Shown: piece after piece, positions 1 to 64,000 of the stretch
How positions within the stretch are numbered: the first letter of the stretch is position 1
Layout of the letters: each line of letters opens with the position of its first letter
Made by a program: the position numbers and the translations under genes
The notes under the pieces: model-generated
Seen by the model: only the letters and a program-made list of their open reading frames with translations
Told to the model about the DNA's origin: nothing
Databases searched by the model: none
Virus record (IMG/VR): IMGVR_UViG_3300020183_000008
Location: 1-64,000 of that record
Length of the DNA: 64,000 nucleotides
Source: a virus
Strand: one strand, 5' to 3'

Positions 1-1
1 T

Positions 2-3000
2 GGTTCCCTGAACTCCAGTAGTTCCTTGGACTCCGGTTACACCTTGGACTCCGGTTACACCTTGGACTCCTGTCGTGCCTTGGACTCCGGTTGCACCTTG
101 AACGCCTGTGGTACCTTGAACACCTGTCTGACCTTGGACTCCAGTAGTACCTTGAACACCAGTTACACCTTGAACGCCGGTTTCACCCTGAACACCTTGA
201 ACCCCTGTGGTTCCTTGGACTCCTGTCGTGCCCTGAACTCCGGTAGTTCCTTGGACTCCGGTAGTTCCTTGGACTCCGGTTACACCTTGAACCCCTGTAG
301 ATCCTTGGACACCAGTTTGACCTTGAACTCCGGTGGAGCCTTGCACACCTGTCGTGCCTTGAACACCGGTTGTACCCTGAACACCGGTTGTACCCTGAAC
401 TCCTGTTACACCTTGTACACCAGTGGCTCCTTGAACTCCGGTAGTTCCCTGAACACCTGTCGTACCTTGGACTCCAGTAGAGCCTTGGACTCCCTGAACA
501 CCTGTGGTTCCTTGGACTCCTGTCTGACCCTGAACACCGGTTTGACCTTGGACTCCCGTGTTTCCTTGGACTCCTTGGACTCCAGTTGCACCTTGAACCC
601 CAGTTTGACCTTGGACGCCCGTAGCACCTTGGACACCCGTGGATCCTTGAACTCCTGTCGTGCCTTGAACACCTGTTACTCCCTGAACACCAGTGACACC
701 TTGGACTCCGGTAGCTCCCTGAACACCAGTTGTGCCTTGAACACCGGTTGTACCCTGAACTCCGGTTACACCTTGAACTCCTGTAGATCCTTGGATGCCT
801 TGGACTCCAGTTACACCTTGTACACCTGTGGCACCTTGAACTCCCGTGGTTCCCTGAACACCTGTGGTTCCTTGGACTCCAGTAGTACCTTGGACTCCTG
901 TCGTACCTTGAACTCCGGTTGTGCCTTGAACTCCAGTGTTGCCTTGGACTCCTGTGGTTCCTTGAACACCTGTATTTCCTTGGACACCGGTCGCTCCTTG
1001 GACACCGGTCGCTCCTTGGACTCCAGTTACCCCCTGAACACCTGTAGCACCTTGGACTCCGGTGGCTCCTTGGACTCCGGTGGCTCCTTGGACTCCTTGG
1101 ACCCCAGTAGTACCTTGCACACCCGTTGCACCCTGAACACCTGTTGCACCCTGAACACCCGTTGCACCCTGAACACCTGTAGTTCCTTGGACGCCGGTGG
1201 TTCCTTGAACTCCCGTGGAGCCTTGGACACCTGTCGTGCCCTGAACACCCGTAACACCTTGAACTCCAGTATTTCCTTGAACCCCAGTATTACCTTGGAC
1301 TCCAGTATTACCTTGAACCCCTTGAACCCCAGTCTGACCTTGGACTCCTGTAGTTCCCTGAACACCGGTCGTGCCTTGAATACCGGTAGCCCCTTGGACT
1401 CCCGTAGATCCTTGGACACCGGTAGCCCCTTGAACTCCTGTGGTTCCCTGAACCCCAGTTTGACCTTGGACGCCCGTAGACCCCTGAACCCCAGTAGATC
1501 CCTGAACACCTGTCGCGCCTTGAACACCAGTGGCTCCCTGAATTCCCGTAGAGCCTTGAACACCGGTTGTGCCTTGAACACCTGTCTGACCTTGGACACC
1601 AGTCTGACCTTGAACACCGGTCGTACCTTGATTTCCTTGCACACCAGTTGTGCCCTGAACCCCTGTTACACCTTGTACTCCAGTTGCACCTTGAACACCG
1701 GTTGTGCCTTGAACACCTGTCTGACCTTGGACACCAGTCTGACCTTGAACACCGGTAGCTCCTTGGACGCCAGTAGTCCCCTGAACTCCGGTTACGCCTT
1801 GAACTCCGGTTGCACCCTGAACTCCTGTAGTTCCCTGTACACCTGTCGTGCCCTGTACACCTTGGACACCAGTTTCACCCTGAACACCTGTGGTGCCTTG
1901 AATACCTGTTCTACCTTGGACACCGGTTGTACCTTGGACTCCTGTCGTGCCCTGTACACCTGTGGCTCCTTGAACTCCGGTGAAACCTTGAACTCCCGTA
2001 GCTCCTTGGACGCCCGTGGTTCCCTGAACACCGGTAGCTCCTTGAACACCTGTGACACCTTGGACACCGGTCGTACCTTGGACACCTGTTGTGCCTTGGA
2101 CTCCAGTCTGACCTTGGACTCCTGTGGTTCCTTGGACACCTGTGACACCTTGGACACCAGTCGATCCTTGAACTCCAGTGGTACCTTGGACTCCAGTGGT
2201 ACCTTGGACACCTGTGACACCTTGCACCCCTGTGTTGCCTTGAACACCTGTCGTGCCCTGAACCCCTGTTACACCTTGGACTCCAGTAGCTCCTTGGACT
2301 CCAGTAGCTCCTTGGACTCCAGTGGCACCTTGAACACCAGTAGCTCCTTGGACGCCAGTAGCTCCTTGGACGCCAGTAGCTCCTTGGACACCTGTGGCTC
2401 CTTGGATTCCCGTCGCTCCTTGGACTCCCGTAGTTCCCTCAACACCTGTCGCACCTTGGACTCCAGTAGATCCCTGCACACCTGTAAAGCCTTGGATACC
2501 GGTTTCACCTTGCACTCCAGTAGTGCCTTGCAAACCTGTGGTTCCTTGGAACCCTGTCGCACCTTGAACACCTGTCTGACCTTGAACACCGGTAGTACCT
2601 TGAATACCTGTAGTACCTTGAATACCTTGAACACCAGTAGATCCTTGGACACCAGTGTTGCCTTGAACACCTGTGGTGCCCTGAATTCCTTGGACACCAG
2701 TGACACCTTGGACTCCTTGTACACCAGTAGCACCTTGCACTCCGGTTGCACCTTGAACTCCTGTCGCACCTTGAACACCTGTGGTTCCTTGTAATCCTGT
2801 TGCGCCTTGTACACCAGTTGCACCTTGAACGCCTGTCGCACCTTGGACTCCAGTGTCACCTTGAACACCAGTTTCACCTTGGACCCCAGTTGATCCCTGC
2901 ACTCCTGTGGATCCTTGGACTCCTTGGACACCTGTCTGTCCTTGGACTCCCGTAGTGCCTTGGACTCCTGTGGAGCCTTGAACACCTGTCGTGCCTTGTA

Positions 3001-6000
3001 CTCCGGTTGCACCTTGAACACCTGTAACACCTTGAACACCAGTCTGACCCTGAACACCGGTCGCGCCTTGAACACCGGTTGCACCTTGAACACCGGTTGC
3101 ACCTTGGACTCCTGTCGTGCCTTGGACACCTGTGGTTCCCTGTACACCTGTCGTGCCCTGTACACCTGTGGTTCCTTGAACACCTGTAGTTCCTTGGACA
3201 CCAGTCGATCCTTGGACACCAGTTGTTCCTTGGACTCCGGTTACACCTTGAACCCCTGTAGATCCTTGGACACCAGTCGATCCTTGGACACCCGTTTGAC
3301 CTTGGACTCCTTGGACACCAGTTGTTCCTTGGACACCAGTTACACCTTGTACACCTGTAACGCCCTGTACTCCTGTGTTTCCTTGAACTCCGGTTGCACC
3401 TTGGACTCCAGTATTTCCTTGAACTCCAGTCGCGCCCTGAATACCTGTATTGCCTTGGACTCCGGTTGTGCCCTGAACTCCAGTTACACCTTGGACTCCA
3501 GTAGATCCTTGAACACCAGTAGTGCCCTGAACTCCAGTGCTACCTTGAACACCGGTAGCTCCTTGAACTCCGGTAGTGCCTTGAACTCCGGTAGTGCCTT
3601 GAACTCCGGTAGTGCCTTGAACACCAGTTTGACCTTGTACACCTGTATTTCCCTGAACACCGGTTACACCTTGGACTCCGGTTACACCTTGGACTCCTTG
3701 GACACCAGTTACACCTTGAACCCCAGTATTTCCTTGAACTCCAGTATTTCCTTGAACTCCAGTCGAACCTTGAACCCCAGTAAATCCTTGGACACCCGTT
3801 GTACCTTGGACTCCTGTGGAGCCTTGTACTCCGGTCGTGCCCTGAATACCTGTTTGACCTTGAACACCGGTTACACCTTGGACTCCTGTAGTTCCCTGAA
3901 CCCCAGTTTGACCTTGAACTCCGGTTACACCTTGGACTCCTGTAGTTCCCTGAACCCCAGTTTGACCTTGAACTCCGGTTACACCTTGGACTCCTGTGGT
4001 TCCCTGAACTCCGGTTGCACCTTGAACTCCAGTGGCTCCCTGAACACCAGTCGTACCTTGGACTCCGGTTGCACCTTGGACTCCTGTGGTTCCCTGAACT
4101 CCAGTAGTTCCTTGGACTCCGGTTACACCTTGGACTCCGGTTACACCTTGGACTCCTGTCGTGCCTTGGACTCCGGTTGCACCTTGAACGCCTGTGGTAC
4201 CTTGAACACCTGTGGTTCCTTGGAGCCCTGTGGATCCTTGAACACCTGTAGATCCTTGGACACCCGTTTGACCTTGGACTCCTGTTACACCTTGAACACC
4301 TTGGACTCCTGTTACACCTTGGACTCCCGTTGAGCCTTGTACTCCAGTTGAACCTTGAACACCGGTTGCACCTCGGATACCTGTAACACCTTGAACACCG
4401 GTTGCACCTTGGATACCTGTAACACCTTGAACACCTGTAACACCTTGGACTCCAGTTTCACCTTGAACACCTGTGGTTCCTTGGACACCGGTTCTACCTT
4501 GTACACCAGTTGTGCCCTGAACTCCTGTCACCCCTTGGACTCCAGTTTCACCCTGTACACCTGTGGTTCCTTGAACACCTGTAGTTCCTTGGACCCCAGT
4601 CGATCCTTGGACTCCTTGGACCCCAGTAGTACCTTGCACACCCGTTGCACCCTGAACACCTGTAGTTCCTTGAACACCTGTAGTTCCTTGAACACCAGTT
4701 GAGCCTTGGACTCCCGTAGTTCCCTGAACACCTGTCGTGCCTTGAACACCTGTTACACCTTGAACACCGGTTTGACCTTGTACTCCAGTGGCACCTTGGA
4801 CACCTGTAACACCTTGTACTCCGGTTACACCCTGAACACCTGTCGTGCCTTGGACTCCGGTTGCACCTTGAACACCTGTAACACCTTGAACACCTGTCGT
4901 GCCTTGAACACCGGTTGTACCCTGAACACCTGTCGTGCCTTGGACTCCTGTCGTACCTTGAACACCAGTGGCTCCTTGAACTCCGGTAGTTCCCTGAACA
5001 CCTGTCGTACCTTGGACTCCAGTAGAGCCTTGGACACCTGTGGTTCCCTGAACACCTGTGGTTCCTTGAACACCAGTTGAGCCTTGGACTCCCGTAGTTC
5101 CTTGAACACCCGTTGCACCTTGGACTCCTGTATTTCCTTGAACACCCTGAAGACCCGTTGTGCCTTGAATTCCTGTCATTCCCTGAACACCGGTTGCACC
5201 TTGGACACCTGTAGTCCCTTGAACTCCAGTGGCTCCTTGAACTCCGGTTACACCTTGAACACCTGTGGTTCCTTGGACACCTGTGGTTCCTTGTAACCCT
5301 GTGATGCCTTGAACTCCCGTGGAGCCTTGGACTCCGGTAGATCCTTGAACACCCGTGAAGCCTTGGACTCCAGTAGATCCTTGAACTCCCGTGGATCCTT
5401 GGATGCCAGTCGTACCTTGGACTCCGGTTACACCTTGGACTCCAGTGGCTCCTTGAACTCCTGTCGTGCCTTGGACTCCGGTCTGACCCTGGACTCCGGT
5501 TGCACCTTGAACACCAGTTGAGCCTTGCACTCCTGTGGTTCCCTGAACACCTGTGACTCCTTGGACACCCGTGGATCCTTGAACTCCTGTCTGCCCTTGT
5601 ACTCCCGTGGATCCTTGGACACCAGTGGATCCTTGCACTCCAGTAGTTCCTTGGACACCAGTGGATCCTTGCACTCCAGTAGTGCCTTGGACACCAGTGG
5701 ATCCTTGCACTCCAGTAGTTCCTTGGACTCCTGTGGCTCCTTGGACTCCTGTGGCTCCTTGGACTCCTGTGGCTCCTTGGACACCCGTGGCTCCTTGGAC
5801 TCCTGTGGCTCCTTGGACTCCTGTGGCTCCTTGGACTCCTGTAGCCCCATCAACACCAAACACACCCGTAGCCCCTTGGACTCCGGTTGCACCTTGAACA
5901 CCTGTAGTCCCTTGAACCCCAGTAACACCCATGTCACCAGCGGGTGCAAAAGAAACTACAACTTGCTGTCCGTTGACGAAATTGTTGGATGCATCAACGT

Positions 6001-9000
6001 AGTTTACGGTGATAATTCTCCAGTTAGAACCTCCAAACCCTGTACCATTTGTTACATTCGTAACTTTGAATTTAGCATAAACAGTCTGGTCGCTTCCTAA
6101 GTGGAAAATCAAATAGCCCTTAGTAGGATTCGTTGATTGTTTCCAAGAATCTAACCAACCTGAAACAGATGGATCGAGAGAGTCTAAGTTATTGAAAACA
6201 TCGATATAGATGAATCCAGGATTCATCGAGCTGACTGTACCAGATGAAAATCTAAAGTATGACCCACCTGGACGCGAGGCTGATGTACTGTCGGAGAAGT
6301 AATAATATTCACTATAACCGCTTATAGGACCTTGGCTTCCAGTGACACCTTGGACACCTGTAGCTCCTTGGATGCCTGTGGTACCTTGGACTCCAGTAGT
6401 ACCATCGATTCCGCGAACACCAGTTAAACCCTGAACTCCTGTTTGACCTTGAACACCGGTTTCACCTTGGACTCCAGTTACACCTTGAATTCCCTGAACA
6501 CCTGTCGTGCCTTGGACACCAGTGGCACCTTGGATGCCAGTTTCACCTTGGATCCCCGTGGTGCCTTGAACTCCTGTCTCACCTTGCACACCAGTGCTTC
6601 CCTGAACTCCTGTGGTGCCTTGGACGCCCGTAGCACCCTGTACACCTGTAGCACCCTGTACACCCGTAGCTCCCTGAACACCTGTGGCTCCTTGGACTCC
6701 AGTAGCTCCTTGGACGCCCGTAGCTCCCTGAACACCTGTGGCTCCTTGGACGCCCGTAGCTCCTTGGACGCCCGTAGCTCCTTGGACGCCCGTAGCTCCT
6801 TGGACGCCCGTAGCTCCTTGGATGCCTGTAGCTCCTTGGACTCCTGTTGTGCCTTGAATTCCGGTTTGACCTTGGACTCCCGTAGCCCCTTGGACACCAG
6901 TCTGACCTTGGACTCCTGTGGCTCCTTGGACTCCGGTTACGCCTTGCACCCCTGTCTCACCTTGAACACCAGTAGCACCTTGAACTCCGGTTGTGCCTTG
7001 AACTCCAGTGTTGCCTTGGACTCCTGTCGTGCCTTGAACTCCGGTTGTGCCTTGAACTCCAGTGTTGCCTTGGACTCCTGTCGTGCCTTGAACTCCAGTG
7101 GAACCTTGGACTCCCGTAGCTCCTTGAACACCAGTGGAACCTTGGACTCCCGTAGCTCCTTGAACACCAGTGGAACCTTGAACCCCCGTAGCTCCCTGAA
7201 CACCTGTTGTGCCTTGGACACCTGTGGTGCCTTGGACTCCAGTAGCTCCTTGGACACCTGCCGTGCCCTGAACCCCTGTTACACCTTGTACTCCAGTAGC
7301 TCCTTGGACTCCAGTAGCTCCTTGGACTCCTTGGACTCCTGTCGCTCCTTGGACTCCTGTCGTGCCTTGGACTCCAGTAGCTCCTTGGACACCTGTTACA
7401 CCTTGGACTCCAGTAGCACCTTGCACACCCGTTGCACCCTGAACACCGGTTGTACCCTGAACTCCTGTCGTGCCTTGGACTCCCGTGGTTCCTTGGACTC
7501 CAGTCGTCCCTTGTACACCGGTTTGACCTTGAATACCCGTAGATCCTTGGACACCTGTGGCTCCTTGGACTCCTGTCGCTCCTTGGACTCCTGTTGTGCC
7601 TTGGACTCCAGTAGCTCCTTGGACACCTGTTACACCTTGGACTCCAGTCGTACCCTGAACTCCAGTAAATCCTTGGATCCCTGTTTGACCTTGGACTCCA
7701 GTAGTTCCTTGGACTCCCGTTGTTCCCTGAATACCTGTGTTACCTTGGACTCCCGTCGTGCCTTGAATCCCGGTGGAGCCTTCAACTCCTGTCGTACCTT
7801 GGACACCGGTTACACCCTGAACCCCAGTCGCTCCTTGAACACCGGTTGTGCCTTGCACTCCCGTTGCACCCTGAACCCCAGTTGCTCCCTGAACACCGGT
7901 TGAGCCTTGCACTCCCGTTGCACCTTGAACTCCTGTCGTACCTTGGATACCGGTGACCCCTTGGACTCCGGTTAGACCTTGAACACCGGTGGTTCCTTGA
8001 ACTCCAGTAGCTCCTTGAACTCCAGTATTTCCTTGGACACCGGTGACCCCTTGGACTCCGGTTAGACCTTGAACACCGGTGGTTCCTTGAACTCCTTGGA
8101 CTCCGGTAGCTCCTTGAACTCCAGTATTTCCTTGGACACCTGTGGTGCCTTGGACTCCGGTAGCTCCTTGAACTCCAGTATTTCCTTGGACACCGGTGGT
8201 TCCTTGAACTCCAGTGGCTCCTTGGACACCTGTGGTGCCTTGGACTCCAGTTACACCTTGAACTCCCGTAGTTCCTTGAACTCCAGTAGCTCCTTGAACT
8301 CCAGTTGTACCTTGGACACCAGTAGCTCCTTGGACACCTGTTACGCCTTGGACTCCGGTTGCACCTTGAACCCCAGTGGTTCCCTGAACGCCTGTTGTGC
8401 CTTGGACTCCGGTAGCTCCTTGGATTCCGGTAGCTCCTTGGACTCCGGTAGCTCCTTGAACTCCAGTATTTCCTTGGACACCTGTGGTGCCTTGGACTCC
8501 CGTGGAGCCTTGGACACCTGTCGTGCCCTGAACACCCGTAACACCTTGAACTCCAGTATTTCCTTGGACACCGGTGGTTCCTTGAACTCCCGTGGAGCCT
8601 TGGACACCTGTCGTGCCCTGAACACCCGTAACACCTTGAACTCCAGTATTTCCTTGAACACCGGTCATTCCTTGGATACCCGTTGTTCCTTGGACACCTG
8701 TCGTGCCCTGAACACCCGTAACACCTTGAACTCCAGTATTTCCTTGAACACCGGTCATTCCTTGGATACCCGTTGTTCCTTGAACACCTGTCTGTCCTTG
8801 AAGACCTGTCTGACCTTGAACTCCCGTGGTTCCTTGAACTCCGGTTACACCTTGGACTCCGATTACGCCCTGAACTCCGGTTACACCCTGAACTCCGGTC
8901 GTGCCTTGAACTCCTTGGACACCTGTCGCACCTTGGACACCAGTAGCACCTTGAACACCAGTAGTGCCCTGAACTCCAGTGCTACCTTGAACACCGGTAG

Positions 9001-12000
9001 CTCCTTGAACACCGGTAGCTCCTTGAACTCCGGTAGTGCCTTGAATACCAGTCGTGCCTTGAATACCAGTCGTGCCTTGAATACCGGTTTCACCTTGGAC
9101 ACCAGTTGCACCTTGGACACCAGTTGTACCTTGGACACCGGTTACCCCTTGAATCCCCTGTACACCTGTGGATCCTTGCACACCGGTTGAGCCTTGAACA
9201 CCTGTCGTACCCTGGACACCAGTGGTTCCTTGAACTCCAGTGAACCCTTGAATACCTGTTACACCTTGGACTCCGGTTTCACCTTGTACACCTGTGGCTC
9301 CTTGAACTCCCGTGGAACCTTGAACTCCCGTAGCTCCTTGAACTCCTGTGGTTCCTTGAACTCCTGTGGTTCCTTGAACTCCCGTGGTTCCCTGAACACC
9401 AGTTACTCCTTGGACACCAGTTGCACCTTGGACACCAGTAGCACCTTGGACACCAGTTGCACCTTGGACACCTGTTTCACCCTGAATACCAGTCTGACCT
9501 TGCACACCTGTGGTGCCTTGGACTCCGGTAGTGCCTTGAACACCTGTGGTTCCTTGGACCCCTGTGGATCCCTGAACACCTGTGGTTCCTTGGACTCCAG
9601 TGGCACCCTGTACACCTGTAGATCCTTGAACTCCAGTGGAACCTTGAACTCCCGTAGCTCCTTGAACTCCAGTGGAACCTTGAACTCCCGTAGCTCCTTG
9701 AACACCCGTTGCACCTTGCACTCCAGTAGACCCTTGAACTCCGGTTGTGCCTTGCACTCCTGTTTCACCTTGGACTCCTTGAACACCAGTAGCTCCTTGA
9801 ACTCCTGTAGTTCCCTGAACACCAGTTTGACCTTGGACTCCGGTTTCACCTTGAACTCCTTGAACACCAGTTGTACCTTGCACTCCAGTCTGACCTTGGA
9901 CACCTGTCGTGCCTTGAACTCCTTGAACACCAGTTGTGCCTTGGACTCCGGTTGCCCCTTGAACCCCTGTAAATCCTTGAACACCTGTTAAACCCTGAAC
10001 TCCTTGAACACCTGTTAAACCCTGTACACCGGTTGTACCATCTACACCAAAAACACCGGTTGCACCCTGAACACCGGTTGTTCCAAAATCGCCTGCCGGT
10101 GCAAATGAGACGATCAATTCCTGATTATTTTGGAAAAGGTTTGATGCATCAACATAATTAACGGTAACGATTCTCCAGTTCGTTCCACCTAGACCTGTTC
10201 CATTTTCAACATTCAGAATTCTAAATTTTGCATAAATAGTCTGATTGTCACCTAGGTGGAAAATCAAATAACCTTTAGTAGGATTTGTTGATTGTTTCCA
10301 AGAGTCCAACCAACGATATACGGACTCATCGAGATTCGATGCAGTAAAGGCATCGATATAAACAAATCCTGGTGTCATCGTAGCCGGATTTGCCGCTGAA
10401 AATCTTACGAATGATGCACCAGGTCTTGATGCTGTGGTGCTAGTTGAAAATTTGTAATATTCACTATTTCCGCTGATAGGTCCTCGGTTACCTGTAGGTC
10501 CTTGCAAACCTGTGGCACCTTGGATTCCTGTTGTACCTTGAACTCCAGTCAAACCCTGAATTCCGGTGATCCCCTGAACACCAGTTTCACCTTGGACACC
10601 TGTGGCACCTTGAATTCCAGTGTCACCCTGAACTCCAGTTAAACCCTGAACTCCTTGGACACCTGTAGCTCCTTGGATTCCAGTTTCTCCTGTGCCTTGA
10701 ATACCTGTGGCTCCTTGAACACCCGTGCCACCACCAGGGATACCCGTAGCACCTTGGATTCCAGTTTCACCCTGTACCCCCTGTACCCCCGTGGTTCCTT
10801 GGACTCCTGTTGTGCCTTGGACTCCTGTCGTGCCTTGGACTCCTGTCGTGCCTTGGACTCCAGTAGTTCCCTGAACACCTGTCGTGCCTTGGACGCCAGT
10901 GGCACCTTGAATACCTGTTAAGCCAACTGGACCTTGAATACCGATTTGACCTGTCGCACCTTGAACGCCAGTAGACCCTTGCACTCCCGTGGTGCCTTGA
11001 ACGCCTGTTACACCTTGAACCCCTGTAGATCCTTGGACACCAGTAGATCCTTGAACACCAGTAGATCCTTGGACACCTGTAGCACCTTGAACACCAGTCT
11101 CACCTTGGACACCAGTATTACCTTGAATACCTGTGGAGCCTTGGACTCCAGTTTCACCTTGGATACCAGTCTCACCTTGCACCCCTGTGGAGCCTTGAAC
11201 ACCGGTTTCACCTTGGACTCCAGTGTTGCCTTGGACTCCTGTCGTGCCTTGAACTCCAGTGGAACCTTGGACTCCCGTAGCTCCTTGAACACCAGTGGAA
11301 CCTTGGACTCCCGTAGCTCCTTGAACACCAGTGGAACCTTGAACCCCCGTAGCTCCCTGAACACCTGTGGTTCCTTGGACTCCAGTAGCTCCTTGGACTC
11401 CAGTAGCTCCTTGGACTCCAGTAGCTCCTTGAACTCCAGTAGCTCCTTGAACTCCCGTAGCACCCTGAACACCTGTTGCACCCTGCACACCTGTCGTGCC
11501 TTGGACACCTGTGGTGCCTTGGACTCCAGTAGCTCCTTGGACACCTGTCGTGCCCTGAACCCCTGTTACACCTTGTACTCCCGTTGCACCCTGAACACCT
11601 GTCGTGCCTTGTACACCTGTGGTTCCTTGGACTCCAGTAGCTCCTTGGACTCCAGTCGTCCCTTGTACACCGGTTTGACCTTGAATACCCGTAGATCCTT
11701 GGACACCCGTGGCTCCTTGGACTCCTGTCGCTCCTTGGACTCCTGTCGTGCCTTGGACTCCAGTAGCTCCTTGGACACCTGTTACACCTTGGACTCCAGT
11801 AGCACCTTGCACACCCGTTGCACCCTGAACACCGGTTGTACCCTGAACTCCTGTCGTGCCTTGGACTCCCGTGGTTCCTTGGACTCCTGTCGTTCCTTGG
11901 ACCCCTGTGGATCCCTGAACCCCCGTGCTTCCTTGAACCCCAGTAGATCCCTGAACACCTGTCGCGCCTTGAACACCAGTGAAGCCTTGGACTCCTGTGG

Positions 12001-15000
12001 TGCCTTGAACTCCTGTAACACCTTGCACTCCTGTCGTGCCTTGCACACCGGTTGCACCTTGAACTCCTGTCGAACCTTGGACACCGGTTGCACCTTGGAC
12101 TCCTGTCGTGCCTTGGACTCCGGTTGCACCTTGAACGCCTGTGGTACCTTGAACACCTGTCTGACCTTGGACTCCAGTAGTACCTTGGACTCCTGTTGCC
12201 CCTTGGACACCAGTATCTCCTTGCACACCCCGAACACCGGTCTGACCTTGGACTCCAGTAGCACCTTGGACACCAGTTGAGCCTTGAACTCCAGTTAAAC
12301 CAACCGGACCTTGAATACCTATTTGACCAGTAGCACCTTGGACACCAGTTGCACCTTGAATACCGGTTGTGCCTTGCACTCCTGTGGTGCCTTGTACTCC
12401 CGTTGTTCCCTGAATACCCGTTGCACCTTGCACTCCAGTAGACCCTTGAACTCCGGTTGTGCCTTGCACTCCTGTTTCACCTTGCACACCTGTCGTGCCT
12501 TGTACTCCCGTTGTTCCCTGAATACCCGTTGCACCTTGCACTCCAGTAGACCCTTGAACTCCGGTTGTGCCTTGCACTCCTGTTTCACCTTGCACACCTG
12601 TCGTGCCTTGGACACCCGTTGCACCTTGCACTCCAGTAGACCCTTGAACACCCGTAGTGCCTTGGACTCCGGTAGCTCCTTGGACTCCAGTTGCACCTTG
12701 AACACCAGTCGTACCTTGGACTCCTGTGGTGCCTTGAACACCAGTTACTCCCTGAACTCCCGTAGCTCCCTGAACACCTGTCGTACCTTGGACTCCTGTA
12801 GCACCCTGAACACCTGTCGCGCCTTGAACACCAGTGAAGCCTTGGACTCCTGTGGTGCCTTGAACACCTGTAGTGCCTTGAACACCAGTTTCACCTTGGA
12901 CACCTGTTGTGCCTTGAACACCTGTAGTGCCTTGAACCCCAGTTTGACCTTGAACTCCGGTGGAGCCTTGCACACCTGTCGTGCCTTGAACACCGGTTGT
13001 ACCCTGAACACCGGTTGTACCCTGAACTCCTGTTACACCTTGTACACCAGTCGAACCCTGGACTCCTGTGGATCCTTGGACTCCAGTGTTACCTTGAACA
13101 CCAGTAGCTCCTTGGACTCCGGTTACACCTTGGACTCCCGTAGTGCCTTGGACACCCGTTGCACCTTGGACTCCGGTATTTCCTTGAACACCTGTGAATC
13201 CTTGCACACCAGTTAAACCAACAGGACCTTGAGTACCTATCTGACCGGTGACTCCTTGAACTCCTGTAGATCCTTGGACTCCGGTAGTACCCTGAACACC
13301 CTGAACACCGGTTGCACCTTGGACTCCCGTTGTGCCCTGTACTCCAGTAGCTCCTTGAACACCTGTGGTGCCTTGAATTCCGGTGGCACCCTGAACTCCG
13401 GTTACGCCTTGGACACCCGTCTCACCTTGAACTCCGGTGGTGCCTTGGACACCCGTGGTTCCTTGGACACCAGTTACACCTTGGACTCCAGTTTGTCCTT
13501 GAACACCCGTAGCACCCTCAACTCCGGTTGCACCTTGGACTCCAGTGGCACCCTGTACACCGGTGGTGCCTTGGACTCCAGTAGTTCCTTGGACTCCCGT
13601 TGTTCCCTGAATACCTGTGTTACCTTGGACTCCCGTCGTGCCTTGAATCCCGGTGGAGCCTTCAACTCCTGTCGCTCCTTGGACACCTGTTGTGCCTTGG
13701 ACTCCAGTTGTGCCTTGTACCCCAGTTTGACCTTGAACACCAGTTGAGCCTTGGACACCTGTAGTTCCCTGAACACCTGTCGCGCCTTGGACTCCTGTAT
13801 TTCCTTGAACACCTGTAGAACCTTGAACACCAGTCTGACCTTGGACACCTGTAGCTCCTTGAACACCAGTGGTTCCCTGAACACCGGTAGTTCCCTGAAC
13901 ACCAGTCTGACCTTGAACACCAGTAGTTCCATGAACACCAGTAGTTCCCTGAACACCAGTTACTCCTTGAAATCCAGTCTGACCTTGAACACCAGTAGCA
14001 CCTTGCACTCCTGTCGTGCCTTGGACTCCAGTTACGCCTTGGACTCCTGTCGTGCCTTGGACTCCCGTGGTGCCTTGCACTCCTGTCGTGCCTTGGACTC
14101 CAGTTACGCCTTGGACTCCTGTCGTGCCTTGGACTCCTGTCTGACCTTGGACACCAGTTACACCTTGTACACCGGTTACACCCTGTACTCCTGTGTTTCC
14201 TTGAACCCCAGTAGATCCCTGAACACCTGTCGCGCCTTGAACACCAGTGGCTCCCTGAATTCCCGTAGAGCCTTGAACTCCAGTTTCTCCTTGAATTCCT
14301 TGAACTCCGGTAGATCCTTGGACTCCTGTCTGACCCTGAATACCTGCCACACCCTGAACACCAGTAGCACCTTGATCACCTGCTGGAGCAAAGGTTACAA
14401 TCAACTGTTGACCATCTACGAACAAATCGGATGCATCGACATATTCAACCGTAACAAGACGCCAGTTTTCCCCACCGAAGCCGCTTCCATTTTCAACGCT
14501 AATAACTTTGAATTTTACGTAAACACTTTGATCATCACCTAGGTGGAAAATCAAATAACCCTTGGTGGAATTAGTTGCACTATCCCAACTATCGATCCAC
14601 GCCGCGACCGAAGGATCAAGAGATCCTTGGTTCGTAAAGGCATCGATATAAACGTAGCCTGGAGTCATCGAACTTGGGTCATCCGATGAAAATTTCACAT
14701 AAGTTCCACCAGGACGTGTTGCACTCGTATCTGAAGAGAATATGTAATATTCACTATACCCGCTGATAGGTCCTCGGTTACCGGTGACACCTTGGACACC
14801 GGTTGCACCTTGAATACCGGTCATTCCTTGAACACCGGTCATTCCTTGAACACCCTGAACACCGGTCGTACCTTGGACACCGGTTGCACCTTGCACTCCA
14901 GTCTCACCTTGTACACCGGTATCACCTTGTACACCTTGAACACCGGTCGTACCTTGGACACCGGTTGCACCTTGCACTCCAGTCTCACCTTGGACACCAG

Positions 15001-18000
15001 TGGTTCCTTGAACACCAGTAGCTCCCTGGACTCCTGTGGCTCCATCTACACCTGTAGCCCCTTGAACTCCCGTAGTTCCTTGGACTCCTGTAGCCCCCTG
15101 AACACCTGTCGTGCCTTGGACTCCTGTGGCACCCTGAACACCAGTGGCTCCTTGGACTCCCGTGGTTCCTTGGACACCTGTCGTTCCTTGGACACCTGTG
15201 GCACCATCTACACCAAAAACACCGGTTGCACCTTGAACTCCTGTAGCACCTTGCACACCCGTTGCACCCTGAACACCGGTTGTACCCTGAACTCCTGTCG
15301 TGCCTTGGACTCCCGTGGTTCCTTGGACACCTGTCGTTCCTTGGACCCCTGTGGATCCCTGAACCCCCGTGCTTCCTTGAACCCCAGTAGATCCCTGAAC
15401 ACCTGTGGTGCCTTGAACACCAGTTTCACCTTGGACACCGGTTGCACCTTGGACTCCTGTCGTGCCTTGAACACCTGTCTGACCTTGGACTCCAGTGGCT
15501 CCCTGAACTCCTGTTTCACCTTGAACACCTGTTTCACCTTGAACACCAGTTCTACCTTGGATGCCTGTCTGACCTTGGACACCTGTCGTGCCTTGCACAC
15601 CGGTTGCACCTTGGACTCCTGTCGTGCCTTGCACACCGGTTGCACCTTGGACTCCTGTCGTGCCTTGCACACCGGTTGCACCTTGAACTCCTGTCGAACC
15701 TTGCACACCGGTCTGACCTTGGACTCCAGTGGAGCCTTGAACACCAGTCTGACCTTGGACTCCTGTGGTGCCTTGAACACCAGTCTGACCTTGGACTCCA
15801 GTGGCTCCTTGGACACCTGTCTGTCCTTGGACTCCAGTGGCTCCTTGCACTCCCGTTGAACCTTGCACTCCCGTTGAACCTTGGACTCCTGTGGAACCTT
15901 GCACTCCCGTTGAACCTTGGACTCCCGTAGCCCCTTGGACTCCCGTTGAACCTTGGACTCCCGTAGCCCCTTGGACTCCTGTGGAACCTTGCACTCCCGT
16001 TGAACCTTGGACTCCTTGGACTCCAGTAGATCCTTGGACTCCCGTTTGACCTTGAACACCGGTCTGACCTTGGACTCCAGTAGCACCTTGGACACCAGTT
16101 GAGCCTTGAACTCCGGTTAAACCAACCGGACCTTGAATACCTATTTGACCAGTAGCACCTTGGACACCAGTAGCACCTTGGACACCAGTAGTGCCCTGTA
16201 CCCCTTGGACTCCTGTGGAACCTTGGACTCCTGTTGTGCCTTGGACTCCTGTGGCTCCCTGAACGCCTGTCGAACCTTGGACTCCGGTGGCTCCTTGGAC
16301 TCCGGTGGCTCCTTGGACTCCTGTAGTCCCTTGAACTCCAGTAGCACCTTGAACACCAGTTGATCCTTGAACTCCAGTAGCACCTTGAACACCAGTTGAT
16401 CCTTGAACACCAGTTGATCCTTGGACTCCCGTGGTGCCTTGAACACCGGTAGCTCCTTGGACCCCTGTAGTGCCTTGAACACCAGTTGATCCTTGGACCC
16501 CTGTAGTGCCTTGAACACCTGTAGCTCCTTGGACCCCTGTAGTGCCCTGTACACCTGTGGCACCTTGGACTCCTGTTTCACCTTGGACTCCTGTAGTTCC
16601 TTGAACTCCAGTCGATCCTTGGACACCGGTTCTACCTTGTACACCTGTAGCACCTTGGACACCCGTAGCGCCTTGGACTCCTGTCTGACCTTGGACACCA
16701 GTTACACCTTGGACACCTGTGGTTCCTTGGACACCTGTAGTGCCTTGCACTCCTGTGGTTCCTTGGACTCCAGTGGTGCCTTGAACGCCCGTGGTACCTT
16801 GGACTCCTTGAACCCCAGTGGCTCCTTGGACACCTGTTACACCTTGCACTCCCGTTGTGCCTTGGACTCCTGTTGCACCTTGAACGCCCGTGGTGCCTTG
16901 AACACCTGTATTTCCTTGAACACCTGTATTTCCTTGGACTCCTGTCGTGCCTTGGACTCCTGTCGTGCCTTGGACTCCTGTCGTGCCTTGCACTCCTGTC
17001 GTGCCTTGGACTCCAGTTACGCCTTGGACTCCTGTCTGACCTTGGACACCAGTTACACCTTGTACACCGGTTACACCCTGTACTCCTGTGTTTCCTTGAA
17101 CCCCAGTAGATCCCTGAACACCTGTCGCGCCTTGAACACCAGTGAAGCCTTGGACTCCTGTAGCACCCTGAACTCCGGTTGTTCCTTGAACACCAGTCTG
17201 ACCTTGGACACCTGTGTTACCTTGGACTCCAGTGGTGCCTTGAACACCAGTAGTTCCATGAACCCCAGTGGTGCCTTGAACACCGGTCTGACCTTGGACA
17301 CCAGTAGCACCTTGGACACCAGTTGAGCCTTGAACTCCGGTTAAACCAACCGGACCTTGAATACCTATTTGACCAGTAGCACCTTGGACACCAGTAGCAC
17401 CTTGGACACCAGTAGTGCCCTGTACACCTGTCGTGCCTTGGACTCCTGTCGTGCCTTGGACTCCTGTGGAACCTTGGACACCAGTTACACCTTGGACTCC
17501 TGTGGATCCCTGAACACCAGTGGCTCCTTGGACTCCTGTCGTGCCTTGGACTCCTGTGGAACCTTGGACACCAGTTACACCTTGGACTCCTGTGGATCCC
17601 TGAACACCAGTGGCTCCTTGGACACCAGTTGAGCCTTGAACACCAGTAGTTCCCTGAACCCCTGTCGCTCCCTGGACACCTGTGGCTCCTTGGACTCCAG
17701 TTGTTCCCTGAACTCCGGTAGTTCCTTGGACTCCCGTAGCTCCTTGGACTCCGGTTGTGCCTTGCACTCCTGTGGTTCCCTGCACCCCGGTTCTGCCTTG
17801 AACTCCAGTTTCACCTTGAACACCTGTCTGACCCTGTACTCCTGTGGCTCCCTGAACGCCTGTCGAACCTTGGACTCCGGTGGCTCCTTGGACTCCGGTG
17901 GCTCCTTGGACTCCTGTAGTCCCTTGAACTCCAGTAGCACCTTGAACACCAGTTGATCCTTGAACTCCAGTAGCACCTTGAACACCAGTTGATCCTTGAA

Positions 18001-19780
18001 CACCAGTTGATCCTTGGACTCCCGTGGTGCCTTGAACACCTGTTACACCTTGCACTCCCGTAGCACCTTGAACGCCCGTGGTGCCTTGAACACCTGTATT
18101 TCCTTGGACTCCTGTATTTCCTTGGACTCCTGTCGCGCCTTGGACTCCTGTCGCGCCTTGGACTCCTGTCGCGCCTTGAACCCCAGTGCTTCCTTGCACT
18201 CCCGTCTGACCCTGAACCCCAGTGCTTCCTTGCACTCCTGTAGCTCCTTGGACTCCTGTAGCTCCTTGGACTCCTGTGGCTCCTTGGACACCTGTCTGTC
18301 CTTGGACTCCCGTAGTGCCTTGGACACCTGTAGTGCCTTGCACTCCTGTGGTTCCTTGGACTCCAGTGGTGCCTTGAACGCCCGTGGTACCTTGGACTCC
18401 CGTAGTTCCCTGAACACCTGTCGTGCCTTGGACTCCTGTGGCACCCTGAACACCAGTGGCTCCTTGGACTCCCGTAGTTCCCTGAACACCTGTCGTGCCT
18501 TGGACTCCTGTAGAACCTTGTACACCAGTCGCACCTTGGACACCTGTAGCGCCTTGAACTCCTGTCGTGCCTTGGACTCCTGTAGAACCTTGTACACCTG
18601 TAGCGCCTTGGACACCAGTAGCACCTTGTACACCAGTCACACCGTACTGACCAGTTTGACCTTGAGCACCTTGAAGACCATCAGATCCGGTTACACCTTG
18701 AACACCAGTTTCACCTTGAACACCTGTTACACCTTGAACACCAGTTAAACCGACAATACCTGTGATACCTTGAACACCTGTTTGTCCGTAGATACCTGTA
18801 ATACCTTGAACACCTGTTTCACCAATAGCACCTTGCAAACCGGTTTCACCCGCAACACCGGTTTGACCTTGGACACCTGTAAATCCTGAAGGACCTTGTA
18901 CACCTTGTACACCTGTTGATCCTTGAACACCCGTGCGACCTTGAATACCCGTTGATCCTTGAACACCACCAACACCAGTAGCACCTTGAACACCAGTGAA
19001 ACCTGGACCTTGCAGACCTGTAGCACCCTGAACACCAGTGTTTCCGAGGGGACCTTGAACACCTGTCTGCCCAGCAACACCTTGAACACCTGTCTGCCCA
19101 GCGACCCCTGTGGCACCTTGGACACCAGTTTCACCTTGGACACCTGTAGATCCTTGAACTCCCTGAACTCCGGTAGCTCCTTGGACACCAGTGTCGCCTT
19201 GAACTCCGGTTGCACCCTGAACGCCGGTGGTTCCTTGAACACCTTGAACACCTGTGGTTCCTTGAACCCCAGTTCTTCCTTGGACACCTGTTACACCCTG
19301 AACTCCAGTTTGACCTTGAACACCTTGAACACCGGTACCACCTTGAAGACCTTGAGATCCTTGGATACCTTGCAATCCTTGGATACCGGTGTTGCCTTGA
19401 ACACCTTGGACTCCCGTGGTTCCCTGAACACCTGTGCTACCTTGAACACCCGTGGTTCCTGAAATACCTGTACTACCTTGAACACCAGTGAAACCTGGAC
19501 CTTGCAGACCTGTAGCACCTTGTGAGCCGATACCTGTCGTACCTTGCACACCAGTTACACCTTGCAGACCTCTAATACCCGTGGTGCCTTGTTGTGATTG
19601 AATCGTCGCAAACGAAGGCTTCCACTGTGAATCAGAAATGTCGAAGTAGTAAAACGCGTTAATGTTTTTAACGTAGCGTACTTCGTTTTCTTGAGGTGAG
19701 ACAACGCTAGATAAATCAGCGATGTTGTTTACAGCATAGGTGATTGCATAGGCTAATTGTTGGTAAAACGGAGTGCTCAT
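2..19780 (-). CDS. Giant collagen-like (Gly-X-Y) protein, at least 6593 aa, 3' end outside the window; probable virion fibre
   Basis: Manual translation: ATG at 19780 preceded by AAAGGA gives [65 protein letters not shown], then (G-V/I-Q-G-A/T/V/S/E/Q-T)n. The same frame was checked at the three globular inserts and at position 4. The long antisense shadow ORFs (starts 26, 2915, 6443, 8069, 14792, 18959) all keep one frame. The ORF track would list it if a stop existed. Confidence 0.93.
5939..6328 (-). repeat. Globular insert domain, copy 3
   Basis: [45 protein letters not shown]...[24 protein letters not shown]...[13 protein letters not shown]...SFAPA. Confidence 0.92.
10094..10480 (-). repeat. 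Globular insert domain, copy 2
   Basis: [45 protein letters not shown]...[24 protein letters not shown]...[13 protein letters not shown]...SFAPA. Confidence 0.92.
14381..14770 (-). repeat. Globular insert domain, copy 1 (~130 aa), in the collagen protein
   Basis: [45 protein letters not shown]...[24 protein letters not shown]...[13 protein letters not shown]...TFAPA. Confidence 0.92.
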
Positions 19781-19951
19781 TTATCCAGTCCTTTTGGAGC
19801 GTTGTGTTCTATGCTTTGTTCATTCTCAAATGGGAAAAGTATCATTTAATTATCGCTCAAAATTCCGCCGAAAACAAATTGCAAGTTTATCTATTCTAGG
19901 GAAATATAAAACAGACTAAACTTTCGAAATGAATTTGAAAAGGAAAAGTCT

Positions 19952-21436
19952 GTGAATACTCTTAGTCTTTGTATGATTGTCAAAAATGAAGAATCTACGA
20001 TCGAAAGATGCTTAAATTCAACGCAAGATGTTTGCGATGAAATCATCATAGTAGATACGGGAAGTACCGACCGCACCAAAGAAATATTAAAGTCTTTTCC
20101 AAAAGTGAAAATTTTCGATTTCACATGGGTAGAGGACTTCGCTGCGGCGCGTAACGAAAGTTTCCGACACGCAACGAGCGACTTAATGTTCTGGTTGGAT
20201 GCGGATGATGTACTCAAAGAAAAAGACGTCCAAATTCTTCGCAAATACAAAAGCACCCCCTTGAATCAATTAGCTGACTGCTACGTTGGTAAATATCAAT
20301 ATAGCCATGATAGTTATGACAATGTTCTAACAACGCTGATGCGAGAAAGAATCTTTAAAAGAAGCCCTTTAATTAAATGGAAATACAAAATTCACGAGTG
20401 TATCCCCCTCAACTGCTTCCGAAAAGTAGAAAATACAGATTTTGAAGTACACCACTACAAGACTGCCCCTCAAATTCAAAGATCTGAGGGTAGGAATTTA
20501 AGAATACTAAAAGCGTGCGTAGATGATCCATCCGAGCGGTGCCCGCGCTATGAATTTTATTATGCCAAAGAATTAGCTATCGTTAGAAAGTATGATGAAG
20601 CCGTAACATGGTTTAAGGAATACTTAAAGCACTGGGATTTTTTCGAAGATGCCCATTACGCTTATTATAAATTAGCTGAAATCGCTCTTGAGAAAAGAGA
20701 TTTCGATGAAGCAGTCAATCAATGCATGGATGCTTTAAAATTAGACATGCGGAAAGCCGACCTGTATTGCTTGCTAGGTTTGATTTTCATAAATCGTGAG
20801 CGTTGGGACTTGGCGAAATTCTGGTACGAGGCTGCTCTAAATATGCCAAGACCCGATGACTCATACGGATTCTTCGATATGGACAGACACACCTTCTCAC
20901 CAAACTTTCAGCTTTCTTATGTTTTTTATAAACTTGGAGATTTCGATTCTGCTTTAAAACATATCAACAGGTGTTTGCAATTTAGACCTAAAGACCATCA
21001 AGCTCTCGTGAACAAGGCTTTTATAGAAAAAGAACAAAAACTAAAAATAAGAAAGAATCACCACAACCTAGCTATTTATATCCCCTTCTCATTTGATGAG
21101 AACAACCCAAACATTAGAATTCGCAAACTGAATTTAGTTGAAGAACTCAAAAACAAAAATCTGGATGCAGATATCATTCAAGATTTTCCAAGTTTGATGA
21201 ACTATGACAGAATCATCGCGCATAGCCCCTTGAACCCCAAAGAGATGAGACTACTACAAAGAAGCGGGAAAGTGGTGTGCTTAGATATAGCTGAAGGGGT
21301 ATTCTCGAATTCATTTGATGAACAAATAAGCAAATATGATATAGTTTTATGCTCCTCTAGTAAAATCAAAGAATATTGCTTAAACTTGAACATGAATTCA
21401 GTTCATCTTCCTGATAGTCATGAGGCTTCAATATGA
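19952..21436 (+). CDS. GT2 glycosyltransferase with TPR repeats, plus a C-terminal half of a GT-B fold
   Basis: LSLCMIVKNEE, IVDTGSTDRT, DFAAARN, WLDADD (DxD), IHE and RNLRIL motifs; helical TPR-like repeats follow. Confidence 0.9.
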   Translation: MNTLSLCMIVKNEESTIERCLNSTQDVCDEIIIVDTGSTDRTKEILKSFPKVKIFDFTWVEDFAAARNESFRHATSDLMFWLDADDVLKEKDVQILRKYKSTPLNQLADCYVGKYQYSHDSYDNVLTTLMRERIFKRSPLIKWKYKIHECIPLNCFRKVENTDFEVHHYKTAPQIQRSEGRNLRILKACVDDPSERCPRYEFYYAKELAIVRKYDEAVTWFKEYLKHWDFFEDAHYAYYKLAEIALEKRDFDEAVNQCMDALKLDMRKADLYCLLGLIFINRERWDLAKFWYEAALNMPRPDDSYGFFDMDRHTFSPNFQLSYVFYKLGDFDSALKHINRCLQFRPKDHQALVNKAFIEKEQKLKIRKNHHNLAIYIPFSFDENNPNIRIRKLNLVEELKNKNLDADIIQDFPSLMNYDRIIAHSPLNPKEMRLLQRSGKVVCLDIAEGVFSNSFDEQISKYDIVLCSSSKIKEYCLNLNMNSVHLPDSHEASI

Positions 21437-23778
21437 TTTCCGTTGTTTGGTGCGGAATGGGTGGCGGATCCTACGCCGCAAAACAATTGCGCCCAATGAT
21501 CGAATCTCTTGGTATGAAATTGACAATCATATCGGAATGGGCAGATGCGGATGTGCCCTGGAAAATAGATACATGGCAAGAAGAAGTTAAGAAGCATGAC
21601 ATCGTTATCTGCCCTACGGATCAAAACAAATTTCCATTCAAAGGGAATAACAAAGTCACCCATTTTATGGCTTTGGGTATGCCTGTCATCGCTTCACCTC
21701 TTCAGTCCTATAGAGAAATAATCGAACATGGCGTGTCGGGCTTCATCGCAGACAATTTCTCAGATTGGAAAAAGCATCTTAAAACTTTACGGGACAACCA
21801 CGATTTAAGAAAAACGATCGGTGAAACAGCGCGAAGTAAAGTGACAAAAGAATATTCGATCCAATCCACCGCTGATAAAGTTCTTTCTTTATTTGAAAAT
21901 CAGTCTAAAACTATTGATATCATCATCCCGAATTACAATAACACCCGCTATCTTCTCACGACACTCGAAAGCCTAAAACGCAACACTGTCGGTTTGTACA
22001 AGGTAGCCATCGTTGATTCATCTTCAGATGACATCTCACCGATAGAGAATTTCGTAGAGAAAAACTCAAATAATTTTTCCCTTTGGCGATTACCTGTACG
22101 TTCGTGCTTTTCAAAAGCCGTGAATTTAGGAATGTCTCGTACAGGTTCAAAATGGGTTATGGTGGGAAATAACGACTTGCTTTTTACCAAAGGATGGGAT
22201 GCCCCACTTCGAGAATTTTTAGAAAAAAATCCAAATGCTATGGTTCAACCTCTTTCGAATTGTGACAAAGGTTGGTTACATAACTATGAATTGAAAACAA
22301 AAAGCGGTCTCTCTTTGGAAGCTGGTATCCACAAGCTCGATACCGTGGACATCTTTGATATTGAACAAAGCACTCTAACTCGAAATGAAATCATCGAACG
22401 TGAAAAACTAGCATTTTATAGTGTTATTTTTGATCGTCGGTTATTAAGTCTAATCGGTGACCTTGATGAAGAGTTTCTGAATGGTGGCGAAGATTTCGAT
22501 TTTTGCTACCGAGCTCGGAAAGCGGGGTGGTCATTTTTTTCAATTCATAACTCTTTTGTTTTTCATTTTGGAGGAAAAACCCGAAAAGTCTCTGAAGATG
22601 AAAATTATGAGAGACACCATGAAGAAGATAGGTACAATAATTCGAGACTAAATCGAAAACTTTCAAAATCCGTTGTTGCATTTTATTTAGGCGCTGGTTG
22701 GGAAAAATGGGATGAAACAAATCTCATTTCTGGTGGTATTGGGGGAAGCGAAACAGCAGCGATCTGGATGGCAAGAGAATTGTCTAAGTTCGGCTATCAG
22801 GTAAAAGTTTTTGCTGATCCTGCACATGAACATCAGGACTCTAGTGGATTGGATGTTGAGTATATCCACTACAGTAAATTTAAAAGGTACGCTGAAAAAA
22901 CTTTCATCGACTTTTTAGTTTGCTCAAGAACAGTGGAACCTTTGCACGGGTTGATCCATGCTTATAGAAAATACGTGTGGATTCATGATGTGTTTATCGG
23001 TTCCAACCGAAACATGGATGTATGTCTCGATGATGTGACTAAATACCTCGTGTTGTCCGAATGGCACCGTGATTTTGTTTCTGAACATCACAGTATTCCC
23101 AAAAACAAAATCTTCATGACGACAAACGGCATAGATCCGAATAGATACGCTGAAGTCAACAACATCAAGAAGGTTCAAGGTCAAATCTTTTATTCTTCAT
23201 CCCCAGATAGAGGTCTGGATACGCTCTTGTATCTAGGTGAATATCTAAAAGATCGTGTACCTAATTTCAAAATCAAAGTCGCTTATGGCTTCAATAACTG
23301 GGAAAAAGCAGTTCTATTTAGAAATAATCCTAGAGAAGTTGAAGAAATGAGAAAGCTGAAAGAGGCTTTAAAGCGACCTTTCGTGGATTTCTTGGGACGT
23401 ATTGACCAGAATCAACTTGCAAAAGTTCAGATGGAATCATCGGCTTGGATGTACCCTAGCCGGTTCACTGAAACGAATTGCATCACAGCTATCGAGGCAG
23501 GTTGGTCTAAAAACGCGATTTTAGCGACACATCTTGCGGGTGTAACCACTACCGTAAAAGATGGAGGGACTCTTATCCACGGAGATGCATACACGAAAGA
23601 ATATCGAGAGAAATTCTTAAATGAAGCGGTAAAATTACTGAACGATCAAGAATACCTGATCGAGCAACAAGAACGAGCCTACGCCCGTATGCAAAGGTTT
23701 ACTTGGGCTAACGTCGCAAAACAATGGCATGAAATGTTCCAACAAGATGTTTACAAGGAAATTCAATGGTCACCTTAA
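21433..23778 (+). CDS. Multidomain glycosyltransferase (GT-B C-terminal half + GT2 + GT4-like)
   Basis: MALGMPVIASP; IDIIIPNYN...NNDLLF...GEDFDFCYRA...HFGGKT; GGSETA...YSSSPDRGL...YPSRFTETNCITAIEA; ATGA overlap with the upstream gene. Confidence 0.9.
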   Translation: MISVVWCGMGGGSYAAKQLRPMIESLGMKLTIISEWADADVPWKIDTWQEEVKKHDIVICPTDQNKFPFKGNNKVTHFMALGMPVIASPLQSYREIIEHGVSGFIADNFSDWKKHLKTLRDNHDLRKTIGETARSKVTKEYSIQSTADKVLSLFENQSKTIDIIIPNYNNTRYLLTTLESLKRNTVGLYKVAIVDSSSDDISPIENFVEKNSNNFSLWRLPVRSCFSKAVNLGMSRTGSKWVMVGNNDLLFTKGWDAPLREFLEKNPNAMVQPLSNCDKGWLHNYELKTKSGLSLEAGIHKLDTVDIFDIEQSTLTRNEIIEREKLAFYSVIFDRRLLSLIGDLDEEFLNGGEDFDFCYRARKAGWSFFSIHNSFVFHFGGKTRKVSEDENYERHHEEDRYNNSRLNRKLSKSVVAFYLGAGWEKWDETNLISGGIGGSETAAIWMARELSKFGYQVKVFADPAHEHQDSSGLDVEYIHYSKFKRYAEKTFIDFLVCSRTVEPLHGLIHAYRKYVWIHDVFIGSNRNMDVCLDDVTKYLVLSEWHRDFVSEHHSIPKNKIFMTTNGIDPNRYAEVNNIKKVQGQIFYSSSPDRGLDTLLYLGEYLKDRVPNFKIKVAYGFNNWEKAVLFRNNPREVEEMRKLKEALKRPFVDFLGRIDQNQLAKVQMESSAWMYPSRFTETNCITAIEAGWSKNAILATHLAGVTTTVKDGGTLIHGDAYTKEYREKFLNEAVKLLNDQEYLIEQQERAYARMQRFTWANVAKQWHEMFQQDVYKEIQWSP

Positions 23779-24413
23779 ATGACTTGAAAGAAGCACCAGA
23801 ATATTTATCTCTGAAGGAAAAGGTAAAATCTTGCGGGTGTGATGATCCTGATGTGTTTGGTGATAGCTGTTATGGTGGATATTTACTTCAACAAAACGCT
23901 GAAGAGTTTGCCGCTCTTATTTATTTTTTGAAGAAACAGGGTCCATTCAACAATTACGTTGAAATCGGATCCGCATCAGGTGGAAATCTCCGCTTTATTT
24001 TTGAAAATGTGGGATTCTATAGAGCGTTTTCTTTCGATGATCTTATGCACCCACACGCTGTACACCAGCCTGGAAATTCTTGGCGTTTCGGTGAACGCTT
24101 AACCCGTTACATCGGGGATTCTCATCATATAGAAGCCGAAAAAATGTTATCAAGATGGTTAAATAAACAAGTCATCGACTGCGTTTTCATCGATGGAGAC
24201 CACTCGCTTTCAGGAGTTTTACAGGACTATGACATGGTAAAGCCCCACCTAACGGCAAGGTCTTTACTGATTTTTCACGACACGCATTCAATACCAGATA
24301 TTGGAATAGCTACGAAACATTTAATTGAGGGTAATGAAATTAAACCATTGGCTCATTTCGTAGCAGAACTTAATCGTTGTGGAATTCTTGTAGCTCAATT
24401 TTCAGGCAAGTAA
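23766..24413 (+). CDS. Class I SAM-dependent methyltransferase (Methyltransf_24-like)
   Basis: VEIGSASGG, GDSH, VFIDGDHS...DY, IFHDT. Confidence 0.85.
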   Translation: MVTLNDLKEAPEYLSLKEKVKSCGCDDPDVFGDSCYGGYLLQQNAEEFAALIYFLKKQGPFNNYVEIGSASGGNLRFIFENVGFYRAFSFDDLMHPHAVHQPGNSWRFGERLTRYIGDSHHIEAEKMLSRWLNKQVIDCVFIDGDHSLSGVLQDYDMVKPHLTARSLLIFHDTHSIPDIGIATKHLIEGNEIKPLAHFVAELNRCGILVAQFSGK

Positions 24414-24820
24414 CAAACCACACTTTTAGGTAGTTTCAAATCCTTCACCAAATCAGGTGAAATTTCACATTTCTCTTCCTTGCCGTAGTGAGGCTCTTTT
24501 TCAAGTAAATCGAACCATTCTTTGATGCTTTTCAATTTACCTGAGCCAGGACCAGCTTTCTCGCCAAGAGCCCATTTGAGCAAAACCACACCCGCTTCAG
24601 CGTAGGGGTTTGTATAGGCTCCACCGAACGCCTCCAGAAAAATGTAAGGGTTTTTGGATGCTAAATTTTTCCAAAAAGATTTTGATGAAGTCCCCGCTTC
24701 AGATTTAGATTTGAAAACTATAAAAGTTTTTCCTTCATCGCTTATTAACATGTGACCTGATTCAAATGGTTTATGCTCTTTAATCTGATAGTCTTTTTCA
24801 GCAACACGAATAGTTTTCAT
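24395..24820 (-). CDS. Hypothetical protein
   Basis: 141-aa ORF, GAGG SD, in a minus-strand gene run. Confidence 0.65.
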   Translation of the reverse strand: MKTIRVAEKDYQIKEHKPFESGHMLISDEGKTFIVFKSKSEAGTSSKSFWKNLASKNPYIFLEAFGGAYTNPYAEAGVVLLKWALGEKAGPGSGKLKSIKEWFDLLEKEPHYGKEEKCEISPDLVKDLKLPKSVVCYLPEN

Positions 24821-24827
24821 TTTTACC

Positions 24828-25232
24828 TCACTGAGTTACTTTTGATCCTTTTGTCATCAAAAAACGGTCGAGTTCTTCTTCTTCACTAATTTGGTCTAAA
24901 AATTCTCGCGTAACAAGAGGTAGATTAGTTTTGATAATCTCAGCTAATTGAATAGGTTCAATGTTACCTTTCAAGCAGTATAACATCGTCTGTAAAACTG
25001 TCTCATTGATATTTTTCAAAAGAGCATCATCTTTTAGAACACCACGCGCTGTCGCAATTAAGGATACATACAAAAAATGAACTCTTGCTAAAGAAATCAA
25101 CAAAGTGTTTTGAGGATCAGCCTCATCATCGATCAAAATATTAGCATACTCCGAAGATTTCGTGATAGCTTCTAAAACAGCCTCACCTATTTTTTCACCG
25201 ATTTCTTCGGCTTCCTCTTTTGGTTCTCGCAT
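24828..25232 (-). CDS. Hypothetical protein
   Basis: 134-aa helical ORF with AGGG SD-like sequence. Confidence 0.65.
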   Translation of the reverse strand: MREPKEEAEEIGEKIGEAVLEAITKSSEYANILIDDEADPQNTLLISLARVHFLYVSLIATARGVLKDDALLKNINETVLQTMLYCLKGNIEPIQLAEIIKTNLPLVTREFLDQISEEEELDRFLMTKGSKVTQ

Positions 25233-25242
25233 TTTTACCCTT

Positions 25243-26163
25243 TCAGAGACTTTCTATCAAAGCTGCCCATTTTTGTGCAATTTGAAATGAAGTGAACTCT
25301 TTTGATTTCTCATACCCTAAACTTAGAATCTTTAGTCTACCAGCTTCAGAAAGAGATGATATTCTAATCAAATTCGAAGTGATAGATTCAAAATTATGGT
25401 AGATAAATCCGTTCAAACCGTGGGTAATGGCGTTTCTATAGGATGGAATCGGAGCGGCGAGAGGTATTAACCCGTTCGCCCAGGATGTAATCACTTTGAT
25501 CAAACTTTTATTGACACCTGTGTTGAAATCATGGGCACACAAAGCCACATGAGCTTCCTGATATGGATTCAACCACCAATAAGGATTACCACCATAATCA
25601 TCAGAATCCCTGAAATAATCCCGACCATCGTTAGGGTATCCGATAACTTTTAAATGCCAGCCCGCATTTTCAATATGAGGTCGATACATTTCAGCTAAAC
25701 TGGGGTTACCACCTGAATATACGACTGTATTTAAATTATGTTTTTTCGGTCGAGGCATCGAGAAAAAAACATCATCAGCGGGGTCATCGATATGATAGCA
25801 GTGACCCATCTTGTTGAGAGTCTCCGTTGTATACGCAAGATTGGCGCTGACACATACGACGCCATCAACGGATGAGAAAATTTCTTTCTGTAAAGGAAAG
25901 CCAAAAATCGACTCCATGTGATGGAATAAAGTTTTTGTACCTTTAGCTTTCAAATATTCAATAGCTGAAAAAGTTTGTTCATCAACTGAACAAAAAATAG
26001 CAGCATCATAGTTGTCGAGATGAAGCGAGTTAGGGTGTACTATTCGACTGTCCCAACCCATCAGATTAAATTGGGTGTGAATCAAATTTTTGATGCGTAG
26101 ATTTGGATCCTTGAGATTAAAATAAGGTGCATCAAAAACCCAAGCTACTTTTTTGAAACTCAT
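25243..26163 (-). CDS. GT-B fold glycosyltransferase-like protein
   Basis: Start moved to MSFKKV (ATGA overlap with the upstream stop); KVITSWANGLIPLAAPIPSYRNAITHGLNGFI; ends F...IAQKW like GT4 enzymes. Confidence 0.75.
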   Translation of the reverse strand: MSFKKVAWVFDAPYFNLKDPNLRIKNLIHTQFNLMGWDSRIVHPNSLHLDNYDAAIFCSVDEQTFSAIEYLKAKGTKTLFHHMESIFGFPLQKEIFSSVDGVVCVSANLAYTTETLNKMGHCYHIDDPADDVFFSMPRPKKHNLNTVVYSGGNPSLAEMYRPHIENAGWHLKVIGYPNDGRDYFRDSDDYGGNPYWWLNPYQEAHVALCAHDFNTGVNKSLIKVITSWANGLIPLAAPIPSYRNAITHGLNGFIYHNFESITSNLIRISSLSEAGRLKILSLGYEKSKEFTSFQIAQKWAALIESL

Positions 26164-26753
26164 AGCAAACCTAGTCTCTTTCGTTCTTGAGTCCAAAAGT
26201 CAGGTTTTACAACGCGAATTTTATAACGAATTTCATCGACTACATTCCAATAGGCTAATCTTGTTTTTTGTTGGACTTCAGGGGACTCCTGATAGAGATA
26301 TTCATATTCAGGAAAATAACCGAACTGAATTTCTTCAACTTCCAACGTGCATTTCAACCAAAATTCAGAAATGCTTCCCTTACGAACAAGAGTATTTCCA
26401 CAAGGCTTGTGAGTTGGGCTGAAGAAAGAAAAAGTGAATTCGTTGAATCTATTATTCGTATGGAAAGGATTCGCTACGGTGTGATGTGTATGCGCATACG
26501 GAACTTTGATATTCCAGATGATGTCTGGTTTAGACACACGCCACATCTCTTCTAAACAATGAACAAACCCTTTGACAGGATCGAGATGCTCCAAACAGTG
26601 AGATGAGTACAGCTCATCTACTGAATCATCCTCGAAAGGCAGAGGCTCTGTATTCAAGTCTACAACTCGGTGCACGCATGGATGCTCGAAACAATCAATA
26701 TTGATATAACCCGCAAGAGGAATCGGACCACCACCAAGTTCAATTTTTACCAT
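26160..26753 (-). CDS. SAM-dependent methyltransferase (Methyltransf_11-like)
   Basis: IELGGG...GYINID, LPFEDDSVDELYSSHCLEHL, EEMWRVSKP. Confidence 0.85.
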   Translation of the reverse strand: MVKIELGGGPIPLAGYINIDCFEHPCVHRVVDLNTEPLPFEDDSVDELYSSHCLEHLDPVKGFVHCLEEMWRVSKPDIIWNIKVPYAHTHHTVANPFHTNNRFNEFTFSFFSPTHKPCGNTLVRKGSISEFWLKCTLEVEEIQFGYFPEYEYLYQESPEVQQKTRLAYWNVVDEIRYKIRVVKPDFWTQERKRLGLL

Positions 26754-28024
26754 TGTATTACTCCTAAACCACGTCCTAGTTTGAATTCGTAGTAATGTTT
26801 GCCTTTTTTATATTTTTCAAAGACTTCTTTTTTATCCGATTGAGTCCCACTGATAAATAAGTAACCACCCTCTTTTAGACTTGCCAAAGCCTCTGCGTAC
26901 TTCAAATCAGTCAAAAGGCTGTCGGAAAAATGTAACCAATCGACTGAATTAGGTTTCAAACTTTCCCAACGGGTTTCTGATGAAAAATTTGAATAGGTAG
27001 TATTCGTCGATGATAAAACTCCAACGGATCTAGCAATAGTATTCAGACCGCTTTGCAAGATAGCTTCACAAACTGTGAAATACAGAGTGCCCCTTTGGGT
27101 TCCGACCTCTAAAAACGATCCTTCTTTATTCTTCAGAAGCACTGAAAAAATCTGATAGAAAGGCTCGACGAGAGAAGAGAATTCGCAGCCTTTTAACCAG
27201 TTTAAGTCCGGTGTTTTTACGCAGCGACTTTCTTTCAAAACTGTTTCAAGATCAGATCCTTCACCCATCCTCAAACTTTCCAATTTGCGCGTGAGATTGT
27301 CAGCTTTAGTAGCTTTGGTGAACGAGCTAGGGTTATCTTGATTCGGATGTATATTCTCCATTTGAGGAGTCCATTTCATCCAAATTTTATCATACCAGAC
27401 GCTCTTGATGTCTTCGGCATGACTGAACGTCGTGATTTTTCGCAACATCTTCTCATCACTTCGAACATAAGAAAAATGATGGCAGATTAGCTCATCAGGG
27501 TAAAAAGTATGCCACGTATGACCGTGCTCTACGATTACAGCACGAGCTTTTGAAAAGCGCACAGACCCATCAGTTTTCGTAAAAGAGGGTAAAGCCTCGA
27601 CGAGATTAGCGACTGCCCATGAGCGAGTTTTCCAATAAACTTGATGCGGTGATAGGTACACTGAATGTATGTCGTTTTTGATTCTCTGAATTTGTATATG
27701 CAAATCACTGTGGTTGTACATCTCATCATCATCAACGATGAAACACCAACCAATACCTTTTTCTCTCAAATAGTGAAGACCAAAATTTCTTTGATCCTCT
27801 TCTGTCTTCCACGAACTGGAAACAATTTCTATTTTTTTGAGAGGATCGTAGATATTCAAAATAGTTTGATAGGTACTCAACAAACCTGCATCGTTTACTG
27901 AACCATTCCAAGGATGGAAATTCAGTAAAAAAACAATCTTATCTACGCAATAGTAACACCGTCTTACAGACTCGGCAAGATACCCTGAATCTTCGTACAC
28001 GACGTAAACAGCAGCGACCTTCAT
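26747..28024 (-). CDS. GT2-like glycosyltransferase fused to a degenerate methyltransferase-like domain
   Basis: QRNFGL, IVDDDEMY, HHFSYVR, KITTFSHA; C-terminal FLEVGTQRG and LKEGGYL; AGGAG SD. Confidence 0.75.
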   Translation of the reverse strand: MKVAAVYVVYEDSGYLAESVRRCYYCVDKIVFLLNFHPWNGSVNDAGLLSTYQTILNIYDPLKKIEIVSSSWKTEEDQRNFGLHYLREKGIGWCFIVDDDEMYNHSDLHIQIQRIKNDIHSVYLSPHQVYWKTRSWAVANLVEALPSFTKTDGSVRFSKARAVIVEHGHTWHTFYPDELICHHFSYVRSDEKMLRKITTFSHAEDIKSVWYDKIWMKWTPQMENIHPNQDNPSSFTKATKADNLTRKLESLRMGEGSDLETVLKESRCVKTPDLNWLKGCEFSSLVEPFYQIFSVLLKNKEGSFLEVGTQRGTLYFTVCEAILQSGLNTIARSVGVLSSTNTTYSNFSSETRWESLKPNSVDWLHFSDSLLTDLKYAEALASLKEGGYLFISGTQSDKKEVFEKYKKGKHYYEFKLGRGLGVIQW

Positions 28025-28047
28025 TGAATCTCCTATAATTTCTCATT

Positions 28048-28389
28048 ATGGTAGACAAAATTCGAGTGGTCAAGAAGATAGAAATTTCGGCGGAAAAGAT
28101 TAAAAAGGTCAGGGCTCAGAAACGGCTCACTGTCTTTTGGCAGATAATTTTTGAAAATTTCAAGGGTAAAAAATTCAAAATAAATGTCTCAAAAATACGA
28201 GTGGGTAGTGACCTAGCAAAATTACTGAACAAAAACCCATGGGCTTGGTTCGATGTAGGACCTTGTATCAACAAAAACATACCTCAAAAAAAAGATGTGT
28301 TTATTGTTGAGATTTGCGCGGGTTGGAACCTGATTCGAAGAAAAACAGCGGAGGAAAGGGTTAAAGAAATGCTTACAGGTCAAACGTGA
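28048..28389 (+). CDS. Hypothetical basic protein
   Basis: 113-aa ORF overlapping the next gene; TATAAT 8 nt upstream. Confidence 0.6.
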   Translation: MVDKIRVVKKIEISAEKIKKVRAQKRLTVFWQIIFENFKGKKFKINVSKIRVGSDLAKLLNKNPWAWFDVGPCINKNIPQKKDVFIVEICAGWNLIRRKTAEERVKEMLTGQT

Positions 28390-28850
28390 TGCACGCGGTC
28401 GTAGTCGCTGAAAAGATAGAAAATCTGGATGAATACTTATCAAGCCTCGATTTAGAATCTTGTGATCTGTATGTGCAAGAATGGTCGAAAAAAAGTATTA
28501 TTTTAGAATGCCTTCAAATCATCAAGAATAATTTCAAAAATGATGTATATTTAATCACAAAAAACATCCCTATCCCCGATTGGGCTTTTGAATTAGGTGC
28601 CACTGTATCTGTCTTATGGGATGATCAAAATCCCTCAGATTTAGCTGTTTGTAGTGGTGAGATAGAGATTGACTTATTTTCTAGCAAAAATCTGCATGTT
28701 TTAGATAACTTAAAAAATATCAAACACTTTTTATCCTTTGAAGACATCAAAGTTAATAAAAAGTGCCTAAAAAAGAATAAAAGAGAAATAGCCGTTATAC
28801 AGAACGCTGACTCAATAAATACAAATGACCCTCATGGTTATTTGCAATAG
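28386..28850 (+). CDS. Hypothetical protein
   Basis: 154-aa ORF, GTGA overlap. Confidence 0.6.
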   Translation: MMHAVVVAEKIENLDEYLSSLDLESCDLYVQEWSKKSIILECLQIIKNNFKNDVYLITKNIPIPDWAFELGATVSVLWDDQNPSDLAVCSGEIEIDLFSSKNLHVLDNLKNIKHFLSFEDIKVNKKCLKKNKREIAVIQNADSINTNDPHGYLQ

Positions 28851-29208
28851 AAGCCATTAAATCGTTGCACCCGAGAGAACAATCTTTCGCTTCAACTTCA
28901 AGAAAATCTATAAGGTCTTGTTCAAGAAGAATCGCTTCATTTACGAACTCAACATTCTCTTTACACTCATACCGCAGTTTTTTTGCTTCTTCTGTAACTT
29001 TTTCCAAAACAGCGGGCAGATTAACAACTGCTCTGTTTTTAGTCAAAGCAATAGCTTTTTCTGCAACCCCATCGATTTCCGCATTCACGGAGTTATAAAG
29101 TCTCTCGAACAGCAAGTGATCTTGATAGAACAAAGAGCCTTTCACAGTCCAATGCGCGGTTTGATAATACAAAGCAAGAAGGCGAAGTTTCACAAGTAAT
29201 TCAAACAT
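28795..29208 (-). CDS. Dps/ferritin-like protein
   Basis: YQTAHWTVKGSLFYQDHLLFERLY...EIDGVAEK matches the Dps HW-x-V-x-G-x2-F-x3-H-x2-F-E pattern; ATG start placed at 29208. Confidence 0.8.
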   Translation of the reverse strand: MFELLVKLRLLALYYQTAHWTVKGSLFYQDHLLFERLYNSVNAEIDGVAEKAIALTKNRAVVNLPAVLEKVTEEAKKLRYECKENVEFVNEAILLEQDLIDFLEVEAKDCSLGCNDLMASIANNHEGHLYLLSQRSV

Positions 29209-29348
29209 AATTAACAATCCTAACAATATCGTTTTAGAGTTTTTATAAAAAGATACATTTGTTTATATCCGCACACCTATAGTAGACAAAAAAAGAATAA
29301 AAAAGTCAGAACTGTAAAAGGCTTGAGTTTTTTGGCAGTGGAAGGGTG

Positions 29349-29376
29349 TTGACTTTATTCATTTCTCCGATAACCT
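29349..29376 (+). promoter_or_regulatory. Possible sigma70-type promoter
   Basis: TTGACT-N16-TAACCT about 20 nt upstream of the ATG at 29397. Confidence 0.35.
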
Positions 29377-29396
29377 ACCCTAGACAGGGCGGGTAA

Positions 29397-30110
29397 ATGA
29401 TAATTTTTAAAGACAATCAAGTAGATTTCCCTCTATATGTGATAAAAGATTTTCTGCCTGATCCATATTCACACAGACAAGTTTTACTGAACGCAGAAAT
29501 CTCTAATGTAAAAGGTTTCTTCACAGGTGATAACTTAATAGTAAGTGAAGACTTTTTACAAAGCACCTACAAATCGGTGCTTGAAACAGCTTTTTATATT
29601 TTGAATGATTATGTATGGGTTCCATTTTTAAGCACGGTAGACCAAAATACTGACTTTGAATGGCAAGCTATTCAATTTCGCAGACAAGAAGATGAAAATC
29701 ATAAGTCTATTTTAGCAGCTCATCACGACAGACTTGAGATTTTTGATTTTGACTCAGTAGGTCGACCGATTTTTGCACCATACACATTTTGGAGTTTCAT
29801 ATTTAGCACAACCCCAGAGGAAAAATCAGCAAAACTTTGCTTTTCTGAAAATAGAAAAGGAGAAAGATTCAGTAAAATTGAGCCTTATAAGAAACATTGC
29901 CAACAGGAAATGACAAATTTTGATGAGTGGAAAACCTATAAAGAAGTGGATTATGAATATAATTCAGCAATAATGTTTCCTGCTCATTTTTGGCATAGCG
30001 TAGTGAATATAAAATGTTCGAAAGAAAACCCAAGAACTATTTTTGCTAGTTGGTTCTACTCAGGGTATAACCATAAGTATAATCACTCAGGAATTTCTCA
30101 ACTAACTTAA
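29397..30110 (+). CDS. 2OG-Fe(II) oxygenase-like protein
   Basis: YVIKDFLPDP start, AHHD (HxD), YNSAIMFPAHFWHSV, distal R. Confidence 0.75.
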   Translation: MIIFKDNQVDFPLYVIKDFLPDPYSHRQVLLNAEISNVKGFFTGDNLIVSEDFLQSTYKSVLETAFYILNDYVWVPFLSTVDQNTDFEWQAIQFRRQEDENHKSILAAHHDRLEIFDFDSVGRPIFAPYTFWSFIFSTTPEEKSAKLCFSENRKGERFSKIEPYKKHCQQEMTNFDEWKTYKEVDYEYNSAIMFPAHFWHSVVNIKCSKENPRTIFASWFYSGYNHKYNHSGISQLT

Positions 30111-30168
30111 TCTTTACCTTACCAGATCGTTAAAAATACTCTCGGTGCAATTTGATCAAAAACATTTT

Positions 30169-30738
30169 TTAGCAATCCACACAGTGTTGAAATTTTTTCA
30201 AAGTTTTCATGAATAGGTACATCTGTTTTACAGGATTAGTACCCTCAATCAAAGAAACTTCAGGAGCCATAAATTTATCCCAAATTCTTCTATCACTTGT
30301 CATGTTTTGATAAATAGCCCAGTCAAACCCTGTCCATTGATAATAAATTTGTTCATCCGCAGCATAAACAAACCAAGGACTTACATCTAGCCTCCATCGC
30401 ACCCAAACAAGACTAACAGGATCGTACCTTGCTACATGATTTTCACTATTCGCCCAGTCACCCTCACCATCTGGAGGTAGAATAAAAATTCTGCTCTTAT
30501 CTAAATCCGAAAGTGGATTTGGAGGATATTTTTTTAAATTCCTTACAGAGTCAACTTCTGGACATAAAGGGCTGCCGTCGATAACCACACTTGTCGTGCC
30601 TATAAGACTGTTCTTCGAATCATCCTCAAAGATGTCAATCGATGCAACACACCTACGCTGCCATTTTTCATACGCAAAGTGAGAAATTGTAACAAAAGTT
30701 TCAGGTAGAATAAAATTTTTCAACGACACGAAATGCAC
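30169..30738 (-). CDS. Hypothetical protein, probably tail-fibre associated
   Basis: Abuts the Gly-rich fibre gene; GEGDWA...HVARYD...W and YYQWTGFDW motifs. Confidence 0.6.
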   Translation of the reverse strand: MHFVSLKNFILPETFVTISHFAYEKWQRRCVASIDIFEDDSKNSLIGTTSVVIDGSPLCPEVDSVRNLKKYPPNPLSDLDKSRIFILPPDGEGDWANSENHVARYDPVSLVWVRWRLDVSPWFVYAADEQIYYQWTGFDWAIYQNMTSDRRIWDKFMAPEVSLIEGTNPVKQMYLFMKTLKKFQHCVDC

Positions 30739-30739
30739 C

Positions 30740-32245
30740 TCAATTAAATATTTTATATCTGAAAACTAAAAATCCATCGGAACCATCGGCACCTGAAGCA
30801 CCTACGTTTGCTGAAGTTACAGGGGAATCAGAGCCGACGACACCGCTGGATCCGCGCCCTTGCCCTCCAGCACCTACGCCTGAGTCTTCGGGTGCAGGTG
30901 ACACCTCAACGGTTCTTACTCTATGAAAACCCGCATTGCCGGTTACGTAATAATTTGAACCCTTCCCTCCTGCACTATAACCACTCCCCGCCCCAGAGCC
31001 CCCAGTTGCGGTTGAAGTTCCTATAGGAAGGGCTTCACTTCTTAACCCAGAGATACTTGGGAACAGAGATGGGATATAATTTGATGCTGTTGCTGAACCG
31101 TTACCTCCCGTGCTTCCTGCTCCAGATAAGGTACCTCCACTACCTCCGCCACCTCCAGCATAGGCTTGGTAAACAGAAAAGGTCAAACCTGAGTGAGCGT
31201 TCTCGGACCAATCGTTAGCGCCAAAACCAGGAGAACCTCCTGAAAATTGGTATGGAGTGGACGCACCACCTCTCCCACCGCTGCCGCCGTTACCATTAGA
31301 GCCTCCACCGCTACCGCCGCCACCACCTGCCAAGCCGCTGCCACCATCACCACCAGATTCACCATCTATATTGCTACTTCTTGATCTGGAGACACCGCCT
31401 CCACCACCACCATAGCCTGCACCCCCAGTAGCACCCTGTGTACTGCTCGCACCTACTCCACCATCACCACCCTTCCCACCAGAACCGTAGGTGCCTGCGA
31501 GGTACCCTGTGATTACTATCCCAAGATTCGTAACCTCCCCTATCCCGCCAGAGCCACCAACTACACCACCGGTGCCCCCCAGACCACCAGTGCCAGTGCC
31601 CCCAGTTTTTCCACTAGGCTGAACTGTTGACCCTGAATTTCCGTCATTAGGGGTTCCCGTCGGCAAGGCACCTTGATTCACGGTGCCACTAAAACCACCT
31701 GATCCACCTGAATAAGATGCAACCTTCGCACCATTATTGTCTAATAAATATGTTTCACCGCCTGAAGTTGGCGGGTTGAAATTTTCTAGAGCATTCCCTA
31801 TTGTGCCTTTGGGGCTGCCTCTTGCACCTTTACCACCAATAACTATTTGAAACTGTCCGTTTTGGTAAGCGCCTGAGAAAACAGTAGGGTTACTCAAACT
31901 GGAATAATCGGACAAATTACCTAGACCGCGACTTCCTGCGTAACCTGATGCGCCCCCCTGACCTCCATAAGAGGACTTACCTCCAGCACCCCCTGTCGCA
32001 GCACCACCATTACCACCTGCGCTACCATCGCTTCCCGTTCCTGCCGCTGATGCATCTGGATGTTTCGGACCAAAAGACCCATATAAACCAGCAGAACCGC
32101 CGCCGCCACCACCGATACCCCAAACCTTGATATCGTGCCCCGCAAGATTTGCAGGAAAGATGAAACTCGTTGATGAAGCGAACCGCTGTTCAACTTCAAC
32201 TGTCTTCTGAGTTACCAAAGCACCCATGATGGTTCCAACAAACAT
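30740..32245 (-). CDS. Glycine-rich tail fibre / receptor-binding-like protein
   Basis: IKVWGIGGGGGG start, many GGxGG runs, GADGSDGFLVFRY end. Confidence 0.75.
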   Translation of the reverse strand: MFVGTIMGALVTQKTVEVEQRFASSTSFIFPANLAGHDIKVWGIGGGGGGSAGLYGSFGPKHPDASAAGTGSDGSAGGNGGAATGGAGGKSSYGGQGGASGYAGSRGLGNLSDYSSLSNPTVFSGAYQNGQFQIVIGGKGARGSPKGTIGNALENFNPPTSGGETYLLDNNGAKVASYSGGSGGFSGTVNQGALPTGTPNDGNSGSTVQPSGKTGGTGTGGLGGTGGVVGGSGGIGEVTNLGIVITGYLAGTYGSGGKGGDGGVGASSTQGATGGAGYGGGGGGVSRSRSSNIDGESGGDGGSGLAGGGGGSGGGSNGNGGSGGRGGASTPYQFSGGSPGFGANDWSENAHSGLTFSVYQAYAGGGGGSGGTLSGAGSTGGNGSATASNYIPSLFPSISGLRSEALPIGTSTATGGSGAGSGYSAGGKGSNYYVTGNAGFHRVRTVEVSPAPEDSGVGAGGQGRGSSGVVGSDSPVTSANVGASGADGSDGFLVFRYKIFN

Positions 32246-32246
32246 A

Positions 32247-32723
32247 TTAAACTATCCCATGAATAGGTCCGATGATTGCGATACTTTGACTACCTACGTT
32301 CAAGTCTTGTCCAATACAGAAAACAGTGAATAGAGATGTAGTTGAGGTCATCTGCCCGTTCTGACCAGCTCCGTATTTGATTGGAATAGATGTAACCCCT
32401 GCATCACTAAAAGATGTAATGGTAATAACATCAGAAGATGCGCCAAAAACGAGAATCGAAATTGACTGACCATCACGAATATTATGCACTGCTATAGTGC
32501 GACTACCAGAACGAGCATCTCGAAAAGATGCGCCGAGAGAGGCATCAACAACACCTGTGGTTGTTATCGTTGATCCCAAATCAATATGCCTGTATTTTAC
32601 CGCTAAGTTTCTAATCATATCCGAGGTCACCGAGTTATCATTAAGATAACCTGTCGGTAATCGATCAGTAGGAGTCTTTCTTTTTATTGATGCTAAAGAT
32701 GAAAGTTTTTTAATGATAGGCAT
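32247..32723 (-). CDS. Putative virion structural protein
   Basis: DNSVTSDMIRNLAV fibre-type repeat; position between portal and fibre genes. Confidence 0.55.
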   Translation of the reverse strand: MPIIKKLSSLASIKRKTPTDRLPTGYLNDNSVTSDMIRNLAVKYRHIDLGSTITTTGVVDASLGASFRDARSGSRTIAVHNIRDGQSISILVFGASSDVITITSFSDAGVTSIPIKYGAGQNGQMTSTTSLFTVFCIGQDLNVGSQSIAIIGPIHGIV

Positions 32724-32975
32724 TTAATTAGACCCCTCTTCCGTATCTTCATCTCCAAGAAGCTCCGCTTTCAGTGCATCAATTTCTTCCTGAGAAATTT
32801 CGCGCTGACCCTCATCAAGGAGGGTGTCGATATTATCTAAAAGACTCATCAACTCCACAGGACTGATCGTTGCAGCTTCTTGTATACAAACCATAATGAG
32901 TTTTAATTCATCTTGATTAAGCACACACCTGTCGGTTAAGGCTTTCACATTCTGTATGAACTTCTCAGCAACCAT
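32724..32975 (-). CDS. Hypothetical acidic protein
   Basis: 83-aa ORF, GAGG SD. Confidence 0.6.
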   Translation of the reverse strand: MVAEKFIQNVKALTDRCVLNQDELKLIMVCIQEAATISPVELMSLLDNIDTLLDEGQREISQEEIDALKAELLGDEDTEEGSN

Positions 32976-32996
32976 TAAGACCTCAATATAAACTGA

Positions 32997-34685
32997 TTAA
33001 CTTTTTTTCTTCGCAGCGAAACGAGGATTACCACCATCTTGCTCTGGTGCAGCTTGTTTTTTCAAACCGATATCTTGTAAATGTTTGATGAAAAGGTCTT
33101 CGATGTTTGTTCCATCAGCAATCTTGGTCGCGACAGATTGATGCAAATTACGAAGCATTTCATTGTACGTTGAATCTTTCGGTGTGAAAAGGTCATCCTT
33201 GAGTTCTTTGAACGCAGCCTTGTCATCGATATTGAATAGATCGAGAATATAAGAAACTGGAACGGCACCTTTTTGATACAAATCAAGAAGCTGCCCAAAC
33301 ACTTCCCCGTTGTCTTTCAGTGCTAGACGACTGAAATTCAACTTTGGATAGAGTAGTTTTTTGTTTCCAAAAACATCGATCTCATAAAAACCTTTGCGTT
33401 TAGCGACAGGAGCGAAAATATACTCTTCTACAAAATCAGAAATTATTTCACGTAACTGTAGAAACTCTGTGTTGATAATTTCAAGATTCAGACGATTTCC
33501 TGCGTAGGTACCTTCCCCGCGCAGAATTTCGCTCGTGAAACCCAAAGCAACCATCATCCGCTTTTCGGTTTCTTCGTACTCCGATGTCAAGTCAAGCAAA
33601 CGATCGCTTGAACCGAATTCTTGCCAGTTAATTTCATAGTTAGCGATGATGGAGTAATCAGGGTCTTGCAAAGCTAAGTCCACTTGGGCTCTCAACTCTT
33701 CAACGTGCATTTGGGAAAGATTTTCACCCCAGACCACTCGAATAGGTGTCATGTGACGTGATGCGATGCTGGTCTGCGCTTGACGTAATTTTTCTCGATA
33801 AACCAGAGTGCCTAAAATAGGGTCTAACAACGACTGACCGATATCATCGTAGTAACTACCACCCCGTTTTAAAACATGGATAAAAGAACCCGTATGCGGA
33901 TCAGTGTCGAGTAGAATTTTACCATCCTTCATTGATTCAATGATCGCATCTGGAATATCTGAATCGACTTCCTCAGTCGCGCCCACAGTGTGCTCATGAT
34001 TTTTTGCATGAGCTGGAGGTATGACCTTCACATCAACCTTATCTGAAAACGGATAGGTAGTGACCTCGACAGAATCCGGAGGTAGGATGATAATTCGACT
34101 CCAACCACCATATTGCTTATTTCTATCGTATCTATCAACTGACAAAGGTTTGTCCTTAGAGAGCTGTTTTTTCTGCTCTGAAAGGGCTTCTTCGATTTCT
34201 TTGTCTAATTCTTTTATACTATCTTCGATTTCGGAATCTTCTATGAAAGGGTACGCAACCCCATGAAGATAGTATTCATAAACGATTTGACAAAGGCGTT
34301 CAAATAACCTCACTTTTTTGCACATTTTTTCAAAAAAGTTAAGAATAAATTGACACTGTTCAACATCACGACCATCCGGAGCGGAAAGACGCGTTTTAGA
34401 TAAAGGGATAGAAACTTTTAACTCTAAAGCCCTAGAAATAAATTCATCAGAAGATGCCAAATAACGATAAACAGCTCTTTTTTCTTTGAGGTTCTGCGGC
34501 TTTTCAAGAAAGTCGGTGCCTAGCTGAAAAGAAAAAATATTATTAGCACCAGATGACATGACATCAGCAGCAACGCGTTTGTTCATGTTCTGCGATGCGG
34601 TAGCATATTTCACATATCGTTTAGAACGAGATGGGTGCGGGTTCTTATCGGTTTGAATCACACTTCTTTTTTTACGTTCCGCCAT
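32997..34685 (-). CDS. Putative portal protein
   Basis: 562 aa, two genes downstream of TerL; EYYLHGVAYPF, ILPPDSVEV, GQSLL and MVALG features typical of portals. Confidence 0.7.
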   Translation of the reverse strand: MAERKKRSVIQTDKNPHPSRSKRYVKYATASQNMNKRVAADVMSSGANNIFSFQLGTDFLEKPQNLKEKRAVYRYLASSDEFISRALELKVSIPLSKTRLSAPDGRDVEQCQFILNFFEKMCKKVRLFERLCQIVYEYYLHGVAYPFIEDSEIEDSIKELDKEIEEALSEQKKQLSKDKPLSVDRYDRNKQYGGWSRIIILPPDSVEVTTYPFSDKVDVKVIPPAHAKNHEHTVGATEEVDSDIPDAIIESMKDGKILLDTDPHTGSFIHVLKRGGSYYDDIGQSLLDPILGTLVYREKLRQAQTSIASRHMTPIRVVWGENLSQMHVEELRAQVDLALQDPDYSIIANYEINWQEFGSSDRLLDLTSEYEETEKRMMVALGFTSEILRGEGTYAGNRLNLEIINTEFLQLREIISDFVEEYIFAPVAKRKGFYEIDVFGNKKLLYPKLNFSRLALKDNGEVFGQLLDLYQKGAVPVSYILDLFNIDDKAAFKELKDDLFTPKDSTYNEMLRNLHQSVATKIADGTNIEDLFIKHLQDIGLKKQAAPEQDGGNPRFAAKKKS

Positions 34686-35047
34686 TATTCCACCCCATCC
34701 TCTTCAGGTTTTAATTGGAGGATTTTATTTCTAACATTCTTATCAATCTTATTAGATGATTGATTACTTGAATTTTCCATTTTTAATTCAGGGAATCTTA
34801 CATTTGCAAGATGTTTAAGCACAACTTGTAAAGATGATATTTTTCTGTTCAAGCGAATCAATTCATTTTCGGCTGAACGAATCAGACTTTGATCTTGAAA
34901 ATTATCAGCGTACTGGTCACGATAAAACTTCTGAATATCAGAAACTTTTGCTGTCAGCTCATGCAAATCGCGCTCAATACGAGATGCATTTTCACAAACT
35001 TGCTTATGGTGATTTTTCGCTGAGGTTTGGTTAGACAACCTTTTCAT
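34685..35047 (-). CDS. Hypothetical coiled-coil protein
   Basis: 120-aa ORF coupled to both TerL and portal. Confidence 0.6.
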   Translation of the reverse strand: MKRLSNQTSAKNHHKQVCENASRIERDLHELTAKVSDIQKFYRDQYADNFQDQSLIRSAENELIRLNRKISSLQVVLKHLANVRFPELKMENSSNQSSNKIDKNVRNKILQLKPEEDGVE

Positions 35048-36894
35048 TTATACCTCTTATTGTAAAACACCGAATAAGGGCTTGAATTTTTACGCCGCAA
35101 ATTTCTTTTAGGATCGATATAACTCGTACCAAATGTTTGTTTACGGATTGTCTGAGATGCATTCGCTGAATCATACACGGCTGTCGAAGAAATATCCATA
35201 GACCCTTTCTGAACAGCCCATTGCGTAGCACACCACAACGCACGAACGAAACTATCAGATCGGTCATCGTGTTTACCCTCGATTTCAGGTGCAGCTACTA
35301 GAGTTATGTATTTTGATATGTACTCACTCTGAAGGTCAAGCACCTCAGAGATAAATTCACCGTTTTTATCTGATGTAGCCCCTTCATCAAATAACCTTAA
35401 TTTACCATCGATAACCTGTAACATGAAGTTGTTGTAAAGCTCTGAATTGATCCGACGGTCAAAATACATCATTTCGAATTGATTTAGACCTTTTTTATCA
35501 AGAGCCTGTTTTAAGGGCACCCCGTTATACTGGTCAAAAAGACCTTTTTGTATTGAAAACTCTCGACAGATGGATTCGATACGCTCGGAAATCATATCAA
35601 AATCAAGAAATTCCATGCCCGCGTAAGAACCTTTTCCTGCTTGCATGACTTCTTGATAATCCATTTCATATTTTGGAACGATCACTTCATCTATAAGATT
35701 ACCATTTAAATCAAAGACAGGCTCCTTGAAATGCTCGATATGTACCACTGAAAAAGCGGTCATGTCTTTTTTCAAACCGATGTCGACACCCATAAAGTGC
35801 AAGGTTCTTGGAGTACCCCGCATCTTAGGTTTCAAATCAGGCTCCACGCACCGCAAAAGTTGCTCCCTTGGCATCCAAGATTTCACGGTGTCTGAAAATT
35901 TAGCACCGATTTCACACCAATAGACATCAGGGTTTCTGCGGTACCGCTCTCTTAATTCTGATGAATCGATGTCGGGGTACATCTCCCAAGTAGGGACTTG
36001 AAACATGAGAATTTTTTCTGAACCAAAAGACTGGTTGTATAGCTCCCAGAGTTTCCCTTGTTTATTGAGAGGGGATGAAAGATTTAAAATCTTAGCATCT
36101 TTACCAAATGAAAGCGTCGATGGTGTCACGGCATCGTAGATCACTGTATCAGATGTATTCGCTGAACTATCCACGAAGTGCGCTTGCTCATCCATGATTA
36201 CCACCATGTTTGACATACCGCGCAAACCACGAGCAGAACACGGAGCGGCTTGAATGATTATTGAAGATGATTTGCTGTTTTGAGATTCAAGGTCTCTCAA
36301 GGTGCGCAAAGTCATGTATTGAAGAGTTGGAGGATTTTTGTACCGAGTAAAATAAGCACTGTGATCGATGTAGGCTGCGATATCGTTAAAAAGAAGTTGA
36401 GCTTGGTCTGTCGAGGTCGCTACGGTACTGATGTAAATTTCAGCATCATCAGTGATTCCATAGTGTTTTTGCGGGTGAGGCTTTTTGATTAACTTGTATG
36501 CTTCATAGGCAGAAACGATTGCACCAAGTTTGCTCTTTCCCGATCGTCTCCCACACACCAAAACTAATTCGTTTCTTCCAACAGAAAATACTTGTTCTCG
36601 AAGATTTGTACGACCTTCATTCCACAAATAGGAAAGGTATCCCTTCTCTGTAAAACGATACATCTCCTGTTCATTCAAATGATCTCGCACGATGATTATT
36701 TTTTCTTTATCATCGAGAGGTATGTTATCAAAGCATTTCAGAATTATCTTTTGAACAGGACGCAGGCAGGTGTTACCTGTCGTTTTATTCATGTTCAAAC
36801 CCCAAGGTGCTTCACAAAAAGTGATGATATCTACAGGTGGGGTATCCTGAGTGTTTTCTTTGCTAACTTGACCTACGATCTCTGAGAGATTCAT
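35044..36894 (-). CDS. terL: Terminase large subunit
   Basis: Walker A CGRRSGKS, Walker B VVIMDEQAHF, LSSP motif III, nuclease GVDIG...D, FDQYN, HDDRSD. Confidence 0.92.
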   Translation of the reverse strand: MNLSEIVGQVSKENTQDTPPVDIITFCEAPWGLNMNKTTGNTCLRPVQKIILKCFDNIPLDDKEKIIIVRDHLNEQEMYRFTEKGYLSYLWNEGRTNLREQVFSVGRNELVLVCGRRSGKSKLGAIVSAYEAYKLIKKPHPQKHYGITDDAEIYISTVATSTDQAQLLFNDIAAYIDHSAYFTRYKNPPTLQYMTLRTLRDLESQNSKSSSIIIQAAPCSARGLRGMSNMVVIMDEQAHFVDSSANTSDTVIYDAVTPSTLSFGKDAKILNLSSPLNKQGKLWELYNQSFGSEKILMFQVPTWEMYPDIDSSELRERYRRNPDVYWCEIGAKFSDTVKSWMPREQLLRCVEPDLKPKMRGTPRTLHFMGVDIGLKKDMTAFSVVHIEHFKEPVFDLNGNLIDEVIVPKYEMDYQEVMQAGKGSYAGMEFLDFDMISERIESICREFSIQKGLFDQYNGVPLKQALDKKGLNQFEMMYFDRRINSELYNNFMLQVIDGKLRLFDEGATSDKNGEFISEVLDLQSEYISKYITLVAAPEIEGKHDDRSDSFVRALWCATQWAVQKGSMDISSTAVYDSANASQTIRKQTFGTSYIDPKRNLRRKNSSPYSVFYNKRYK

Positions 36895-37598
36895 TAGTCC
36901 GCCTCAATTTTATCAGCGATTTCCGTGGCTCTATCTTCGAAATTTACCAAATTTTTCTGTAATTTCATGAAAAAAAGTTCTTTTTGCTCGTCACTCACAC
37001 CTTCAACCTGAGCCAAAGAATCTCGGACAAGACCGATTAGAAACTTAAAAACAGCTTGCATTTTTTTACCCTTGAGGTTCAAAACCTCATTCTGAGCAAG
37101 CTCGCGTTTAGTGACAATAAGATCCGCAATACTTTTTAAAACTATTGATCTCTGTTTTGCAATTTTTACAGTGTCAGCGGTTTTACCCTCATTGAAGGTT
37201 CTATCGAATTTCATACTCGCTGTTTCTTCAGCTATTTCTTCAATAAGTTTGTCAAGAAGTTCAAAAGAATTGGAACCTCTTCTGACAATCTTCAAAAGAT
37301 TGTCATCAGCAATATAGTCTCTCTTTTGTTGTCGAATTTCATCAACAATTTCTGGAGGGGGAGCCGGTACGATCTCTTGAGGTTGAGAATTTAACTGAGT
37401 TTGAGATGATTTGAATTTACTTGGAACAGATTCGATTTTTATCGAAGTGGCTAAACCTTGATTGACAGTTTGCTGCCGCTTCAATTCTTGCTGAATAATT
37501 TCTTCAGCCCGAGATTTTAAATCAGCGATATCTTCACCTGACTCAATCTCGAACTCAGGATAATTTGGATCAATTTCAGGTTTTTTATTATCGGGCAT
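36894..37598 (-). CDS. Hypothetical helical protein, candidate terminase small subunit
   Basis: Immediately upstream of TerL and translationally coupled to it. Confidence 0.5.
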   Translation of the reverse strand: MPDNKKPEIDPNYPEFEIESGEDIADLKSRAEEIIQQELKRQQTVNQGLATSIKIESVPSKFKSSQTQLNSQPQEIVPAPPPEIVDEIRQQKRDYIADDNLLKIVRRGSNSFELLDKLIEEIAEETASMKFDRTFNEGKTADTVKIAKQRSIVLKSIADLIVTKRELAQNEVLNLKGKKMQAVFKFLIGLVRDSLAQVEGVSDEQKELFFMKLQKNLVNFEDRATEIADKIEAD

Positions 37599-37628
37599 AA
37601 AAATTCCTTTTAAAATGCCCGATCAGGT

Positions 37629-39278
37629 TCAGATGTATTTAGAAATACTATCGTCTAGCCCACTTTCCTCAAGCTCAACTTCAAGATTTTTGTCTACGGT
37701 TACCGCGACCTTATTATTGGTCACTTTAATTTCTGAAACCGTAGATGTGGAAGCCGATTTATTCGCATACACCGTGAAAGACCGATCAAGCCTTGTGCAA
37801 AGCACACCTTTATTATAGGGGCAGGATGAACATTCTTTTTTTGCTGCAATCTTCGCGTGTGTATTGATTTTATGGGGAGACTGGCACGGAGTATCAAACA
37901 AAGTTGCCTGAACAACAGATGTTGTTTCAAAATACGATTTAACAATCTGAGAGATTGTGGTGGAACTCACCCTCTCGTTATGCTTCAGGATAGAAGTCAA
38001 AGGGTGACCCATGCGTAATTGAGTTTCTATCTGATCTTTATTACGAACAGACTCCGATGCTAATTTAGGGTCAAAACCATCTAGGTCGAAATCAGATTCC
38101 ATTTCAAATTTATTTTCATGCAGAGCTTTTTTACTTTGATTAACATCAAGAAAAGCCTTTTTGGTTACCCCGACAGGATTCGAAGATAATTCTTTAGAGT
38201 CGTATTTTTTACCAGCTCTTTTTAGGTTTTTTTCCCATTCCGATACAGGAATTTGTGATAAATTTGAAATTATTTTTTTACCCAAAGTTTTTTCATCGAT
38301 CGGAGTATATTTTTTTCGAGAATCAGCAAGAACATATTTAACATTAGGGTTATGTTTAGCAAAAAACTTTCGTGCATCTTCGATGTTTGTAAAAGGTTCC
38401 ATCTCTACAAACACGCGACCGATACTTCCGACAAGATCTGCATATTTTCTAATTACACTGCTATAACTTTCAATCGATGACCCGTAACGCGATGTGACGT
38501 ACTCTTTGAAAAGAGAGGGCTCCATCCCCGCGCTAAGTCTTTTCGAAAGATCAGCAGCGATATCTCGCGCTTCTTTCGAAACAGTAGATTCAGATGTTTT
38601 ACTCTTTAAAACCACTCTCTTGGATTCATCATGGTAAACTACAGAGTTGGCTTGAGCTTTTTTGGATGAAACTGACAAAAATGCGTTTTGTAATTCAACC
38701 TTCGATGAAATCTCATACCCTGATGCAATTTTTCCTGAGGAAACAAGGTGTTGCTTGTAATGAGTTAAAGTTTTTTGATCAAAATTTACTTCAGATACGA
38801 GAGCCTTTTTATAAAGGCGACAGAACCCACCTTGATTCTGAGAACAACCTCCACAAGACGCCATCTTTTTAGCGAATGTCGCAACACGGTTGTTTCTGAG
38901 TAACTTAGAACCATCTTCGCATGAAGAAAAAGCGGCTGGATCAATGTAAACATTTCCCAACAACCCTTCCTCAGAAGATAATTTCTTTATCTCCCTTTCA
39001 GCCACAGCACGAATCTCAGGTGAAACATTTGCGAAGACTGTACGCTCAATATGTTCCATCGAACGACCTAACATCAGTTCACGCTTGGCGTTAGCGATGA
39101 TCGAAGTTACCTCTTCAAAGTTAGCTTTTCTTTTTTTCGGTGGTTCAAAGGAGAACGCATCTGCGAGAGCATCAAGCTGTTCATGAGATTGATTTTTTGA
39201 GAAAGGGGCGTTTTGTTTATCGTTAGCCTCAAGCCACTCGTGGTCTACCAAAAAGGAATCGATATTTTTATTGGACAT
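37629..39278 (-). CDS. Hypothetical protein with internal repeats and two Cys clusters
   Basis: GLLGNVYIDPAAF / GSIGRVFVEMEPF; CGGCSQNQGGFC / CSSCPYNKGVLC. Confidence 0.7.
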   Translation of the reverse strand: MSNKNIDSFLVDHEWLEANDKQNAPFSKNQSHEQLDALADAFSFEPPKKRKANFEEVTSIIANAKRELMLGRSMEHIERTVFANVSPEIRAVAEREIKKLSSEEGLLGNVYIDPAAFSSCEDGSKLLRNNRVATFAKKMASCGGCSQNQGGFCRLYKKALVSEVNFDQKTLTHYKQHLVSSGKIASGYEISSKVELQNAFLSVSSKKAQANSVVYHDESKRVVLKSKTSESTVSKEARDIAADLSKRLSAGMEPSLFKEYVTSRYGSSIESYSSVIRKYADLVGSIGRVFVEMEPFTNIEDARKFFAKHNPNVKYVLADSRKKYTPIDEKTLGKKIISNLSQIPVSEWEKNLKRAGKKYDSKELSSNPVGVTKKAFLDVNQSKKALHENKFEMESDFDLDGFDPKLASESVRNKDQIETQLRMGHPLTSILKHNERVSSTTISQIVKSYFETTSVVQATLFDTPCQSPHKINTHAKIAAKKECSSCPYNKGVLCTRLDRSFTVYANKSASTSTVSEIKVTNNKVAVTVDKNLEVELEESGLDDSISKYI

Positions 39279-39283
39279 GATTA

Positions 39284-40072
39284 TTAGATAACCTCATTTT
39301 TGAACAGTCTGCTGATGACTATGTTACCATCTTCATCAGTTTCCATAGCCCACAAGTCACGCTCACTCTTATGAATGAGAACATTCTCACTGATCTTAGT
39401 AAAATTATGTAAATCAGCGACTTTTATTTTAGTTCTTTCACCTGATGCATTTTTCAAATAAACATCAACAGAGTCATCGGTTCCCCAAATGAAGTTATCA
39501 AAAAAACTCATGCGTAATCTCTCCTTTGTAGGACCATCTGTTGGATTCAATAAAGACCCGTTAGCCCATTCCGGATTTTCCGCATCCGGTTCAACTGGAA
39601 CACTAAATGGTTCCTTTATAGATGCAGGTAAATCAGTAGAATCTCCCGATAGGGATTCCAAGCTACTCGGCATAAAACCGAAACTTTCGAAACTAGGGTG
39701 CTGAGTTGTCTCGGCATCTTGATAATAGAACAAATTTCTATGCGGGTAAGCAACCTCAGCAAAACGCAAAGCTACCTTATCAGCAATATCCGAGAAATAA
39801 ATTTCATTCGGGAACGGTCTCATCGAATCTGAAAATTGACGAGACCATTCTTTTAGCGCGTGCCACATTAAATGTTTTTGTTTTATATCATCAGTACGGT
39901 CGTACAGTTTCCGAACGAAAGAGGGGTGTAGTTGCCTATACGGATTATCTACACGCTCTCCTGGAAGTTGGGAACGTGTATTTTCTTTAGATAAATCAAC
40001 AGGTGCCTTGTTTGGGCACGATGGATCTGTATCCGATTTTTTACGCATCAGAGACTCCTCAAATACACTCAT
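39284..40072 (-). CDS. Hypothetical protein
   Basis: 262-aa ORF in the operon. Confidence 0.65.
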   Translation of the reverse strand: MSVFEESLMRKKSDTDPSCPNKAPVDLSKENTRSQLPGERVDNPYRQLHPSFVRKLYDRTDDIKQKHLMWHALKEWSRQFSDSMRPFPNEIYFSDIADKVALRFAEVAYPHRNLFYYQDAETTQHPSFESFGFMPSSLESLSGDSTDLPASIKEPFSVPVEPDAENPEWANGSLLNPTDGPTKERLRMSFFDNFIWGTDDSVDVYLKNASGERTKIKVADLHNFTKISENVLIHKSERDLWAMETDEDGNIVISRLFKNEVI

Positions 40073-40075
40073 TAT

Positions 40076-40699
40076 TTATTTTTTATTGGAGTTAGGAATT
40101 CTGATGTCAACGTAATCTCTATTCTTATGTTCCCATTTCGGTAGAGATATCTCATGCAATATATTAAAATTATTAGAAATTTTTGTGAAAGCATCAAAAT
40201 ATCTATCAAGATCAGAATTTAATTTACATTTATCTTCTAAAATTTTCAGACATTTCATAAAACGGTGACGCACACGAGATTGGGTCATTCCGACGATACC
40301 TGCAACCTGTGACTGACAAGTCGTCCGATATAATTCCCACATAATAACAAGATCAACTTCCTCTTCAATCACTCCAGTGAGTTCCTCAAACATTTCGTTT
40401 CGAGTGAATTTTGGAATAGAAATCAAAAATTTAAGTCGTTCTCTTGCCCGAGCAATACGATGCGATACTCCACCCTGAGACAAATTGAGAATTTTAGCGA
40501 TCTCTTTTTGGTCTTTTTTAAGAATGTGGTACATCAAGATTAGATCAGCCTCTTTTTTTGGCAACATAGCCAAATAAGGCTTCAAATCATCGAGAGAGTA
40601 TTTCGAAGGTCCGAAAAAAGGGATTCGGTCTTCCGTTGAAAATCGCGACTCTAACTCAGTAGAGTCGATGCTTTGAACAAAGATAGAACCCCCCATCAC
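40076..40699 (-). CDS. Sigma70 region-4-like HTH protein
   Basis: LPKKEADLILM...QKEIAKILNLSQGGVSHRIARARERLK; second HTH QSQVAGIVGMTQSRVRHR. Confidence 0.75.
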   Translation of the reverse strand: MMGGSIFVQSIDSTELESRFSTEDRIPFFGPSKYSLDDLKPYLAMLPKKEADLILMYHILKKDQKEIAKILNLSQGGVSHRIARARERLKFLISIPKFTRNEMFEELTGVIEEEVDLVIMWELYRTTCQSQVAGIVGMTQSRVRHRFMKCLKILEDKCKLNSDLDRYFDAFTKISNNFNILHEISLPKWEHKNRDYVDIRIPNSNKK

Positions 40700-40705
40700 A
40701 TCACC

Positions 40706-41362
40706 TCAAAAAAACGTCACAACGTCACTCTCATCGTCCTCCACTACGGTGACTGATAGGAATGAAGCAGATACGGTAATATTTCTGGACTTTAAGCTAG
40801 TAACATCGATTATGCACAAATTATCTTTTTTTACTACCTTAACGACCTTGCCTATTAAATTTTTGTAGAGACCATCAAGAATTCTTACCGTATCACCTAC
40901 TTTTACAAGGCTCGCATCTTTTGCAATTTTATTAAATTGGTCAAAAAGATTCTTGATCTGATCTTCAGGTACAATCTGAACGGCTTGCGTTGAAGGGTCA
41001 CAAACGACACCCTCAAAAAACTTACTGTCCTTTAATTTATAGTAGGGTAAACCAACTCTATGTTTAATAAAAAAATAACCGCTTAACAAAACGATATTCC
41101 GCTCAAAGAATTCTTCATCTTGGTAATGAATAGGAATAAAAACATCTACATCGGATTTACCTAAATTTTTAATCACAAGCTCTTTGAGCATACCGATGTT
41201 ACGTTCAGTTTCACCCCTTTGGGTGAGTTCCAAAGCAACCCAGCCTTCTTTGTAAACTTCAGGGGATCTTACTTTCTTGACCTTTTTGCTATGAGGGTTT
41301 TTTCTCACAGCTTTTAGTGGCTTTTTTGTTGCTTTAAATTTTTCGGATGTTTTATTCGCCAT
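40706..41362 (-). CDS. nusG: NusG-family transcription factor (NGN + KOW)
   Basis: WVAL...VFIP...LLSGYFFI (NGN); VKVGDTVRILDGLYKNLIGKV (KOW). Confidence 0.85.
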   Translation of the reverse strand: MANKTSEKFKATKKPLKAVRKNPHSKKVKKVRSPEVYKEGWVALELTQRGETERNIGMLKELVIKNLGKSDVDVFIPIHYQDEEFFERNIVLLSGYFFIKHRVGLPYYKLKDSKFFEGVVCDPSTQAVQIVPEDQIKNLFDQFNKIAKDASLVKVGDTVRILDGLYKNLIGKVVKVVKKDNLCIIDVTSLKSRNITVSASFLSVTVVEDDESDVVTFF

Positions 41363-41389
41363 ATAGCCTAATTATAGGCGAATAGAAAT

Positions 41390-42811
41390 TTAACGATTTT
41401 TATCCTTGAGATATCGTTCAGCGGTGTCAAAAGACACAGGCTCCGAAAGAGGGTCGGAAGACTTCTGTTTCTTAGGCTTTACATTATTTTCTGTCGGTGC
41501 ATCTTTCTTCTTTCGAAGCAATTTATAGTTGTCATGATTTCTCAAATCTATGTTTGATTCGTGTTTAACTTGTACATCATCCGAACCTTCGTAATGGAAA
41601 CCTGATTTAGTCACTTTTTCTTTTGGTGGAGGTCTAATTTCAGGTGAAGAGTCGTTAATCGATGATCCGTTTAATACAATAGACTCAATCGTAGGCACTT
41701 CAATTTTGTCAAAAAGCGCATCTTCTGATATGTGAAAAGTTTCATGATGAATCTTTACCGGATTTATTTCAAAAGACAAACCGTTCACTAAACGAGATGC
41801 TTCAAGAATAAGATGTTTTAAGTAAATACCATCGACAGGTTTTTCAATTCGAAGCAAAAGATGGGAGATTGCCAAAAAATCTTTCCCAGAATGAGCCACT
41901 CTCTCCATATCTTCTGAAAATATAAAAGACTCTGAGTTTCTAGCTTTAATTCGGATAGCTTCTAAATCCAACAAAGTATTTAAAACTTTGTCGAATAACG
42001 ATGTGCTATCCATTTTTGAAACCAAACCATCCAAAATGCTAATCACCTTTGCAGGTTCATTTAAAGAGTCGATCAAAGTCAAAATATCTTTAACTTCAGA
42101 TAGATGGAAATAAATTTCGACATCTTCTTTATTGATATTTCTATTGAAGCTAAGGAATTCCATCACGTTCAAAGCATCGCGAATATGAGGAGCGGTAATC
42201 TGCGCTATCAAATGTAACGCATCCTCATCAGCGGTTAGATTTTCTGTCTCAGCTATCTTCTTTAAATGGTTTTTCAACTGATCAGCTCTGACGGGTGTAC
42301 TGTGGATTCTCCAACACCGACTTCGCACCGTTTCAAGCATTTTTTCAGGCTCGTTGGTGCAAAAAATAAAAACGTGGTGAGCTACACCCTCTTCAAGAAT
42401 TTTCAATAAAGCGTTGTAGCCTTGTTTTGTGATATTATGAGCTTCATCAATGTTAGTTACTTTGTAACGTGAGCCTACAGCTTGATAACTCACCTGCTCG
42501 CGAAGAGTTCGTATAGAATCAACATCGCCATTACTAGCTGCATCAATTTCTTGATAGTTGATGTTCTGGTCTTTTTCAAAATCAACGCAAGATGAGCATA
42601 CCCCACAAGGCTCTTGATCTTGTGTCCTATTTTTACAAAGCATCGCTTTAGCAAAAACACGGCTCGCTGAGGTCTTCCCTGAACCAAAAGAACCAGTGAA
42701 AATCAAAGGTACAACGGCACCCCTTTTTAGAATTTCTTTCAAAATGACTATGTTTGATTCTTGCCCAATCAAGTCTTTGAATGTACGGGGGCGGTATTTC
42801 TTCGAAAACAT
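41390..42811 (-). CDS. dnaX: DNA polymerase III gamma/tau-like clamp loader subunit
   Basis: KYRPRTFKDLIGQ, GSFGSGKTS, C...PCGVCSSC, EIDAASN, IDEAH, NALLKILEE, SRC. Confidence 0.93.
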   Translation of the reverse strand: MFSKKYRPRTFKDLIGQESNIVILKEILKRGAVVPLIFTGSFGSGKTSASRVFAKAMLCKNRTQDQEPCGVCSSCVDFEKDQNINYQEIDAASNGDVDSIRTLREQVSYQAVGSRYKVTNIDEAHNITKQGYNALLKILEEGVAHHVFIFCTNEPEKMLETVRSRCWRIHSTPVRADQLKNHLKKIAETENLTADEDALHLIAQITAPHIRDALNVMEFLSFNRNINKEDVEIYFHLSEVKDILTLIDSLNEPAKVISILDGLVSKMDSTSLFDKVLNTLLDLEAIRIKARNSESFIFSEDMERVAHSGKDFLAISHLLLRIEKPVDGIYLKHLILEASRLVNGLSFEINPVKIHHETFHISEDALFDKIEVPTIESIVLNGSSINDSSPEIRPPPKEKVTKSGFHYEGSDDVQVKHESNIDLRNHDNYKLLRKKKDAPTENNVKPKKQKSSDPLSEPVSFDTAERYLKDKNR

Positions 42812-43887
42812 TATGCTCCAAACACTGTCGTCACAAAGTGTAGGTTATCTTTCTTGTAAACGAAAATCTTACCCTCAGTTTTAAATTCCACAGAGTCTTC
42901 GGTGTCAAGAGAACCGAGGAGTTCAAGAATGAATTTAAAATTCAAAGAGATGTTAAAATTTTCAGGTGATTCACTTTTAACACTGACTCTGCTCCGACCC
43001 GTTTGTTCATTGTAGGCTGTGATTTCCGTTGAATCCGTAAAAATCGAAAACTTCGCCACCGAGTTTTGTTTGTCCGTTGATTTGATCATCTTCAGGGCTC
43101 TCAAAAGCTCAGCCCTCGGAAAATTGACTGATCTTGTCGCAGAGGCAGAAAACGCTGAATCAGGATTCATAAACGGGATATCTGAAAGAGGGGTTCTTAC
43201 CTCATAATTTTCGAAGCAAGCGATCAAGGTGTTTTTCTCAATCGAAAAACCTAGCATCTTCTCAGAAGCCATCATTTTTGCCAAAAAGCAAGGCACAACA
43301 ATTTTTTTACTGATTTTATCTACGCTTTCAAATCCCAACTCAATTTTTGAAGCTCGGTTAGGCTGGATGGCTTTAAAAGTAATCAACTTTTTTTCAGGAT
43401 CGGATGATGAAAGATCAACCGACAAGCCTAACATTTTCGGTTTACTAGGGTCATCACTCATCGTGTGCAAAATCTTCGGTATTTCTTTTGATGAATTAAA
43501 AAGAAACTTGATTTGAGGTGTGGTGGGAGAAATTACATCGATGTCGATGTCCGATGTTTTGATTTCTAACTGAACCTTATTCGATGATACCTTTAGAAGG
43601 TTATCTTCCAAACACATAGAAACTTCACCATTCAGATAATCAAGCGCCCCTAACAATTTTTCAGCCACTATTGTTACAGAACCTTCTTTATCCACTTGGA
43701 AATCGGAGTCTTCTTGTTTGGTATATGTCCAACGGTAATCTGTTTCTCCGTTCGTCGTGACTAAAGAAATAGAATTTTTAGTCGCAGCCAATTTAATGAC
43801 TTTACCGTACTCAGATTTCTCGATGAGACCTTTAGAAACTTTTGCGAGTCCATCTTTGATGATTTCAAACAATACAGTGAAATTCAT
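42811..43887 (-). CDS. dnaN: Beta sliding clamp-like protein
   Basis: 358 aa, adjacent to dnaX; LVTTNGE, VDKEGSVTI, RAELLRALK, ISLNFKFILELL. Confidence 0.8.
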   Translation of the reverse strand: MNFTVLFEIIKDGLAKVSKGLIEKSEYGKVIKLAATKNSISLVTTNGETDYRWTYTKQEDSDFQVDKEGSVTIVAEKLLGALDYLNGEVSMCLEDNLLKVSSNKVQLEIKTSDIDIDVISPTTPQIKFLFNSSKEIPKILHTMSDDPSKPKMLGLSVDLSSSDPEKKLITFKAIQPNRASKIELGFESVDKISKKIVVPCFLAKMMASEKMLGFSIEKNTLIACFENYEVRTPLSDIPFMNPDSAFSASATRSVNFPRAELLRALKMIKSTDKQNSVAKFSIFTDSTEITAYNEQTGRSRVSVKSESPENFNISLNFKFILELLGSLDTEDSVEFKTEGKIFVYKKDNLHFVTTVFGA

Positions 43888-44915
43888 ACTTCGACCTCCG
43901 ATTTAATCTTTTCCTTGGCATCTTCATGAGCTTGTTCCCAAAAGTCACTTTCTTTTTTAGTGCCTCGGATTTCGCTGAATTCATCCACCAATTTTTTAAC
44001 TTTGGTGACTATTTCTTGTAAAGAATTGTACCGTTCAAACAACGCTGATTCTACATCCTCGTGTACGATCTCAGGTTTAAATTTGACTTGCTTCAGAGAC
44101 CAATTTCCACGTGAGAGGGAAACATCCGTTTTTTTTTCATTATCCCTAATCGAAAAATAAAGAGCATCTACCACACGGTCTTTATAACTTGAGAACCATG
44201 CTTCGGTTGGAAGCTCTTGGTCACTTTTAATCGTGATCGTAGAAACACCATCATAAAATTTTGCACTTTGAGCGACCCAGCCGCGCTCAGGCTCGGAAAC
44301 AGACTTGTTCAAAATCCAAGTCAATAACGCGTTTTGATAATTCTCCTTAGTACCTTTTGTCGCAGTTTCGATAGCCTCAGGTGACCAAACAGATAGCTCC
44401 GGCTCAGAAATTGACCTCACGCACTCACAAAAGTGATAAATAAACCCATCAACCTCATGAGCGTTAGTGGCTCCAAGAAACACAAGACCTTCTTGGAAAT
44501 TGAATAGAACCTCGGATACTTTTTCGATGGGTTGAGATTCAGCGTACATGCGCGAAAGAACTTCTTCTTTCGCGTACCTTTTTTCATCTTTCGTAAGTCT
44601 CTTCTTCTTTTTTCCGCTCTCTTGATTCGAAACCATTTGACGTAATTCAGATTTATACAACTTCCTGAAGAGACCTTTAGAAATCTTCTTTTTGTCATGC
44701 CTCAAACCAAAACCTAAAACACCGTTGCTATACGCAACCGAGAAATCGAAGGGATCGTTTATTTTACAGAAGCCAAAAGCCTCCATATCACCTGATCCTT
44801 TGATGTCCTTGATTCTGCCTTTGGATAAGGCGTTTTCAATCTCGACGGGCTTACATTTTTTTAAACCTTCTACTGAAATTACAGTAAAATTTGCTGCTTT
44901 TTTAATCAAACCCAT
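43884..44915 (-). CDS. RdgC-like recombination-associated protein
   Basis: FGFCKINDPF...LRHDKKKIS...KEEVLSRM pattern recalled from RdgC; replication context. Confidence 0.55.
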   Translation of the reverse strand: MGLIKKAANFTVISVEGLKKCKPVEIENALSKGRIKDIKGSGDMEAFGFCKINDPFDFSVAYSNGVLGFGLRHDKKKISKGLFRKLYKSELRQMVSNQESGKKKKRLTKDEKRYAKEEVLSRMYAESQPIEKVSEVLFNFQEGLVFLGATNAHEVDGFIYHFCECVRSISEPELSVWSPEAIETATKGTKENYQNALLTWILNKSVSEPERGWVAQSAKFYDGVSTITIKSDQELPTEAWFSSYKDRVVDALYFSIRDNEKKTDVSLSRGNWSLKQVKFKPEIVHEDVESALFERYNSLQEIVTKVKKLVDEFSEIRGTKKESDFWEQAHEDAKEKIKSEVEV

Positions 44916-45595
44916 CAGAAAATCCCCTTAAAACCAGAGTCATAGCGTTGTGATAAAGTCCGGATAAATCGTTCTCGCCCAACCTTTTTCAATAAGTCGT
45001 TGGCATCTTTTACCCCATCAGAAAAAACGATAGCTTCCATCGAACCTATGTTCATTCCCTTGGATCGCAATTCGGCGGACATTTTATCTTGCATTATCAT
45101 CCCCCACTTGTCTTTGTCTAGGCAGAACCATACAGTTTTTGCATACCTTTTAAGAAACCGTATGTGACCGGATGAAAGTTTGTTGCCCATCAAACTCAAG
45201 ACATTAGGCTTGAAAAGAGAAAAAGAAACAGCATCGAAGGTACCCTCAACGAGAAAGACCTCTTCTGTTTCCCAGATTGATTCGAGCGAGCACCTATTCA
45301 ACCCAAAAAATTGATATCTAGCGTCAGGCATAAACCACTTGTGGTGCCTTTTTTGTTGAAGACTGCGCAATTCAAAACCAACGGGTTGTAGCAAGTCATC
45401 AAATATCGGAAGCAAGATAGCTGTTTCAATCGACCTAGGGATCCCAAAGTCGTTACAATCCTTAAAATTCTTTTTATAGAGCCCGATTTGAAACGGGTCG
45501 CTGTCCGCTACTGTCAATCCTCGCGATGATATGTAATCGCGAAACAGAGCATCATTTTTATTAGAGTGCTTTTCTAAAAATTTATTGAGAGTCAC
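44915..45595 (-). CDS. DnaG-type primase, TOPRIM core only
   Basis: LLPIFD...VGFELR, LVEGTFDAVS, CLDKDKWG, KDANDLL. Confidence 0.85.
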   Translation of the reverse strand: MTLNKFLEKHSNKNDALFRDYISSRGLTVADSDPFQIGLYKKNFKDCNDFGIPRSIETAILLPIFDDLLQPVGFELRSLQQKRHHKWFMPDARYQFFGLNRCSLESIWETEEVFLVEGTFDAVSFSLFKPNVLSLMGNKLSSGHIRFLKRYAKTVWFCLDKDKWGMIMQDKMSAELRSKGMNIGSMEAIVFSDGVKDANDLLKKVGRERFIRTLSQRYDSGFKGIF

Positions 45596-45602
45596 AGAAC
45601 CA

Positions 45603-45911
45603 TTATTGACTCATGTAGGGCATCATGGCAACCCCCAACCGCACTAATTCTGTATTTAGTCGATGAGTGATTTCACGGATGACAACATTTTCATCAACGG
45701 CATCTCCGCACAGGATTTTTGCGGAGATACTATCCACAACGTCCGAAACTATTTCAGGAAACACATCTTTTTTGAAGCGATCGGCAACATCCGTGCCTTT
45801 TTTTGGATTCTTCGGATAAGATCTTATGATATGATTCTCTAATCTGAGAAAACCAGACAGCTTGAGAAGACAAGTTTCAACTCTTTTTTCATTCCAACCC
45901 GACATCTTCAT
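45603..45911 (-). CDS. Hypothetical protein (start may be 45905)
   Basis: First gene of the leftward replication operon. Confidence 0.6.
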   Translation of the reverse strand: MKMSGWNEKRVETCLLKLSGFLRLENHIIRSYPKNPKKGTDVADRFKKDVFPEIVSDVVDSISAKILCGDAVDENVVIREITHRLNTELVRLGVAMMPYMSQ

Positions 45912-45922
45912 ATAATAGCAAC

Positions 45923-46216
45923 GTGTTGGTTTATACTTGTAAAAATAAAGATTGTAAAAAGTACCTGATTAACGGTGATGCACTTTGCAAAGTGATTTCC
46001 GAAAAAGGAGAGGCGTCTCTTGACTTAGAGACAGGTCTCTACACATCCAACGAAAATGAACCTATTTCAGGTCAGGTGCGATGTTTTCACTGTAACAAGC
46101 ACGCCTTGAAAAAAGAAATGTTGTCGCTCGACTGTGAAAAAAGCGAATTGCTGAGGGATCTAGATAACATAGAATCAGAAATTGATAATTTGATGAAGAT
46201 CATGGGGGGTGCATGA
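45923..46216 (+). CDS. Small putative zinc-ribbon protein
   Basis: CKNKDC...CFHC; ATGA overlap with dnaJ. Confidence 0.6.
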   Translation: MLVYTCKNKDCKKYLINGDALCKVISEKGEASLDLETGLYTSNENEPISGQVRCFHCNKHALKKEMLSLDCEKSELLRDLDNIESEIDNLMKIMGGA

Positions 46217-47073
46217 ACCCCTTCGAAATTCTAGGTTTATCCGATGATGTGACACTGGAGCAAATAAAAAAACGCTACAGACAACTGAGTCTGGAACATC
46301 ACCCCGACAGAGGGGGTGACATCGAAAAATTCAGATCAATCACGGATGCTTACTCTTTAATCAACAGTGAGCAAAACTTAAAAAATTACCGTTCTCGAAA
46401 AAATTCTATTTTTTCTTGGGACTCCGATCTTGAATCCTTTTTCGGTGACATGTTCAACGCAAAAAAACCACCTGCTCGCCGCACGATTTACACAGATGTT
46501 TACATTTCTTTCGAAGAATCTTTCACAGGATGCACCAAACATGTTTTTTATCAGGAAGTTAAAACTTGTCGAGCTTGCGGGGGTGTAGGGGCATCATCTT
46601 TTGATCCTCAAGGAAACGTAGTAAAAACATGCAACGATTGTTTAGGAGCCGGGTTTACTAACCAAACTCATCAAGCAGAGTTAAATATACCGCGCAGTGT
46701 CGCGGATGGTCATCAACTTGTAGCCGCTGATGATGTTGTAGCCACAATCCACATCGTTCCTCACGGGGACATGACCCGAAAAGGATTGGATGTGCTATCG
46801 ATGCTAAAGGTTTCTTTAAGAGATGTATTTAATGGAAGCAGGCTGCACCTTCAAACTTTGCATGGTGAAGTCGCATTTGACTTGCCACGGTGTCTCCAAC
46901 CTGACAAGATAATCAGATTAAAGAAAAAGGGATTTTTTGATGTGCGTCGGAACACCTACGGTGACCATTTGTTGACTATAAAACTTGTTATCCCTGAGTT
47001 TTCTGATGAAAATTGTGAAAAGATTGTGAGGTGCTTGGATGAAATCCAAACGAGAGAATCAAAAACTAGCTGA
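46213..47073 (+). CDS. dnaJ: DnaJ-like co-chaperone
   Basis: J domain with HPD, CRACGGVG and CNDCLGAG, C-terminal GDHLL domain. Confidence 0.9.
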   Translation: MNPFEILGLSDDVTLEQIKKRYRQLSLEHHPDRGGDIEKFRSITDAYSLINSEQNLKNYRSRKNSIFSWDSDLESFFGDMFNAKKPPARRTIYTDVYISFEESFTGCTKHVFYQEVKTCRACGGVGASSFDPQGNVVKTCNDCLGAGFTNQTHQAELNIPRSVADGHQLVAADDVVATIHIVPHGDMTRKGLDVLSMLKVSLRDVFNGSRLHLQTLHGEVAFDLPRCLQPDKIIRLKKKGFFDVRRNTYGDHLLTIKLVIPEFSDENCEKIVRCLDEIQTRESKTS

Positions 47074-47596
47074 AGAGCCTCTTTTCGTACAGTTCCTCAA
47101 TTCTAAAATCGACTACAACGCAGTGGATTCTTTTTTACTGCGGCTTGAATCAATATTCCCAGAACACGAAGACAAGAAGATTGTCAAGGAGCATCGTGAA
47201 TCTTTGAAGGATCATCATTTGGAAGGTTACAAACTTGTCCAAACAAAATTCAAGGATCACATCGATTACATTCTCTCGTACAAAAACTTCGATTCAGGAT
47301 TCTCATCATGGGCTAACTTTTATCTGTCTAGCTTGCGAGAAAACAAAAGCGAGGATAAAAAAGGTAACTTAGAACGCAGGGTAAGAATTGGAGACAAGAA
47401 CGGTGATTGGTTTTCAGGCATCTTGCTCTACAACTTTAGTCTTTTTTGCCGTTACTATGGAACAGATTTGATTCGCAGATGTGACTCGAAAGTGTATTTC
47501 GTTACTCGTTCGAAATGGGATAAATATTGTTCAGATGAATGCAAAAAAGCGAAGTCATGTAAATACTCAACATCTTCTGTTAAGGTAGAAACATGA
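47039..47596 (+). CDS. Hypothetical protein with C-terminal Cys motif
   Basis: RRCDSKVYFV...KYCSDEC. Confidence 0.6.
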   Translation: MKSKRENQKLAEEPLFVQFLNSKIDYNAVDSFLLRLESIFPEHEDKKIVKEHRESLKDHHLEGYKLVQTKFKDHIDYILSYKNFDSGFSSWANFYLSSLRENKSEDKKGNLERRVRIGDKNGDWFSGILLYNFSLFCRYYGTDLIRRCDSKVYFVTRSKWDKYCSDECKKAKSCKYSTSSVKVET

Positions 47597-48696
47597 AAGA
47601 ACTGATGATCTATCTAAAAACAACAGAAACCTGCCAATTAAATTGTAACCACTGTTTTACTAGCGGCTCAAAGGGTCGAAAGATATTCTTCGATCCAGAC
47701 AAGGTGATATCTTTTTTACAAAGATTAAACAAAACTTTCCCGTGCATTGAAAACGGAGGTACGATATCTTTTCACGGAGGTGAGCCTCTAATCGCACCTT
47801 TGGAAGATATCAAAAAAGTTTATCGAACTTGTAAAGATTTATGGAACGATCCAAAAAAACCACAATCCAAAGTCGCTTGGACTTTTCAGTCTAACCTTGT
47901 TTTTCCTTTGACGGATGAAAAGATAGAACTTATCGATGAAGTTACAGAGAAAAGACAATTTGGAACATCATGGGATTCAAAGATCCGTTTCCCAACGCTG
48001 AAAGCAGAACAGTTATGGGAAAAAAATGTTCGCACCCTTGTGGACAGAGGTTACCCTGTCACGGTGATGGTTTCTTTATCAAAACATGCGCTTGAAAAAG
48101 AACCAAAAGAAATCATACAAAAAATGATAGACCTAGGTATCAAATTTATAGCTTTTGAAAGAATAACAAACAACGGCAATGCAAAAATAAATGATGGATT
48201 GACCCCATCGAACAGAGATTTAGATGCCTACATGTTAAAAATGTGGGAACAAACACTCAAGTACAACTACCAAGAAAAAATCCACAACATTCTTTTAGAT
48301 GGTGTGGTCACATCTTTTTTAAACTCCGCTCACACAGGAGAAAGATGTCGAAACTGTGAGCAAAAAATATTTACCTTGAACGCTGATGGAACAATATCAG
48401 GATGTCCAAATTCAGCGGTAGAAAAGCCCTACGCTCAAATCGACTGGAAGATTTACGACATAATCTTTAGCAAAGGTCGGATGAAAGAAATCGCATGTGA
48501 AGCTGTGAGAAACCCGTTGTGCGCAACGTGCGAAGTAAGGGACATCTGTAACGGGGATTGTCATCAGCTCGCGTGGGAAGGTGATATTTGTGCAGCACCT
48601 AAAAGTCTGATGAAAAAAATAAAAACAAATTTACATTCAAACGATTATTATCATCAGTACGATGATTTGCAGAGATTTAAGGAGGCATCTTTATGA
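47593..48696 (+). CDS. Radical SAM protein with SPASM-like domain (rSAM-1)
   Basis: CQLNCNHC, FHGGEP, RCRNC...GCPN...CATCEVRDICNGDC...IC. Confidence 0.92.
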   Translation: MKELMIYLKTTETCQLNCNHCFTSGSKGRKIFFDPDKVISFLQRLNKTFPCIENGGTISFHGGEPLIAPLEDIKKVYRTCKDLWNDPKKPQSKVAWTFQSNLVFPLTDEKIELIDEVTEKRQFGTSWDSKIRFPTLKAEQLWEKNVRTLVDRGYPVTVMVSLSKHALEKEPKEIIQKMIDLGIKFIAFERITNNGNAKINDGLTPSNRDLDAYMLKMWEQTLKYNYQEKIHNILLDGVVTSFLNSAHTGERCRNCEQKIFTLNADGTISGCPNSAVEKPYAQIDWKIYDIIFSKGRMKEIACEAVRNPLCATCEVRDICNGDCHQLAWEGDICAAPKSLMKKIKTNLHSNDYYHQYDDLQRFKEASL

Positions 48697-49469
48697 GCGA
48701 AGTAATTACAAAAAGAGTGAAAGCTCCTCTGAGTGTTGATGAAATGAAGGATGCTTTTCTTAATAAAGCCGACAGAGACGCAGGTAAAATCAAATATATC
48801 GTTGATTACGTAAACAGCACTATCAAAGGTGATATTCTCCTTCAATATCTATCAAACCTCGAAATTCAAGCGGATTTTGATTTTACAGGAACATCTAAGC
48901 AAGAGAGATTCGACTTTCTTTTGACTTACTTCAAGATGAAAACAATCATCAAGAATAAAGATCTTAATTATGCTGCGAGTGCAGTCGTACTTCGAAGTAA
49001 AGATTTTTCAGGTGAATTCCTGAAGCAAGACTTTCTGACCAATGAAGAGGTCGATGAATTTTATACTTTGCACAAAAATTTAGTGGATAAATGGTCTTTG
49101 ATTGTTGATTCAAGTCTATTGCTATTGATTAGAGTTTCATCACCTCAAACAAGTTTGGATGCATACGAAGATATTTTGGATCCAAATTACTGCGGTGTTA
49201 ATTTTGTCAATCTTTACAATATTTCAGGTTTCTTCAATATTTTTACATCACGCCCTGCAATAAGTGAATTGAAATGGTTCACACACCAGTTCGAAAATTT
49301 TGCTTTTAATAATCAACTCCTATTCAAAATAATCAGCGATTCTGATGAGAGTTTCTTATCATCTTTTAATATGATGCGAGCGACTTTAAATGAGACTTTC
49401 TCAAAAGAATTTTTAGACCAACTAGATCAAGAATTTGATAAATTAGGAAAAGAAAATGCTATTACCTAA
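48693..49469 (+). CDS. Hypothetical protein in the radical SAM cluster
   Basis: 258 aa, AAGGAGG SD, ATGA overlap. Confidence 0.75.
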   Translation: MSEVITKRVKAPLSVDEMKDAFLNKADRDAGKIKYIVDYVNSTIKGDILLQYLSNLEIQADFDFTGTSKQERFDFLLTYFKMKTIIKNKDLNYAASAVVLRSKDFSGEFLKQDFLTNEEVDEFYTLHKNLVDKWSLIVDSSLLLLIRVSSPQTSLDAYEDILDPNYCGVNFVNLYNISGFFNIFTSRPAISELKWFTHQFENFAFNNQLLFKIISDSDESFLSSFNMMRATLNETFSKEFLDQLDQEFDKLGKENAIT

Positions 49470-49635
49470 AAAACAATATGACGATCGCCTTAAAATATGC
49501 GCATCTTGCCCAAATTACATAAAAGTGCTTGGCATTGGTAGGTGTAAAATTTGCGGTTGCATTATGGCTGTTAAGGCTAAAATATCAGCTACAAAATGCC
49601 CTATCGAAAAATGGGACAAAAAGGGAGAGATGTAA
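49456..49635 (+). CDS. 59-aa Cys-rich small protein (DUF6171-like), not in the ORF track
   Basis: MLLPKKQYDDRLKICASCPNYIKVLGIGRCKICGCIMAVKAKISATKCPIEKWDKKGEM; AGGA SD; TAATG coupling to the next gene. Confidence 0.8.
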   Translation: MLLPKKQYDDRLKICASCPNYIKVLGIGRCKICGCIMAVKAKISATKCPIEKWDKKGEM

Positions 49636-50225
49636 TGGCTACAGTAGGTGCAACCATCACAAGAACTACAATGAAAGATGATGGTAATTCTATACCGAAT
49701 GATCGCAACCCTCGCGCAGTGTGGTTTAGAGAGTCGAATGGAGTTCCTGTCGCTAACCCCCAAGGTGCTTGGAACTATTTCACGCCTGCGACCAACACAG
49801 AAAGATGCGCAGTTTATTTAGGTTATAAAGTAGCTACTTATAGCGAGGCTAACTACGGAGCCGCACAATCCCTCATTACAGCATCCACGATTGTAACAAA
49901 TTTCAGAGAATTAGCTAAAAGATGCACACGGTTTCAATATTTACAACATGGCGCTCAAACCAGGTCTTGTACGACTCGTTTTGACATAAATTTCGGTAAC
50001 CGTATCATAGCTAGAGATGTAGAAAATGCTAGTTTGAATTCCCAGATAGATACAATCACAGGTCCGGCGACCGGATCTATTATTTCAGCATCAGCCTTGA
50101 ATGCTTTTGTGACAAACTTGAATAACAAAGCAGCGGAATCTCTAAATATACAAAATTACTGTGACCACACTTTTTGCCACTGCTCATGTCACTCTAGTTG
50201 TCACGCTAGTCGAGCTCGACGATAG
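49635..50225 (+). CDS. 196-aa protein with C-terminal (C-H-x-S)3-RARR tail; candidate radical SAM substrate
   Basis: Start moved to the ATG at 49635 (AAGGGAG SD, TAATG); ends YCDHTFCHCSCHSSCHASRARR. Confidence 0.8.
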   Translation: MATVGATITRTTMKDDGNSIPNDRNPRAVWFRESNGVPVANPQGAWNYFTPATNTERCAVYLGYKVATYSEANYGAAQSLITASTIVTNFRELAKRCTRFQYLQHGAQTRSCTTRFDINFGNRIIARDVENASLNSQIDTITGPATGSIISASALNAFVTNLNNKAAESLNIQNYCDHTFCHCSCHSSCHASRARR

Positions 50226-50231
50226 GAATTT

Positions 50232-51383
50232 GTGATGAGAAAACCTTCAATTCCCACAATAAAAGATGGGTCGAACAACTATTCGGATTTTCTCGAAGCA
50301 AAATATCAGAGTCCAGTTGATGAAAACTATATCAAAAATCTTTTGAAAAAAAAGATCCCTGATGAAGCTGAAATTGAAGTCAGTCTTTTTCAGATCTGTG
50401 GTTTGAAGTGCGCTTTTTGTTGGCAAGACCACGATGATGCAACGGGTTTAAACTCTATTGTTGATAAATTTGATCCCATCTCCGCATTCGTTCAAAAAAA
50501 CCCATCGAAAAAATTCAATGTCCCTTTGATGGGCGGTGAATTGTTCGAAGATTCCAGAACATCTCAGCATTATGAAGACTACTTTACGCTCATAACAAGG
50601 GTAGATGATTTTGCTAGATCTATTGGCAAAAGAATGAAATGGATTCTGGTATCCAACTTATCTTTCAAAAACGCACAACCGGTTTTAGATTTCACAAATC
50701 GCTTAACAGAAGCAAAAAGTGATTGGTGCCTCAGTAGTTCTTTAGACTTCCACGGTAGACCCGTCGCACATTCGATCGAGACTCTCTGGCATAAAAACAT
50801 CATGCTATTCGAAAATAAAATAGCAACAATCAACATGGTTCTAACAGGACCAACCATCCGACGCTTTTTAAATCATGAAACTGATAGATCCTATTTTGAT
50901 CATCTTTATAATTCAGGTTTTCCTCTATCTTTCGACTACTACACACCGGAATCAAATGCAGCGTTGTTGATCCCATCAGATGAAGAATTACTAAATTTCT
51001 TCATCGAAATAGCGGAAAAATACCCGAAAATGGAACCGATGAGTGACTGGTTGAATAATGAACATAACACCATGAGTTGCCTGAGTCTTAACAAACTCAC
51101 TATTTTACCTAACAATCGCATGGTTACTTGTCGACAGTTGGCTTACAAGCCTGAAGATTTCCAAAATAAAATCCACTACGAAAGTAACGCCAACATAATC
51201 GAATCTTTCATCACAAAAAAAGAATGCTTATCCTGCCCTTACTTCAGTAGATGCGGGTTTTCTTGTTTTGTTTTAGATGACCATGTATATTTTTCCAGAA
51301 AACAAAAACTCAAAGAGTGCCTTTACAAAATGATGTTCAGACATATAGAGGCGAAAAATGGATTTAATAATCAAACCAACTGA
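50232..51383 (+). CDS. Radical SAM protein (rSAM-2)
   Basis: CGLKCAFC, MGGELF, C-terminal CLSCPYFSRCGFSC...EC. Confidence 0.9.
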   Translation: MMRKPSIPTIKDGSNNYSDFLEAKYQSPVDENYIKNLLKKKIPDEAEIEVSLFQICGLKCAFCWQDHDDATGLNSIVDKFDPISAFVQKNPSKKFNVPLMGGELFEDSRTSQHYEDYFTLITRVDDFARSIGKRMKWILVSNLSFKNAQPVLDFTNRLTEAKSDWCLSSSLDFHGRPVAHSIETLWHKNIMLFENKIATINMVLTGPTIRRFLNHETDRSYFDHLYNSGFPLSFDYYTPESNAALLIPSDEELLNFFIEIAEKYPKMEPMSDWLNNEHNTMSCLSLNKLTILPNNRMVTCRQLAYKPEDFQNKIHYESNANIIESFITKKECLSCPYFSRCGFSCFVLDDHVYFSRKQKLKECLYKMMFRHIEAKNGFNNQTN

Positions 51384-52413
51384 GGTTTGCAATTTCGCTT
51401 GCACTTTTTGCAGCTCGACAAAAATAGCAGATCGTAAAAATCAAGTTTTAGACTTAAATCTCATTTTTGATTTTCTCAAGAGATTCCCTCAAACCAACAC
51501 AATCATCGTGAACGGAGGGGATCCCTTAGTTATAAATCCAAGTTATTATTGGAAAATAATCGAATACCTTGACCAAAACGACCTTCCTGCAATTATTAGT
51601 TTTACGACAAACCTTTGGGATTTTTACAAAAAACCTGAAAAATGGCTAGATTTGTTTAGAAACTACAGACGGCTACAAGTCGCCACATCATTCAATTACG
51701 GTGATACCCGAAGAATTTCAAAAAACAGGGTTTTCACAGAAGATGATTTTTGGAAAATTAGTGACTTGATGAAAGAACTCGTTGGGTATCGACCTGGTTT
51801 CATTTCAGTCATCACTGAAGAAAACGAGGATACAGCGATTGATAATGTTCGACTCGCCAAAAAAATGGGTGTTGAGTGTAAACTAAATTACGCTATGGCT
51901 TCAGGTGCCCAAAACAAGCCTTTTTTACTTTCCAAAATTTATAAAATTTACCTTCAAATTTACAGGCAAGGTTTAGCACCTTGGGAATTCAATACCAAAC
52001 AAATGACTGCACGTTTGAAAGATGTCCCAACTGTATGCCCACTAAATAGAAATTGCGATTCAGGGATTCGATGCCTTCAACCGAACGGAGCGTACCATTC
52101 TTGCGGAGCGTTCGGAGATGACAATTTCGAAGACAACAAAAAATACGAGATCGATTTCAAGAAAGAAGTTTATGAAAAGCAATTTTTCTTACCGTTGAAA
52201 CAGGACTATACGATTCAAAGAATGAAAGACGAATGCCTCACTTGCCCCATGTTTAAGATATGTAACGGTTGCCATAAGACAATCAAGGACTACAAAAATC
52301 TAAATCTCGTGGAAGAGCATTGCTCTTTGATGAAAGAAATAGCACCTGAGATTATAGAAACTAAACTTTTTGCACCAGATATTGTTAAACAAATAGCTGA
52401 ATTACCATTATGA
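51358..52413 (+). CDS. Radical SAM protein with SPASM-like domain (rSAM-3)
   Basis: KPTEVCNFACTFC, NGGDPL, CPLNRNC...SCG...CLTCPMFKICNGC...HC. Confidence 0.92.
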   Translation: MDLIIKPTEVCNFACTFCSSTKIADRKNQVLDLNLIFDFLKRFPQTNTIIVNGGDPLVINPSYYWKIIEYLDQNDLPAIISFTTNLWDFYKKPEKWLDLFRNYRRLQVATSFNYGDTRRISKNRVFTEDDFWKISDLMKELVGYRPGFISVITEENEDTAIDNVRLAKKMGVECKLNYAMASGAQNKPFLLSKIYKIYLQIYRQGLAPWEFNTKQMTARLKDVPTVCPLNRNCDSGIRCLQPNGAYHSCGAFGDDNFEDNKKYEIDFKKEVYEKQFFLPLKQDYTIQRMKDECLTCPMFKICNGCHKTIKDYKNLNLVEEHCSLMKEIAPEIIETKLFAPDIVKQIAELPL

Positions 52414-53333
52414 ACATATCATTAAACCCTAGCTACCTTTGTAATTTGCGATGTGAATTCTGCTATCTAGGTGAAAAATTAGGTGACCCTAAGCGCATCG
52501 ACCTTCAGGTGTTGGATCAGAGACTCGCGGCTGTTAACGAAATTTCAAAAATCGAACAAATTGACCTGTACGGTGGTGAAATTCTTATACTACCCGATGA
52601 TTACTTGAGACAGCTTATGAATGTGATAAAAAATCACTATCAAGGGTCAATAAATTTAATAACAAATCTTACAAAAATGAAAAGATGGTTTATCGAGAGA
52701 GATGATATTGAATTATCAGTTTCTTTTGATTTCGAAGCTAGATCCGCTTTTCAAAATACTTTAAATAATTTGATGACACTCAAAAAGCCTGTGTCGATAT
52801 TGATGCTCGCATCACCTAAATTGATGAGTTTAGATTTTGAAGAAATGCTAAATATTCTAAATCGAATACCTTGCATCCAATCCGTAGAGATAAAGCCTTA
52901 CTCATCGAATCAATACAACCAACTCGAAACAAAATTCTCTGAATACGAAAGTTTTGTAAAGAAATTTGTTGTTGCTTTCGAAACAGAGAAACTCAAGCCT
53001 TTCTTAACGAACGTGCAGTATATCCAAGATTCCATCAGCCTTGAAAGAAATGCTTTTTCCGACAATCATATCTACATAACACCATCTGGAAAATTCGGTG
53101 TATTAGAATTCGATGATAAAGACCATGAATTTTTCTTAGAATTAGATTCTCTCGATGACTATTACGCTTGGGCAACAAAAGAAAAAATGAAAATCAAAAA
53201 CAATTATTTTTGTTCTGAATGCAAATGGCAAGGGCATTGCCTTACAGAGCACTACAGAGAAGTCAAAGATATTACCCATTCATGCAATGGATTCAAACAC
53301 CTGTTGGAGTGGTATGAAAATGCGGGAACATAA
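52410..53333 (+). CDS. Radical SAM protein (rSAM-4)
   Basis: CNLRCEFC, YGGEI, C-terminal CSECKWQGHCLTEH...SCNG. Confidence 0.9.
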   Translation: MNISLNPSYLCNLRCEFCYLGEKLGDPKRIDLQVLDQRLAAVNEISKIEQIDLYGGEILILPDDYLRQLMNVIKNHYQGSINLITNLTKMKRWFIERDDIELSVSFDFEARSAFQNTLNNLMTLKKPVSILMLASPKLMSLDFEEMLNILNRIPCIQSVEIKPYSSNQYNQLETKFSEYESFVKKFVVAFETEKLKPFLTNVQYIQDSISLERNAFSDNHIYITPSGKFGVLEFDDKDHEFFLELDSLDDYYAWATKEKMKIKNNYFCSECKWQGHCLTEHYREVKDITHSCNGFKHLLEWYENAGT

Positions 53334-53853
53334 AATTAGACAAGCGTTGTATCACAAAATAGCAAATCTCGATGACATACTCGATGATGTAGAAAAGCTA
53401 GAGCCTGTCGTATATCGAGAGAATGAGTCCGACAGAGATACAGCCCTCACCATCATCAGATATTTCCGTGAGGAAATCAGAGAACTTATCTACCCAGCTA
53501 AACCGTTCGTAGTGGCTCTCGTTTACGCGTGTCTTTTAGAAAGACACTTTTGTGAGCCTTTTTATGAATCGATATCCGACCCTGATTTGCTACATGGAAA
53601 TGATAAATGGTTCAAACCGTATTGTGATGAAACCAAAGACATTTACGACCATGCAATTTTTCATCTAGGGGCTGAATTGGATTTCATCGTTAGTGATGAA
53701 TTACAATACATACCTTCACAAATCAGGTCGACTATTGAATATTTCAAAAAAGAATTTTTAATTGAAACTAACTACTTACCTGTGCTGCCGAATCCACCTT
53801 CACCTCTGTCCGACTCATCTAATTCAGACACAACGGTGAAATCTAAATCATAG
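53314..53853 (+). CDS. Hypothetical protein in the radical SAM cluster
   Basis: Start placed at the ATG at 53314 after GGAGTGGT; acidic, LIYPAKPF and DPDLL..ND motifs. Confidence 0.7.
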   Translation: MKMREHKIRQALYHKIANLDDILDDVEKLEPVVYRENESDRDTALTIIRYFREEIRELIYPAKPFVVALVYACLLERHFCEPFYESISDPDLLHGNDKWFKPYCDETKDIYDHAIFHLGAELDFIVSDELQYIPSQIRSTIEYFKKEFLIETNYLPVLPNPPSPLSDSSNSDTTVKSKS

Positions 53854-54203
53854 TCTTTGACAAGTTTGATCTGACCAATTCTTTCACCGATATAAAATGG
53901 TTGCGCATCTTCTCTCACACGGCGAAATCTGTATTCAATTTCACCCCGATATGAATGGTCGATTACACCCACTGAATTTGCAAGAATCCAGCCAGTTTTT
54001 GAAATAGATGAGCGAGGGAAAGCCAGAAAGCTATAACCCTCAGGTGGTTGAACAGCGATTCCTGTTTTGACTCTTAAAAATTCAGGAGTCTCTTCTACGA
54101 TATCTGCAAAAACATCCCACGCAGCATCATCGCTATGAGCACGTTTAGGAGGCAGAGAACTACCCCGAAGCAATTTTACTTTGACTTGAAATTTTGAAGA
54201 CAT
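53772..54203 (-). CDS. dut: Trimeric dUTPase
   Basis: AAWD, PRSS, GVIDHSYRGEI, RIGQI, RGEGGFGSTG. Confidence 0.95.
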   Translation of the reverse strand: MSSKFQVKVKLLRGSSLPPKRAHSDDAAWDVFADIVEETPEFLRVKTGIAVQPPEGYSFLAFPRSSISKTGWILANSVGVIDHSYRGEIEYRFRRVREDAQPFYIGERIGQIKLVKDYDLDFTVVSELDESDRGEGGFGSTGK

Positions 54204-54235
54204 CTGTAACCCCCTCTGATGTGCTAGAATAACTT

Positions 54236-54841
54236 ATGCTAAACGATTTTTTCCGTAAAGGCTTTTACACAAATTGTTTAGAAAAAACACATTGTGATGA
54301 AATGCTACACATAGTCCAGTCCATAAATTTTATAGAAAGCCTAGATTACAGAGATGTTGGTTACAAACCACCTCTTATTGCTGAATGGGATGATATCGAT
54401 GATCCCATCGTGTCTGCTCATAACTGCCAAGAAAACTTGAAAAAGTATTGGTTAAAATTCAAAGAATACCTAAAACCTTTAGAAAATATAGCGGGTAGAT
54501 TCGACTCCGGTTCTGTAATTGTCAATAACTTCCCAAAAGGTCACGGTATGAATTGGCATTCAGACACGGTTGACACAGCGTTTGTGCAAATGCTCATATA
54601 TTTGTCAAAAGATTATTTTGACAAAGATGATGGGGGTTATTTGCAAATAGGTGATAGTTTTATCCTACCTAATCATGCTACGATGGTCATTATGAACAAT
54701 ATCTCACCTACAATGTTACATAGGGTAGAGCCGCTCATCACAGAAAAAGAGCGATTGACCGTTGTCTTTCGATACGGGTACATGAACAACACCCTTACAA
54801 AAAAAAGGCTTCTCACCATGAAAGGTGAAATCCGTGATTGA
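54236..54841 (+). CDS. 2OG-Fe(II) oxygenase
   Basis: WHSD (HxD), IYLS...DGGYL, LHRVEP, ERLT. Confidence 0.85.
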   Translation: MLNDFFRKGFYTNCLEKTHCDEMLHIVQSINFIESLDYRDVGYKPPLIAEWDDIDDPIVSAHNCQENLKKYWLKFKEYLKPLENIAGRFDSGSVIVNNFPKGHGMNWHSDTVDTAFVQMLIYLSKDYFDKDDGGYLQIGDSFILPNHATMVIMNNISPTMLHRVEPLITEKERLTVVFRYGYMNNTLTKKRLLTMKGEIRD

Positions 54842-55439
54842 ATTGGATCTCACAAGTTACTTTCACAAAGGCTACACCGTTACCGATTTAGGATCGGATG
54901 TCGATGGAATCCTAGCTGATATGAGAAATCAAAATTGGGTTGAAAAAGATGACCTTTTGAAACCGGATTGGGACAATCATTCACATCTCAATAAAGCTAC
55001 TGATTATCTTTATGATGCTGTCAGAGATTTCTCTCAGTCCGGCTATTATTCGTGGTTCACGAAAATTTACGGTGGATTTACGCAGCGAACCATCATGGCG
55101 AGAAAATGGACAGGTCAAAGCACGAACTGGTTCAACGAATCTCGTCTAGGGGCATTCAACGCAAATATTCTCTTTCTCGGTAAAGGTGACCCGACCGTAA
55201 GCCTTCAAATCGGACAAGCCGATTGTGATGAAAATGGTCGAATCGAAGGTGTGATTGAGAATGTTTCAACAATTCACCCTAAACACGGAACACTGGTTAC
55301 CTTGTACAACATAAACCCTTGCGTTGTTCGAAGATTTTTGAACGAAGAAAACACAGGGGAATGGTATACTCTGCATTTCTATCTTGGATTTATTGAAAAC
55401 ACTCTGTTGAGAGAGGTTTCAGGTGTTCCACTTATTTAA
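54825..55439 (+). CDS. Degenerate 2OG-oxygenase-fold paralog
   Basis: Shares YFHKGYT, PKHGTLV..N and GFIENTL with the upstream gene, but has WFNE in place of WHSD and no distal His. Confidence 0.6.
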   Translation: MKSVIELDLTSYFHKGYTVTDLGSDVDGILADMRNQNWVEKDDLLKPDWDNHSHLNKATDYLYDAVRDFSQSGYYSWFTKIYGGFTQRTIMARKWTGQSTNWFNESRLGAFNANILFLGKGDPTVSLQIGQADCDENGRIEGVIENVSTIHPKHGTLVTLYNINPCVVRRFLNEENTGEWYTLHFYLGFIENTLLREVSGVPLI

Positions 55440-56364
55440 AAATACCTATCTCGACATTCAGGGTACATCCAATCCGACCGGTTTTAAGGCACTCTCAACT
55501 GATAATTTCACGATCAAAGATGTAGCTGCTTTAAAAAGTAACGAAAAAATAATTTATTCTGTACCGAAATTTACTTTCACAAAAATTGTGATCGAATACA
55601 TTAAAGAATTGTTCCCTAGTGCATACCCACCGTTGATCATGGAAATTTACGGGATTGTTATGGCGAGAATGACCTATCAGCTCGCCTACCTCACGGATAA
55701 TCAAACAAGAAACACTTATATTGATTGTAATCTTCCATCGGATTCAATAAAAGTTCTGTTGGAAATAACAAAATATAAAGGTTTATTTGAAGGTGATTTC
55801 AAAAGACATGTTGGTATAGAATGGTTACTTTGTGATTATTTCAATGATGGGATTTATTCAGATGAATTTCAAAAAAGATTTCGAGAACTTTTGGTAAAAA
55901 ATATTGTTTACTCGGTTCAAGAGATAAAACATGAAATGTTGTATAAAGTTTTTAATCTTCCGAAAATGTACTTGAACTATAACAACGTAGAAGAATTGTT
56001 TTCAAAAGATATCGGAGTCCAATTCTTATTCGACCCTAGCCTAAACAACGCGACTCACCTTATGACTCGATATAAGATCGAAGACATAGCGGATTTGTTT
56101 CATACATTTACCAAAATGTATAACAAGGGGTACGACAAAGCCAAATACCAAGAAATGACTCTTTTAAGTCTTTTCCTACTCAAAGCGATCTCTTGTTTAA
56201 AATCAGGGAATTGCGATGCGATGATGAAAGAAGAAATACAAAGAGATTTCTCTATTATTTTTGGACATCATCGATTCATGAGAAAAATCAATTGTCTTTT
56301 GATAGATTGGATTTACCAACAAAAAAGGCAAAAAAATAAAGAACTTGAAGTATTAATTCTTTAA
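55423..56364 (+). CDS. Hypothetical protein
   Basis: 313-aa ORF (MFHLFKNTYL), overlaps the upstream gene. Confidence 0.7.
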   Translation: MFHLFKNTYLDIQGTSNPTGFKALSTDNFTIKDVAALKSNEKIIYSVPKFTFTKIVIEYIKELFPSAYPPLIMEIYGIVMARMTYQLAYLTDNQTRNTYIDCNLPSDSIKVLLEITKYKGLFEGDFKRHVGIEWLLCDYFNDGIYSDEFQKRFRELLVKNIVYSVQEIKHEMLYKVFNLPKMYLNYNNVEELFSKDIGVQFLFDPSLNNATHLMTRYKIEDIADLFHTFTKMYNKGYDKAKYQEMTLLSLFLLKAISCLKSGNCDAMMKEEIQRDFSIIFGHHRFMRKINCLLIDWIYQQKRQKNKELEVLIL

Positions 56365-56979
56365 CTTTAATAATTTCGCAGGCACACCCACATAAACACC
56401 TGCTTGTGATAAGTCGGAAACGACTGCGCTTTGTGCACCTGTCGATACATCATCCGCGATCACGATTTCCTCGCGGATCGCCGTCCCTGTACCTAAAGTC
56501 ACATTCTTGCCAACAATTACATTACCTGAAACATGAGTGCCAGGATTAACGGTAACAAAATCACGCAAAACAGAATCATGCCCTACAGTGCAACTGATGT
56601 TTAAAACAACGTAGTCACCTATCGAGACATTTGTCGTTACGATGCAATTTGGAGCAATTATACCACCCACACCCAAAATAGCATCCTGAACTAAAGATTT
56701 GGGGTGGACATAGGTAGGTGCCGGTTTCAAACCAACTGAAAGAGCCTTTTCCACCATAACTCTTTTAGCGTTAGGACTTCCTATTCCGATGATAAATAAA
56801 TGCACACCGTATTCAGTAAAATCCCAATTTTTAACCACAGGATAAACTCTATTATTGAGTTTTAGTTCAGAGGTATCTGTAACATCATCTACAAAAATAA
56901 AGTCGGTGTATTGACCTTGTAAATGCCAATACACCTCTCGCGCTAAACCACCTGCACCTAGTATTACAATCTTGCTCAT
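56353..56979 (-). CDS. Sugar acetyltransferase, NeuD/PglD-like (hexapeptide left-handed beta-helix)
   Basis: ILGAGGLAREV, IGIGSP..KR, VHP, VGHDSV, GVPAK. Confidence 0.9.
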   Translation of the reverse strand: MSKIVILGAGGLAREVYWHLQGQYTDFIFVDDVTDTSELKLNNRVYPVVKNWDFTEYGVHLFIIGIGSPNAKRVMVEKALSVGLKPAPTYVHPKSLVQDAILGVGGIIAPNCIVTTNVSIGDYVVLNISCTVGHDSVLRDFVTVNPGTHVSGNVIVGKNVTLGTGTAIREEIVIADDVSTGAQSAVVSDLSQAGVYVGVPAKLLKLKN

Positions 56980-57014
56980 GAGACTAAGCTACCACGAGAA
57001 TAAACCACTGTCTA

Positions 57015-58370
57015 TCAGGCGTACCTTGCGGTGTTCGCAAGTTGAGCAACATCTGAAAAGAGGGCATAACGAGCGAAATTCAAACTATAAAGAGAAAAAT
57101 TGTCAAACCAGACCGTACCGGGATTCACATCCACAGCAATAACAGCGCGAACGAATCTAGCGTTTGCGGGGAATTGGTTGACGCTTCCCCCTTCATTACG
57201 GCAAAGATTTTGCGAATAACCATCAGCAAAAGTTGTCGCCGTAAAAGTAGTGCTGTTTAGCAACCAATATTCCTGATTCGCCGCAGGAGTGATATAATTC
57301 AAATCCTTATCATAAAAACGGCACCCTACACGAATGGTGCCTGTGCCACCGTTCACGCGAGTTTGAACTACACCACCAATCCCTTGAGTGGGGGATGCTG
57401 GGAAATGAGACCTAGCGTGAACATTCGAAAGAGAACCATCGCTAACATTTAAGGTATCTACTGTCGCTTCCCAAATGCCTGTGCCAGTAATCGAATACGT
57501 TCCAAAACCCATTGCAGAAGTAGATGAACTATCAAATGAAAGAGTTCCTGAACCTGAAACTCTTCTCCAAAAATTCACGCACGCTTGCTTGTTCGCCCAA
57601 TTTATTGGAGTGAGCGTAAAAGGGGTATTTGTTACGACTTGAGTGAAATTTAAATAAATAGTTGTTGTAGAAATCGCATGACCTACTGTGACAACATAAC
57701 CGTTCAAAGGACGCACGTTTGTAATCGCACCGGCTGTCGTGCTTAAAAAATAATTTTGACCTGCGTTCAAACCAGTCGTAGGAGCAAGACCTGAGAAATA
57801 AACATCCCCTGTGCTACCTGAAACATTCTGAATCATACCGAGAGCGAATTGGTTTACACTCGTAGCACCTACAGGAACGTATGCACCTGCTCCAGACAAA
57901 GCAGTGGGATCCCATCTTACGATTTGTCCATTGGAACAACCCGATTGAGATTGAGAACGACGAATATCAGGATTTGCTTCTTCAGTACGAAGATTTACAA
58001 GAAGGGTCGTCTCGTTCAAAGCAACACCAACGGTAATTACCAATCCATGCTCAGGTCTTGTTGATGTGATAGATCCAGCGGAAGACTGACTGAGATAATA
58101 AATAGTTCCCGCTACAAGTCCGGAATACCCCGTAATTCGACCATCTTGTACGATCAAATCACCCGTACCACCATTTACGTTGACAACAACACCTGCGGCT
58201 TGCGCGTTCGTGAAATTGTTAGCTTGCGCAGGTACATAGGCAGAACCATTAAATCGAACAACTTGCCCGCTAGTCACACCAGAAATGGGTACATCCAACA
58301 AGTACGCTGTATTTACGCGCTCGTCATCACCTCTAACCCAGTATATTGTACTTCTCGGAATCCGTGGCAT
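57015..58370 (-). CDS. Virion structural protein with two tandem beta-domains and a C-terminal CBM-like domain
   Basis: GLVAGTIYYLS...AGSITSTRP / GLNAGQNYFLS..AGAITNVRP; VWFDNFSL; downstream of the baseplate genes. Confidence 0.65.
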   Translation of the reverse strand: MPRIPRSTIYWVRGDDERVNTAYLLDVPISGVTSGQVVRFNGSAYVPAQANNFTNAQAAGVVVNVNGGTGDLIVQDGRITGYSGLVAGTIYYLSQSSAGSITSTRPEHGLVITVGVALNETTLLVNLRTEEANPDIRRSQSQSGCSNGQIVRWDPTALSGAGAYVPVGATSVNQFALGMIQNVSGSTGDVYFSGLAPTTGLNAGQNYFLSTTAGAITNVRPLNGYVVTVGHAISTTTIYLNFTQVVTNTPFTLTPINWANKQACVNFWRRVSGSGTLSFDSSSTSAMGFGTYSITGTGIWEATVDTLNVSDGSLSNVHARSHFPASPTQGIGGVVQTRVNGGTGTIRVGCRFYDKDLNYITPAANQEYWLLNSTTFTATTFADGYSQNLCRNEGGSVNQFPANARFVRAVIAVDVNPGTVWFDNFSLYSLNFARYALFSDVAQLANTARYA

Positions 58371-58395
58371 AAAAACCTCAATTATTAGGCATTTA

Positions 58396-60432
58396 TCAAA
58401 TTGTATTGCAGGTCACAGAAACGGATCCCAAAAGAGGTAACCCTGTCATATAATCTTTGTGCCCCGCTGGACCGTTATTCACAACACCCCCTTGAGCCAA
58501 ACTTCCAATTTTAACCAAAGGAGCATTCAACTCAATTTGTAATGCTTTCAAACTCAATCTTAATGCAGATAAGTTCATTACCCCAGCGAGAGTCGAAATC
58601 GTTACATTTCCAACCAAAGTTTTCAAATCTATGTTCCCTACACCCACCTGAACTTTGAAATTACCCACACCAATTTTAGTTTCTCGCTTACCGAGAAGAA
58701 TATCTTCGGTGATGGTACCTGCTAACATTTTCGTTTTTTTACTACCTAAGAGCATTTCTAGTTCTTTATTACCTAATAGAATTCTCTCGAAATCAGCAGT
58801 CGTACTACCTTTCGTTACGTTCGGGCTTGCAATCACCACCCTCCTACCAAAACCGATGTTGGTCTGTTGGTCGAGAGTGATGTTTTCACGCAACCCACCA
58901 CCGTAATTGTTGCTTTTATCTTCAACAAAGTTGTCTACTTTTTTACCCAAGACACGATGCTCTAGTTTACCATTTACTTGAACAATTTCATCGCCTCGTA
59001 TTTCAGTATACCGACTACCCTCGATGACCATATCTACGTTGCCCGCTAAACGTATTCTAGCTGCATTTCTTTGTGTATCTGTACCTGCAACCTCAAGATT
59101 CAAACCTTTTTCTAACAACAAGTCGAGAGATCTACTGCGGGTACTTTCCGCACCGAAACGCATCCGTACACCACCCTCGGTATCCAACAACAGGCTCCGA
59201 CCATCTGATGATTGTTTTCCGATAACCATCTTCAGTGAACCGAGTAAACCTATGTTCGCTGATCTTCCTGAGCCCATAGGATAGATCGCGGAAGACCTGT
59301 CTAATGAAAACTCTAGTACGCCCTCTTTGTTAAACGACAAACTTGTTTTTGTGTTCGGTAGTTTTACTTGAAAAGCAGTTGCTTGTTTTTCATCACCGTT
59401 GATACCGTTTGAAGTTTCGACAGGTATATCATCGGTGATTATGTCTTTTCTATTGTCAGAAGAAAACACAACGGATCTTAAAATTTTTCCGTATTTGTAT
59501 TTCCCTTCTTTGGAAATGGGATCGTTCCCTACCAAAGTACCGAGAGAAAAAGATACTAAAGGTTTTTTTACAATTCCATCTTTGTCGGATCCTGAACCTG
59601 AAATCAAAGGATCTTGGTTTGAATAAACAGATTCTTCAGGCGCACCTACGCTATCATCAGCGGTTTCTAATAAATCAAGTCTAAACTCAGTGAATGATTT
59701 TACTCCCGCAGCTCCGTATGGAGACTCACCATAAGGAAAGTTGAGATGCTTCGGTGAATTTGTAACTCTGAAAAACTTTCTTCCATCTGCAAGATATCGA
59801 ACAGCAGGGTTAAATTGATTTGAGAACTCAGGATGATCGATCAACTCATTTCTATGGATTAAACCAAAATTTAAGCGCCCTGCTTTTGAATTCAAAGTTT
59901 GATTTACAGCAAGAAACGACATCACGTTTGAAAAACTGTCGAGATTTATTTCATTAAAACTAGAATCTTGGAGGAAAATAGACCTGTCTATGCGAACATC
60001 AGAACCATGTTTAGATGAAATCAGAAACTCACCTGGATATAGCTTCCACTGCTTTAATCGTGAAAGAAGCCGCAAATTATCAGCATCCGAGATATTCGTG
60101 CTGCGTAACCTAAAAGGGTCAAAAAGATAAGAAAAATAAGGAGAAACGGGCAGGAATCCCTCAACAATCGGCAGACCCTCACCAACCGTATTATGCATGT
60201 AAGAAACAATCGCGATTGAACCTTCAGTAGGCATACCTCCCATAAAGGAACCTACAAAAGAATTCATGTTCGAGAAAGGCACGGCTGTGCTGAAAGCATC
60301 CGCATCCAAAAAACGAATATCAACGGTCATCCTAAAATAGTCTACCCGAATGACCTCAGCGTATCTTTTTCTTTGTGAATCTACTTTATTTTTGAAATTG
60401 GAATAAGGTTTTCTATCAAACTTAGACATCAA
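58396..60432 (-). CDS. Baseplate central spike (gp5/gpV/VgrG-like)
   Basis: N-terminal OB-like AEVIRVD...MPTEGSIAIV; C-terminal beta-helix-like repeats (IEGSRYTEIRGDEIVQVNG). Confidence 0.65.
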   Translation of the reverse strand: MMSKFDRKPYSNFKNKVDSQRKRYAEVIRVDYFRMTVDIRFLDADAFSTAVPFSNMNSFVGSFMGGMPTEGSIAIVSYMHNTVGEGLPIVEGFLPVSPYFSYLFDPFRLRSTNISDADNLRLLSRLKQWKLYPGEFLISSKHGSDVRIDRSIFLQDSSFNEINLDSFSNVMSFLAVNQTLNSKAGRLNFGLIHRNELIDHPEFSNQFNPAVRYLADGRKFFRVTNSPKHLNFPYGESPYGAAGVKSFTEFRLDLLETADDSVGAPEESVYSNQDPLISGSGSDKDGIVKKPLVSFSLGTLVGNDPISKEGKYKYGKILRSVVFSSDNRKDIITDDIPVETSNGINGDEKQATAFQVKLPNTKTSLSFNKEGVLEFSLDRSSAIYPMGSGRSANIGLLGSLKMVIGKQSSDGRSLLLDTEGGVRMRFGAESTRSRSLDLLLEKGLNLEVAGTDTQRNAARIRLAGNVDMVIEGSRYTEIRGDEIVQVNGKLEHRVLGKKVDNFVEDKSNNYGGGLRENITLDQQTNIGFGRRVVIASPNVTKGSTTADFERILLGNKELEMLLGSKKTKMLAGTITEDILLGKRETKIGVGNFKVQVGVGNIDLKTLVGNVTISTLAGVMNLSALRLSLKALQIELNAPLVKIGSLAQGGVVNNGPAGHKDYMTGLPLLGSVSVTCNTI

Positions 60433-62618
60433 TTTTTACCTTTTCCAGAAGTATTGTTCTTCGCAGATGAGGGGGATGCGTTAGCTATTGTACCTGATTT
60501 GTCTCTACTAGATTTATTTTTAGTCTTCGTTGGAGATGGTACATCTTTTCTTTCCGCAGTCGGAGTCATGTTAGAGAGTTTTCTTGTAATTGTTAATCTT
60601 TGATTTGATGTATCTAAATTCAAAGAAGTTTTCTTAGGCTGAATCTGACCTTTTGAATCTAGTAGAAGATTTGATCCATAAGATATAACACCAACTAAAT
60701 CATAACCATCGGTGTCAGTGATGGGTTGAACCCCTGAGTTGAAAAAATCTCCATCAGAAGTTCTAGCTTTAGTCACTTGTCTTCTTTGGTTCATTTTCGT
60801 GCCTGTGCCCTTGATTTTATTGGCACTTTCTAAGGACTGCTTTTCGTTTGATAACTCATCATAATCTAGCTTATTTAACTGCGCTTGATTTGATGTCGTG
60901 CTCGGTCTCATGACCATGTTAGGACCGTACGGGCTTTTATATCGGAACGCTTCTAATGTAAGAGTCGTTCTCGCTGAACTACCGAAAGATAAGCTATGGC
61001 TAATTCCAGTGACATACGCGAAACAATTTTTCTCTTCGAAATAAATAGGGTAACCCAATTTTATCTCTGGAGTCAGAGGAATAGTAATTGAACCTGTCAT
61101 TCTTCTTGCATTGTGTCTATCCATTTCGTTCTGAGCGTATATTGCAAGAAGTTTTGATTGGTCAGACTCTTTAAATGAACCCACCATCTGTAAATCAGTT
61201 GTTTGCGCTCGAATACCGTATTTTTCAGCTAGTCGAGCATCAAAAGCGACACCGACATGTTGAATCTCTCCCGCTGTAGAAAATTCTTGCGTCAAAGATC
61301 CACGTACCGAAAAAAGCGTGAAAACATCATCCGATTCATCAATAGAGAAATCAAATATATCTTCATCTTTAATAACAAAAGGTCTATATGCTCGAACATC
61401 GATGTTGAAAAAAGGAGGCTTAAATACTATTTGACCATCGAGAGACATATAAAATTCATAGCCGATGTAATCTTTACAGGTTGTCGCGATGTCAAATAAT
61501 GAACTGAAAGATGAATTATCGACGGTATCAATATCAGCTATTTGACCATAAGGTGCAGCATTATCGATGAGTTGCTGCATCATCCTATCCAACCCAGAGT
61601 TATCAAAAGATGTTGATACTGATGCATCGACCGCATCATCGACATCTCTTAAACTCTGTGAAATAGATGATGCACCTTCAGTGCCTAGAACAACTGATTG
61701 AGACTTACTGTCTTTTCTGCTTTCAAGCTGAATGTTTGCCGATCGAAACTCAGATGCGTTTACTTTATCCTGAGGGTCTAAACGATTTTTTTGTTTGTTT
61801 AATTGTTCACCTCGGCTACCCTTATAACCAAAAATGATCAAATCAATAAAATTCGTATCATTGTTTTGGTCTAACCCAAACCTCTTAGTCCAATAATCAG
61901 CCAAAATATCATTCTGAAGATTTACCAAATCTTTTTTTGAAATTGGTTCATAGGTAGTAGACCTAAGAGCGCCGGTAAAAGATATTGTATTGAATGTTTC
62001 TGGGACGAAAGCTGCATTTATTGGAGTACCATCAGGAGATTTTCTTTGACCCCCGAACGCAAAATTGACTATCTCTTTGATAATTTCTTTTGGATTTTTT
62101 TTCTTAAAAACACCCACATACGGAACTGATGCAGCCCCCGTGTTTTCCATAGCCAAAACACTAGGACGTAAATTCATTTTTGTTATCTGCATCCAATAAA
62201 GCATATCAACACACTGAATTGAAAGAGTGTGTGTTTCACCTGAATAACTTTCATTGACAGACCTAACTATACCATGAAACTGCTGATAAGGTGGGGGTAA
62301 TTCAAGAACACCAGAAGAATTGACCGTGTGGAATCGACCTTTTAAGAAAATCTTAACTTCCATCATAGGTTTTATGATCGTTTGACCATCGGAAAAATAC
62401 TTTGAATACTCGCTTCTAGGCACTGATATTTCAAAAGACGCTGATGCAGGTGGAGCATCCACGTTTCCATTGATAGATAAGTTTGTTATATCATCGTTGA
62501 AATTTACACGCTCACCTTTTGAAGACTCAATATAACTTAACTGATTGATTAAAATGAAACCATCTGGCGCATATCTTTGCACTATCTTATGGGTATAAGT
62601 TTGCTTCAGATGTTTCAT
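60429..62618 (-). CDS. Baseplate hub-like protein (gp27/gpD-like)
   Basis: IKPMMEVKIF, YEFYMSLDGQIVFKPPFFN, KYGIR, PEIKLGYPI, YVTGISHSLSFG...TTLTL. Confidence 0.7.
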   Translation of the reverse strand: MKHLKQTYTHKIVQRYAPDGFILINQLSYIESSKGERVNFNDDITNLSINGNVDAPPASASFEISVPRSEYSKYFSDGQTIIKPMMEVKIFLKGRFHTVNSSGVLELPPPYQQFHGIVRSVNESYSGETHTLSIQCVDMLYWMQITKMNLRPSVLAMENTGAASVPYVGVFKKKNPKEIIKEIVNFAFGGQRKSPDGTPINAAFVPETFNTISFTGALRSTTYEPISKKDLVNLQNDILADYWTKRFGLDQNNDTNFIDLIIFGYKGSRGEQLNKQKNRLDPQDKVNASEFRSANIQLESRKDSKSQSVVLGTEGASSISQSLRDVDDAVDASVSTSFDNSGLDRMMQQLIDNAAPYGQIADIDTVDNSSFSSLFDIATTCKDYIGYEFYMSLDGQIVFKPPFFNIDVRAYRPFVIKDEDIFDFSIDESDDVFTLFSVRGSLTQEFSTAGEIQHVGVAFDARLAEKYGIRAQTTDLQMVGSFKESDQSKLLAIYAQNEMDRHNARRMTGSITIPLTPEIKLGYPIYFEEKNCFAYVTGISHSLSFGSSARTTLTLEAFRYKSPYGPNMVMRPSTTSNQAQLNKLDYDELSNEKQSLESANKIKGTGTKMNQRRQVTKARTSDGDFFNSGVQPITDTDGYDLVGVISYGSNLLLDSKGQIQPKKTSLNLDTSNQRLTITRKLSNMTPTAERKDVPSPTKTKNKSSRDKSGTIANASPSSAKNNTSGKGKN

Positions 62619-63937
62619 CCGTTTGACCTGCTCTTCTGTTTAGAGACAAAATCCAAAATGTAGCTCATCTTTGCGTTTTCATTTGAAGGAAGATTCGCGT
62701 AAAACTGTTCGGCTTCTTCAGCATCACGAAAATCCACCTTGAGACTCGCTCTTGCGTTATTAGAACCACCAGCTTGATATATAAAAGGTTTGGTTGAATC
62801 TCTTTTGCCTAAAGCTGAAACTAGAGTAGGAAACAGAGTCTCTTTTGGATTCTCGAAAACAGTTTTATTAGGTTCAGTGAATAGTGCATTTTGACTCGAT
62901 TTTGGAGATTCCCCTGAAGCTCTGAGAGCGGCTTCTATCGCACTAAACTCATCGGCAACGTAATTTGATTGATCTGTCAAATTATTCGCTGATATTCCTG
63001 TATCTACTTCACGATGATTACTCGATGACACACCCATTAAATCAAAAAGACTTACAATCGAGCTACAGTTAAAAGTAAAGCTGTAGTTCAATGTAAAAGG
63101 ATTTTCAGCATCTTCTGTTATTTCAAAAGATTCAAAATTACCGATGAAAATATCCTCAGCGTAAATTATGATTATATGACCTACATCAAGTATTCTGTTT
63201 CTACTTGAGGGAACCACATCTTCACCGTAAGATGTACCTACAACACATCCGTTGTTTTTGTATATTTGGACAAGGTTCATGAAGTTTGTGTATGATGCGG
63301 CTTGCCATCGTTCTAATCGAGTCAAACCTGTCTCAGCAGTGTAAAAACCGCTAATAACACCGCTCGCTGAAATCTGCTCAAGGTCATCGCCCCAACGCTC
63401 GGTCTTTATACCATTTCTCGTCCAAATGTTTTGCTGAACTTTTGATACGCTTCGTGACCAAGAAGAGGGGTTAACGAAAAGCATCAAATCTTGTGGAGGT
63501 GTTTTTTTAGCTGTTGCTGGGAGCGCGACCTTAAAAACCATAGGGAAAATAGGTGCTTTTGATGCAAATACAGGGGTGAGTGATTTTGCTTTTCTGTCAG
63601 CCTGCCAAACATCTAAGGTGTCTAGCTGTGTAAAAATAGCATCATTAGAAAGAACTACAGGGATAGAATCTGTATTTCCATCGAAATTAGGATCGTAGGT
63701 TTTAGGTGGTTTGTTTCTTGGGTCTAAGTTATTTTTGTATTGGTTTATCAAATCACCATAATTACTTACAGTATCATTCGTGTAAATATCAGAAGCAAAA
63801 CTTTTTGCTTCACCGATTACATCCGAATTGAATTTACTTAACGACCCTTTTCGGTCATCTAAATATTTTTGAAGTTTGTTCGTTGAAGATTGAAGGTCAC
63901 TCGCTGAACTGACTAAAGATTGACTGATTTTACTCAT
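62615..63937 (-). CDS. Tail tube / baseplate-related protein
   Basis: LFVNPSSW...TRNG...WGDDL..ISASG; GNFESFEITEDAENPFTLNYSFTF. Confidence 0.6.
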   Translation of the reverse strand: MSKISQSLVSSASDLQSSTNKLQKYLDDRKGSLSKFNSDVIGEAKSFASDIYTNDTVSNYGDLINQYKNNLDPRNKPPKTYDPNFDGNTDSIPVVLSNDAIFTQLDTLDVWQADRKAKSLTPVFASKAPIFPMVFKVALPATAKKTPPQDLMLFVNPSSWSRSVSKVQQNIWTRNGIKTERWGDDLEQISASGVISGFYTAETGLTRLERWQAASYTNFMNLVQIYKNNGCVVGTSYGEDVVPSSRNRILDVGHIIIIYAEDIFIGNFESFEITEDAENPFTLNYSFTFNCSSIVSLFDLMGVSSSNHREVDTGISANNLTDQSNYVADEFSAIEAALRASGESPKSSQNALFTEPNKTVFENPKETLFPTLVSALGKRDSTKPFIYQAGGSNNARASLKVDFRDAEEAEQFYANLPSNENAKMSYILDFVSKQKSRSNG

Positions 63938-64000
63938 ACCTCAACCGTCGTCCTATGAACTTCGAAGTTAAAATTAAAGTTATAATTAAAAGGTTTTTCA
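63934..64000 (-). CDS. 3' end of an upstream gene, probably a paralog of 62615-63937
   Basis: Reads EKPFNYNFNFNFEVHRTTVEV-stop; resembles ENPFTLNYSFTFNC; ATGA overlap. Confidence 0.55.
   Translation of the reverse strand, partial: EKPFNYNFNFNFEVHRTTVEV

Follow-up and report, generated by a model that had tools for sequence, protein, structure and literature searches.

A collagen-like gene of at least 6,593 codons, proposed to encode a glycosylated virion fibre, in a huge lake-water phage

In BclA and BclA3, filament length follows the number of repeats, and the cuticle collagen of the annelid Riftia is said, by Gaill et al., to measure 1.5-2.5 micrometres. Prokaryotic collagen-like polypeptides reach about 2,000 triplets (PMC11923368), and annelid cuticle collagens are likewise very long (PMC11766948). 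Against these known examples, the phage gene described here lies at the known extreme of length and not beyond all precedent.

Collagen-like tail-fibre proteins of phages (PF01391 in Caudoviricetes; EPclA-D of E. coli O157:H7 prophages, PMC3368898; the PHROG category 'collagen like minor tail') share with our gene product the combination of Gly-X-Y repeats, globular domains, and a distal tip. Moreover, the fold and sequence family of the globular domains that we call beads are found in many of them. These proteins contain tens to a few hundred triplets, whereas the protein here contains at least 2,043 in four blocks, is nearly free of proline and charge, and is accompanied by a dedicated glycosylation island.

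The exosporium proteins BclA and BclA3 of Bacillus and Clostridioides (PMC10470788, PMC7157674) provide a second likeness. Their Thr-rich Gly-X-Thr repeats are O-glycosylated, in BclA3 by SgtA (PMC7157674); here, such a modification is predicted from genes. They also combine N-terminal attachment, which in BclA occurs via the N-terminal domain (PMC10470788), with a C-terminal globular domain, as we propose for the phage fibre. In contrast to the Val-Gln/x-Thr hexads of the phage protein, BclA has fewer than 100 triplets, which are Pro-rich (GPT), and sits on the spore surface. The C-terminus of BclA is a trimerising BclA_C knob of the C1q/TNF-like kind.

Two further systems link long collagens to sugars. 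The cuticle collagen of Riftia pachyptila, as far as Mann et al. 1996 is relayed in PMC11923368 and PMC11766948, joins a very long helix to globular domains and uses glycosylated Thr at the Y position in place of hydroxyproline. Galactosyl-Thr renders (Gly-Pro-Thr)10 helical and stabilises the Riftia collagen (PMC11923368, PMC11766948). This collagen is of unrelated origin: it contains Pro/Hyp and belongs to the extracellular matrix of an animal, not to a virion appendage. In Mimivirus, whose fibrils are summarised in PMC8968730, the virus encodes collagen-like proteins together with their glycosylation enzymes, as proposed here. The Mimivirus sugars are linked to hydroxylysine and its host is an amoeba, whereas the predicted acceptor here is Thr (Lys = 0) and the virus is a tailed phage.

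Among enzymes, GmaR is the flagellin GlcNAc transferase of Listeria; its GT-then-TPR order, its function, and the role of its TPR region have been described (PMC9638930). SunS, the S-glycosyltransferase of SPbeta, likewise joins GT2 and TPR modules, and both act on protein or peptide substrates. The enzyme encoded next to our fibre gene shares this plan, in the same order as GmaR; it differs in having no antirepressor domain and in its predicted substrate, a collagen-like fibre.

The window analysed here, 64,000 nucleotides, comprises bases 1-64000 of one 155,270-bp virus contig; thus, the fibre gene runs off the start of the contig (Table 1). CheckV puts the completeness of the virus record at 35%, and its terminase TerL (35044-36894) shares 70% identity with the TerL of a relative whose contig spans 355,874 bp. 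The source is a huge lake-water tailed phage with a genome of about 350-450 kb. An earlier sequence-only reading placed the fibre gene near terminase, portal, and baseplate genes. TerL and the portal (32997-34685) match PHROG families, whereas the baseplate part did not hold: there is no match to Phage_sheath_1 or Baseplate_J in the 155-kb contig, and tail, sheath, and baseplate genes were not recognised there.

Table 1. Features of the collagen-like fibre locus, in coordinates of the 64,000-nucleotide window
Feature	Position	Strand	Remarks
Collagen-like fibre gene	2..19780	-	At least 6,593 codons; 3' end off contig
N-terminal non-collagen domain (aa 1-64)	19589..19780	-	55% identity to orthologues; proposed virion attachment
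Collagen block 1 (aa 65-1672)	14765..19588	-	Breaks of 10 aa and 2 aa; ~456 nm if helical
Bead 1 (128 aa), beta-rich globular	14381..14764	-	Homologous to beads 2 and 3
Collagen block 2 (aa 1801-3102)	10475..14380	-	Breaks of 1 aa and 2 aa; ~372 nm if helical
Bead 2 (127 aa)	10094..10474	-	Homologous to beads 1 and 3
Collagen block 3 (aa 3230-4486)	6323..10093	-	419 unbroken triplets; ~360 nm if helical
Bead 3 (128 aa)	5939..6322	-	Homologous to beads 1 and 2
Collagen block 4 (aa 4615-6593)	2..5938	-	659 unbroken triplets to contig edge; at least 565 nm if helical
Motif TTCGGCGGA, candidate phage regulatory element	19864..19872	-	84 nt upstream of fibre ATG, in the 171-bp divergent intergenic region
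GT2 + TPR protein glycosyltransferase (494 aa), GmaR/SunS-like	19952..21436	+	Divergent from fibre gene
Multi-domain glycosyltransferase (781 aa; GT1/GT4 + GT2 modules)	21433..23778	+	Proposed glycan extension
SAM methyltransferase (Methyltransf_24)	23766..24413	+	
Second methyltransferase	26160-26753	-	Possible glycosylation-island member
Weak GT2-like ORF	26747-28024	-	Possible glycosylation-island member

The fibre frame is real and under purifying selection. As first read, it is a single frame from the ATG at 19780 to the window edge: the ORF listing gives 6,593 aa, open at the 3' end, and the translation contains no stop. The visible part of each chain has a mass of ~603 kDa. Three observations argue against a chance frame: Pfam Collagen (PF01391) scores 261.9 bits (E 1.7e-79) against aa 1-593; the beads are in frame with a dN/dS of 0.14-0.22, at saturated dS; and the start ATG and N-terminal domain are conserved in orthologues. 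Gly-X-Y repeats occupy aa 65-85, 96-260, 263-1672, 1801-3018, 3020-3031, 3034-3102, 3230-4486, and 4615-6591. Our recount gives 6,129 residues, or 2,043 triplets, in blocks of ~1608, 1302, 1257, and at least 1979 aa, in close agreement with the ~6140 residues and blocks of 1606, 1300, 1255, and at least 1979 aa counted originally. Besides the beads, only five short breaks interrupt the register, and the longest perfect runs extend over 659 (open-ended), 470, 419, and 406 triplets. At 0.286-0.29 nm per residue, the visible triplets would form a helix with a contour of 1.75-1.78 micrometres, which bears out the earlier figure of ~1.7-1.8 micrometres.

The composition of the helix part is strict. 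Val fills the X position in 51% of triplets and Thr in 15%; the Y position is Gln (49%) or Thr (48%), and the two alternate in 93% of adjacent triplets, with no Thr-Thr pair, producing the hexad pattern (Gly-Val-Gln-Gly-x-Thr)n. The 6,129 residues include 1,290 Thr (~980 at Y), 13 Pro, 68 charged residues, and no Lys, and the count of KGE/KGD is zero. At the DNA level, the repeats are only ~73% identical; the 264 copies of the peptide GVQGTTGVQ are spelled in 178 distinct ways in the DNA.

A gene of this length in a short-read assembly could be an artefact, with shorter collagen-like genes or strain variants joined via shared repeats. The first 127 bases of the contig are identical to 4087-4213, and the contig start looks like a k=127 graph break. 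Three internal exact repeats (203, 175, and 152 bp, the first being the longest in the gene) exceed this k, and the order of segments across them rests on one short-read assembly; Logan k=31 contigs give many alternative joints and loose ends, from which the order is not confirmable. In addition, all related assemblies break in this gene: among those examined, five related contigs end within it and a sixth closes its circle inside it. Against these points, repeated 127-mers cover only 1.5% of positions, leaving 98.5% unique at k=127, and all 30 bins are covered at >=95% identity by Logan contigs from four lake-water runs. Seven unique pieces sampled from 2360-19504, the three distinct beads among them, have the same depth as the 77-kb phage contig that flanks the gene in four lake metagenomes (X1: 37-53 vs 44). 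Depth equal to that of flanking phage DNA, together with repeats only ~73% alike, shows the locus to be single-copy coding DNA of at least 19.8 kb. Moreover, the 19.8 kb contain a single N-terminal domain and neither a stop nor a tip, and the rest of the 155,270-bp contig has no second N-terminal domain and no fibre C-terminal domain; assemblers usually collapse repeats rather than expand them; and contiguous stretches in relatives independently reach at least 2,814 and at least 2,294 residues. We consider it highly improbable that the length is artefactual.

The relatives also inform on the ends of the fibre. Three IMG/VR contigs (G001-G003), all breaking within the fibre gene, encode the same N-terminal domain adjoined by the GT2-TPR (57% identity) and multi-domain (61%) glycosyltransferases, with the latter occupying the equivalent place in G001. 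In that contig, the 87-bp 'terminal repeat' falls inside the fibre gene, and the circular join yields a fibre of at least 3,082 aa with different knobs and a 124-aa tip. Contigs L086 and L089 begin inside collagen of the same style and finish with a bead, 8-9 triplets, and a tip of ~105 aa; theirs is likely the C-terminal end that is missing from our contig. Gene calling in L086 called only the last 225 aa of the fibre. The internal knobs of the G001-G003 orthologues are not homologous to the beads here, and the tips of the relatives are mutually unrelated in BLASTP. The G001 tip has no significant Pfam match; the L086 tip is without a solved relative and resembles unnamed phage clusters only, and P0005, which includes an L086-type tip, has no Pfam match. 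The N-terminal domain (aa 1-64) matched nothing in Pfam or PHROG, and a word search gave no relatives. Across orthologues, the fibre thus combines a conserved N-terminus with a variable distal part.

The bead is akin to domains of phage tail fibres. Its AF2 model (pLDDT 90.7) matches 41 viral proteins in BFVD at E<=0.001, the top matches having a TM of about 0.8. By annotation, the majority are collagen triple-helix repeat proteins; one is a cyanophage baseplate-wedge tail-fibre connector, and the set includes giant-virus collagen-repeat proteins from Marseillevirus LCMAC102, Indivirus, and Klosneuvirus. By sequence, the family has 836 relatives at E<=0.001, mostly proteins of 500-1,700 aa with 2-7 copies each, and collagen runs occur in 83 of the best 150 of these 836. 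PHROG tail-fibre regions were found in 5 of the 6 relatives examined (P0009 had none), and one has an Mtd domain too.

With the bead recurring in PHROG-annotated tail fibres and in viral collagen-repeat proteins, and with a conserved N-terminus beside variable knobs and tips, a role as a virion fibre appears most likely. The position of the gene, in a glycosyltransferase/methyltransferase island and not in a recognised tail module, would also suit a non-virion protein: one that the infected cell produces and either frees at lysis or displays, to serve as a matrix or net (aggregating hosts or debris, for example), or one with some other non-structural role. However, the N-terminus has nothing signal-peptide-like, as the sequence-only reading had noted, and no membrane anchor; the bead and the tip domains of the relatives are typical of phage fibre proteins; and the pairing of a conserved N-terminus with a variable tip is classic for fibres. 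Furthermore, in three relatives a gene downstream of the fibre gene (the next one in L086 and L089, the second in G001) matches PHROG 985, a virion structural protein. A non-virion role therefore seems to us improbable.

In the GT2-TPR protein, Glycos_transf_2 (E 8e-26) spans aa 5-159 and TPR repeats cover roughly aa 212-360; the nearest solved relatives of this protein are GmaR (E 1.8e-22, aa 4-187) and SunS (E 1.8e-22, aa 3-248). Among 20 viral loci that encode a full-length relative of the enzyme, 12 contain a collagen-like ORF in the vicinity, usually adjoining the enzyme gene and with Thr at 32-93% of Y positions; the same is true of only 2 of 60 loci with partial matches. The fibre is probably glycosylated by the adjacent GmaR/SunS-type enzyme.

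Glycosylation bears directly on folding. Built of strict hexads that lack Lys and include only 13 Pro and 68 charged residues, the helix cannot use hydroxyproline or salt bridges, and a Gly-X-Y chain free of proline and charge may be unstable as a helix unless glycosylated. The virion protein might instead be a flexible polymer, mucin-like and heavily glycosylated, or a coat of 'hair', coiled or bundled, on the head or tail, that serves in shielding or weak multivalent adhesion and forms no extended tether. The shortage of proline and charge, the usual stabilisers (PMC11923368), is in keeping with such a polymer, as are the wealth of Thr adjoining a glycosylation island, the lack of a tail module nearby (no sheath or Baseplate_J match in the contig), and the hair-like head or tail appendages of the jumbo phages PTm1 and Y3 and the tail coil of phage G (PMC13282480). 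Yet Gly recurs at every third residue in runs of up to 659 triplets and was kept in the protein while the DNA drifted to 73%, a signature of triple-helix selection and not of a disordered linker; likewise, the arrangement of beads and tip resembles that of trimeric fibres. On this evidence, a mucin-like polymer or hair is rather unlikely.

We lean, by a modest degree, toward the view that the gene encodes the subunit of a Thr-O-glycosylated, homotrimeric, collagen-like fibre on the virion of a huge lake-water phage. As in the sequence-only reading, we infer the triple helix, the extended shape, and the role as a tether or capture line. In the proposed mechanism, the conserved 64-aa N-terminus would anchor the fibre on the virion. 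Every collagen block is followed, immediately on its C-terminal side, by a bead, and the relatives end in a last bead, a few triplets, and the tip; for this reason, we propose the tip and beads as trimerising nucleation points. They would set the register, and each 360-565-nm segment would zip up from them. Helix stability would be supplied by O-glycosylation of the ~980 Thr at the Y position: the GT2-TPR enzyme would attach the first sugar, the 781-aa glycosyltransferase would lengthen the glycan, and sugar modification would fall to the methyltransferases. The result would be a slender, flexible thread coated with sugars, at least 1.75 micrometres in contour and, at persistence lengths of 15-100 nm, with an rms reach of ~0.2-0.6 micrometres. 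The variable tip at its distal end would attach to the host, thereby widening the capture radius of the phage.

A bolder form of this proposal is possible and, in our judgment, doubtful: that the full protein is one continuous trimeric thread longer than 1.75 micrometres, fixed to the phage, and folded via regular Thr glycosylation and in-line trimeric beads, which re-nucleate and register each 360-565-nm segment, without proline, hydroxyproline, or Lys-Glu/Asp salt bridges. If true, it would exceed every known virion appendage in length and rank with the longest collagen helices. It would also contradict the salt-bridge 'folding code' proposed as universal for collagens, and would be a capture line, built by a virus, about as long as a host cell.

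The locus matters to several fields. For collagen biophysics, it provides a natural Lys-free chain of at least 2,043 triplets that nearly lacks charge and Pro; if helical, the chain would test Thr glycosylation as the sole stabiliser and would render dispensable the KGE/KGD salt-bridge clamps that were proposed as a general folding code (PMC11923368). The beads provide a testable model for register-keeping in very long helices. For phage biology, the fibre, if our proposal is true, would give a molecular identity to the hair- or thread-like appendages of huge phages, and it raises the idea that such phages widen their capture radius in dilute lake water. For biomaterials, a collagen that lacks proline, is nearly devoid of trypsin sites, and comes with its own predicted glycosylation enzymes makes an attractive scaffold. 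For metagenomics, giant fibre genes of this kind break all short-read assemblies examined, yield a false 'direct terminal repeat' (as in G001), and escape gene callers, so they are probably systematically under-counted.

Upstream of the fibre gene, the TTCGGCGGA motif is present in 3 copies within the window, against 0.27 expected.

The fibre gene, the collagen-like frame at the start of the contig, translates with zero stops and keeps a Gly-X-Y register over 6,129 residues, or 2,043 triplets. These residues fall into four blocks separated by three globular segments, here called beads, and preceded by an N-terminal domain. Our translation bears out the block sizes proposed in the sequence-only reading. 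The first 593 residues match Pfam Collagen (E 1.7e-79), and the seen part of the chain has a mass of 603 kDa. If helical, as predicted, this part would have a computed contour of 1.75-1.78 micrometres (segments of ~456, 372, 360, and at least 565 nm), in line with the ~1.7-1.8 micrometres first suggested. With a persistence length between 15 and 100 nm, a worm-like chain of this contour would have a computed rms reach of ~0.23-0.58 micrometres. The window makes up bases 1-64,000 of one 155,270-bp IMG/VR virus contig, so the gene overruns the contig start. The N-terminal domain has no significant Pfam or PHROG match, and neither a word search among proteins of 115-2,000 aa nor a profile search of metagenome contigs returned a relative.

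Features discussed in the text (window positions unless residues or another contig are named)
Feature	Coordinates	Strand	Remarks
Fibre gene	2..19780	-	6,593 aa, ATG start, 3' end open (ORF listing)
N-terminal domain		-	64 aa, non-collagen, ahead of block 1
Collagen block 1	aa 65-1672	-	register breaks: one 10-aa, one 2-aa
Collagen block 2	aa 1801-3102	-	register breaks: one 1-aa, one 2-aa
Collagen block 3	aa 3230-4486	-	419 perfect triplets
Collagen block 4	aa 4615-6591	-	659 perfect triplets, up to contig edge
Bead 1	14381-14764	-	127-128-aa non-collagen separator
Bead 2	10094-10474	-	127-128-aa non-collagen separator
Bead 3	5939-6322	-	127-128-aa non-collagen separator
Unique pieces used for depth	2360-2949, 5877-6476, 9743-10826, 14249-14885, 17528-17867, 18569-19012, 18998-19504
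GT2-TPR	19952-21436	+	GT2 + TPR protein, 494 aa, divergent from fibre gene
Multi-GT			781 aa, GT1/GT4 + GT2 modules, divergent from fibre gene
Methyltransferase			after multi-GT, divergent from fibre gene
Second methyltransferase and weak GT2-like ORF			further along
Glycine-rich ORF	30740-32245	-	501 aa
Portal	32997-34685		PHROG
Large terminase (TerL)	35044-36894		PHROG
Sigma-70 region-4 protein	40076-40699	-
KOW-motif (NusG-like) protein	40706-41362	-	adjoins sigma-70 region-4 ORF
Clamp-loader-like AAA+ protein	41390-42811
9-mer TTCGGCGGA	19864-19872, 28086-28094, 45071-45079	-, +, +	first copy 84 nt upstream of fibre ATG
Conserved ~212-225-aa gene after fibre gene in relatives	L086:6986-7630, L089:1386-2060, L081:2103-2741		PHROG 985 for L086 and G001 (L081 is an end of G001)

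An assembly chimera would be one explanation of such a gene; depth and uniqueness data count against it. The stretch occurs in 24 public runs, nearly all of them 2018 lake-water metagenomes; at least 14 of the 2018 runs contain more than half of the sampled words. Logan contigs from four runs cover 30 of 30 bins of window 1-20000. In all four, seven unique pieces of the gene have the depth of the flanking 77-kb phage contig (37-53 against 44 in run X1; the other three are similar). Therefore, this phage carries at least 19.8 kb of collagen-coding DNA that is distinct and present in single copy. How segments are ordered across the three exact repeats that exceed 127 bp (203, 175, and 152 bp) rests on one short-read assembly, and the Logan k=31 contigs are uninformative on long-range order, with many joints and loose ends, as 31-mer repeats predict. 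Bases 1-127 of the contig are identical to 4087-4213, which suggests to us that the assembly graph broke at k=127. Circular closure of the contig was considered and rejected: terminal overlap is absent, and the far end is non-collagen. That end, too, stops in a repeat: its last ~130 bases (within 154,723-155,270) recur ~520 bp upstream, inside a small gene that is duplicated in tandem. A single weak syntenic gene (145022-145300, matching a gene downstream in the related contig L086, E 6e-6) is too little to argue for closure.

The repeats form an old array kept by protein-level selection, as opposed to a recent runaway repeat. This follows from DNA self-similarity of only ~73%, from the nonapeptide GVQGTTGVQ, whose 264 copies use 178 distinct DNA spellings, and from the beads, whose proteins share 63-69% identity, with dS at saturation and a dN/dS of 0.14-0.22. 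Repeated 127-mers take in just 1.5% of positions, and no exact repeat exceeds 203 bp.

The helix part has an unusual chemistry. Val fills X in 51% of triplets, and Y is Gln (49%) or Thr (48%), the two alternating in 93% of neighbouring triplets with zero Thr-Thr pairs. The 6,129 residues include 0 Lys, 13 Arg, 14 Asp, 41 Glu, and 13 Pro. Lys-Glu/Asp salt bridges have been proposed as the general clamp of long collagens; an alternative stabiliser is Thr glycosylation, used by Riftia cuticle collagen and required by (Gly-Pro-Thr)10, which is helical only once galactosylated (PMC11923368, PMC11766948). With no Lys and zero KGE/KGD, the salt-bridge route is closed, and of the two the fibre can, judging from its composition, use only glycosyl-Thr. 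Without proline, folding would not be slowed by cis-trans isomerisation, and the protein should offer few sites to trypsin and Pro-dependent collagenases. A rival reading is that the protein forms a non-helical or bundled glycoprotein coat; against a disordered polymer stands the strict Gly periodicity, retained despite DNA drift.

A glycosylation cassette lies across a 171-bp intergenic region from the fibre gene. The nearest solved relatives of its first enzyme, GT2-TPR, are Listeria GmaR and SPbeta SunS (each E 1.8e-22), both protein-directed. GmaR adds GlcNAc to flagellin, with its TPR as the proposed recognition site for the substrate, and its GT-then-TPR order is identical to that of the phage enzyme (PMC9638930). 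A further analogue is FlmG, a flagellin glycosyltransferase with TPR and GT (PMC7591256). Among 80 viral loci with enzyme relatives, a collagen-like ORF flanks 12 of 20 full-length (GT+TPR) relatives (two of the twelve loci are near-duplicates) and 2 of 60 partial matches; it usually lies within ~600 bp downstream, with Thr at 32-93% of its Y positions. This distribution links the enzyme family to Thr-rich collagens. The pairing parallels that of BclA3 with SgtA (PMC7157674). In addition, a bacterial MAG contig (CAYVYN010000001.1, 445,804 bp) holds a glycosyltransferase with one in-frame TGA (G004:C1:298189-299283), found in one genome scan and 55-56% identical to the C-terminal half of the multi-GT; neither TerL nor bead was found in that MAG. 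Possible explanations are a pseudogene, a recoded TGA, or an exchange of genes with a lineage that might be the host.

The bead has many relatives. A three-bead profile retrieves 836 proteins at E<=0.001 from 1.84 billion representative proteins, mostly of 500-1,700 aa with 2-7 copies each, and collagen runs are also present in 83 of the 150 best. PHROG tail-fibre regions occur in five of six members examined (the exception is P0009), and an Mtd second domain in one of the six. An AlphaFold2 model from a 20-sequence alignment is beta-rich with one helix (pLDDT 90.7, pTM 0.86) and matches 41 viral proteins in BFVD at E<=0.001 (top TM ~0.8, rmsd ~2 Å). Most come from uncultured tailed phages and are annotated as collagen triple helix repeat proteins; a cyanophage baseplate wedge tail fiber connector is also among them, as are collagen-repeat proteins from Marseillevirus LCMAC102, Indivirus, and Klosneuvirus. 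By this kinship in sequence and predicted structure, the bead is an uncharacterised module that is widespread in viral fibres and associated with collagen. Pfam and PHROG gave no significant match to the bead, and its profile, searched in IMG/VR via peptide patterns, found none. Comparisons with solved structures were not significant by Foldseek against the PDB (best E 0.018 and 0.035), at noise level by VIA-align wide (best Z 6.7 and 6.2), and at best E 0.38 by PDB sequence profile; they do not imply a new fold. Canonical collagen folds as a C-to-N zipper (PMC11923368). Every seen bead stands C-terminal to a collagen block, a position that would fit a nucleation domain for such a zipper. When three copies of the bead, each flanked by 24 aa of collagen, were predicted as a trimer, the score of 0.23 fell below the mark, and the result counts neither for nor against this reading.

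Related fibre genes offer a model of the missing end. A GT2-TPR scan of IMG/VR found three contigs at 57% identity, each with an orthologous collagen gene divergently upstream (N-terminal domain 55% identical), and all three break inside it, after 987, 1,461, and 2,814 open residues. One, G001 (355,874 bp), has both glycosyltransferases in equivalent position (57% identity for GT2-TPR, 61% for multi-GT). It is labelled 'direct terminal repeats, 100% complete', and its 87-bp terminal repeat falls within the collagen gene. Once the circle is joined, the frame spans at least 3,082 aa and includes an N-terminus of 62 aa, two knobs within the chain (99 and 130 aa) that are unrelated to our bead, and a 124-aa C-terminal domain, or tip. 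As the circle is closed through a repeat, its genome size and gene length are minima. The G001 tip has no significant Pfam or PHROG match and finds only itself in IMG/VR. Two metagenome contigs, L086 (18.9 kb) and L089 (95.6 kb), start inside GVQGxT-style collagen, which in L086 runs for 2,037 uninterrupted residues ahead of the end region. In both, a bead of our family is followed by 8-9 triplets and a final tip of ~105 aa, which is the best model of our missing end. BLASTP shows no relationship between the L086 tip and that of G001. Phage receptor-binding fibres usually have a conserved N-terminus and variable knobs and tips.

Public gene calls missed the 2,294-aa open frame of L086 (1-6885; JGI contig Ga0310140_0005198). 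They place 15 small ORFs over it, those matchable to a frame listing being in another frame; the sole true-frame call starts at an internal Met and covers only the final 225 aa. Giant fibres are thus likely under-represented in protein databases. Directly after the L086 fibre gene, a ~212-aa gene matches PHROG 985 (virion structural protein); L089 has a 57% identical homologue in the same place, and in G001 the match is the second gene downstream. Its product may help to assemble the fibre or act as its partner; no homologue was found in our 155-kb contig.

We propose that three chains would trimerise at tip and beads, with Thr O-glycosylated before or during folding, and that each collagen segment would then zip up. 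The conserved N-terminus would anchor the fibre to the particle, as BclA is fixed to the spore via its N-terminal domain (PMC10470788), and a variable tip on a thread could present a wider host-cell target for a slowly diffusing huge phage. The jumbo phages PTm1, Y3, and G carry hair-like head or tail appendages (PMC13282480). In a rival reading, the protein would serve outside the virion, as a matrix protein.

Collagen-like phage fibres, Thr-rich glycosylated bacterial collagens, and virus-encoded collagen glycosylation are already known, and prokaryotic collagen-like chains reach ~2,000 triplets (PMC11923368). What is new is the combination: a truncated phage gene with at least 2,043 triplets, hexads free of charge and proline, regularly spaced in-line beads, and a GmaR/SunS-type glycosylation cassette that is conserved together with the gene. 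A word-index census of giant collagens (3,626-11,538 aa) found five proteins, four in each of two rounds, the longest of 4,726 aa; as it scored only ~900 candidates and broken genes go uncalled, it is no proof that ours is the longest collagen.

The terminase and portal genes that the sequence-only reading placed near the fibre gene are both matched by PHROG; its baseplate genes were not confirmed, and neither sheath nor Baseplate_J was found in the 155,270-bp fragment. CheckV completeness of 35% puts the genome near 440 kb. TerL is 70% identical to that of G001 and at most 37% identical to those of GenBank phages, the nearest being a 485-kb uncultured phage; the 6 kb flanking the fibre gene are unmatched by megablast against GenBank phages. 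The G001 TerL (G001:192268-194970, one 914-aa open frame) aligns to ours in two pieces (aa 2-164 and 118-614), which suggests a ~230-300-aa insertion absent from ours, possibly intein-like. The glycine-rich ORF, between the glycosylation island and the portal gene, has long GGxGG/GSGG stretches, Gly-X-Y-like runs totalling 108 residues, and no Pfam or PHROG match; it may encode a further structural or fibre protein. The sigma-70 region-4 and KOW-motif proteins may be phage-encoded transcription factors, and a clamp-loader-like AAA+ protein is encoded nearby. Finally, the 9-mer TTCGGCGGA occurs three times in the window against 0.27 expected and may serve the phage as a promoter or regulatory element.

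Follow-up and report, generated by a model that had tools for sequence, protein, structure and literature searches.

Copies of a widespread phage tail-fibre domain as possible trimeric junctions in a giant collagen-like fibre protein

Introduction

Phage fibres in which collagen-like segments are combined with globular modules are already known. In the EPclB-type side-tail-fibre proteins of E. coli O157:H7 prophages, for instance, two collagen domains are parted by the module Pf2, the collagen domains being 27-322 aa long, and the flanking modules PCoil, an alpha-helical coiled coil, and PfC have been shown experimentally to trimerise (Ghosh et al. 2012, PMC3368898). In bacterial collagen-like proteins such as Scl1/Scl2 and BclA the helix is nucleated by an adjoining globular trimer, formed by the V domain in the former and the C-terminal domain in the latter (PMC8968730). 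In FACIT collagen IX it is an internal non-collagenous domain, NC2, that drives trimerisation and sets the register, in the account of Boudko and Bachinger 2012 given in PMC8968730.

The gene described here lies in a window of 64,000 nt (positions 1 to 64,000 of IMG/VR virus record IMGVR_UViG_3300020183_000008) and encodes a giant collagen-like fibre protein containing three globular domains, hereafter called beads. We note that it resembles the EPclB-type fibres in having a non-collagen fibre module between collagen domains, but the bead is mainly beta, unlike the alpha-helical PCoil, and its identity with Pf2 (Phage_fiber_2, PF03406), PfN or PfC was ruled out, as Pfam finds none of them. Scl1/Scl2 and BclA share with it a Thr-/Gln-rich, hydroxyproline-free triple helix, but their collagen domain is single, with tens to a few hundred residues, and their nucleating domain is terminal rather than internal and repeated. 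The mechanism that we propose for the beads is that of collagen IX NC2, by functional analogy only, since NC2 has ~35 residues and belongs to a heterotrimeric collagen of animals.

The tail fibre of Pelagibacter phage HTVC010P (AGE60292) contains the same domain family as the beads (hhalign of the bead profile against it, probability 94.7%), and has two copies in tandem, after which comes a short Gly-X-Y run. In this protein and its metagenomic relatives the copies stand in series in a tail-fibre context, and each passes through G-[DN]-x-G into Gly-X-Y, as the beads do. Proteins of this type have 350-1700 aa and 2-8 copies with ~2-47 triplets between them, as compared to 418 to at least 659 triplets in the giant gene, whose beads differ further in being without the acidic motifs and in having three small insertions and extra aromatics. 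Our literature searches found no description of the bead domain.

Results

The giant gene is one minus-strand frame without a stop, from 2 to 19780 of the window, which on translation gives at least 6593 aa. Its start is an ATG at 19780, which AAAGGA precedes at 11 nt; because the contig begins within the gene, the C-terminus is missing, and strand and frame are fixed by the homology of the beads to other proteins. The product is almost pure (G-V-Q-G-x-T)n, with Val in 51% of X positions and Gln and Thr in 49.5% and 48% of Y positions. The collagen part has 0 Cys, 0 Lys and 11 Pro in its ~6140 residues and almost no charge; such a helix would hold little sequence information of its own for register, and only the globular domains could lock the register of the chains. 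The gene belongs to a very large phage. Elsewhere in the window PHROGs place the terminase at 35044-36894, and a tblastn search with the ORF at 37629-39278 against the phage collection gave no match.

Gly-X-Y is absent from four stretches only, namely the N-terminal 64 aa and the three beads. The N-terminal domain (19589..19780, minus strand, as are all features of the gene), presumed to be the virion anchor, has no Pfam or PHROG match and no homologue was found among shorter proteins. Analysis of Gly spacing delimits four collagen segments, whose lengths in nm are computed at 0.286 nm per residue and, as spacers, rest on metagenome assembly of repetitive DNA. Segment C1 (14771..19588; 1606 aa, 459 nm) has few true register breaks, near aa 83, 94 and 258, and leads to bead 1 (14381..14770; aa 1671-1800). 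Segment C2 (10481..14380; 1300 aa, 433 triplets, 372 nm), with a single irregular patch at aa 3016-3029, ~75 aa before the next bead, leads to bead 2 (10094..10480; aa 3101-3229). Segment C3 (6329..10093; 1255 aa, 359 nm) comprises 418 triplets with zero interruptions and ends at bead 3 (5939..6328; aa 4485-4614), after which C4 (2..5938) continues for at least 1979 aa (at least 659 triplets, at least 566 nm) of uninterrupted Gly-X-Y with neither bead nor register break. The fibre would thus be a collagen rope of roughly 1.8 micrometres or more with few beads.

The original prediction described three homologous domains of ~130 aa inside the collagen, and this is what translation and alignment show: the beads are 65-73% identical (65-69% when aligned with one single-residue gap), and they match each other within the genome at E 1e-64 to 3e-96, far beyond chance. 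The motifs it singled out, [38 protein letters not shown] and FAPAGD, are indeed invariant across the three, as are 78 positions in all, which include every motif of the subfamily, and all three open frames are intact. Each bead is entered from Gly-X-Y through G-x-x-G-P-I-S-G and left through F-A-P-A-G-D-x-G-x-T-G with no linker, again as predicted, and the aromatic content is high as was claimed (14.5-16.7%, as compared to 10.1 +/- 1.7% across the family). An AF2 model of bead 1 as a single chain (mdf376d892a65) reached pLDDT 89 with a 69-row alignment, which was used in place of the three bead copies alone (pLDDT 58.7); the model supports the reading of the beads as homologous folded domains. 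Identity of beads is 62-73% within the gene and between phages alike; they are as similar to the beads of other phages as to one another, which indicates continued purifying selection.

A profile of the three beads recovered 1042 protein clusters at E<=1e-3, 180 of them at E<=1e-10 (hmmsearch, best E 7e-48), most of them phage tail-fibre-like proteins in which 2-8 copies stand in tandem, although some giant-virus collagen proteins also contain the domain. Judged from these profile matches, the bead domain is a widespread, unnamed phage tail-fibre domain that is not private to the giant gene, and the suggestion that it was built for a long helix gives way to that of a common, usually tandem fibre module. 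It spans ~115-130 aa and comprises seven beta-strands and a single helix; 450 copies were counted in the best 150 proteins of the family, from 1 to 8 in each. In their N- and C-terminal parts these relatives match PHROG tail-fibre and tail-protein families, and some carry a Pfam T7 tail-fibre N-terminal domain or Collar domain; the domain itself forms a repetitive shaft between the anchor and a separate tip.

The link to collagen is systematic in the family. Among the best 150 proteins, 342 of the 423 full-length copies (81%) end in a G-[DNE] that opens a Gly-X-Y run, and the runs after copies have a median of 3 triplets (96% at least 2, longest 47). The domain-terminal Gly is invariant (100%) across the 63 family rows that were aligned and is present in all three beads, as FAPAGD-x-G-x-T-G. 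In BFVD the bead model found 41 matches at E<=1e-3 (TM 0.7-0.83, TMq 0.65-0.83, ~130 of 132 residues covered), nearly all of them viral proteins annotated with collagen triple helix repeats and known as predicted structures.

No characterised domain was recovered for the beads. There was no Pfam family at E<=1 and no NCBIfam match; PHROGs gave one insignificant match (phrog_38771 on bead 3, E 0.12) and a PDB sequence profile search a best E of 0.41. None of the solved folds searched with Foldseek PDB and VIA wide matches the model: the best Foldseek E was 0.03, with TM <0.41 and beta-barrel or tail-tube-like rows at noise level, and the best VIA Z of 6.3 was within noise. Matches in the ESM Atlas were to unnamed Uroviricota clusters only. 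A pattern search of viral contigs built on the three-bead alignment found no loci, the patterns being too specific, and a word search for a giant homologue of 3626-11538 aa found none.

Within the family the beads stand apart. The hallmark motifs D-x-D-P-G-x-G and D-D-S-T are absent from them and are replaced by R-P-G-G/A and D/K-S/Q-A/S-T; the family D19 (95%) is R in the beads, and D63-D64 (90%) are D/K and S/Q. We treat them, from these motifs, as a divergent subfamily common to P0006, P0007, L140 and L141, which may work differently from the rest of the family because the acidic positions most conserved in that family are replaced in the beads. Junction length is graded, from 1-47 triplets in the best 150 relatives through 116 (P0151) and ~235 (G001) to the values of the giant gene. 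One intermediate case has 420 aa of collagen, a bead and then 707 aa of collagen in a 4452-aa protein from a 211-kb record. Two metagenome contigs, whose ends lie within the same (GVQGxT)n collagen, carry a bead 61-67% identical to those described here, followed by ~8 triplets, a C-terminal tip domain and the stop. From L140 and L141 we predict that the missing 3' part of the giant gene would encode a fourth bead, ~8 triplets and a tip domain.

The beads start 4290 and 4152 nt apart, in keeping with the ~4.2 kb originally given, but the idea that they are periodic nodes every 360-460 nm is not supported. Segment C4 breaks any strict period, and its at least 1979 aa are bead-free and in unbroken register in the same protein. 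Orthologues of the giant gene in related phages keep the N-terminal domain (54% identity) and have unrelated inserted domains at other positions, in one case (G004) followed by at least 1497 aa of collagen without a bead. The bead-free C4 and the unrelated inserts together indicate that a 4.2-kb periodicity is not required. The spacing probably reflects segmental duplication and no functional period. Exact long-range repeats occur in excess at offsets of 4086-4386 nt, beads 2 and 3 each have a GVFGVDG marker behind them at a corresponding distance, and the duplicated unit would have consisted of collagen, ~100 aa of approach sequence and a bead. By k-mer analysis, exact repeats of 100 nt or more account for 12.5% of the gene, the longest of them having 203 nt.

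Searches of Pfam, PHROGs and PDB sequences matched neither the inserted domains nor the C-terminal head of the orthologue; our impression is that the head looks C1q/BclA-like. The divergent neighbours of the giant gene (19952..24413, plus strand) are by Pfam a GT2+TPR glycosyltransferase, a GT1/GT2/GT4 fusion and a methyltransferase, and the pairing of collagen and glycosyltransferase genes is kept in related phages. Glycosylation of Thr occurs in BclA-type proteins, a parallel to the glycosyltransferase genes that adjoin the giant collagen gene, and the neighbouring enzymes are candidates for glycosylating its Thr-rich collagen.

Discussion

We propose that the beads are three diverged copies of the family whose junctions have lengthened, that they act as in-line trimeric nodes, and that their spacing derives from duplication, a combined reading for which the case seems to us evenly balanced. 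Triple-helix-forming sequence abuts both ends of each bead, and three copies are thus predicted to meet at every node. As a rule, one family copy is linked to the next by a ‘mini-collagen’ junction of 2-3 triplets, and growth of these junctions would have turned an ordinary beaded tail-fibre shaft into a collagen rope with occasional beads. As in-line trimeric junction modules the beads would pin three chains, clamping identical polypeptides and setting a fixed starting register for each adjacent segment. A role in nucleating or registering the helix is plausible. Of the original idea of trimerisation and register nodes linked to the collagen, then, the homologous folded domains with direct Gly-X-Y flanks stand and the fixed periodicity falls. 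We note, against the necessity of such nodes, that the unrelated inserts of the orthologues fit swappable functional modules at least equally.

Such swapping bears on an alternative that we consider unlikely but serious, in which the beads serve as adhesive knobs, lectin-like or of another kind, that bind hosts or surfaces at intervals along the fibre and give multivalent long-range capture of cells or particles. Exchange of modules in phage fibres is typical of parts that interact with the host, and the orthologues do retain the N-terminal domain while changing inserts; the aromatics of the beads lie 2.5-3.5 SD above the family mean, and in two close relatives no more than ~8 triplets part the last bead from the C-terminal tip. 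However, the searches with Foldseek PDB and VIA gave no above-noise match to lectin, CBM or receptor-binding folds (a CBM6 row in Foldseek PDB had TM 0.27), and nothing in them points to the lectin-like fold first suggested; the domain makes up the shaft in relatives, where the tip is separate; and identity of 62-73% exceeds what would be expected of a fast-evolving binding surface.

Alternatively, the beads might be leftovers, inert shaft segments or hinges of no special role between junctions that slippage and unequal recombination have lengthened. The continuous range of junction lengths, the tolerance of long bead-free stretches and the many shuffled internal repeats are all consistent with this, but the intact frames, the 78 invariant positions and the purifying selection suggested by similarity across phages make it, in our judgement, quite improbable. 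That misassembly, by collapsing, expanding or mis-joining repeats, produced the spacing or even the entire arrangement seems very remote. The contig ends within the gene, related contigs likewise break inside collagen genes, the 87-bp ‘terminal repeat’ of G004 falls within collagen repeats, and exact repeats make up an appreciable part of the gene; yet even the longest of these is short and synonymous sites are diverse, the 19.8 kb frame is open with no register break in C3 or C4, and the three beads with their approach sequences are distinct and anchor the order.

Returning to the trimeric junction reading, we speculate more generally, and with considerable doubt, that the bead family is a portable ‘collagen clamp’, a trimeric beta-domain with its invariant C-terminal Gly on the three-fold axis that seeds a helix in fixed register. 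If so, strings of clamps would let phages build proline-free, cysteine-free homotrimeric collagens of thousands of residues, the family would represent a new class of collagen nucleation domain with more than 1000 clusters, and it would provide a tool for making long recombinant collagens.

A family of at least 1042 clusters without a Pfam, NCBIfam or PDB counterpart, whose members are joined systematically by Gly-X-Y, would repay a first structure determination and deserves a Pfam entry. The giant gene is the extreme of its design, with spacers ~10 times as long as in the best 150 relatives, and it makes testable how very long, low-complexity homotrimeric collagens may fold in register when hydroxyproline, cysteine knots and charge pairs are all absent.

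Results

The window makes up the first 64 kb of a 155,270-bp IMG/VR record (35% complete by CheckV). The collagen gene belongs to a tailed phage that also carries genes for a portal (32997-34685), a large terminase subunit (35044-36894) and a bacterial-type clamp loader and sliding clamp (41390-43887). The giant gene occupies positions 19780 to 2 (minus strand) as one open frame of 6593 codons, starting at an ATG with AAAGGA upstream and running off the contig. Its product has an N-terminal domain of 64 aa and then (G-V-Q-G-x-T)n, interrupted solely by three stretches of 129-130 aa, the beads, all on the minus strand: bead 1 at aa 1671-1800 (14381-14770), bead 2 at aa 3101-3229 (10094-10480) and bead 3 at aa 4485-4614 (5939-6328). 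The original prediction held these to be homologous, with invariant motifs, and to be entered and left in Gly-X-Y register. Both points are borne out: all the listed motifs are invariant, pairwise identity is 65-69% with one single-residue gap, mutual E-values are 1e-64 to 3e-96, and each bead is entered through G-x-x-G-P-I-S-G and left through F-A-P-A-G-D-x-G-x-T-G.

The four collagen segments, with lengths taken from the metagenome assembly, span 1606, 1300, 1255 and at least 1979 aa; taking 0.286 nm per residue, this corresponds to 459, 372, 359 and at least 566 nm. A bead every ~360-460 nm, as had been proposed, thus describes the first three segments but not the last, which is bead-free. 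Gly spacing reveals zero register breaks in the third and fourth segments, and true breaks are few (near aa 83, 94 and 258, and at aa 3016-3029). Val fills 51% of X positions and Gln 49.5% of Y positions; the ~6140 collagen residues include 11 Pro and no Lys, many 100-aa windows hold 0-2 charged residues, and Cys is missing from the entire protein as far as sequenced. The giant helix is Cys-free, and its own sequence carries very little information.

The beads matched no family in Pfam or NCBIfam, PHROGs returned a single insignificant match (E 0.12), and the best E-value of a PDB sequence profile search was 0.41. A weak tblastn match was to a protein of Pelagibacter phage HTVC010P annotated as tail fibre. 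This protein has the bead domain twice in tandem and then a short Gly-X-Y run, and the bead profile matched it with 94.7% probability in a profile-profile comparison. Among 1.84 billion representative proteins the three-bead profile found 1042 clusters at E<=1e-3, of which 180 reach E<=1e-10; the best 150 of the 1042 have lengths of 204-1695 aa and carry 1-8 copies each, mostly 2-3. The N- and C-terminal parts of these 150 matched PHROG families of tail fibres and tail proteins. Starting from one relative, a word-based search gave >1200 proteins, nearly all named "hypothetical". A few bear the Pfam T7 tail-fibre N-terminal domain, Collar, Laminin_G_3 or Collagen, and alphaproteobacterial genomes hold a few of the proteins. 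We found no description of the family in the libraries and literature searched. The bead subfamily departs from the family at its best-conserved acidic positions, with R for D19 and D/K and S/Q for D63-D64; its chemistry at this site, whatever the role of the site, is different from that elsewhere in the family.

A single-chain AF2 model of the bead (69-row alignment; pLDDT 89, pTM 0.85) comprises seven strands and one helix. Foldseek against the PDB (best E 0.03, TM <0.41) and VIA wide (best Z 6.3) stayed at noise level. In BFVD the model matched 41 predicted viral proteins (TM 0.65-0.83), nearly all annotated "collagen triple helix repeat", including those of Synechococcus phages and of Marseillevirus-, Indivirus- and Klosneuvirus-like metagenomic giant viruses.

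The family is closely coupled to collagen sequence. The final Gly of the domain is kept in 63/63 aligned family rows, and among the 423 full-length copies in the best 150 of the 1042 relatives, 342 end with a G-[DNE] at the start of a Gly-X-Y run. Runs after these copies have a median of 3 triplets (>=2 in 96%, >=10 in 10%, longest 47), and >=3 triplets follow 64% of copies and precede 56%. Because most copies open such short runs, the normal family design, judged from sequence, is bead, short triple-helical junction, bead. Longer runs occur as well: 348 aa in one protein from the profile search (P0151), 420 aa and 707 aa either side of a bead in a 4452-aa protein of a 211-kb record, and, side by side in a 172-kb record, two collagen proteins 2013 and 1456 aa long with one bead each. 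The 4452-aa minus-strand ORF (L057, G001:C1:104601-124600) has ~1100 aa of collagen, one family bead and two large non-collagen regions, both of which show a TSPDGVNWT motif in their opening residues. In the giant gene, the spacers that follow beads 1-3 are predicted at 433, 418 and at least 659 triplets (metagenome assembly), which makes it the extreme of this series, ~10x the maximum among the best 150 relatives.

The longest exact internal repeat of the giant gene is 203 nt, exact repeats >=100 nt cover 12.5%, and offsets of 4086-4386 nt show an enrichment of long-range repeats. Beads 2 and 3 are each followed, at matching distances, by a GVFGVDG marker, and a ~100-aa collagen stretch ahead of each bead is richer in charged and hydrophobic residues. 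These features fit duplication of a ~4.2-kb unit of collagen plus bead, followed by shuffling of blocks. They do not point to a functional period of ~4.2 kb, and bead 3 is followed by at least 1979 aa free of beads.

Homologues of the divergently oriented neighbour, a GT2+TPR glycosyltransferase, occur in three viral records at 57% identity, and all three records have a collagen gene of the same style at the matching position (L059:3-8444, L060:3-4385 and L058:1-2961, all minus strand), with an N-terminal domain 54% identical to ours. All three genes run off a contig end. Among them, the 355,874-bp record G004 (source of L059) is rated complete in IMG/VR on the basis of an 87-bp "direct terminal repeat", which lies within the collagen repeats. 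The break in this contig falls within the collagen gene, so the repeat probably arose from overlap or collapse during assembly and does not mark a real end of the genome. At the other end of this record (L138:2-889, plus strand), 169 aa of collagen lead into a head of ~127 aa, closed by a stop; if joined, the two ends would give a gene of at least about 3100 aa. No bead copy was found in the three orthologues, where other positions instead hold unrelated inserts of 83, 101 and 132 aa; neither these inserts nor the ~127-aa C-terminal head had a Pfam, PHROG or PDB sequence match.

Two metagenome contigs (L140:3-1448 and L141:3-1310, both plus strand) terminate within (GVQGxT)n collagen and are ordered collagen, a bead 61-67% identical to ours, ~8 triplets, a tip of 85-105 aa and a stop; one shares another gene with this phage (49% identity). 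From this order, the missing 3' end of the giant gene probably encodes a further bead and a tip. The tips of the two contigs differ, and the L141 type, searched via a 225-aa relative (P0007), was found behind other shafts in 46 viral contigs, so it appears to be a widely exchanged module.

Glycosyltransferases (GT2+TPR; a GT1/GT2/GT4 fusion) and methyltransferases cluster head-to-head with the collagen gene (19952-24413, plus strand; 25243-28024, minus strand), and the glycosyltransferase-collagen pair is kept in the three related phage records. The collagen helix of BclA is O-glycosylated, and with Thr at 48% of Y positions a similar O-glycosylation of the giant helix is a testable idea. Between this cluster and the portal gene lies a minus-strand gene (30740-32245) for a Gly/Ser/Ala-rich protein of 501 aa, with runs like GGGGSGGG outside Gly-X-Y register and no match in Pfam or PHROG.

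Discussion

Among described systems, the EPclB-type collagen-like side tail fibres of prophages come closest to this beaded giant collagen; there, a Pf2 module separates two collagen domains and flanking modules trimerise (PMC3368898). The bead is ruled out as a Pf2, PfN or PfC member by its lack of a Pfam match. By function the closest counterpart appears to be NC2 of collagen IX, a register domain according to work cited in PMC8968730.

The beads might instead be adhesive knobs, a reading we consider rather doubtful, which draws on the swapping of modules among the orthologues and on aromatic enrichment (14.5-16.7% of residues vs 10.1 +/- 1.7% in the family). That the beads are inert relics of an expanded shaft is unlikely, as they are conserved, and an assembly artefact in their arrangement seems very improbable.

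Each bead is a folded domain from a fibre-shaft family and abuts triple-helix-forming sequence on both sides. We give an even chance to the reading in which the beads are in-line trimeric nodes: three bead copies would meet at each site, the chains converging on the axis at the invariant terminal Gly, and each node would pin three chains and may thereby supply a defined register and a folding nucleus to the adjoining collagen segment.

Follow-up and report, generated by a model that had tools for sequence, protein, structure and literature searches.

To our knowledge, naturally split GT-B glycosyltransferases have previously been known essentially from a single lineage, that of Alg13/Alg14 and EpsE/EpsF. 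The active site of Alg13/Alg14 lies between the two proteins, EpsE/EpsF is split likewise, and both fused and reverse-order relatives of these pairs exist (PMC8993221). Phage genes in pieces, such as the split nrdA of Aeh1 and examples from T4-type phages, represent another kind of division, in which the insertion of a homing endonuclease cuts an enzyme gene into two conserved ORFs and the encoded proteins reassemble (PMC3045599, PMC2988022). A further point of comparison is SgtA, a 358-aa protein composed of a GT-A domain and TPRs, which adds beta-O-GlcNAc onto Thr of the BclA3 collagen repeats (PMC7157674).

The window analyzed here is the whole stretch of 64,000 nucleotides from positions 1 to 64,000 of the IMG/VR virus record IMGVR_UViG_3300020183_000008. 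Two overlapping ORFs of this window carry four glycosyltransferase domains, the number of transferase sites proposed in the initial annotation: a GT2 in ORF1, a GT-B split between the two ORFs, and a GT2 and a GT4 in ORF2 (Table 1). The ORF coordinates, the GAGG Shine-Dalgarno (SD) sequence and the ATGA overlap were found as that annotation had described them. The overlap amounts to 4 nt, ORF2 lies in the -1 frame relative to ORF1, and its reading frame is blocked 3 codons upstream of its ATG. As in the eukaryotic UDP-GlcNAc transferase Alg14/Alg13 and in the bacterial and archaeal EpsE/EpsF, one GT-B is distributed over two polypeptides and cut between the Rossmann domains; in those enzymes, the acceptor side is provided by the N-domain piece and the nucleotide-sugar side by the C-domain piece, as is proposed for the phage proteins, and the phage family also includes fused and reverse-order forms. 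In contrast, the phage enzyme belongs to another GT-B family, since its C-half matches Glycos_transf_1 (GT4-like), and neither Alg14 (PF08660) nor Glyco_tran_28_C (PF04101) was matched by the half-domains in Pfam, even at E 10. Moreover, the phage halves are the ends of two multi-transferase proteins and not small stand-alone proteins, and the system is phage-encoded and acts probably on protein rather than on a lipid-linked sugar.

Table 1. Features of the split glycosyltransferase locus and its neighborhood (positions in the window).
Feature	Coordinates	Strand	Description
Giant collagen-like ORF	2..19780	-	>6593 aa, runs off the window; divergent from ORF1; Pfam Collagen E 1.7e-141
ORF1 (P0001)	19952..21436	+	GTG start, 494 aa; GT2 domain, TPR domain, N-terminal half of split GT-B
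GT2 (GT-A) domain of ORF1	19964..20428	+	Residues 5-159; PF00535 E 8e-26; LDADD motif invariant
TPR domain of ORF1	20546..21031	+	Residues ~199-360; Pfam TPR families
N-terminal Rossmann half of split GT-B	21059..21433	+	ORF1 residues 370-494; ends in ...HLPDSHEASI
Junction	21422..21436	+	GAGG Shine-Dalgarno 21422-21425; 7-nt spacer; ORF2 ATG 21433-21435 over ORF1 TGA 21434-21436
ORF2 (P0002)	21433..23778	+	781 aa; C-terminal half of split GT-B, GT2 domain, complete GT4 GT-B
C-terminal Rossmann half of split GT-B	21433..21909	+	ORF2 residues 1-159; Pfam and alignment to P0012
Second GT2 domain	21919..22581	+	ORF2 residues 163-383; PF00535 E 4e-16 and PF13641
Complete GT4-type GT-B	22738..23757	+	ORF2 residues ~436-775; Pfam Glyco_transf_4 plus Glycos_transf_1; E-x7-E motif ETNCITAIE
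Methyltransferase gene	23766..24413	+	Methyltransf_24 E 3e-11 (Pfam); overlaps ORF2 end, same operon
Intact one-piece paralog of split GT-B (P0025)	25243..26163	-	306 aa, ATG at 26163
Second methyltransferase of the cluster	26160..26753	-	Methyltransf_11 E 7e-6 (Pfam)

Comparisons with intact enzymes confirmed that the half-domain closing ORF1 is the N-terminal Rossmann domain, and the one opening ORF2 the C-terminal domain, of one GT4-like GT-B. The last ~125 aa of ORF1 and the first ~155 aa of ORF2 had been reported in the initial annotation as collinear with the one-piece paralog P0025; this was borne out by the alignments, which also recovered all the motif pairs quoted there. Residues 10-156 of P0002 matched residues 162-316 of the intact GT-B P0003 with E 6e-11, and residues 381-480 of P0001, taken alone, matched residues 26-128 of the same protein at only E 0.027. 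Both halves were matched by P0012, an intact protein of metagenomic origin, of which residues 3-106 corresponded to P0001 372-472 (E 4.5e-13) and residues 143-287 to P0002 2-148 (E 1.7e-41, 49% identity), collinearly with the N-half match. The C-half (21433-21909) exceeded the Pfam gathering cut-offs of PF00534 (Glycos_transf_1; 34.6 bits vs 26.4), PF13692 (36.7 bits vs 27) and PF13524 (32.4 bits vs 25), with P0002 residues 46-151 assigned to Glycos_transf_1, Glyco_trans_1_4 and Glyco_trans_1_2, and it showed weak profile matches to PglA and PimA. The Pfam search with the N-half returned no match.

The AlphaFold2 (AF2) model of P0001 (pLDDT 92.6) folds residues 373-485 into six strands alternating with five helices, in the same order as the N-domain in the model of P0025, and only 6-9 residues separate the last strand of this domain from the end of the chain. 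The model of P0025 (pLDDT 93.2) is a GT-B, and its Foldseek matches to GT4 structures, with probability 1.0, included BshA, MshA, PimA and GtfA (TM 0.6-0.75). When transferred to P0025, the break falls between strand 122-124 and strand 146-150, which is the inter-Rossmann linker where it had originally been placed. The retaining GT4 enzymes (BshA, MshA, PimA, GtfA, PglA) match the intact paralog best in structure, but they share only ~10-14% sequence identity with it, and the phage family differs from them in the lack of E-x7-E and in an N-domain that goes unrecognized by Pfam.

The E-x7-E motif is typical of GT4 enzymes. In the comparison of 81 C-halves of the split GT-B family, no conserved Glu was present at P0002 positions 60-90, and the place of the motif was taken by an invariant Lys / Ser-Asn / Lys and Tyr pattern, in which K70 was kept in 100% and Y93 in 98% of the sequences and S71 and K74 were also conserved. 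The P0002 residues G10, G11, K70, K74, Y93 and R126 agree with family-conserved columns. Because E-x7-E is absent from the family, the chemistry of the split GT-B is not certain. On the other side of the break, the conserved R, R, D, E, C, S, D and E of the N-half form a set identical to that of the joined forms, and the residues R21, R23, D77, E80, S101, D120 and E123, placed at strand ends, were conserved alike in 47 split and 67 joined N-halves.

The comparison of related sequences showed that the split is genuine, ancient and maintained by selection. For example, the loci L001-L003 (57-61% identity) retain a pair of proteins of 492 aa and 778 aa, with the junction GAGGGA...TAA-A-ATG and a frame offset that differs from that of the window, and at least 12 further ORF1 homologs (485-521 aa) stop at the same boundary and motif. 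The complete 470-kb phage genome G001 contains exactly one orphan N-half, closing a 693-aa protein, and one orphan C-half, opening a 994-aa protein, 4.4 kb apart. Similarly, L015 and L013 encode a stand-alone N-half of 145 aa together with a C-half-GT2 protein, and in these two loci, as in G001, the halves are separated by other genes. The dN/dS ratios of the N-half (0.047) and of the C-half (0.051) fall among those of the other domains (0.017-0.113), so that both halves are under purifying selection.

An exhaustive search yielded 39 split and 61 joined representatives, although errors of assembly or gene calling could account for some singletons among the former. Among the joined representatives are single proteins in which the six modules follow the same order, such as P0060 (1274 aa, against 494 + 781 = 1275 aa for ORF1 and ORF2), P0072 (1298 aa) and others, and the halves occur in reverse order, C-half first and N-half last, in P0050 and P0059. 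The phylogenetic tree requires at least 9 changes between the split and the fused state, at least 7 of them forced by well-supported branches. The window groups with other split forms in a clade (support 100) that comprises 13-14 representatives, all of them split, and whose branches reach ~0.4-0.7 substitutions per site. Hence, of the earlier suggestion of a recently fissioned ~1270-aa enzyme, the single enzyme finds its counterpart in these fused proteins, whereas the recency is contradicted by the depth of the all-split clade. The break always lies within ~3 residues of the end of the N-domain: joined forms possess a linker with a median of 14 aa, and the tail past the N-domain in split forms has a median of 2 aa (range, 0-3 aa). 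In addition, the order of modules along the genome was constant in every partition seen.

Profile scans of IMG/VR with the ORF1 family alignment recovered only three contigs, all already found, and the corresponding scan of metagenomes gave one locus only, weak and irrelevant. P0012 and P0050 had no relatives in IMG/VR, and those of P0059 match its C-half alone. None of the 80 loci kept from the bacterial genome scan carried split-type GT-B halves, although the GT2-TPR module is widespread there. With a completeness of only ~35%, the viral record may miss additional half-domains encoded in other parts of the phage genome.

Some relatives also resemble phage genes in pieces: HNH endonuclease genes are located between the modules in L015 and L013, the HNH_3 gene of L015 (25.6 bits, cut-off 24.8) ends where the C-half gene starts, and a close relative of ORF2 harbors an intein inside its GT4 domain. 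The cut in the window differs from those cases in being free of an endonuclease gene, as the two ORFs overlap. We hypothesize that endonucleases are tied to the origin of the cut in the split GT-B.

Considering that the split is real, old and selected, the two half-domains most likely come together again at the protein level. We regard it as probable that ORF1 and ORF2 each encode one of two subunits in a glycosylation machine of the phage, in which a GT-B is rebuilt in trans, with the docking, activity, substrate and sugar order being inferred. The two genes are co-transcribed and translationally coupled through the ATGA overlap and the SD of ORF2. An acceptor-side N-domain closing ORF1 and a nucleotide-sugar-side C-domain opening ORF2 could dock without a covalent bond and thereby restore the catalytic cleft, by analogy with Alg14/Alg13 and EpsE/EpsF; the 1:1 occurrence of the orphan halves and the purifying selection acting on each of them lend indirect support to such a heterodimer. 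Such docking would bring four transferase units into one complex, namely GT2-TPR, the rebuilt GT-B, GT2 and GT4. The GT2-TPR unit, of the SgtA type, would add the first sugar to Thr of collagen G-X-T repeats, and elongation and capping of the glycan would fall to the other three units together with the neighboring methyltransferases. The split would derive from a single ~1270-aa enzyme, a form surviving in relatives, and the same cut has arisen or been healed several times, with homing endonuclease genes lying between the pieces in some of them. This system represents a second, independent and well-sampled case of a naturally split GT-B, in a GT4-like family. As fused, split, stand-alone and reverse-order forms coexist in this family, they provide a natural experiment on how Rossmann halves pair and where the enzyme can be cut, and self-assembling half-domains are possible parts for building ordered multi-glycosyltransferase complexes.

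A more tentative reading, to which we give about a third of the weight of the former, is that the half-domains act as catalytic docking modules that hold consecutive subunits in order, in analogy to the docking domains of polyketide synthases. A six-module line (GT2, TPR, GT-B N-half, GT-B C-half, GT2, GT4) would then have been cut into one to five genes, repeatedly, with varying module borders and partly by homing endonucleases; if so, P0050 and P0059 would be the middle links of such chains.

It is rather unlikely that the halves, though both functional, have ceased to be parts of one enzyme and now work independently or with different partners, for example, the N-half in docking or substrate binding and the C-half in regulation or in the binding of sugar nucleotides. 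The docking of the halves rests on inference, the family lacks E-x7-E, and the reverse-order proteins show that the halves have recombined in other ways, all of which would suit separate roles. Nevertheless, the same strand-end residues are conserved in split and joined N-halves, the family-invariant K70 and Y93 are kept in the C-half, complete genomes carry one orphan C-half for each orphan N-half, and module order is maintained along the genome however the line is partitioned; these observations argue for a single enzyme.

The production of one fused protein by programmed ribosomal frameshifting, bypassing or protein trans-splicing appears very improbable. Bypass and intein elements do occur in phages, the ORFs overlap, and the intein of the ORF2 relative, although in another domain, would be compatible with trans-splicing. 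However, a slippery heptamer is not visible at the junction, the opposite shift (+1 versus -1) would be needed in L001-L003, other genes intervene between the halves of G001, L013 and L015, and the break is flanked by very short tails and not by intein fragments. The remaining option, that the frame of a single ~1275-aa gene was shifted by an error of sequencing, as the initial annotation had cautioned, or of assembly, or that the gene suffered a recent inactivating mutation, is scarcely credible, for even though fused homologs of ~1274-1298 aa exist and, ORF2 being in the -1 frame, a one-base indel could fuse the two ORFs, a sequencing error is excluded by the relatives, by G001 and by dN/dS, given that the split persists in L001-L003 with another junction and frame offset, that the additional homologs end at the same motif, that the halves lie far apart in a complete genome, that each half has a dN/dS of ~0.05, and that the ORF2 frame is closed just before an ATG with its own SD.

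The rebuilt enzyme of the two-subunit machine would operate beside a unit comparable to SgtA of Clostridioides difficile. ORF1 residues 1-360 also combine GT-A and TPR according to Pfam and AF2, SgtA being compared by architecture: D83, D85 and D86 of the LDADD motif are invariant, the TPR region of the ORF1 model is all-helical (helices 181-369), and P0001 residues 1-359 share 36% identity (E 1e-74) with a 354-aa GT2-TPR protein of Romboutsia. Unlike SgtA, the ORF1 module is fused to half a GT-B, with three more transferase units alongside. A distance of 172 bp separates ORF1 from the start of the giant collagen-like ORF, and 93% of the residues of the latter are in G-X-Y runs, in which Y is Q (1007) or T (979), so that ORF1, too, has a G-X-T-rich collagen-like gene as its neighbor. 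Given the resemblance of the GT2-TPR module to SgtA-type O-glycosyltransferases of collagen repeats, this adjacent fibre is the likely substrate of the glycosylation machine, which offers a concrete model for how huge phages might glycosylate a collagen-like fibre of micrometre scale. A similar arrangement is seen for the GT2-TPR module in bacteria: in 60 of the 80 Bacillota loci with a homolog, a collagen-like ORF is no more than 5 kb away.

The C-terminal ~125 aa of ORF1, devoid of any Pfam match, and the N-terminal piece of ORF2 were read as the two Rossmann domains (N-half and C-half) of one GT4-like GT-B glycosyltransferase divided over two genes, a reading supported by alignments and structural models. 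The initial annotation had proposed this split from an alignment with the intact one-piece paralog of the window (P0003/P0025, 25243-26163, minus strand), and all the motif pairs it quoted were present in the alignments. The C-half matched this paralog with an E value of 6e-11, while the N-half alone reached only 0.027. At the sequence level, the decisive comparison for one GT-B cut into two is P0012, a 636-aa protein of metagenomic origin retrieved with the C-half as query: ORF1 372-472 matched its residues 3-106 (E 4.5e-13) and ORF2 2-148 its residues 143-287 (E 1.7e-41, 49% identity), both in one chain and in the order ORF1 to ORF2. The AF2 model of the intact paralog was a two-domain GT-B (pLDDT 93.2), whose best PDB matches were the GT4 enzymes BshA, MshA, PimA, GtfA, and PglA. 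ORF1 373-485 (whole model pLDDT 92.6) showed the same six-strand, five-helix order as the paralog N-domain, followed by just a few disordered residues. The collinear match to P0012 and these models confirmed the split, and both models agreed with the earlier placement of the break at the inter-domain linker.

Domains of the two ORFs in the window and endonuclease genes in relatives
Feature	Location	Remarks
ORF1 (P0001)	19952-21436 (+)	494 aa, GTG start
ORF1 GT2 domain	residues 5-159	
ORF1 TPR repeats	about residues 199-360	
ORF2 (P0002)	21433-23778 (+)	781 aa
ORF2 N-terminal piece, C-terminal part of Glycos_transf_1-type domain	residues 46-151	above gathering scores
ORF2 GT2 domain	residues 163-383	
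ORF2 complete GT4-type GT-B	about residues 436-775	has E-x7-E
Free-standing HNH endonuclease genes at module borders	L015:5396-6001, L015:7143-7781, L013:7256-7990	one with AP2 domain

The source virus record of the window has 155 kb and is about 35% complete. At the junction, the previously described ATGA overlap of the two ORFs and the GAGG, 7 nt 5′ of the ATG, were both seen, and the ORF2 reading frame was closed three codons upstream of its ATG. A sequencing frameshift at this point, considered in the initial annotation, was excluded by the relatives. Three IMG/VR contigs (L001-L003) with 57-61% identity kept the pair as 492-aa and 778-aa proteins, with a junction (GAGGGA...TAA-A-ATG) whose frame offset differed from the ATGA of the window. 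Moreover, the dN/dS values between L001 and L003 (N-half 0.047, C-half 0.051) lay within the span seen for the remaining domains (0.017-0.113). Twelve further ORF1 homologs of 485-521 aa, 43-81% identical in the half-domain, ended like ORF1 at the motif ...H[LI]PDS[HY]E.., and ORF2 and its homologs shared a common start point. Phage G001, a complete 470-kb genome, had a single N-half, at the end of a 693-aa GT2-TPR-methyltransferase protein, and a single C-half, at the start of a 994-aa protein encoded 4.4 kb further downstream; six other ORFs lay between the two. Similarly, in two other huge-phage contigs (L013 and the 424-kb L015), the N-half was a stand-alone 145-aa protein and a GT2 domain was the only fusion partner of the C-half.

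Searched exhaustively with an N-half HMMER profile, 1.84 billion representatives yielded 124 proteins, which were sorted into classes with local HMMs. The N-half stood at the end in 39 representatives (26 at least 250 aa long and 13 short) and was directly followed by the C-half in 61 (24 stand-alone ~300-aa enzymes, 37 within larger proteins); the order was reversed, C-half first and N-half last, in two, and the rest were fragments or unclear. The fused homologs for which a search had been proposed were thus found: many large proteins carried the module order of the window (GT2, TPR, N-half, C-half, GT2, GT4) in one chain, such as P0060, with 1274 aa versus 494+781 for ORF1 and ORF2. The linker of joined forms had a median of 14 aa, while split forms had a median tail of 2 aa beyond the last conserved Glu, which indicates that the cuts were confined to that linker. 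The two reverse-order metagenomic proteins, P0050 (405 aa, with TPR between its halves) and P0059 (284 aa), represent circular permutations or, alternatively, intermediate links in a chain of split enzymes.

Sixty GT2-TPR-N-half proteins, 31 split and 29 fused, were placed in an unrooted maximum-likelihood tree. It required no fewer than 9 state changes, of which well-supported branches forced at least 7; since the tree is unrooted, each change may be a fission or a re-fusion. Although singleton split rows might be artefacts, several multi-member split clades were separated by fused proteins. The window belonged to a clade (support 100) whose 13-14 rows were all split; this, together with the split kept at 57-61% identity with another junction, contradicts the recent fission suggested earlier. 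Judged from these comparative data, the ORF1/ORF2 split is neither an artefact nor a recent event.

In L015, one HNH endonuclease gene ended where the C-half gene started and a second lay between the C-half-GT2 and GT4 genes, a place occupied in L013 by a weaker HNH/NUMOD3 match. Such genes exactly at module borders suggest gene fission driven by endonucleases, and phage 'genes in pieces' produced by such mobile elements are known (PMC3045599, PMC2988022). In addition, P0008 is a 1181-aa ORF2 relative, 86% identical in the C-half, in which the catalytic E-x7-E motif of the C-terminal GT4 domain was interrupted, between ETNC and ITSIE, by an intein containing a LAGLIDADG endonuclease. Since no mobile element was present at the ORF1/ORF2 junction of the window, an endonuclease origin of the cut may be proposed for the family only. 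Other module variants occurred in G001: the 693-aa protein (L006:1492-3570) had gained a SAM-methyltransferase domain between TPR and N-half, and the 994-aa protein (L004:5989-8970) a C-terminal one similar to the tail of intact P0012. An 875-aa protein (L007:793-3420) joined a methyltransferase to an ORF1-like GT2-TPR module, with a C-terminal region similar by eye to GT9 heptosyltransferase.

Conservation was compared between 47 split and 67 joined N-halves. Both sets preserved residues that follow four of the strands, namely an Arg pair (strand 1), Asp/Glu (strand 4), Cys/Ser (strand 5), and Asp..Glu (strand 6); in a Rossmann domain, such positions usually line the cleft. In the C-half (81 sequences), the conserved elements were a Gly-Gly loop, K70 (100%), S71, K74, Y93 (98%), and R126; ORF2 keeps these residues, except for Gly at position 71. 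The split GT-B is GT4-like by fold and C-domain profile, but the E-x7-E motif of GT4 enzymes was not found in these 81 C-halves, so its chemistry may differ from that of classical GT4 enzymes.

The N-half and C-half are predicted to dock and thereby restore the cleft, a mode of assembly shown for Alg14/Alg13 and accepted for EpsE/EpsF (PMC8993221). The split GT-B would resemble Alg13/Alg14 in how it works, yet it belongs to neither of those families. Its independent split is a new point, as are the location of the halves at termini of two multi-transferase proteins, its occurrence in huge phages, and the coexistence of every partition state. Through docking, ORF1 and ORF2 would be held together as one complex comprising four transferase units, and translational coupling would presumably favour equal amounts of both subunits. 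In an order that we infer, the GT2-TPR unit would probably act first by priming Thr residues, glycan extension would fall to the split GT-B, GT2, and GT4, and modification of the glycan to the methyltransferases (23766-24413 and 26160-26753).

This priming role is proposed from the SgtA-like architecture and from the collagen-like ORFs next to ORF1 and to its bacterial homologs. In its first 360 aa, ORF1 shares the GT-A plus TPR architecture with C. difficile SgtA, which adds beta-O-GlcNAc onto Thr of the BclA3 collagen repeats and whose gene adjoins bclA3 (PMC7157674). Bacterial GT2-TPR homologs shared about 36-41% identity with the fused relative P0072, and one was 36% identical to ORF1 (E 1e-74). 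A collagen-like ORF lay within 5 kb of the GT2-TPR homolog in 60 of 80 Bacillota loci (L017-L096), a pairing compatible with SgtA/BclA3-type glycosylation. The ~360-aa module was widespread in spore-forming Bacillota, often directly upstream of the collagen-like ORF. The likely substrate is the product of the adjacent giant collagen-like ORF (2-19780, minus strand; >6593 aa), divergently transcribed from ORF1, with 93% of its residues in G-X-Y runs, X mostly Val and Y nearly always Gln (1007) or Thr (979). Its roughly 1300 Thr are potential O-glycosylation sites. Further members of the cluster, all on the minus strand, were the gene of a 425-aa protein (26747-28024), whose GT2 match stayed below threshold, and two small ORFs (24395-24820 and 24828-25232) that matched no family and lay between the operon and the intact paralog.

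Follow-up and report, generated by a model that had tools for sequence, protein, structure and literature searches.

To our knowledge, radical SAM (rSAM)/SPASM chemistry on whole proteins is known in few cases, namely, sulfatases, an amine dehydrogenase subunit, and HxsA. The anSME enzymes modify whole proteins: they are short rSAM/SPASM enzymes that have no leader-recognition domain and target a short Cys-containing motif in a folded protein, and they are defined by a score of at least 349 bits for the equivalog TIGR03942 together with a C/S-x-P/A-x-R motif in a sulfatase. Other SPASM rSAM enzymes form Cys thioethers (PapB, CteB, and QhpD, the last on a protein subunit) or, as the triceptide maturases do (XyeB, GrrM/OscB, FxsB, and YhhB), join an aromatic residue to the beta-carbon two residues on. 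Classical RiPP systems are recognized by a short leader-bearing precursor, an RRE/PqqD-like domain, and a leader protease. The HXS antiphage system combines the effector HxsA, a full-size protein with HxS repeats, with HxsD and the two rSAM enzymes that mature it, HxsB and HxsC (Li et al., Nat Commun 2026, PMC13128918).

We analyzed a stretch of 64,000 nucleotides of viral DNA (IMG/VR record IMGVR_UViG_3300020183_000008), referred to here as the window. A core set at positions 47593 to 53853 on the plus strand comprises four paralogous rSAM genes, two genes for helper proteins of unknown fold, and the gene for a 196-aa protein with a Cys/His-repeat tail (the tail protein). An earlier, sequence-only reading had described a tightly coupled plus-strand operon here; all of its genes were confirmed in place (Table 1), and adjacent genes share 1 to 47 nt or else are separated by 6-nt gaps. 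The ATG of the tail gene shares one base with the preceding stop codon and follows a ribosome-binding site (GGGAGAG) by 5 nt. A literature search found no paper describing the cassette.

Table 1. Features of the rSAM/tail operon, with positions in the window
Feature	Position	Strand	Evidence or remark
DnaJ-like co-chaperone	46213..47073	+	Pfam DnaJ 49.8 bits, DnaJ_C 73.4 bits
185-aa protein	47039..47596	+	no Pfam, NCBIfam, or PHROG match
rSAM1	47593..48696	+	phrog_1802 at 4.5e-56; SPASM domain full
phrog_20767 helper, 258 aa	48693..49469	+	phrog_20767 at 1.3e-32
DUF6171 four-Cys microprotein, 59 aa	49456..49635	+	PF19668 31.6 bits (cut-off 27)
Tail protein, 196 aa	49635..50225	+	candidate substrate; Atu_ph07 gp170 homologue
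C-terminal motif YCDHTF-CHCS-CHSS-CHAS-RARR	50157..50222	+	stop ends at 50225
Conserved 16 tail residues (coding stretch)	50175..50222	+	
rSAM2	50232..51383	+	phrog_1802 at 1.2e-32; no Pfam match
rSAM3	51358..52413	+	Pfam Radical_SAM 43.7 bits
rSAM4	52410..53333	+	Pfam 32.2 bits; phrog_1802 at 1.1e-36
phrog_20737 accessory protein, 188 aa	53287..53853	+	phrog_20737 at 2e-23
2OG-Fe(II) oxygenase, P4H-like	54236..54841	+	PF13640 29.5 (cut-off 27)
Diverged 2OG oxygenase paralogue	54825..55439	+	BLASTP 2e-8 vs neighbouring gene
313-aa protein	55423..56364	+	phmmer matches in 6 related loci

The four enzymes had been picked out by a CxxxCxxC motif and extra C-terminal Cys clusters, and both features held up. 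Each of the four has a conserved copy of the motif (C14/C18/C21 in rSAM1, C56/C60/C63 in rSAM2, and C11/C15/C18 in both rSAM3 and rSAM4), and all four match phrog_1802 (E-values of 1e-32 to 5e-56), in keeping with the radical SAM superfamily (PF04055), for which rSAM3 and rSAM4 score over the cut-off and rSAM1 just under it (25.5 versus 29.5). The C-terminal Cys are conserved across orthologues and number seven or eight in rSAM1 (252, 255, 271, 310, 313, 319, 323, and 333), in rSAM2 (283, 300, 332, 335, 341, 345, and 363), and in rSAM3, all three with the Cys layout of the SPASM domain (TIGR04085: Cx9-15Gx4C ... Cx2Cx5Cx3C ... C, seven Cys, two auxiliary clusters); rSAM1 shows the exact pattern (C255-x10-G266-x4-C271, then C310/C313/C319/C323, then C333). 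For TIGR04085, whose cut-off is 27, the scores were 26.8, 19.7, and 16.4 bits. rSAM4 departs from this layout, with just four conserved C-terminal Cys (268, 271, 277, and 292), which would be enough for one auxiliary cluster. rSAM3 is the most conserved of the four paralogues, with 53 to 57% identity to cultured jumbo phages (tblastn).

The enzymes gave full-length matches to SPASM peptide and protein maturases; matches to MoaA, QueE, and NrdG were confined to the N-terminal cluster-binding stretch. The best NCBIfam matches were likewise SPASM maturases, and none of the four enzymes reached the curated cut-off of any named maturase family; the chemistry is therefore not transferable from a known enzyme. 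Because the rSAM motif begins at residues 11 to 14 (rSAM1, rSAM3, and rSAM4), there is no space for an N-terminal leader-recognition domain, and the enzymes are short SPASM proteins, anSME-like and lacking a leader-binding domain. anSME (TIGR03942, PDB 4K36-4K39) is the best full-length solved match of rSAM1 and rSAM3 (2.9e-5 and 5e-6, respectively, to 4K36), and the final repeat of the window's tail protein, C-H-A-S-R, literally fits the anSME motif C-x-A-x-R. The cassette differs from anSME in having four enzymes, three repeats, and no sulfatase gene; its TIGR03942 score is 44.5 bits, against the 349 that define the family, and Pro and Ala are rare at the third repeat position, which in the tail-protein family is mostly Gly or Ser.

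Other described systems proved more distant. The cassette resembles HXS in its full-size His-x-Ser repeat protein, its use of more than one rSAM, its small helper, and its repeats beside basic residues, the kind of site to which the HXS modification maps. In contrast to HXS, the repeat has a period of 4 with an invariant Cys first, and three repeats stand at the very C terminus, ahead of RxRR; the tail protein lacks a peptidoglycan-binding domain and gave no match to the HxsA family; the rSAM paralogues number four, none at the HxsB or HxsC cut-off; and the setting is phage encoded and virion bound rather than bacterial defence. HxsC, with a cut-off of 267.9, scored 24.6 bits for rSAM3 and 19.1 bits for rSAM4, and no gene had an HxsA, HxsB, or HxsD match listed in NCBIfam, so that the suggested kinship to His-Xaa-Ser systems was not borne out. 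The H-x-S, H-x-N, and H-x-A cores of the tails fit the aromatic-x-x pattern of the triceptides, whose maturases weakly match rSAM1 (3e-9 to 7e-4) but reach only 16 to 36 bits against cut-offs of 310 to 450; triceptide substrates, unlike the tail protein, are short leader-bearing peptides without an invariant Cys. PapB (37 bits versus a cut-off of 340) and QhpD (17.5 versus 453) were similarly far off, and in contrast to ranthipeptide and sactipeptide systems, the tail holds no acidic acceptor residue and the cassette no RRE domain. The term RiPP-like cluster, in its classical sense, does not fit either: the family's precursors are folded proteins of 120 to 300 aa, the enzymes leave no room for leader recognition, and there is no protease or peptidase among the cassette genes.

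The tail protein was found where the sequence-only reading had placed it. The same C-terminal end was recovered by DNA pattern in 143 distinct proteins, and in a profile search 136 of the 150 best family representatives ended in (CHxx)3RxRR, a recurrence that lies far past chance expectation. The family, unnamed and partly covered by phrog_35144, comprises 868 clusters at 50% identity, with phmmer matches in 102 related loci. Its alignment is homologous over the whole length, although conservation is uneven: the bodies have a mean column identity of 18%, versus 12 invariant positions in the tail, and 107 of 143 bodies contain no Cys whatever. A minority of relatives have Asn, Ala, or Asp in place of Ser at the fourth repeat position, so Ser is not strictly needed there. 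The window's protein belongs to this family by its homologous body, its (C-H-x-[S/N/A])3-R-x-R-R end, and its adjacent rSAM1-type gene; it is unusual in its RARR, its CHCS, its extra CDHTF, and the reversed order of helper and tail genes. A fold search with the tail protein matched family members alone, among them gp170 of Agrobacterium phage Atu_ph07. The family alignment and the structure model point to a folded body, consistent with the earlier view that the candidate substrate is a full-size protein and not a short peptide; the tail segment was modeled with low confidence (pLDDT of 56 to 60).

Proteins with this end are encoded by at least 119 viral contigs, which carry the tail-encoding DNA pattern, and by 22 genome contigs, 12 of the latter from predatory Bdellovibrio-like bacteria. 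In 61 of 72 loci, rSAM1 is the gene immediately upstream of the tail gene, overlapping or abutting it; the phrog_20767 gene lies directly downstream of the tail gene in 60 of 75; and 11 of the 12 loci with a 7-kb flank contain all four rSAM types. Atu_ph07, Phosso, the RSL2/RSF1/SURPRISE13 group, and pPa_SNUABM_DT01 have syntenic clusters that include the same tail, and the tail and rSAM genes stay linked in T4-like, phiKZ-like, and bacterial settings with little else in common. The synteny check proposed by the sequence-only reading thus found co-occurrence as well as linkage in gene order across phage lineages, and the rSAM/tail set is a conserved cassette rather than a local oddity.

We put the probability at roughly 60% that this is a jumbo-phage protein-maturation cassette whose rSAM enzymes modify a particle protein at its Cys/His tail. 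Cys/His runs often bind metals, and the tail's run could simply be a metal site. In that case the tail (three Cys and three His) would be only a Zn, Fe, or Cu metal or redox site aiding particle assembly, and the rSAM enzymes, neighbors through late expression, would act elsewhere, on another virion protein, a collagen-like fibre, or a small molecule. By itself the tail is predicted to be disordered; a collagen-like ORF of more than 6,593 aa in the window offers another possible substrate; and in phages with two short tail proteins in tandem the rSAM genes do not adjoin the tail genes but lie 5 to 9 kb off or beyond the fetched DNA. We nonetheless consider this account unlikely, given the close placement of rSAM1 in 61 of 72 loci, the linkage across unrelated settings, and the conservation of Arg-x-Arg-Arg and of a small fourth residue, which a plain metal site would not need.

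The remaining operon genes fall inside and outside the conserved set. The phrog_20767 helper, present in 83 related loci with a spread equal to that of rSAM1, has a confident alpha/beta model (pLDDT of 88) that matched no known fold in a fold search, and its conserved residues are hydrophobic or aromatic, with none of a catalytic type. In complex prediction, the tail protein and this helper scored 0.37 (best control, 0.00). Of 80 solved complexes, 58 attained this mark, as did 2 of 110 mismatched pairs; at scores of 0.60 or below, just 7 of the 80 passed, along with both mismatches. With a contact agreement between runs of at least 14% and a partner pLDDT of at least 71, these models weakly suggest that the two proteins bind. 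The phrog_20737 accessory protein is a conserved member as well, found in 19 viral loci and in Bdellovibrionota loci. Three genes that had been counted as parts of the cluster instead fall outside the conserved set and are phage specific: the DnaJ-like gene heading the operon (its product combines an HPD-containing J domain and a DnaJ C-terminal domain with one CxxCxGxG pair; no homologue among 120 related loci), the 185-aa protein (no homologue among related loci; its position is taken by a cupin in SURPRISE13 and pPa_SNUABM_DT01), and the Cys-rich microprotein, now identified as a DUF6171 protein (no homologue of at least 50 aa in related loci). Of the two 2OG-fold proteins claimed, one is over its Pfam cut-off and the other is not: it has no Pfam match and is a diverged paralogue that, aligned with its neighbor (WHSD versus WFNE, distal His versus Arg), lacks the His-x-Asp...His iron ligands and is probably inactive, its iron-binding residues having been replaced. 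Homologues of the oxygenase occur in 8 related loci, and such genes recur within the cassettes of SURPRISE13 and DT01. In RSF1-type phages, a relative of the 313-aa protein is encoded by the gene after the tail gene (L027 of RSF1, 1.2e-5).

Evidence for a virion protein comes from Atu_ph07, whose tail homologue gp170 was detected in purified virions with 8 unique peptides (35% coverage; listed mass, 31.89 kDa; computed mass, 31,894 Da). The rSAM enzymes were not found in these virions, and gp164, gp165, gp168, gp169, and gp171 are not among the virion proteins listed. The alternative role first offered, an anti-host effector, found no support. The gp170 peak fell in gel band 1, where the other peaks are proteins of 75 to 139 kDa; no reducing agent is listed in the loading buffer as described, and therefore this high-mass migration could be ordinary disulfide bonding via free Cys. 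Presence of the folded, conserved body in virions also counts against a true RiPP or cofactor pathway, in which the body would be an oversized leader and the modified tail would be cut off and released as a small peptide or redox cofactor, as in mycofactocin or PQQ. The modified segment of MftA is likewise its extreme C terminus, and rSAM3 weakly matches the mycofactocin maturase (1e-5), but such release is distinctly improbable, the cassette containing no protease or peptidase and the enzymes no leader-recognition domain. That the enzymes instead modify nucleotides or DNA, like the rSAM isomerase of phage M6, and are unrelated to the tail protein is hardly credible: a dUTPase gene does lie nearby (53772 to 54203, opposite strand) and DNA-modifying phage rSAM enzymes exist (PMC8989533), but M6 gp53 resembles spore photoproduct lyase and not a SPASM enzyme, the dUTPase is missing from all related loci, the MoaA, QueE, and NrdG matches are confined as described above, and no genes for a 5-hmdU kinase or transferase turned up.

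Under the maturation reading, the four paralogous rSAM enzymes would act on the (Cys-His-x-Ser)3-Arg-x-Arg-Arg tail as their substrate, each performing a separate step, assisted by the nonenzymatic helpers phrog_20767 and phrog_20737 and by 2OG-type oxygenases, with the folded body of the 196-aa protein standing in for a leader peptide. The product may be covalent Cys/His cross-links, either thioethers or bonds from an aromatic ring to a beta-carbon, which might stiffen, anchor, or metal-load the C-terminal end before the matured protein is incorporated into the virus particle. A bolder version, possible but doubtful, is that in phages and predatory Bdellovibrio-like bacteria the four enzymes build a new Cys/His cross-link network or metal-binding cofactor at the C terminus of a particle protein, stapling or arming the cell-attacking apparatus; if true, this would be the first enzymatic radical cross-linking in any virus particle component.

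One 16-residue tail and a fixed four-enzyme set recur across hundreds of phage lineages and also in predatory bacteria, and conservation this wide points to a chemically demanding finishing step on a particle protein. For in vitro work, the conserved tail is a defined candidate substrate. A solution would probably yield new Cys/His enzyme chemistry, and it would also explain the abundance of iron-sulfur enzymes in large marine and soil phages.

The window makes up the first 64 kb of a 155-kb IMG/VR virus record; because CheckV places the record at only 35% completeness, the virus is a jumbo phage. A continuous gene run occupies positions 45923 to 53853 of the plus strand, with genes overlapping by 1 to 47 nt or separated by gaps of 6 nt (see the table). 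The sequence-only reading had described four radical SAM enzymes (rSAM1 to rSAM4) around a 196-aa protein with a Cys/His-rich C-terminal end (here, the tail protein, the candidate substrate), and this description proved correct: the genes are in place, and the tail protein ends in YCDHTF-CHCS-CHSS-CHAS-RARR. Its start at 49635 is preceded by a good ribosome-binding site. The T4-type late promoter TATAAATA has one match in the 64 kb, equal to the chance expectation, and the 155-kb record yielded neither a second tail gene nor additional rSAM3-type genes.

Features of the window, with coordinates and strands
Feature	Coordinates	Strand	Description
Collagen-like ORF	2-19780	-	>6,593 aa, truncated by the contig end
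Gene 1 of run	starts run at 45923	+	small Cys-rich protein
Gene 2	46213-47073	+	DnaJ homologue
Gene 3		+	185-aa protein, no family assigned
Gene 4		+	rSAM1
Gene 5		+	phrog_20767 protein
Gene 6		+	DUF6171 microprotein
Gene 7	49635-50225	+	tail protein
Genes 8-10		+	rSAM2, rSAM3, and rSAM4, in that order
Gene 11	ends run at 53853	+	phrog_20737 protein
dUTPase	53772-54203	-	splits the plus-strand run in two; overlaps the 3'-terminal 82 nt of the phrog_20737 gene
Genes after dUTPase	to 56364	+	2OG oxygenase, degenerate 2OG paralogue, 313-aa protein
PglD-like acetyltransferase	56353-56979	-	separates the cassette from the tail-like genes
Four large genes	57015-63937	-	downstream of the cassette; no family matches

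We scanned for the tail with a degenerate DNA pattern, (CHxS)3-RxRR-stop, which matched at least 119 viral contigs and 22 contigs among 185,579 species genomes; together, the two sources gave 143 distinct tail proteins. Since the pattern search is biased to the exact motif, a profile search was added, and it sized the family at 868 clusters at 50% identity (E ≤ 0.001). Among the 150 best representatives of these clusters, 136 have a (C-H-x-x)3-R-x-R-R end. In these 136 tails, the Cys and His never vary; Ser occupies the fourth repeat position in 80 to 94%, with Asn, Ala, or Asp in the remainder, and 100 tails have Gly between the arginines. The bodies of the proteins are homologous over their full length and very diverged (18% mean column identity), and most of them lack Cys outside the tail. 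The window tail is an unusual variant: its first repeat contains an additional Cys and is preceded by an extra C-D-H-T-F, and the Ala of its RARR, which none of the 136 profile-derived tails has, is seen in 2 of the 143 pattern-derived proteins. One relative (P0087, 461 aa) has the glycine-rich domain PF21722 fused ahead of the tail-protein body and a canonical CHASCHSSCHSSRGRR end. The arginine end is not universal, since a few relatives (P0239 and P0259) combine four CHxS repeats with a terminal GDGPGxGGGV in place of RxRR and some others terminate at CHGSI or CHGSL.

A near-identical DNA search and a tblastn search with the window's tail protein gave no match among cultured phages because the bodies are too diverged. 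The gene set and the tail are nevertheless shared with cultured jumbo phages, namely, Agrobacterium phage Atu_ph07 (gp172 to gp164), Sinorhizobium phage Phosso, the RSL2/RSF1/FLC/SURPRISE13 group, and Pseudomonas phage pPa_SNUABM_DT01. The last has six rSAM genes versus four, and its tail (L148:10025-10561) is CHTSCHTSCHSARGRR, with Ala in place of Ser in the last repeat. Tail proteins take two forms, a long one of ~170 to 300 aa and a short one of ~125 to 145 aa that occurs as a tandem pair. The sequence-only reading had called for a pattern search and a check of synteny with the rSAMs; both were run, and the long-form tail gene has rSAM1 immediately upstream in 61 of the 72 loci with room and phrog_20767 immediately downstream in 60 of 75, with all four rSAM types present in 11 of the 12 loci having at least 7 kb of downstream DNA. 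Short-form loci have their rSAMs 5 to 9 kb away or beyond the retrieved piece of DNA. It is possible that the tail is a plain metal site and that the rSAM enzymes work elsewhere; the tight, repeated adjacency of the rSAM and tail genes argues against this.

The members conserved across loci are rSAM1 to rSAM4, phrog_20767, phrog_20737, the 2OG oxygenases, and the 313-aa protein; among the related loci compared, DnaJ, the 185-aa protein, DUF6171, and the dUTPase occur in this phage only. Cupins lie upstream of rSAM1 in other phages and are absent from the window cassette. Twelve of the 22 genome contigs belong to Bdellovibrionota MAGs, and some of these contigs are 299 kb to 1.29 Mb long with the full cassette, so the set extends beyond phages. 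Our literature search found no paper describing the tail or the cassette; phage genome papers annotate the genes merely as radical SAM, Fe-S oxidoreductase, cupin, or 2OG proteins.

The four rSAMs belong to a single phage family, phrog_1802, and the CxxxCxxC motif is conserved in each. In alignments of each with 36 to 72 orthologues, rSAM1 matched the seven-Cys SPASM pattern exactly and had one further Cys upstream, rSAM2 and rSAM3 shared that layout with at least seven conserved Cys, and rSAM4 retained four conserved Cys only, sufficient for a single auxiliary cluster. Since the radical SAM motif of rSAM1, rSAM3, and rSAM4 starts at residues 11 to 14, these three lack an N-terminal peptide-recognition domain. 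The best NCBIfam matches were the SPASM maturases DarE, anSME, PapB, GrrM, and DynA, all weak and far under the curated cutoffs, and matches to MoaA, QueE, and NrdG were confined to the N-terminal stretch. PDB searches from the single sequences of rSAM1 and rSAM3 returned nothing useful; with the profiles that were required, anSME (4K36) was the best full-length solved relative (E values of 3e-5 for rSAM1 and 5e-6 for rSAM3). The Cys patterns, the family and profile matches, and the missing recognition domain together point to a minimal, protein-modifying SPASM build, and on this sequence evidence the four rSAMs are SPASM enzymes of that build, outside every named family.

In the model of the tail protein (pLDDT 70, moderate), a beta-hairpin accompanies two long helices, and the last strand leads into a poorly defined tail. 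Foldseek found nothing in the PDB at E ≤ 0.001, a wide VIA search gave no solved-fold match (best Z, 4.2), and BFVD returned members of the tail protein's own family only. The phrog_20767 protein (258 aa) was modeled confidently (pLDDT 88), with no matching fold in the PDB, a best VIA Z of 4.7 over residues 1 to 67 only, and no usable match in Atlas. Conservation falls on hydrophobic or aromatic residues, and no set of Cys, His, or acidic residues is conserved; the protein is therefore read as a putative binding or scaffolding helper rather than an enzyme. Weak VIA matches to ChlB, anSME, and CteB (Z, 3.3 to 3.9) hinted at a decayed rSAM paralogue, which was ruled out by hhalign against all four rSAM families (probability <1%). 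The predicted complex of the tail protein with phrog_20767 scored 0.37 (best control, 0.00). Of 80 solved complexes, 58 reached that mark, as did 2 of 110 mismatched pairs; at scores of ≤0.60, only 7 of those 80 solved complexes passed, along with both mismatches. Separate runs had at least 14% of contacts in common, with a partner pLDDT of at least 71, and the prediction lends weak support to binding between the two proteins. DnaJ was ruled out as a cassette member because none of the related loci has it; the window copy has an HPD motif and one zinc center, not two, and heads an operon of four multicluster Fe-S enzymes, whose folding or cluster loading it may aid.

Purified virions of Atu_ph07 contain gp170 (listed mass, 31.89 kDa; 8 unique peptides; 35% coverage; PMC6102473, Table S5). 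For the tail homologue of this phage, the calculated mass is 31,894 Da, which identifies it as gp170, and the candidate substrate is thus a particle protein in Atu_ph07. The rSAMs gp171, gp168, gp165, and gp164 and the phrog_20767 homologue gp169 are absent from the virion list (PMC6102473). The abundance of gp170 is highest in gel band 1, otherwise the peak of 75- to 139-kDa proteins, while most 25- to 35-kDa proteins peak in bands 7 to 8 and some lower (PMC6102473). This fits a covalently linked high-mass form; the loading buffer as described contained no reducing agent (PMC6102473), so ordinary disulfides via the three Cys could also account for gp170 in band 1. A second virion proteome containing the tail protein was not found in the SURPRISE13 and FLC6 papers; the RP31 paper has a virion proteome, and no RP12 or RP31 record matches rSAM1 or rSAM3. 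Release of the modified tail as a peptide or cofactor is unlikely, given the tail homologue in the virion data and a cassette without a protease.

In cultured phages, the cassette adjoins genes for baseplate, spike, or giant virion proteins. Two of the four large genes downstream of the window cassette resemble tail and tail-fiber proteins of Tunturiibacter phage Tunturi_5 and an uncultured 485-kb phage (24 to 32% identity). The neighboring PglD-like left-handed beta-helix acetyltransferase (PglD_N plus hexapeptide repeats) hints at sugar modification. At the other end of the window, the truncated ORF is nearly all collagen-like Gly-x-y (Pfam Collagen, 2,062 bits), with an 18-nt repeat period across 18.6 kb of its DNA, a GC content of 54% versus 38% elsewhere, and strong strand skews; the probable product is a giant hair or fiber protein.

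The nearest worked example is the HXS defense system, in which two rSAM enzymes mature a full-size HxS-repeat protein, the modification being a +8-Da change in an SHRSS motif (PMC13128918). The window cassette would operate in a similar manner; it fails every Hxs family test and is HXS-like, not an HXS member. It is very unlikely that the rSAMs serve DNA modification. With Cys and His fixed and a beta-methylene always present at the fourth position, the tail residues are compatible with Cys thioether links, triceptide-type His-to-beta-carbon links, or both. Our best reading is that the four rSAMs act stepwise on the tail: each would perform one step, the folded body of the tail protein would be the handle for the enzymes, and the matured protein would be incorporated into the particle.
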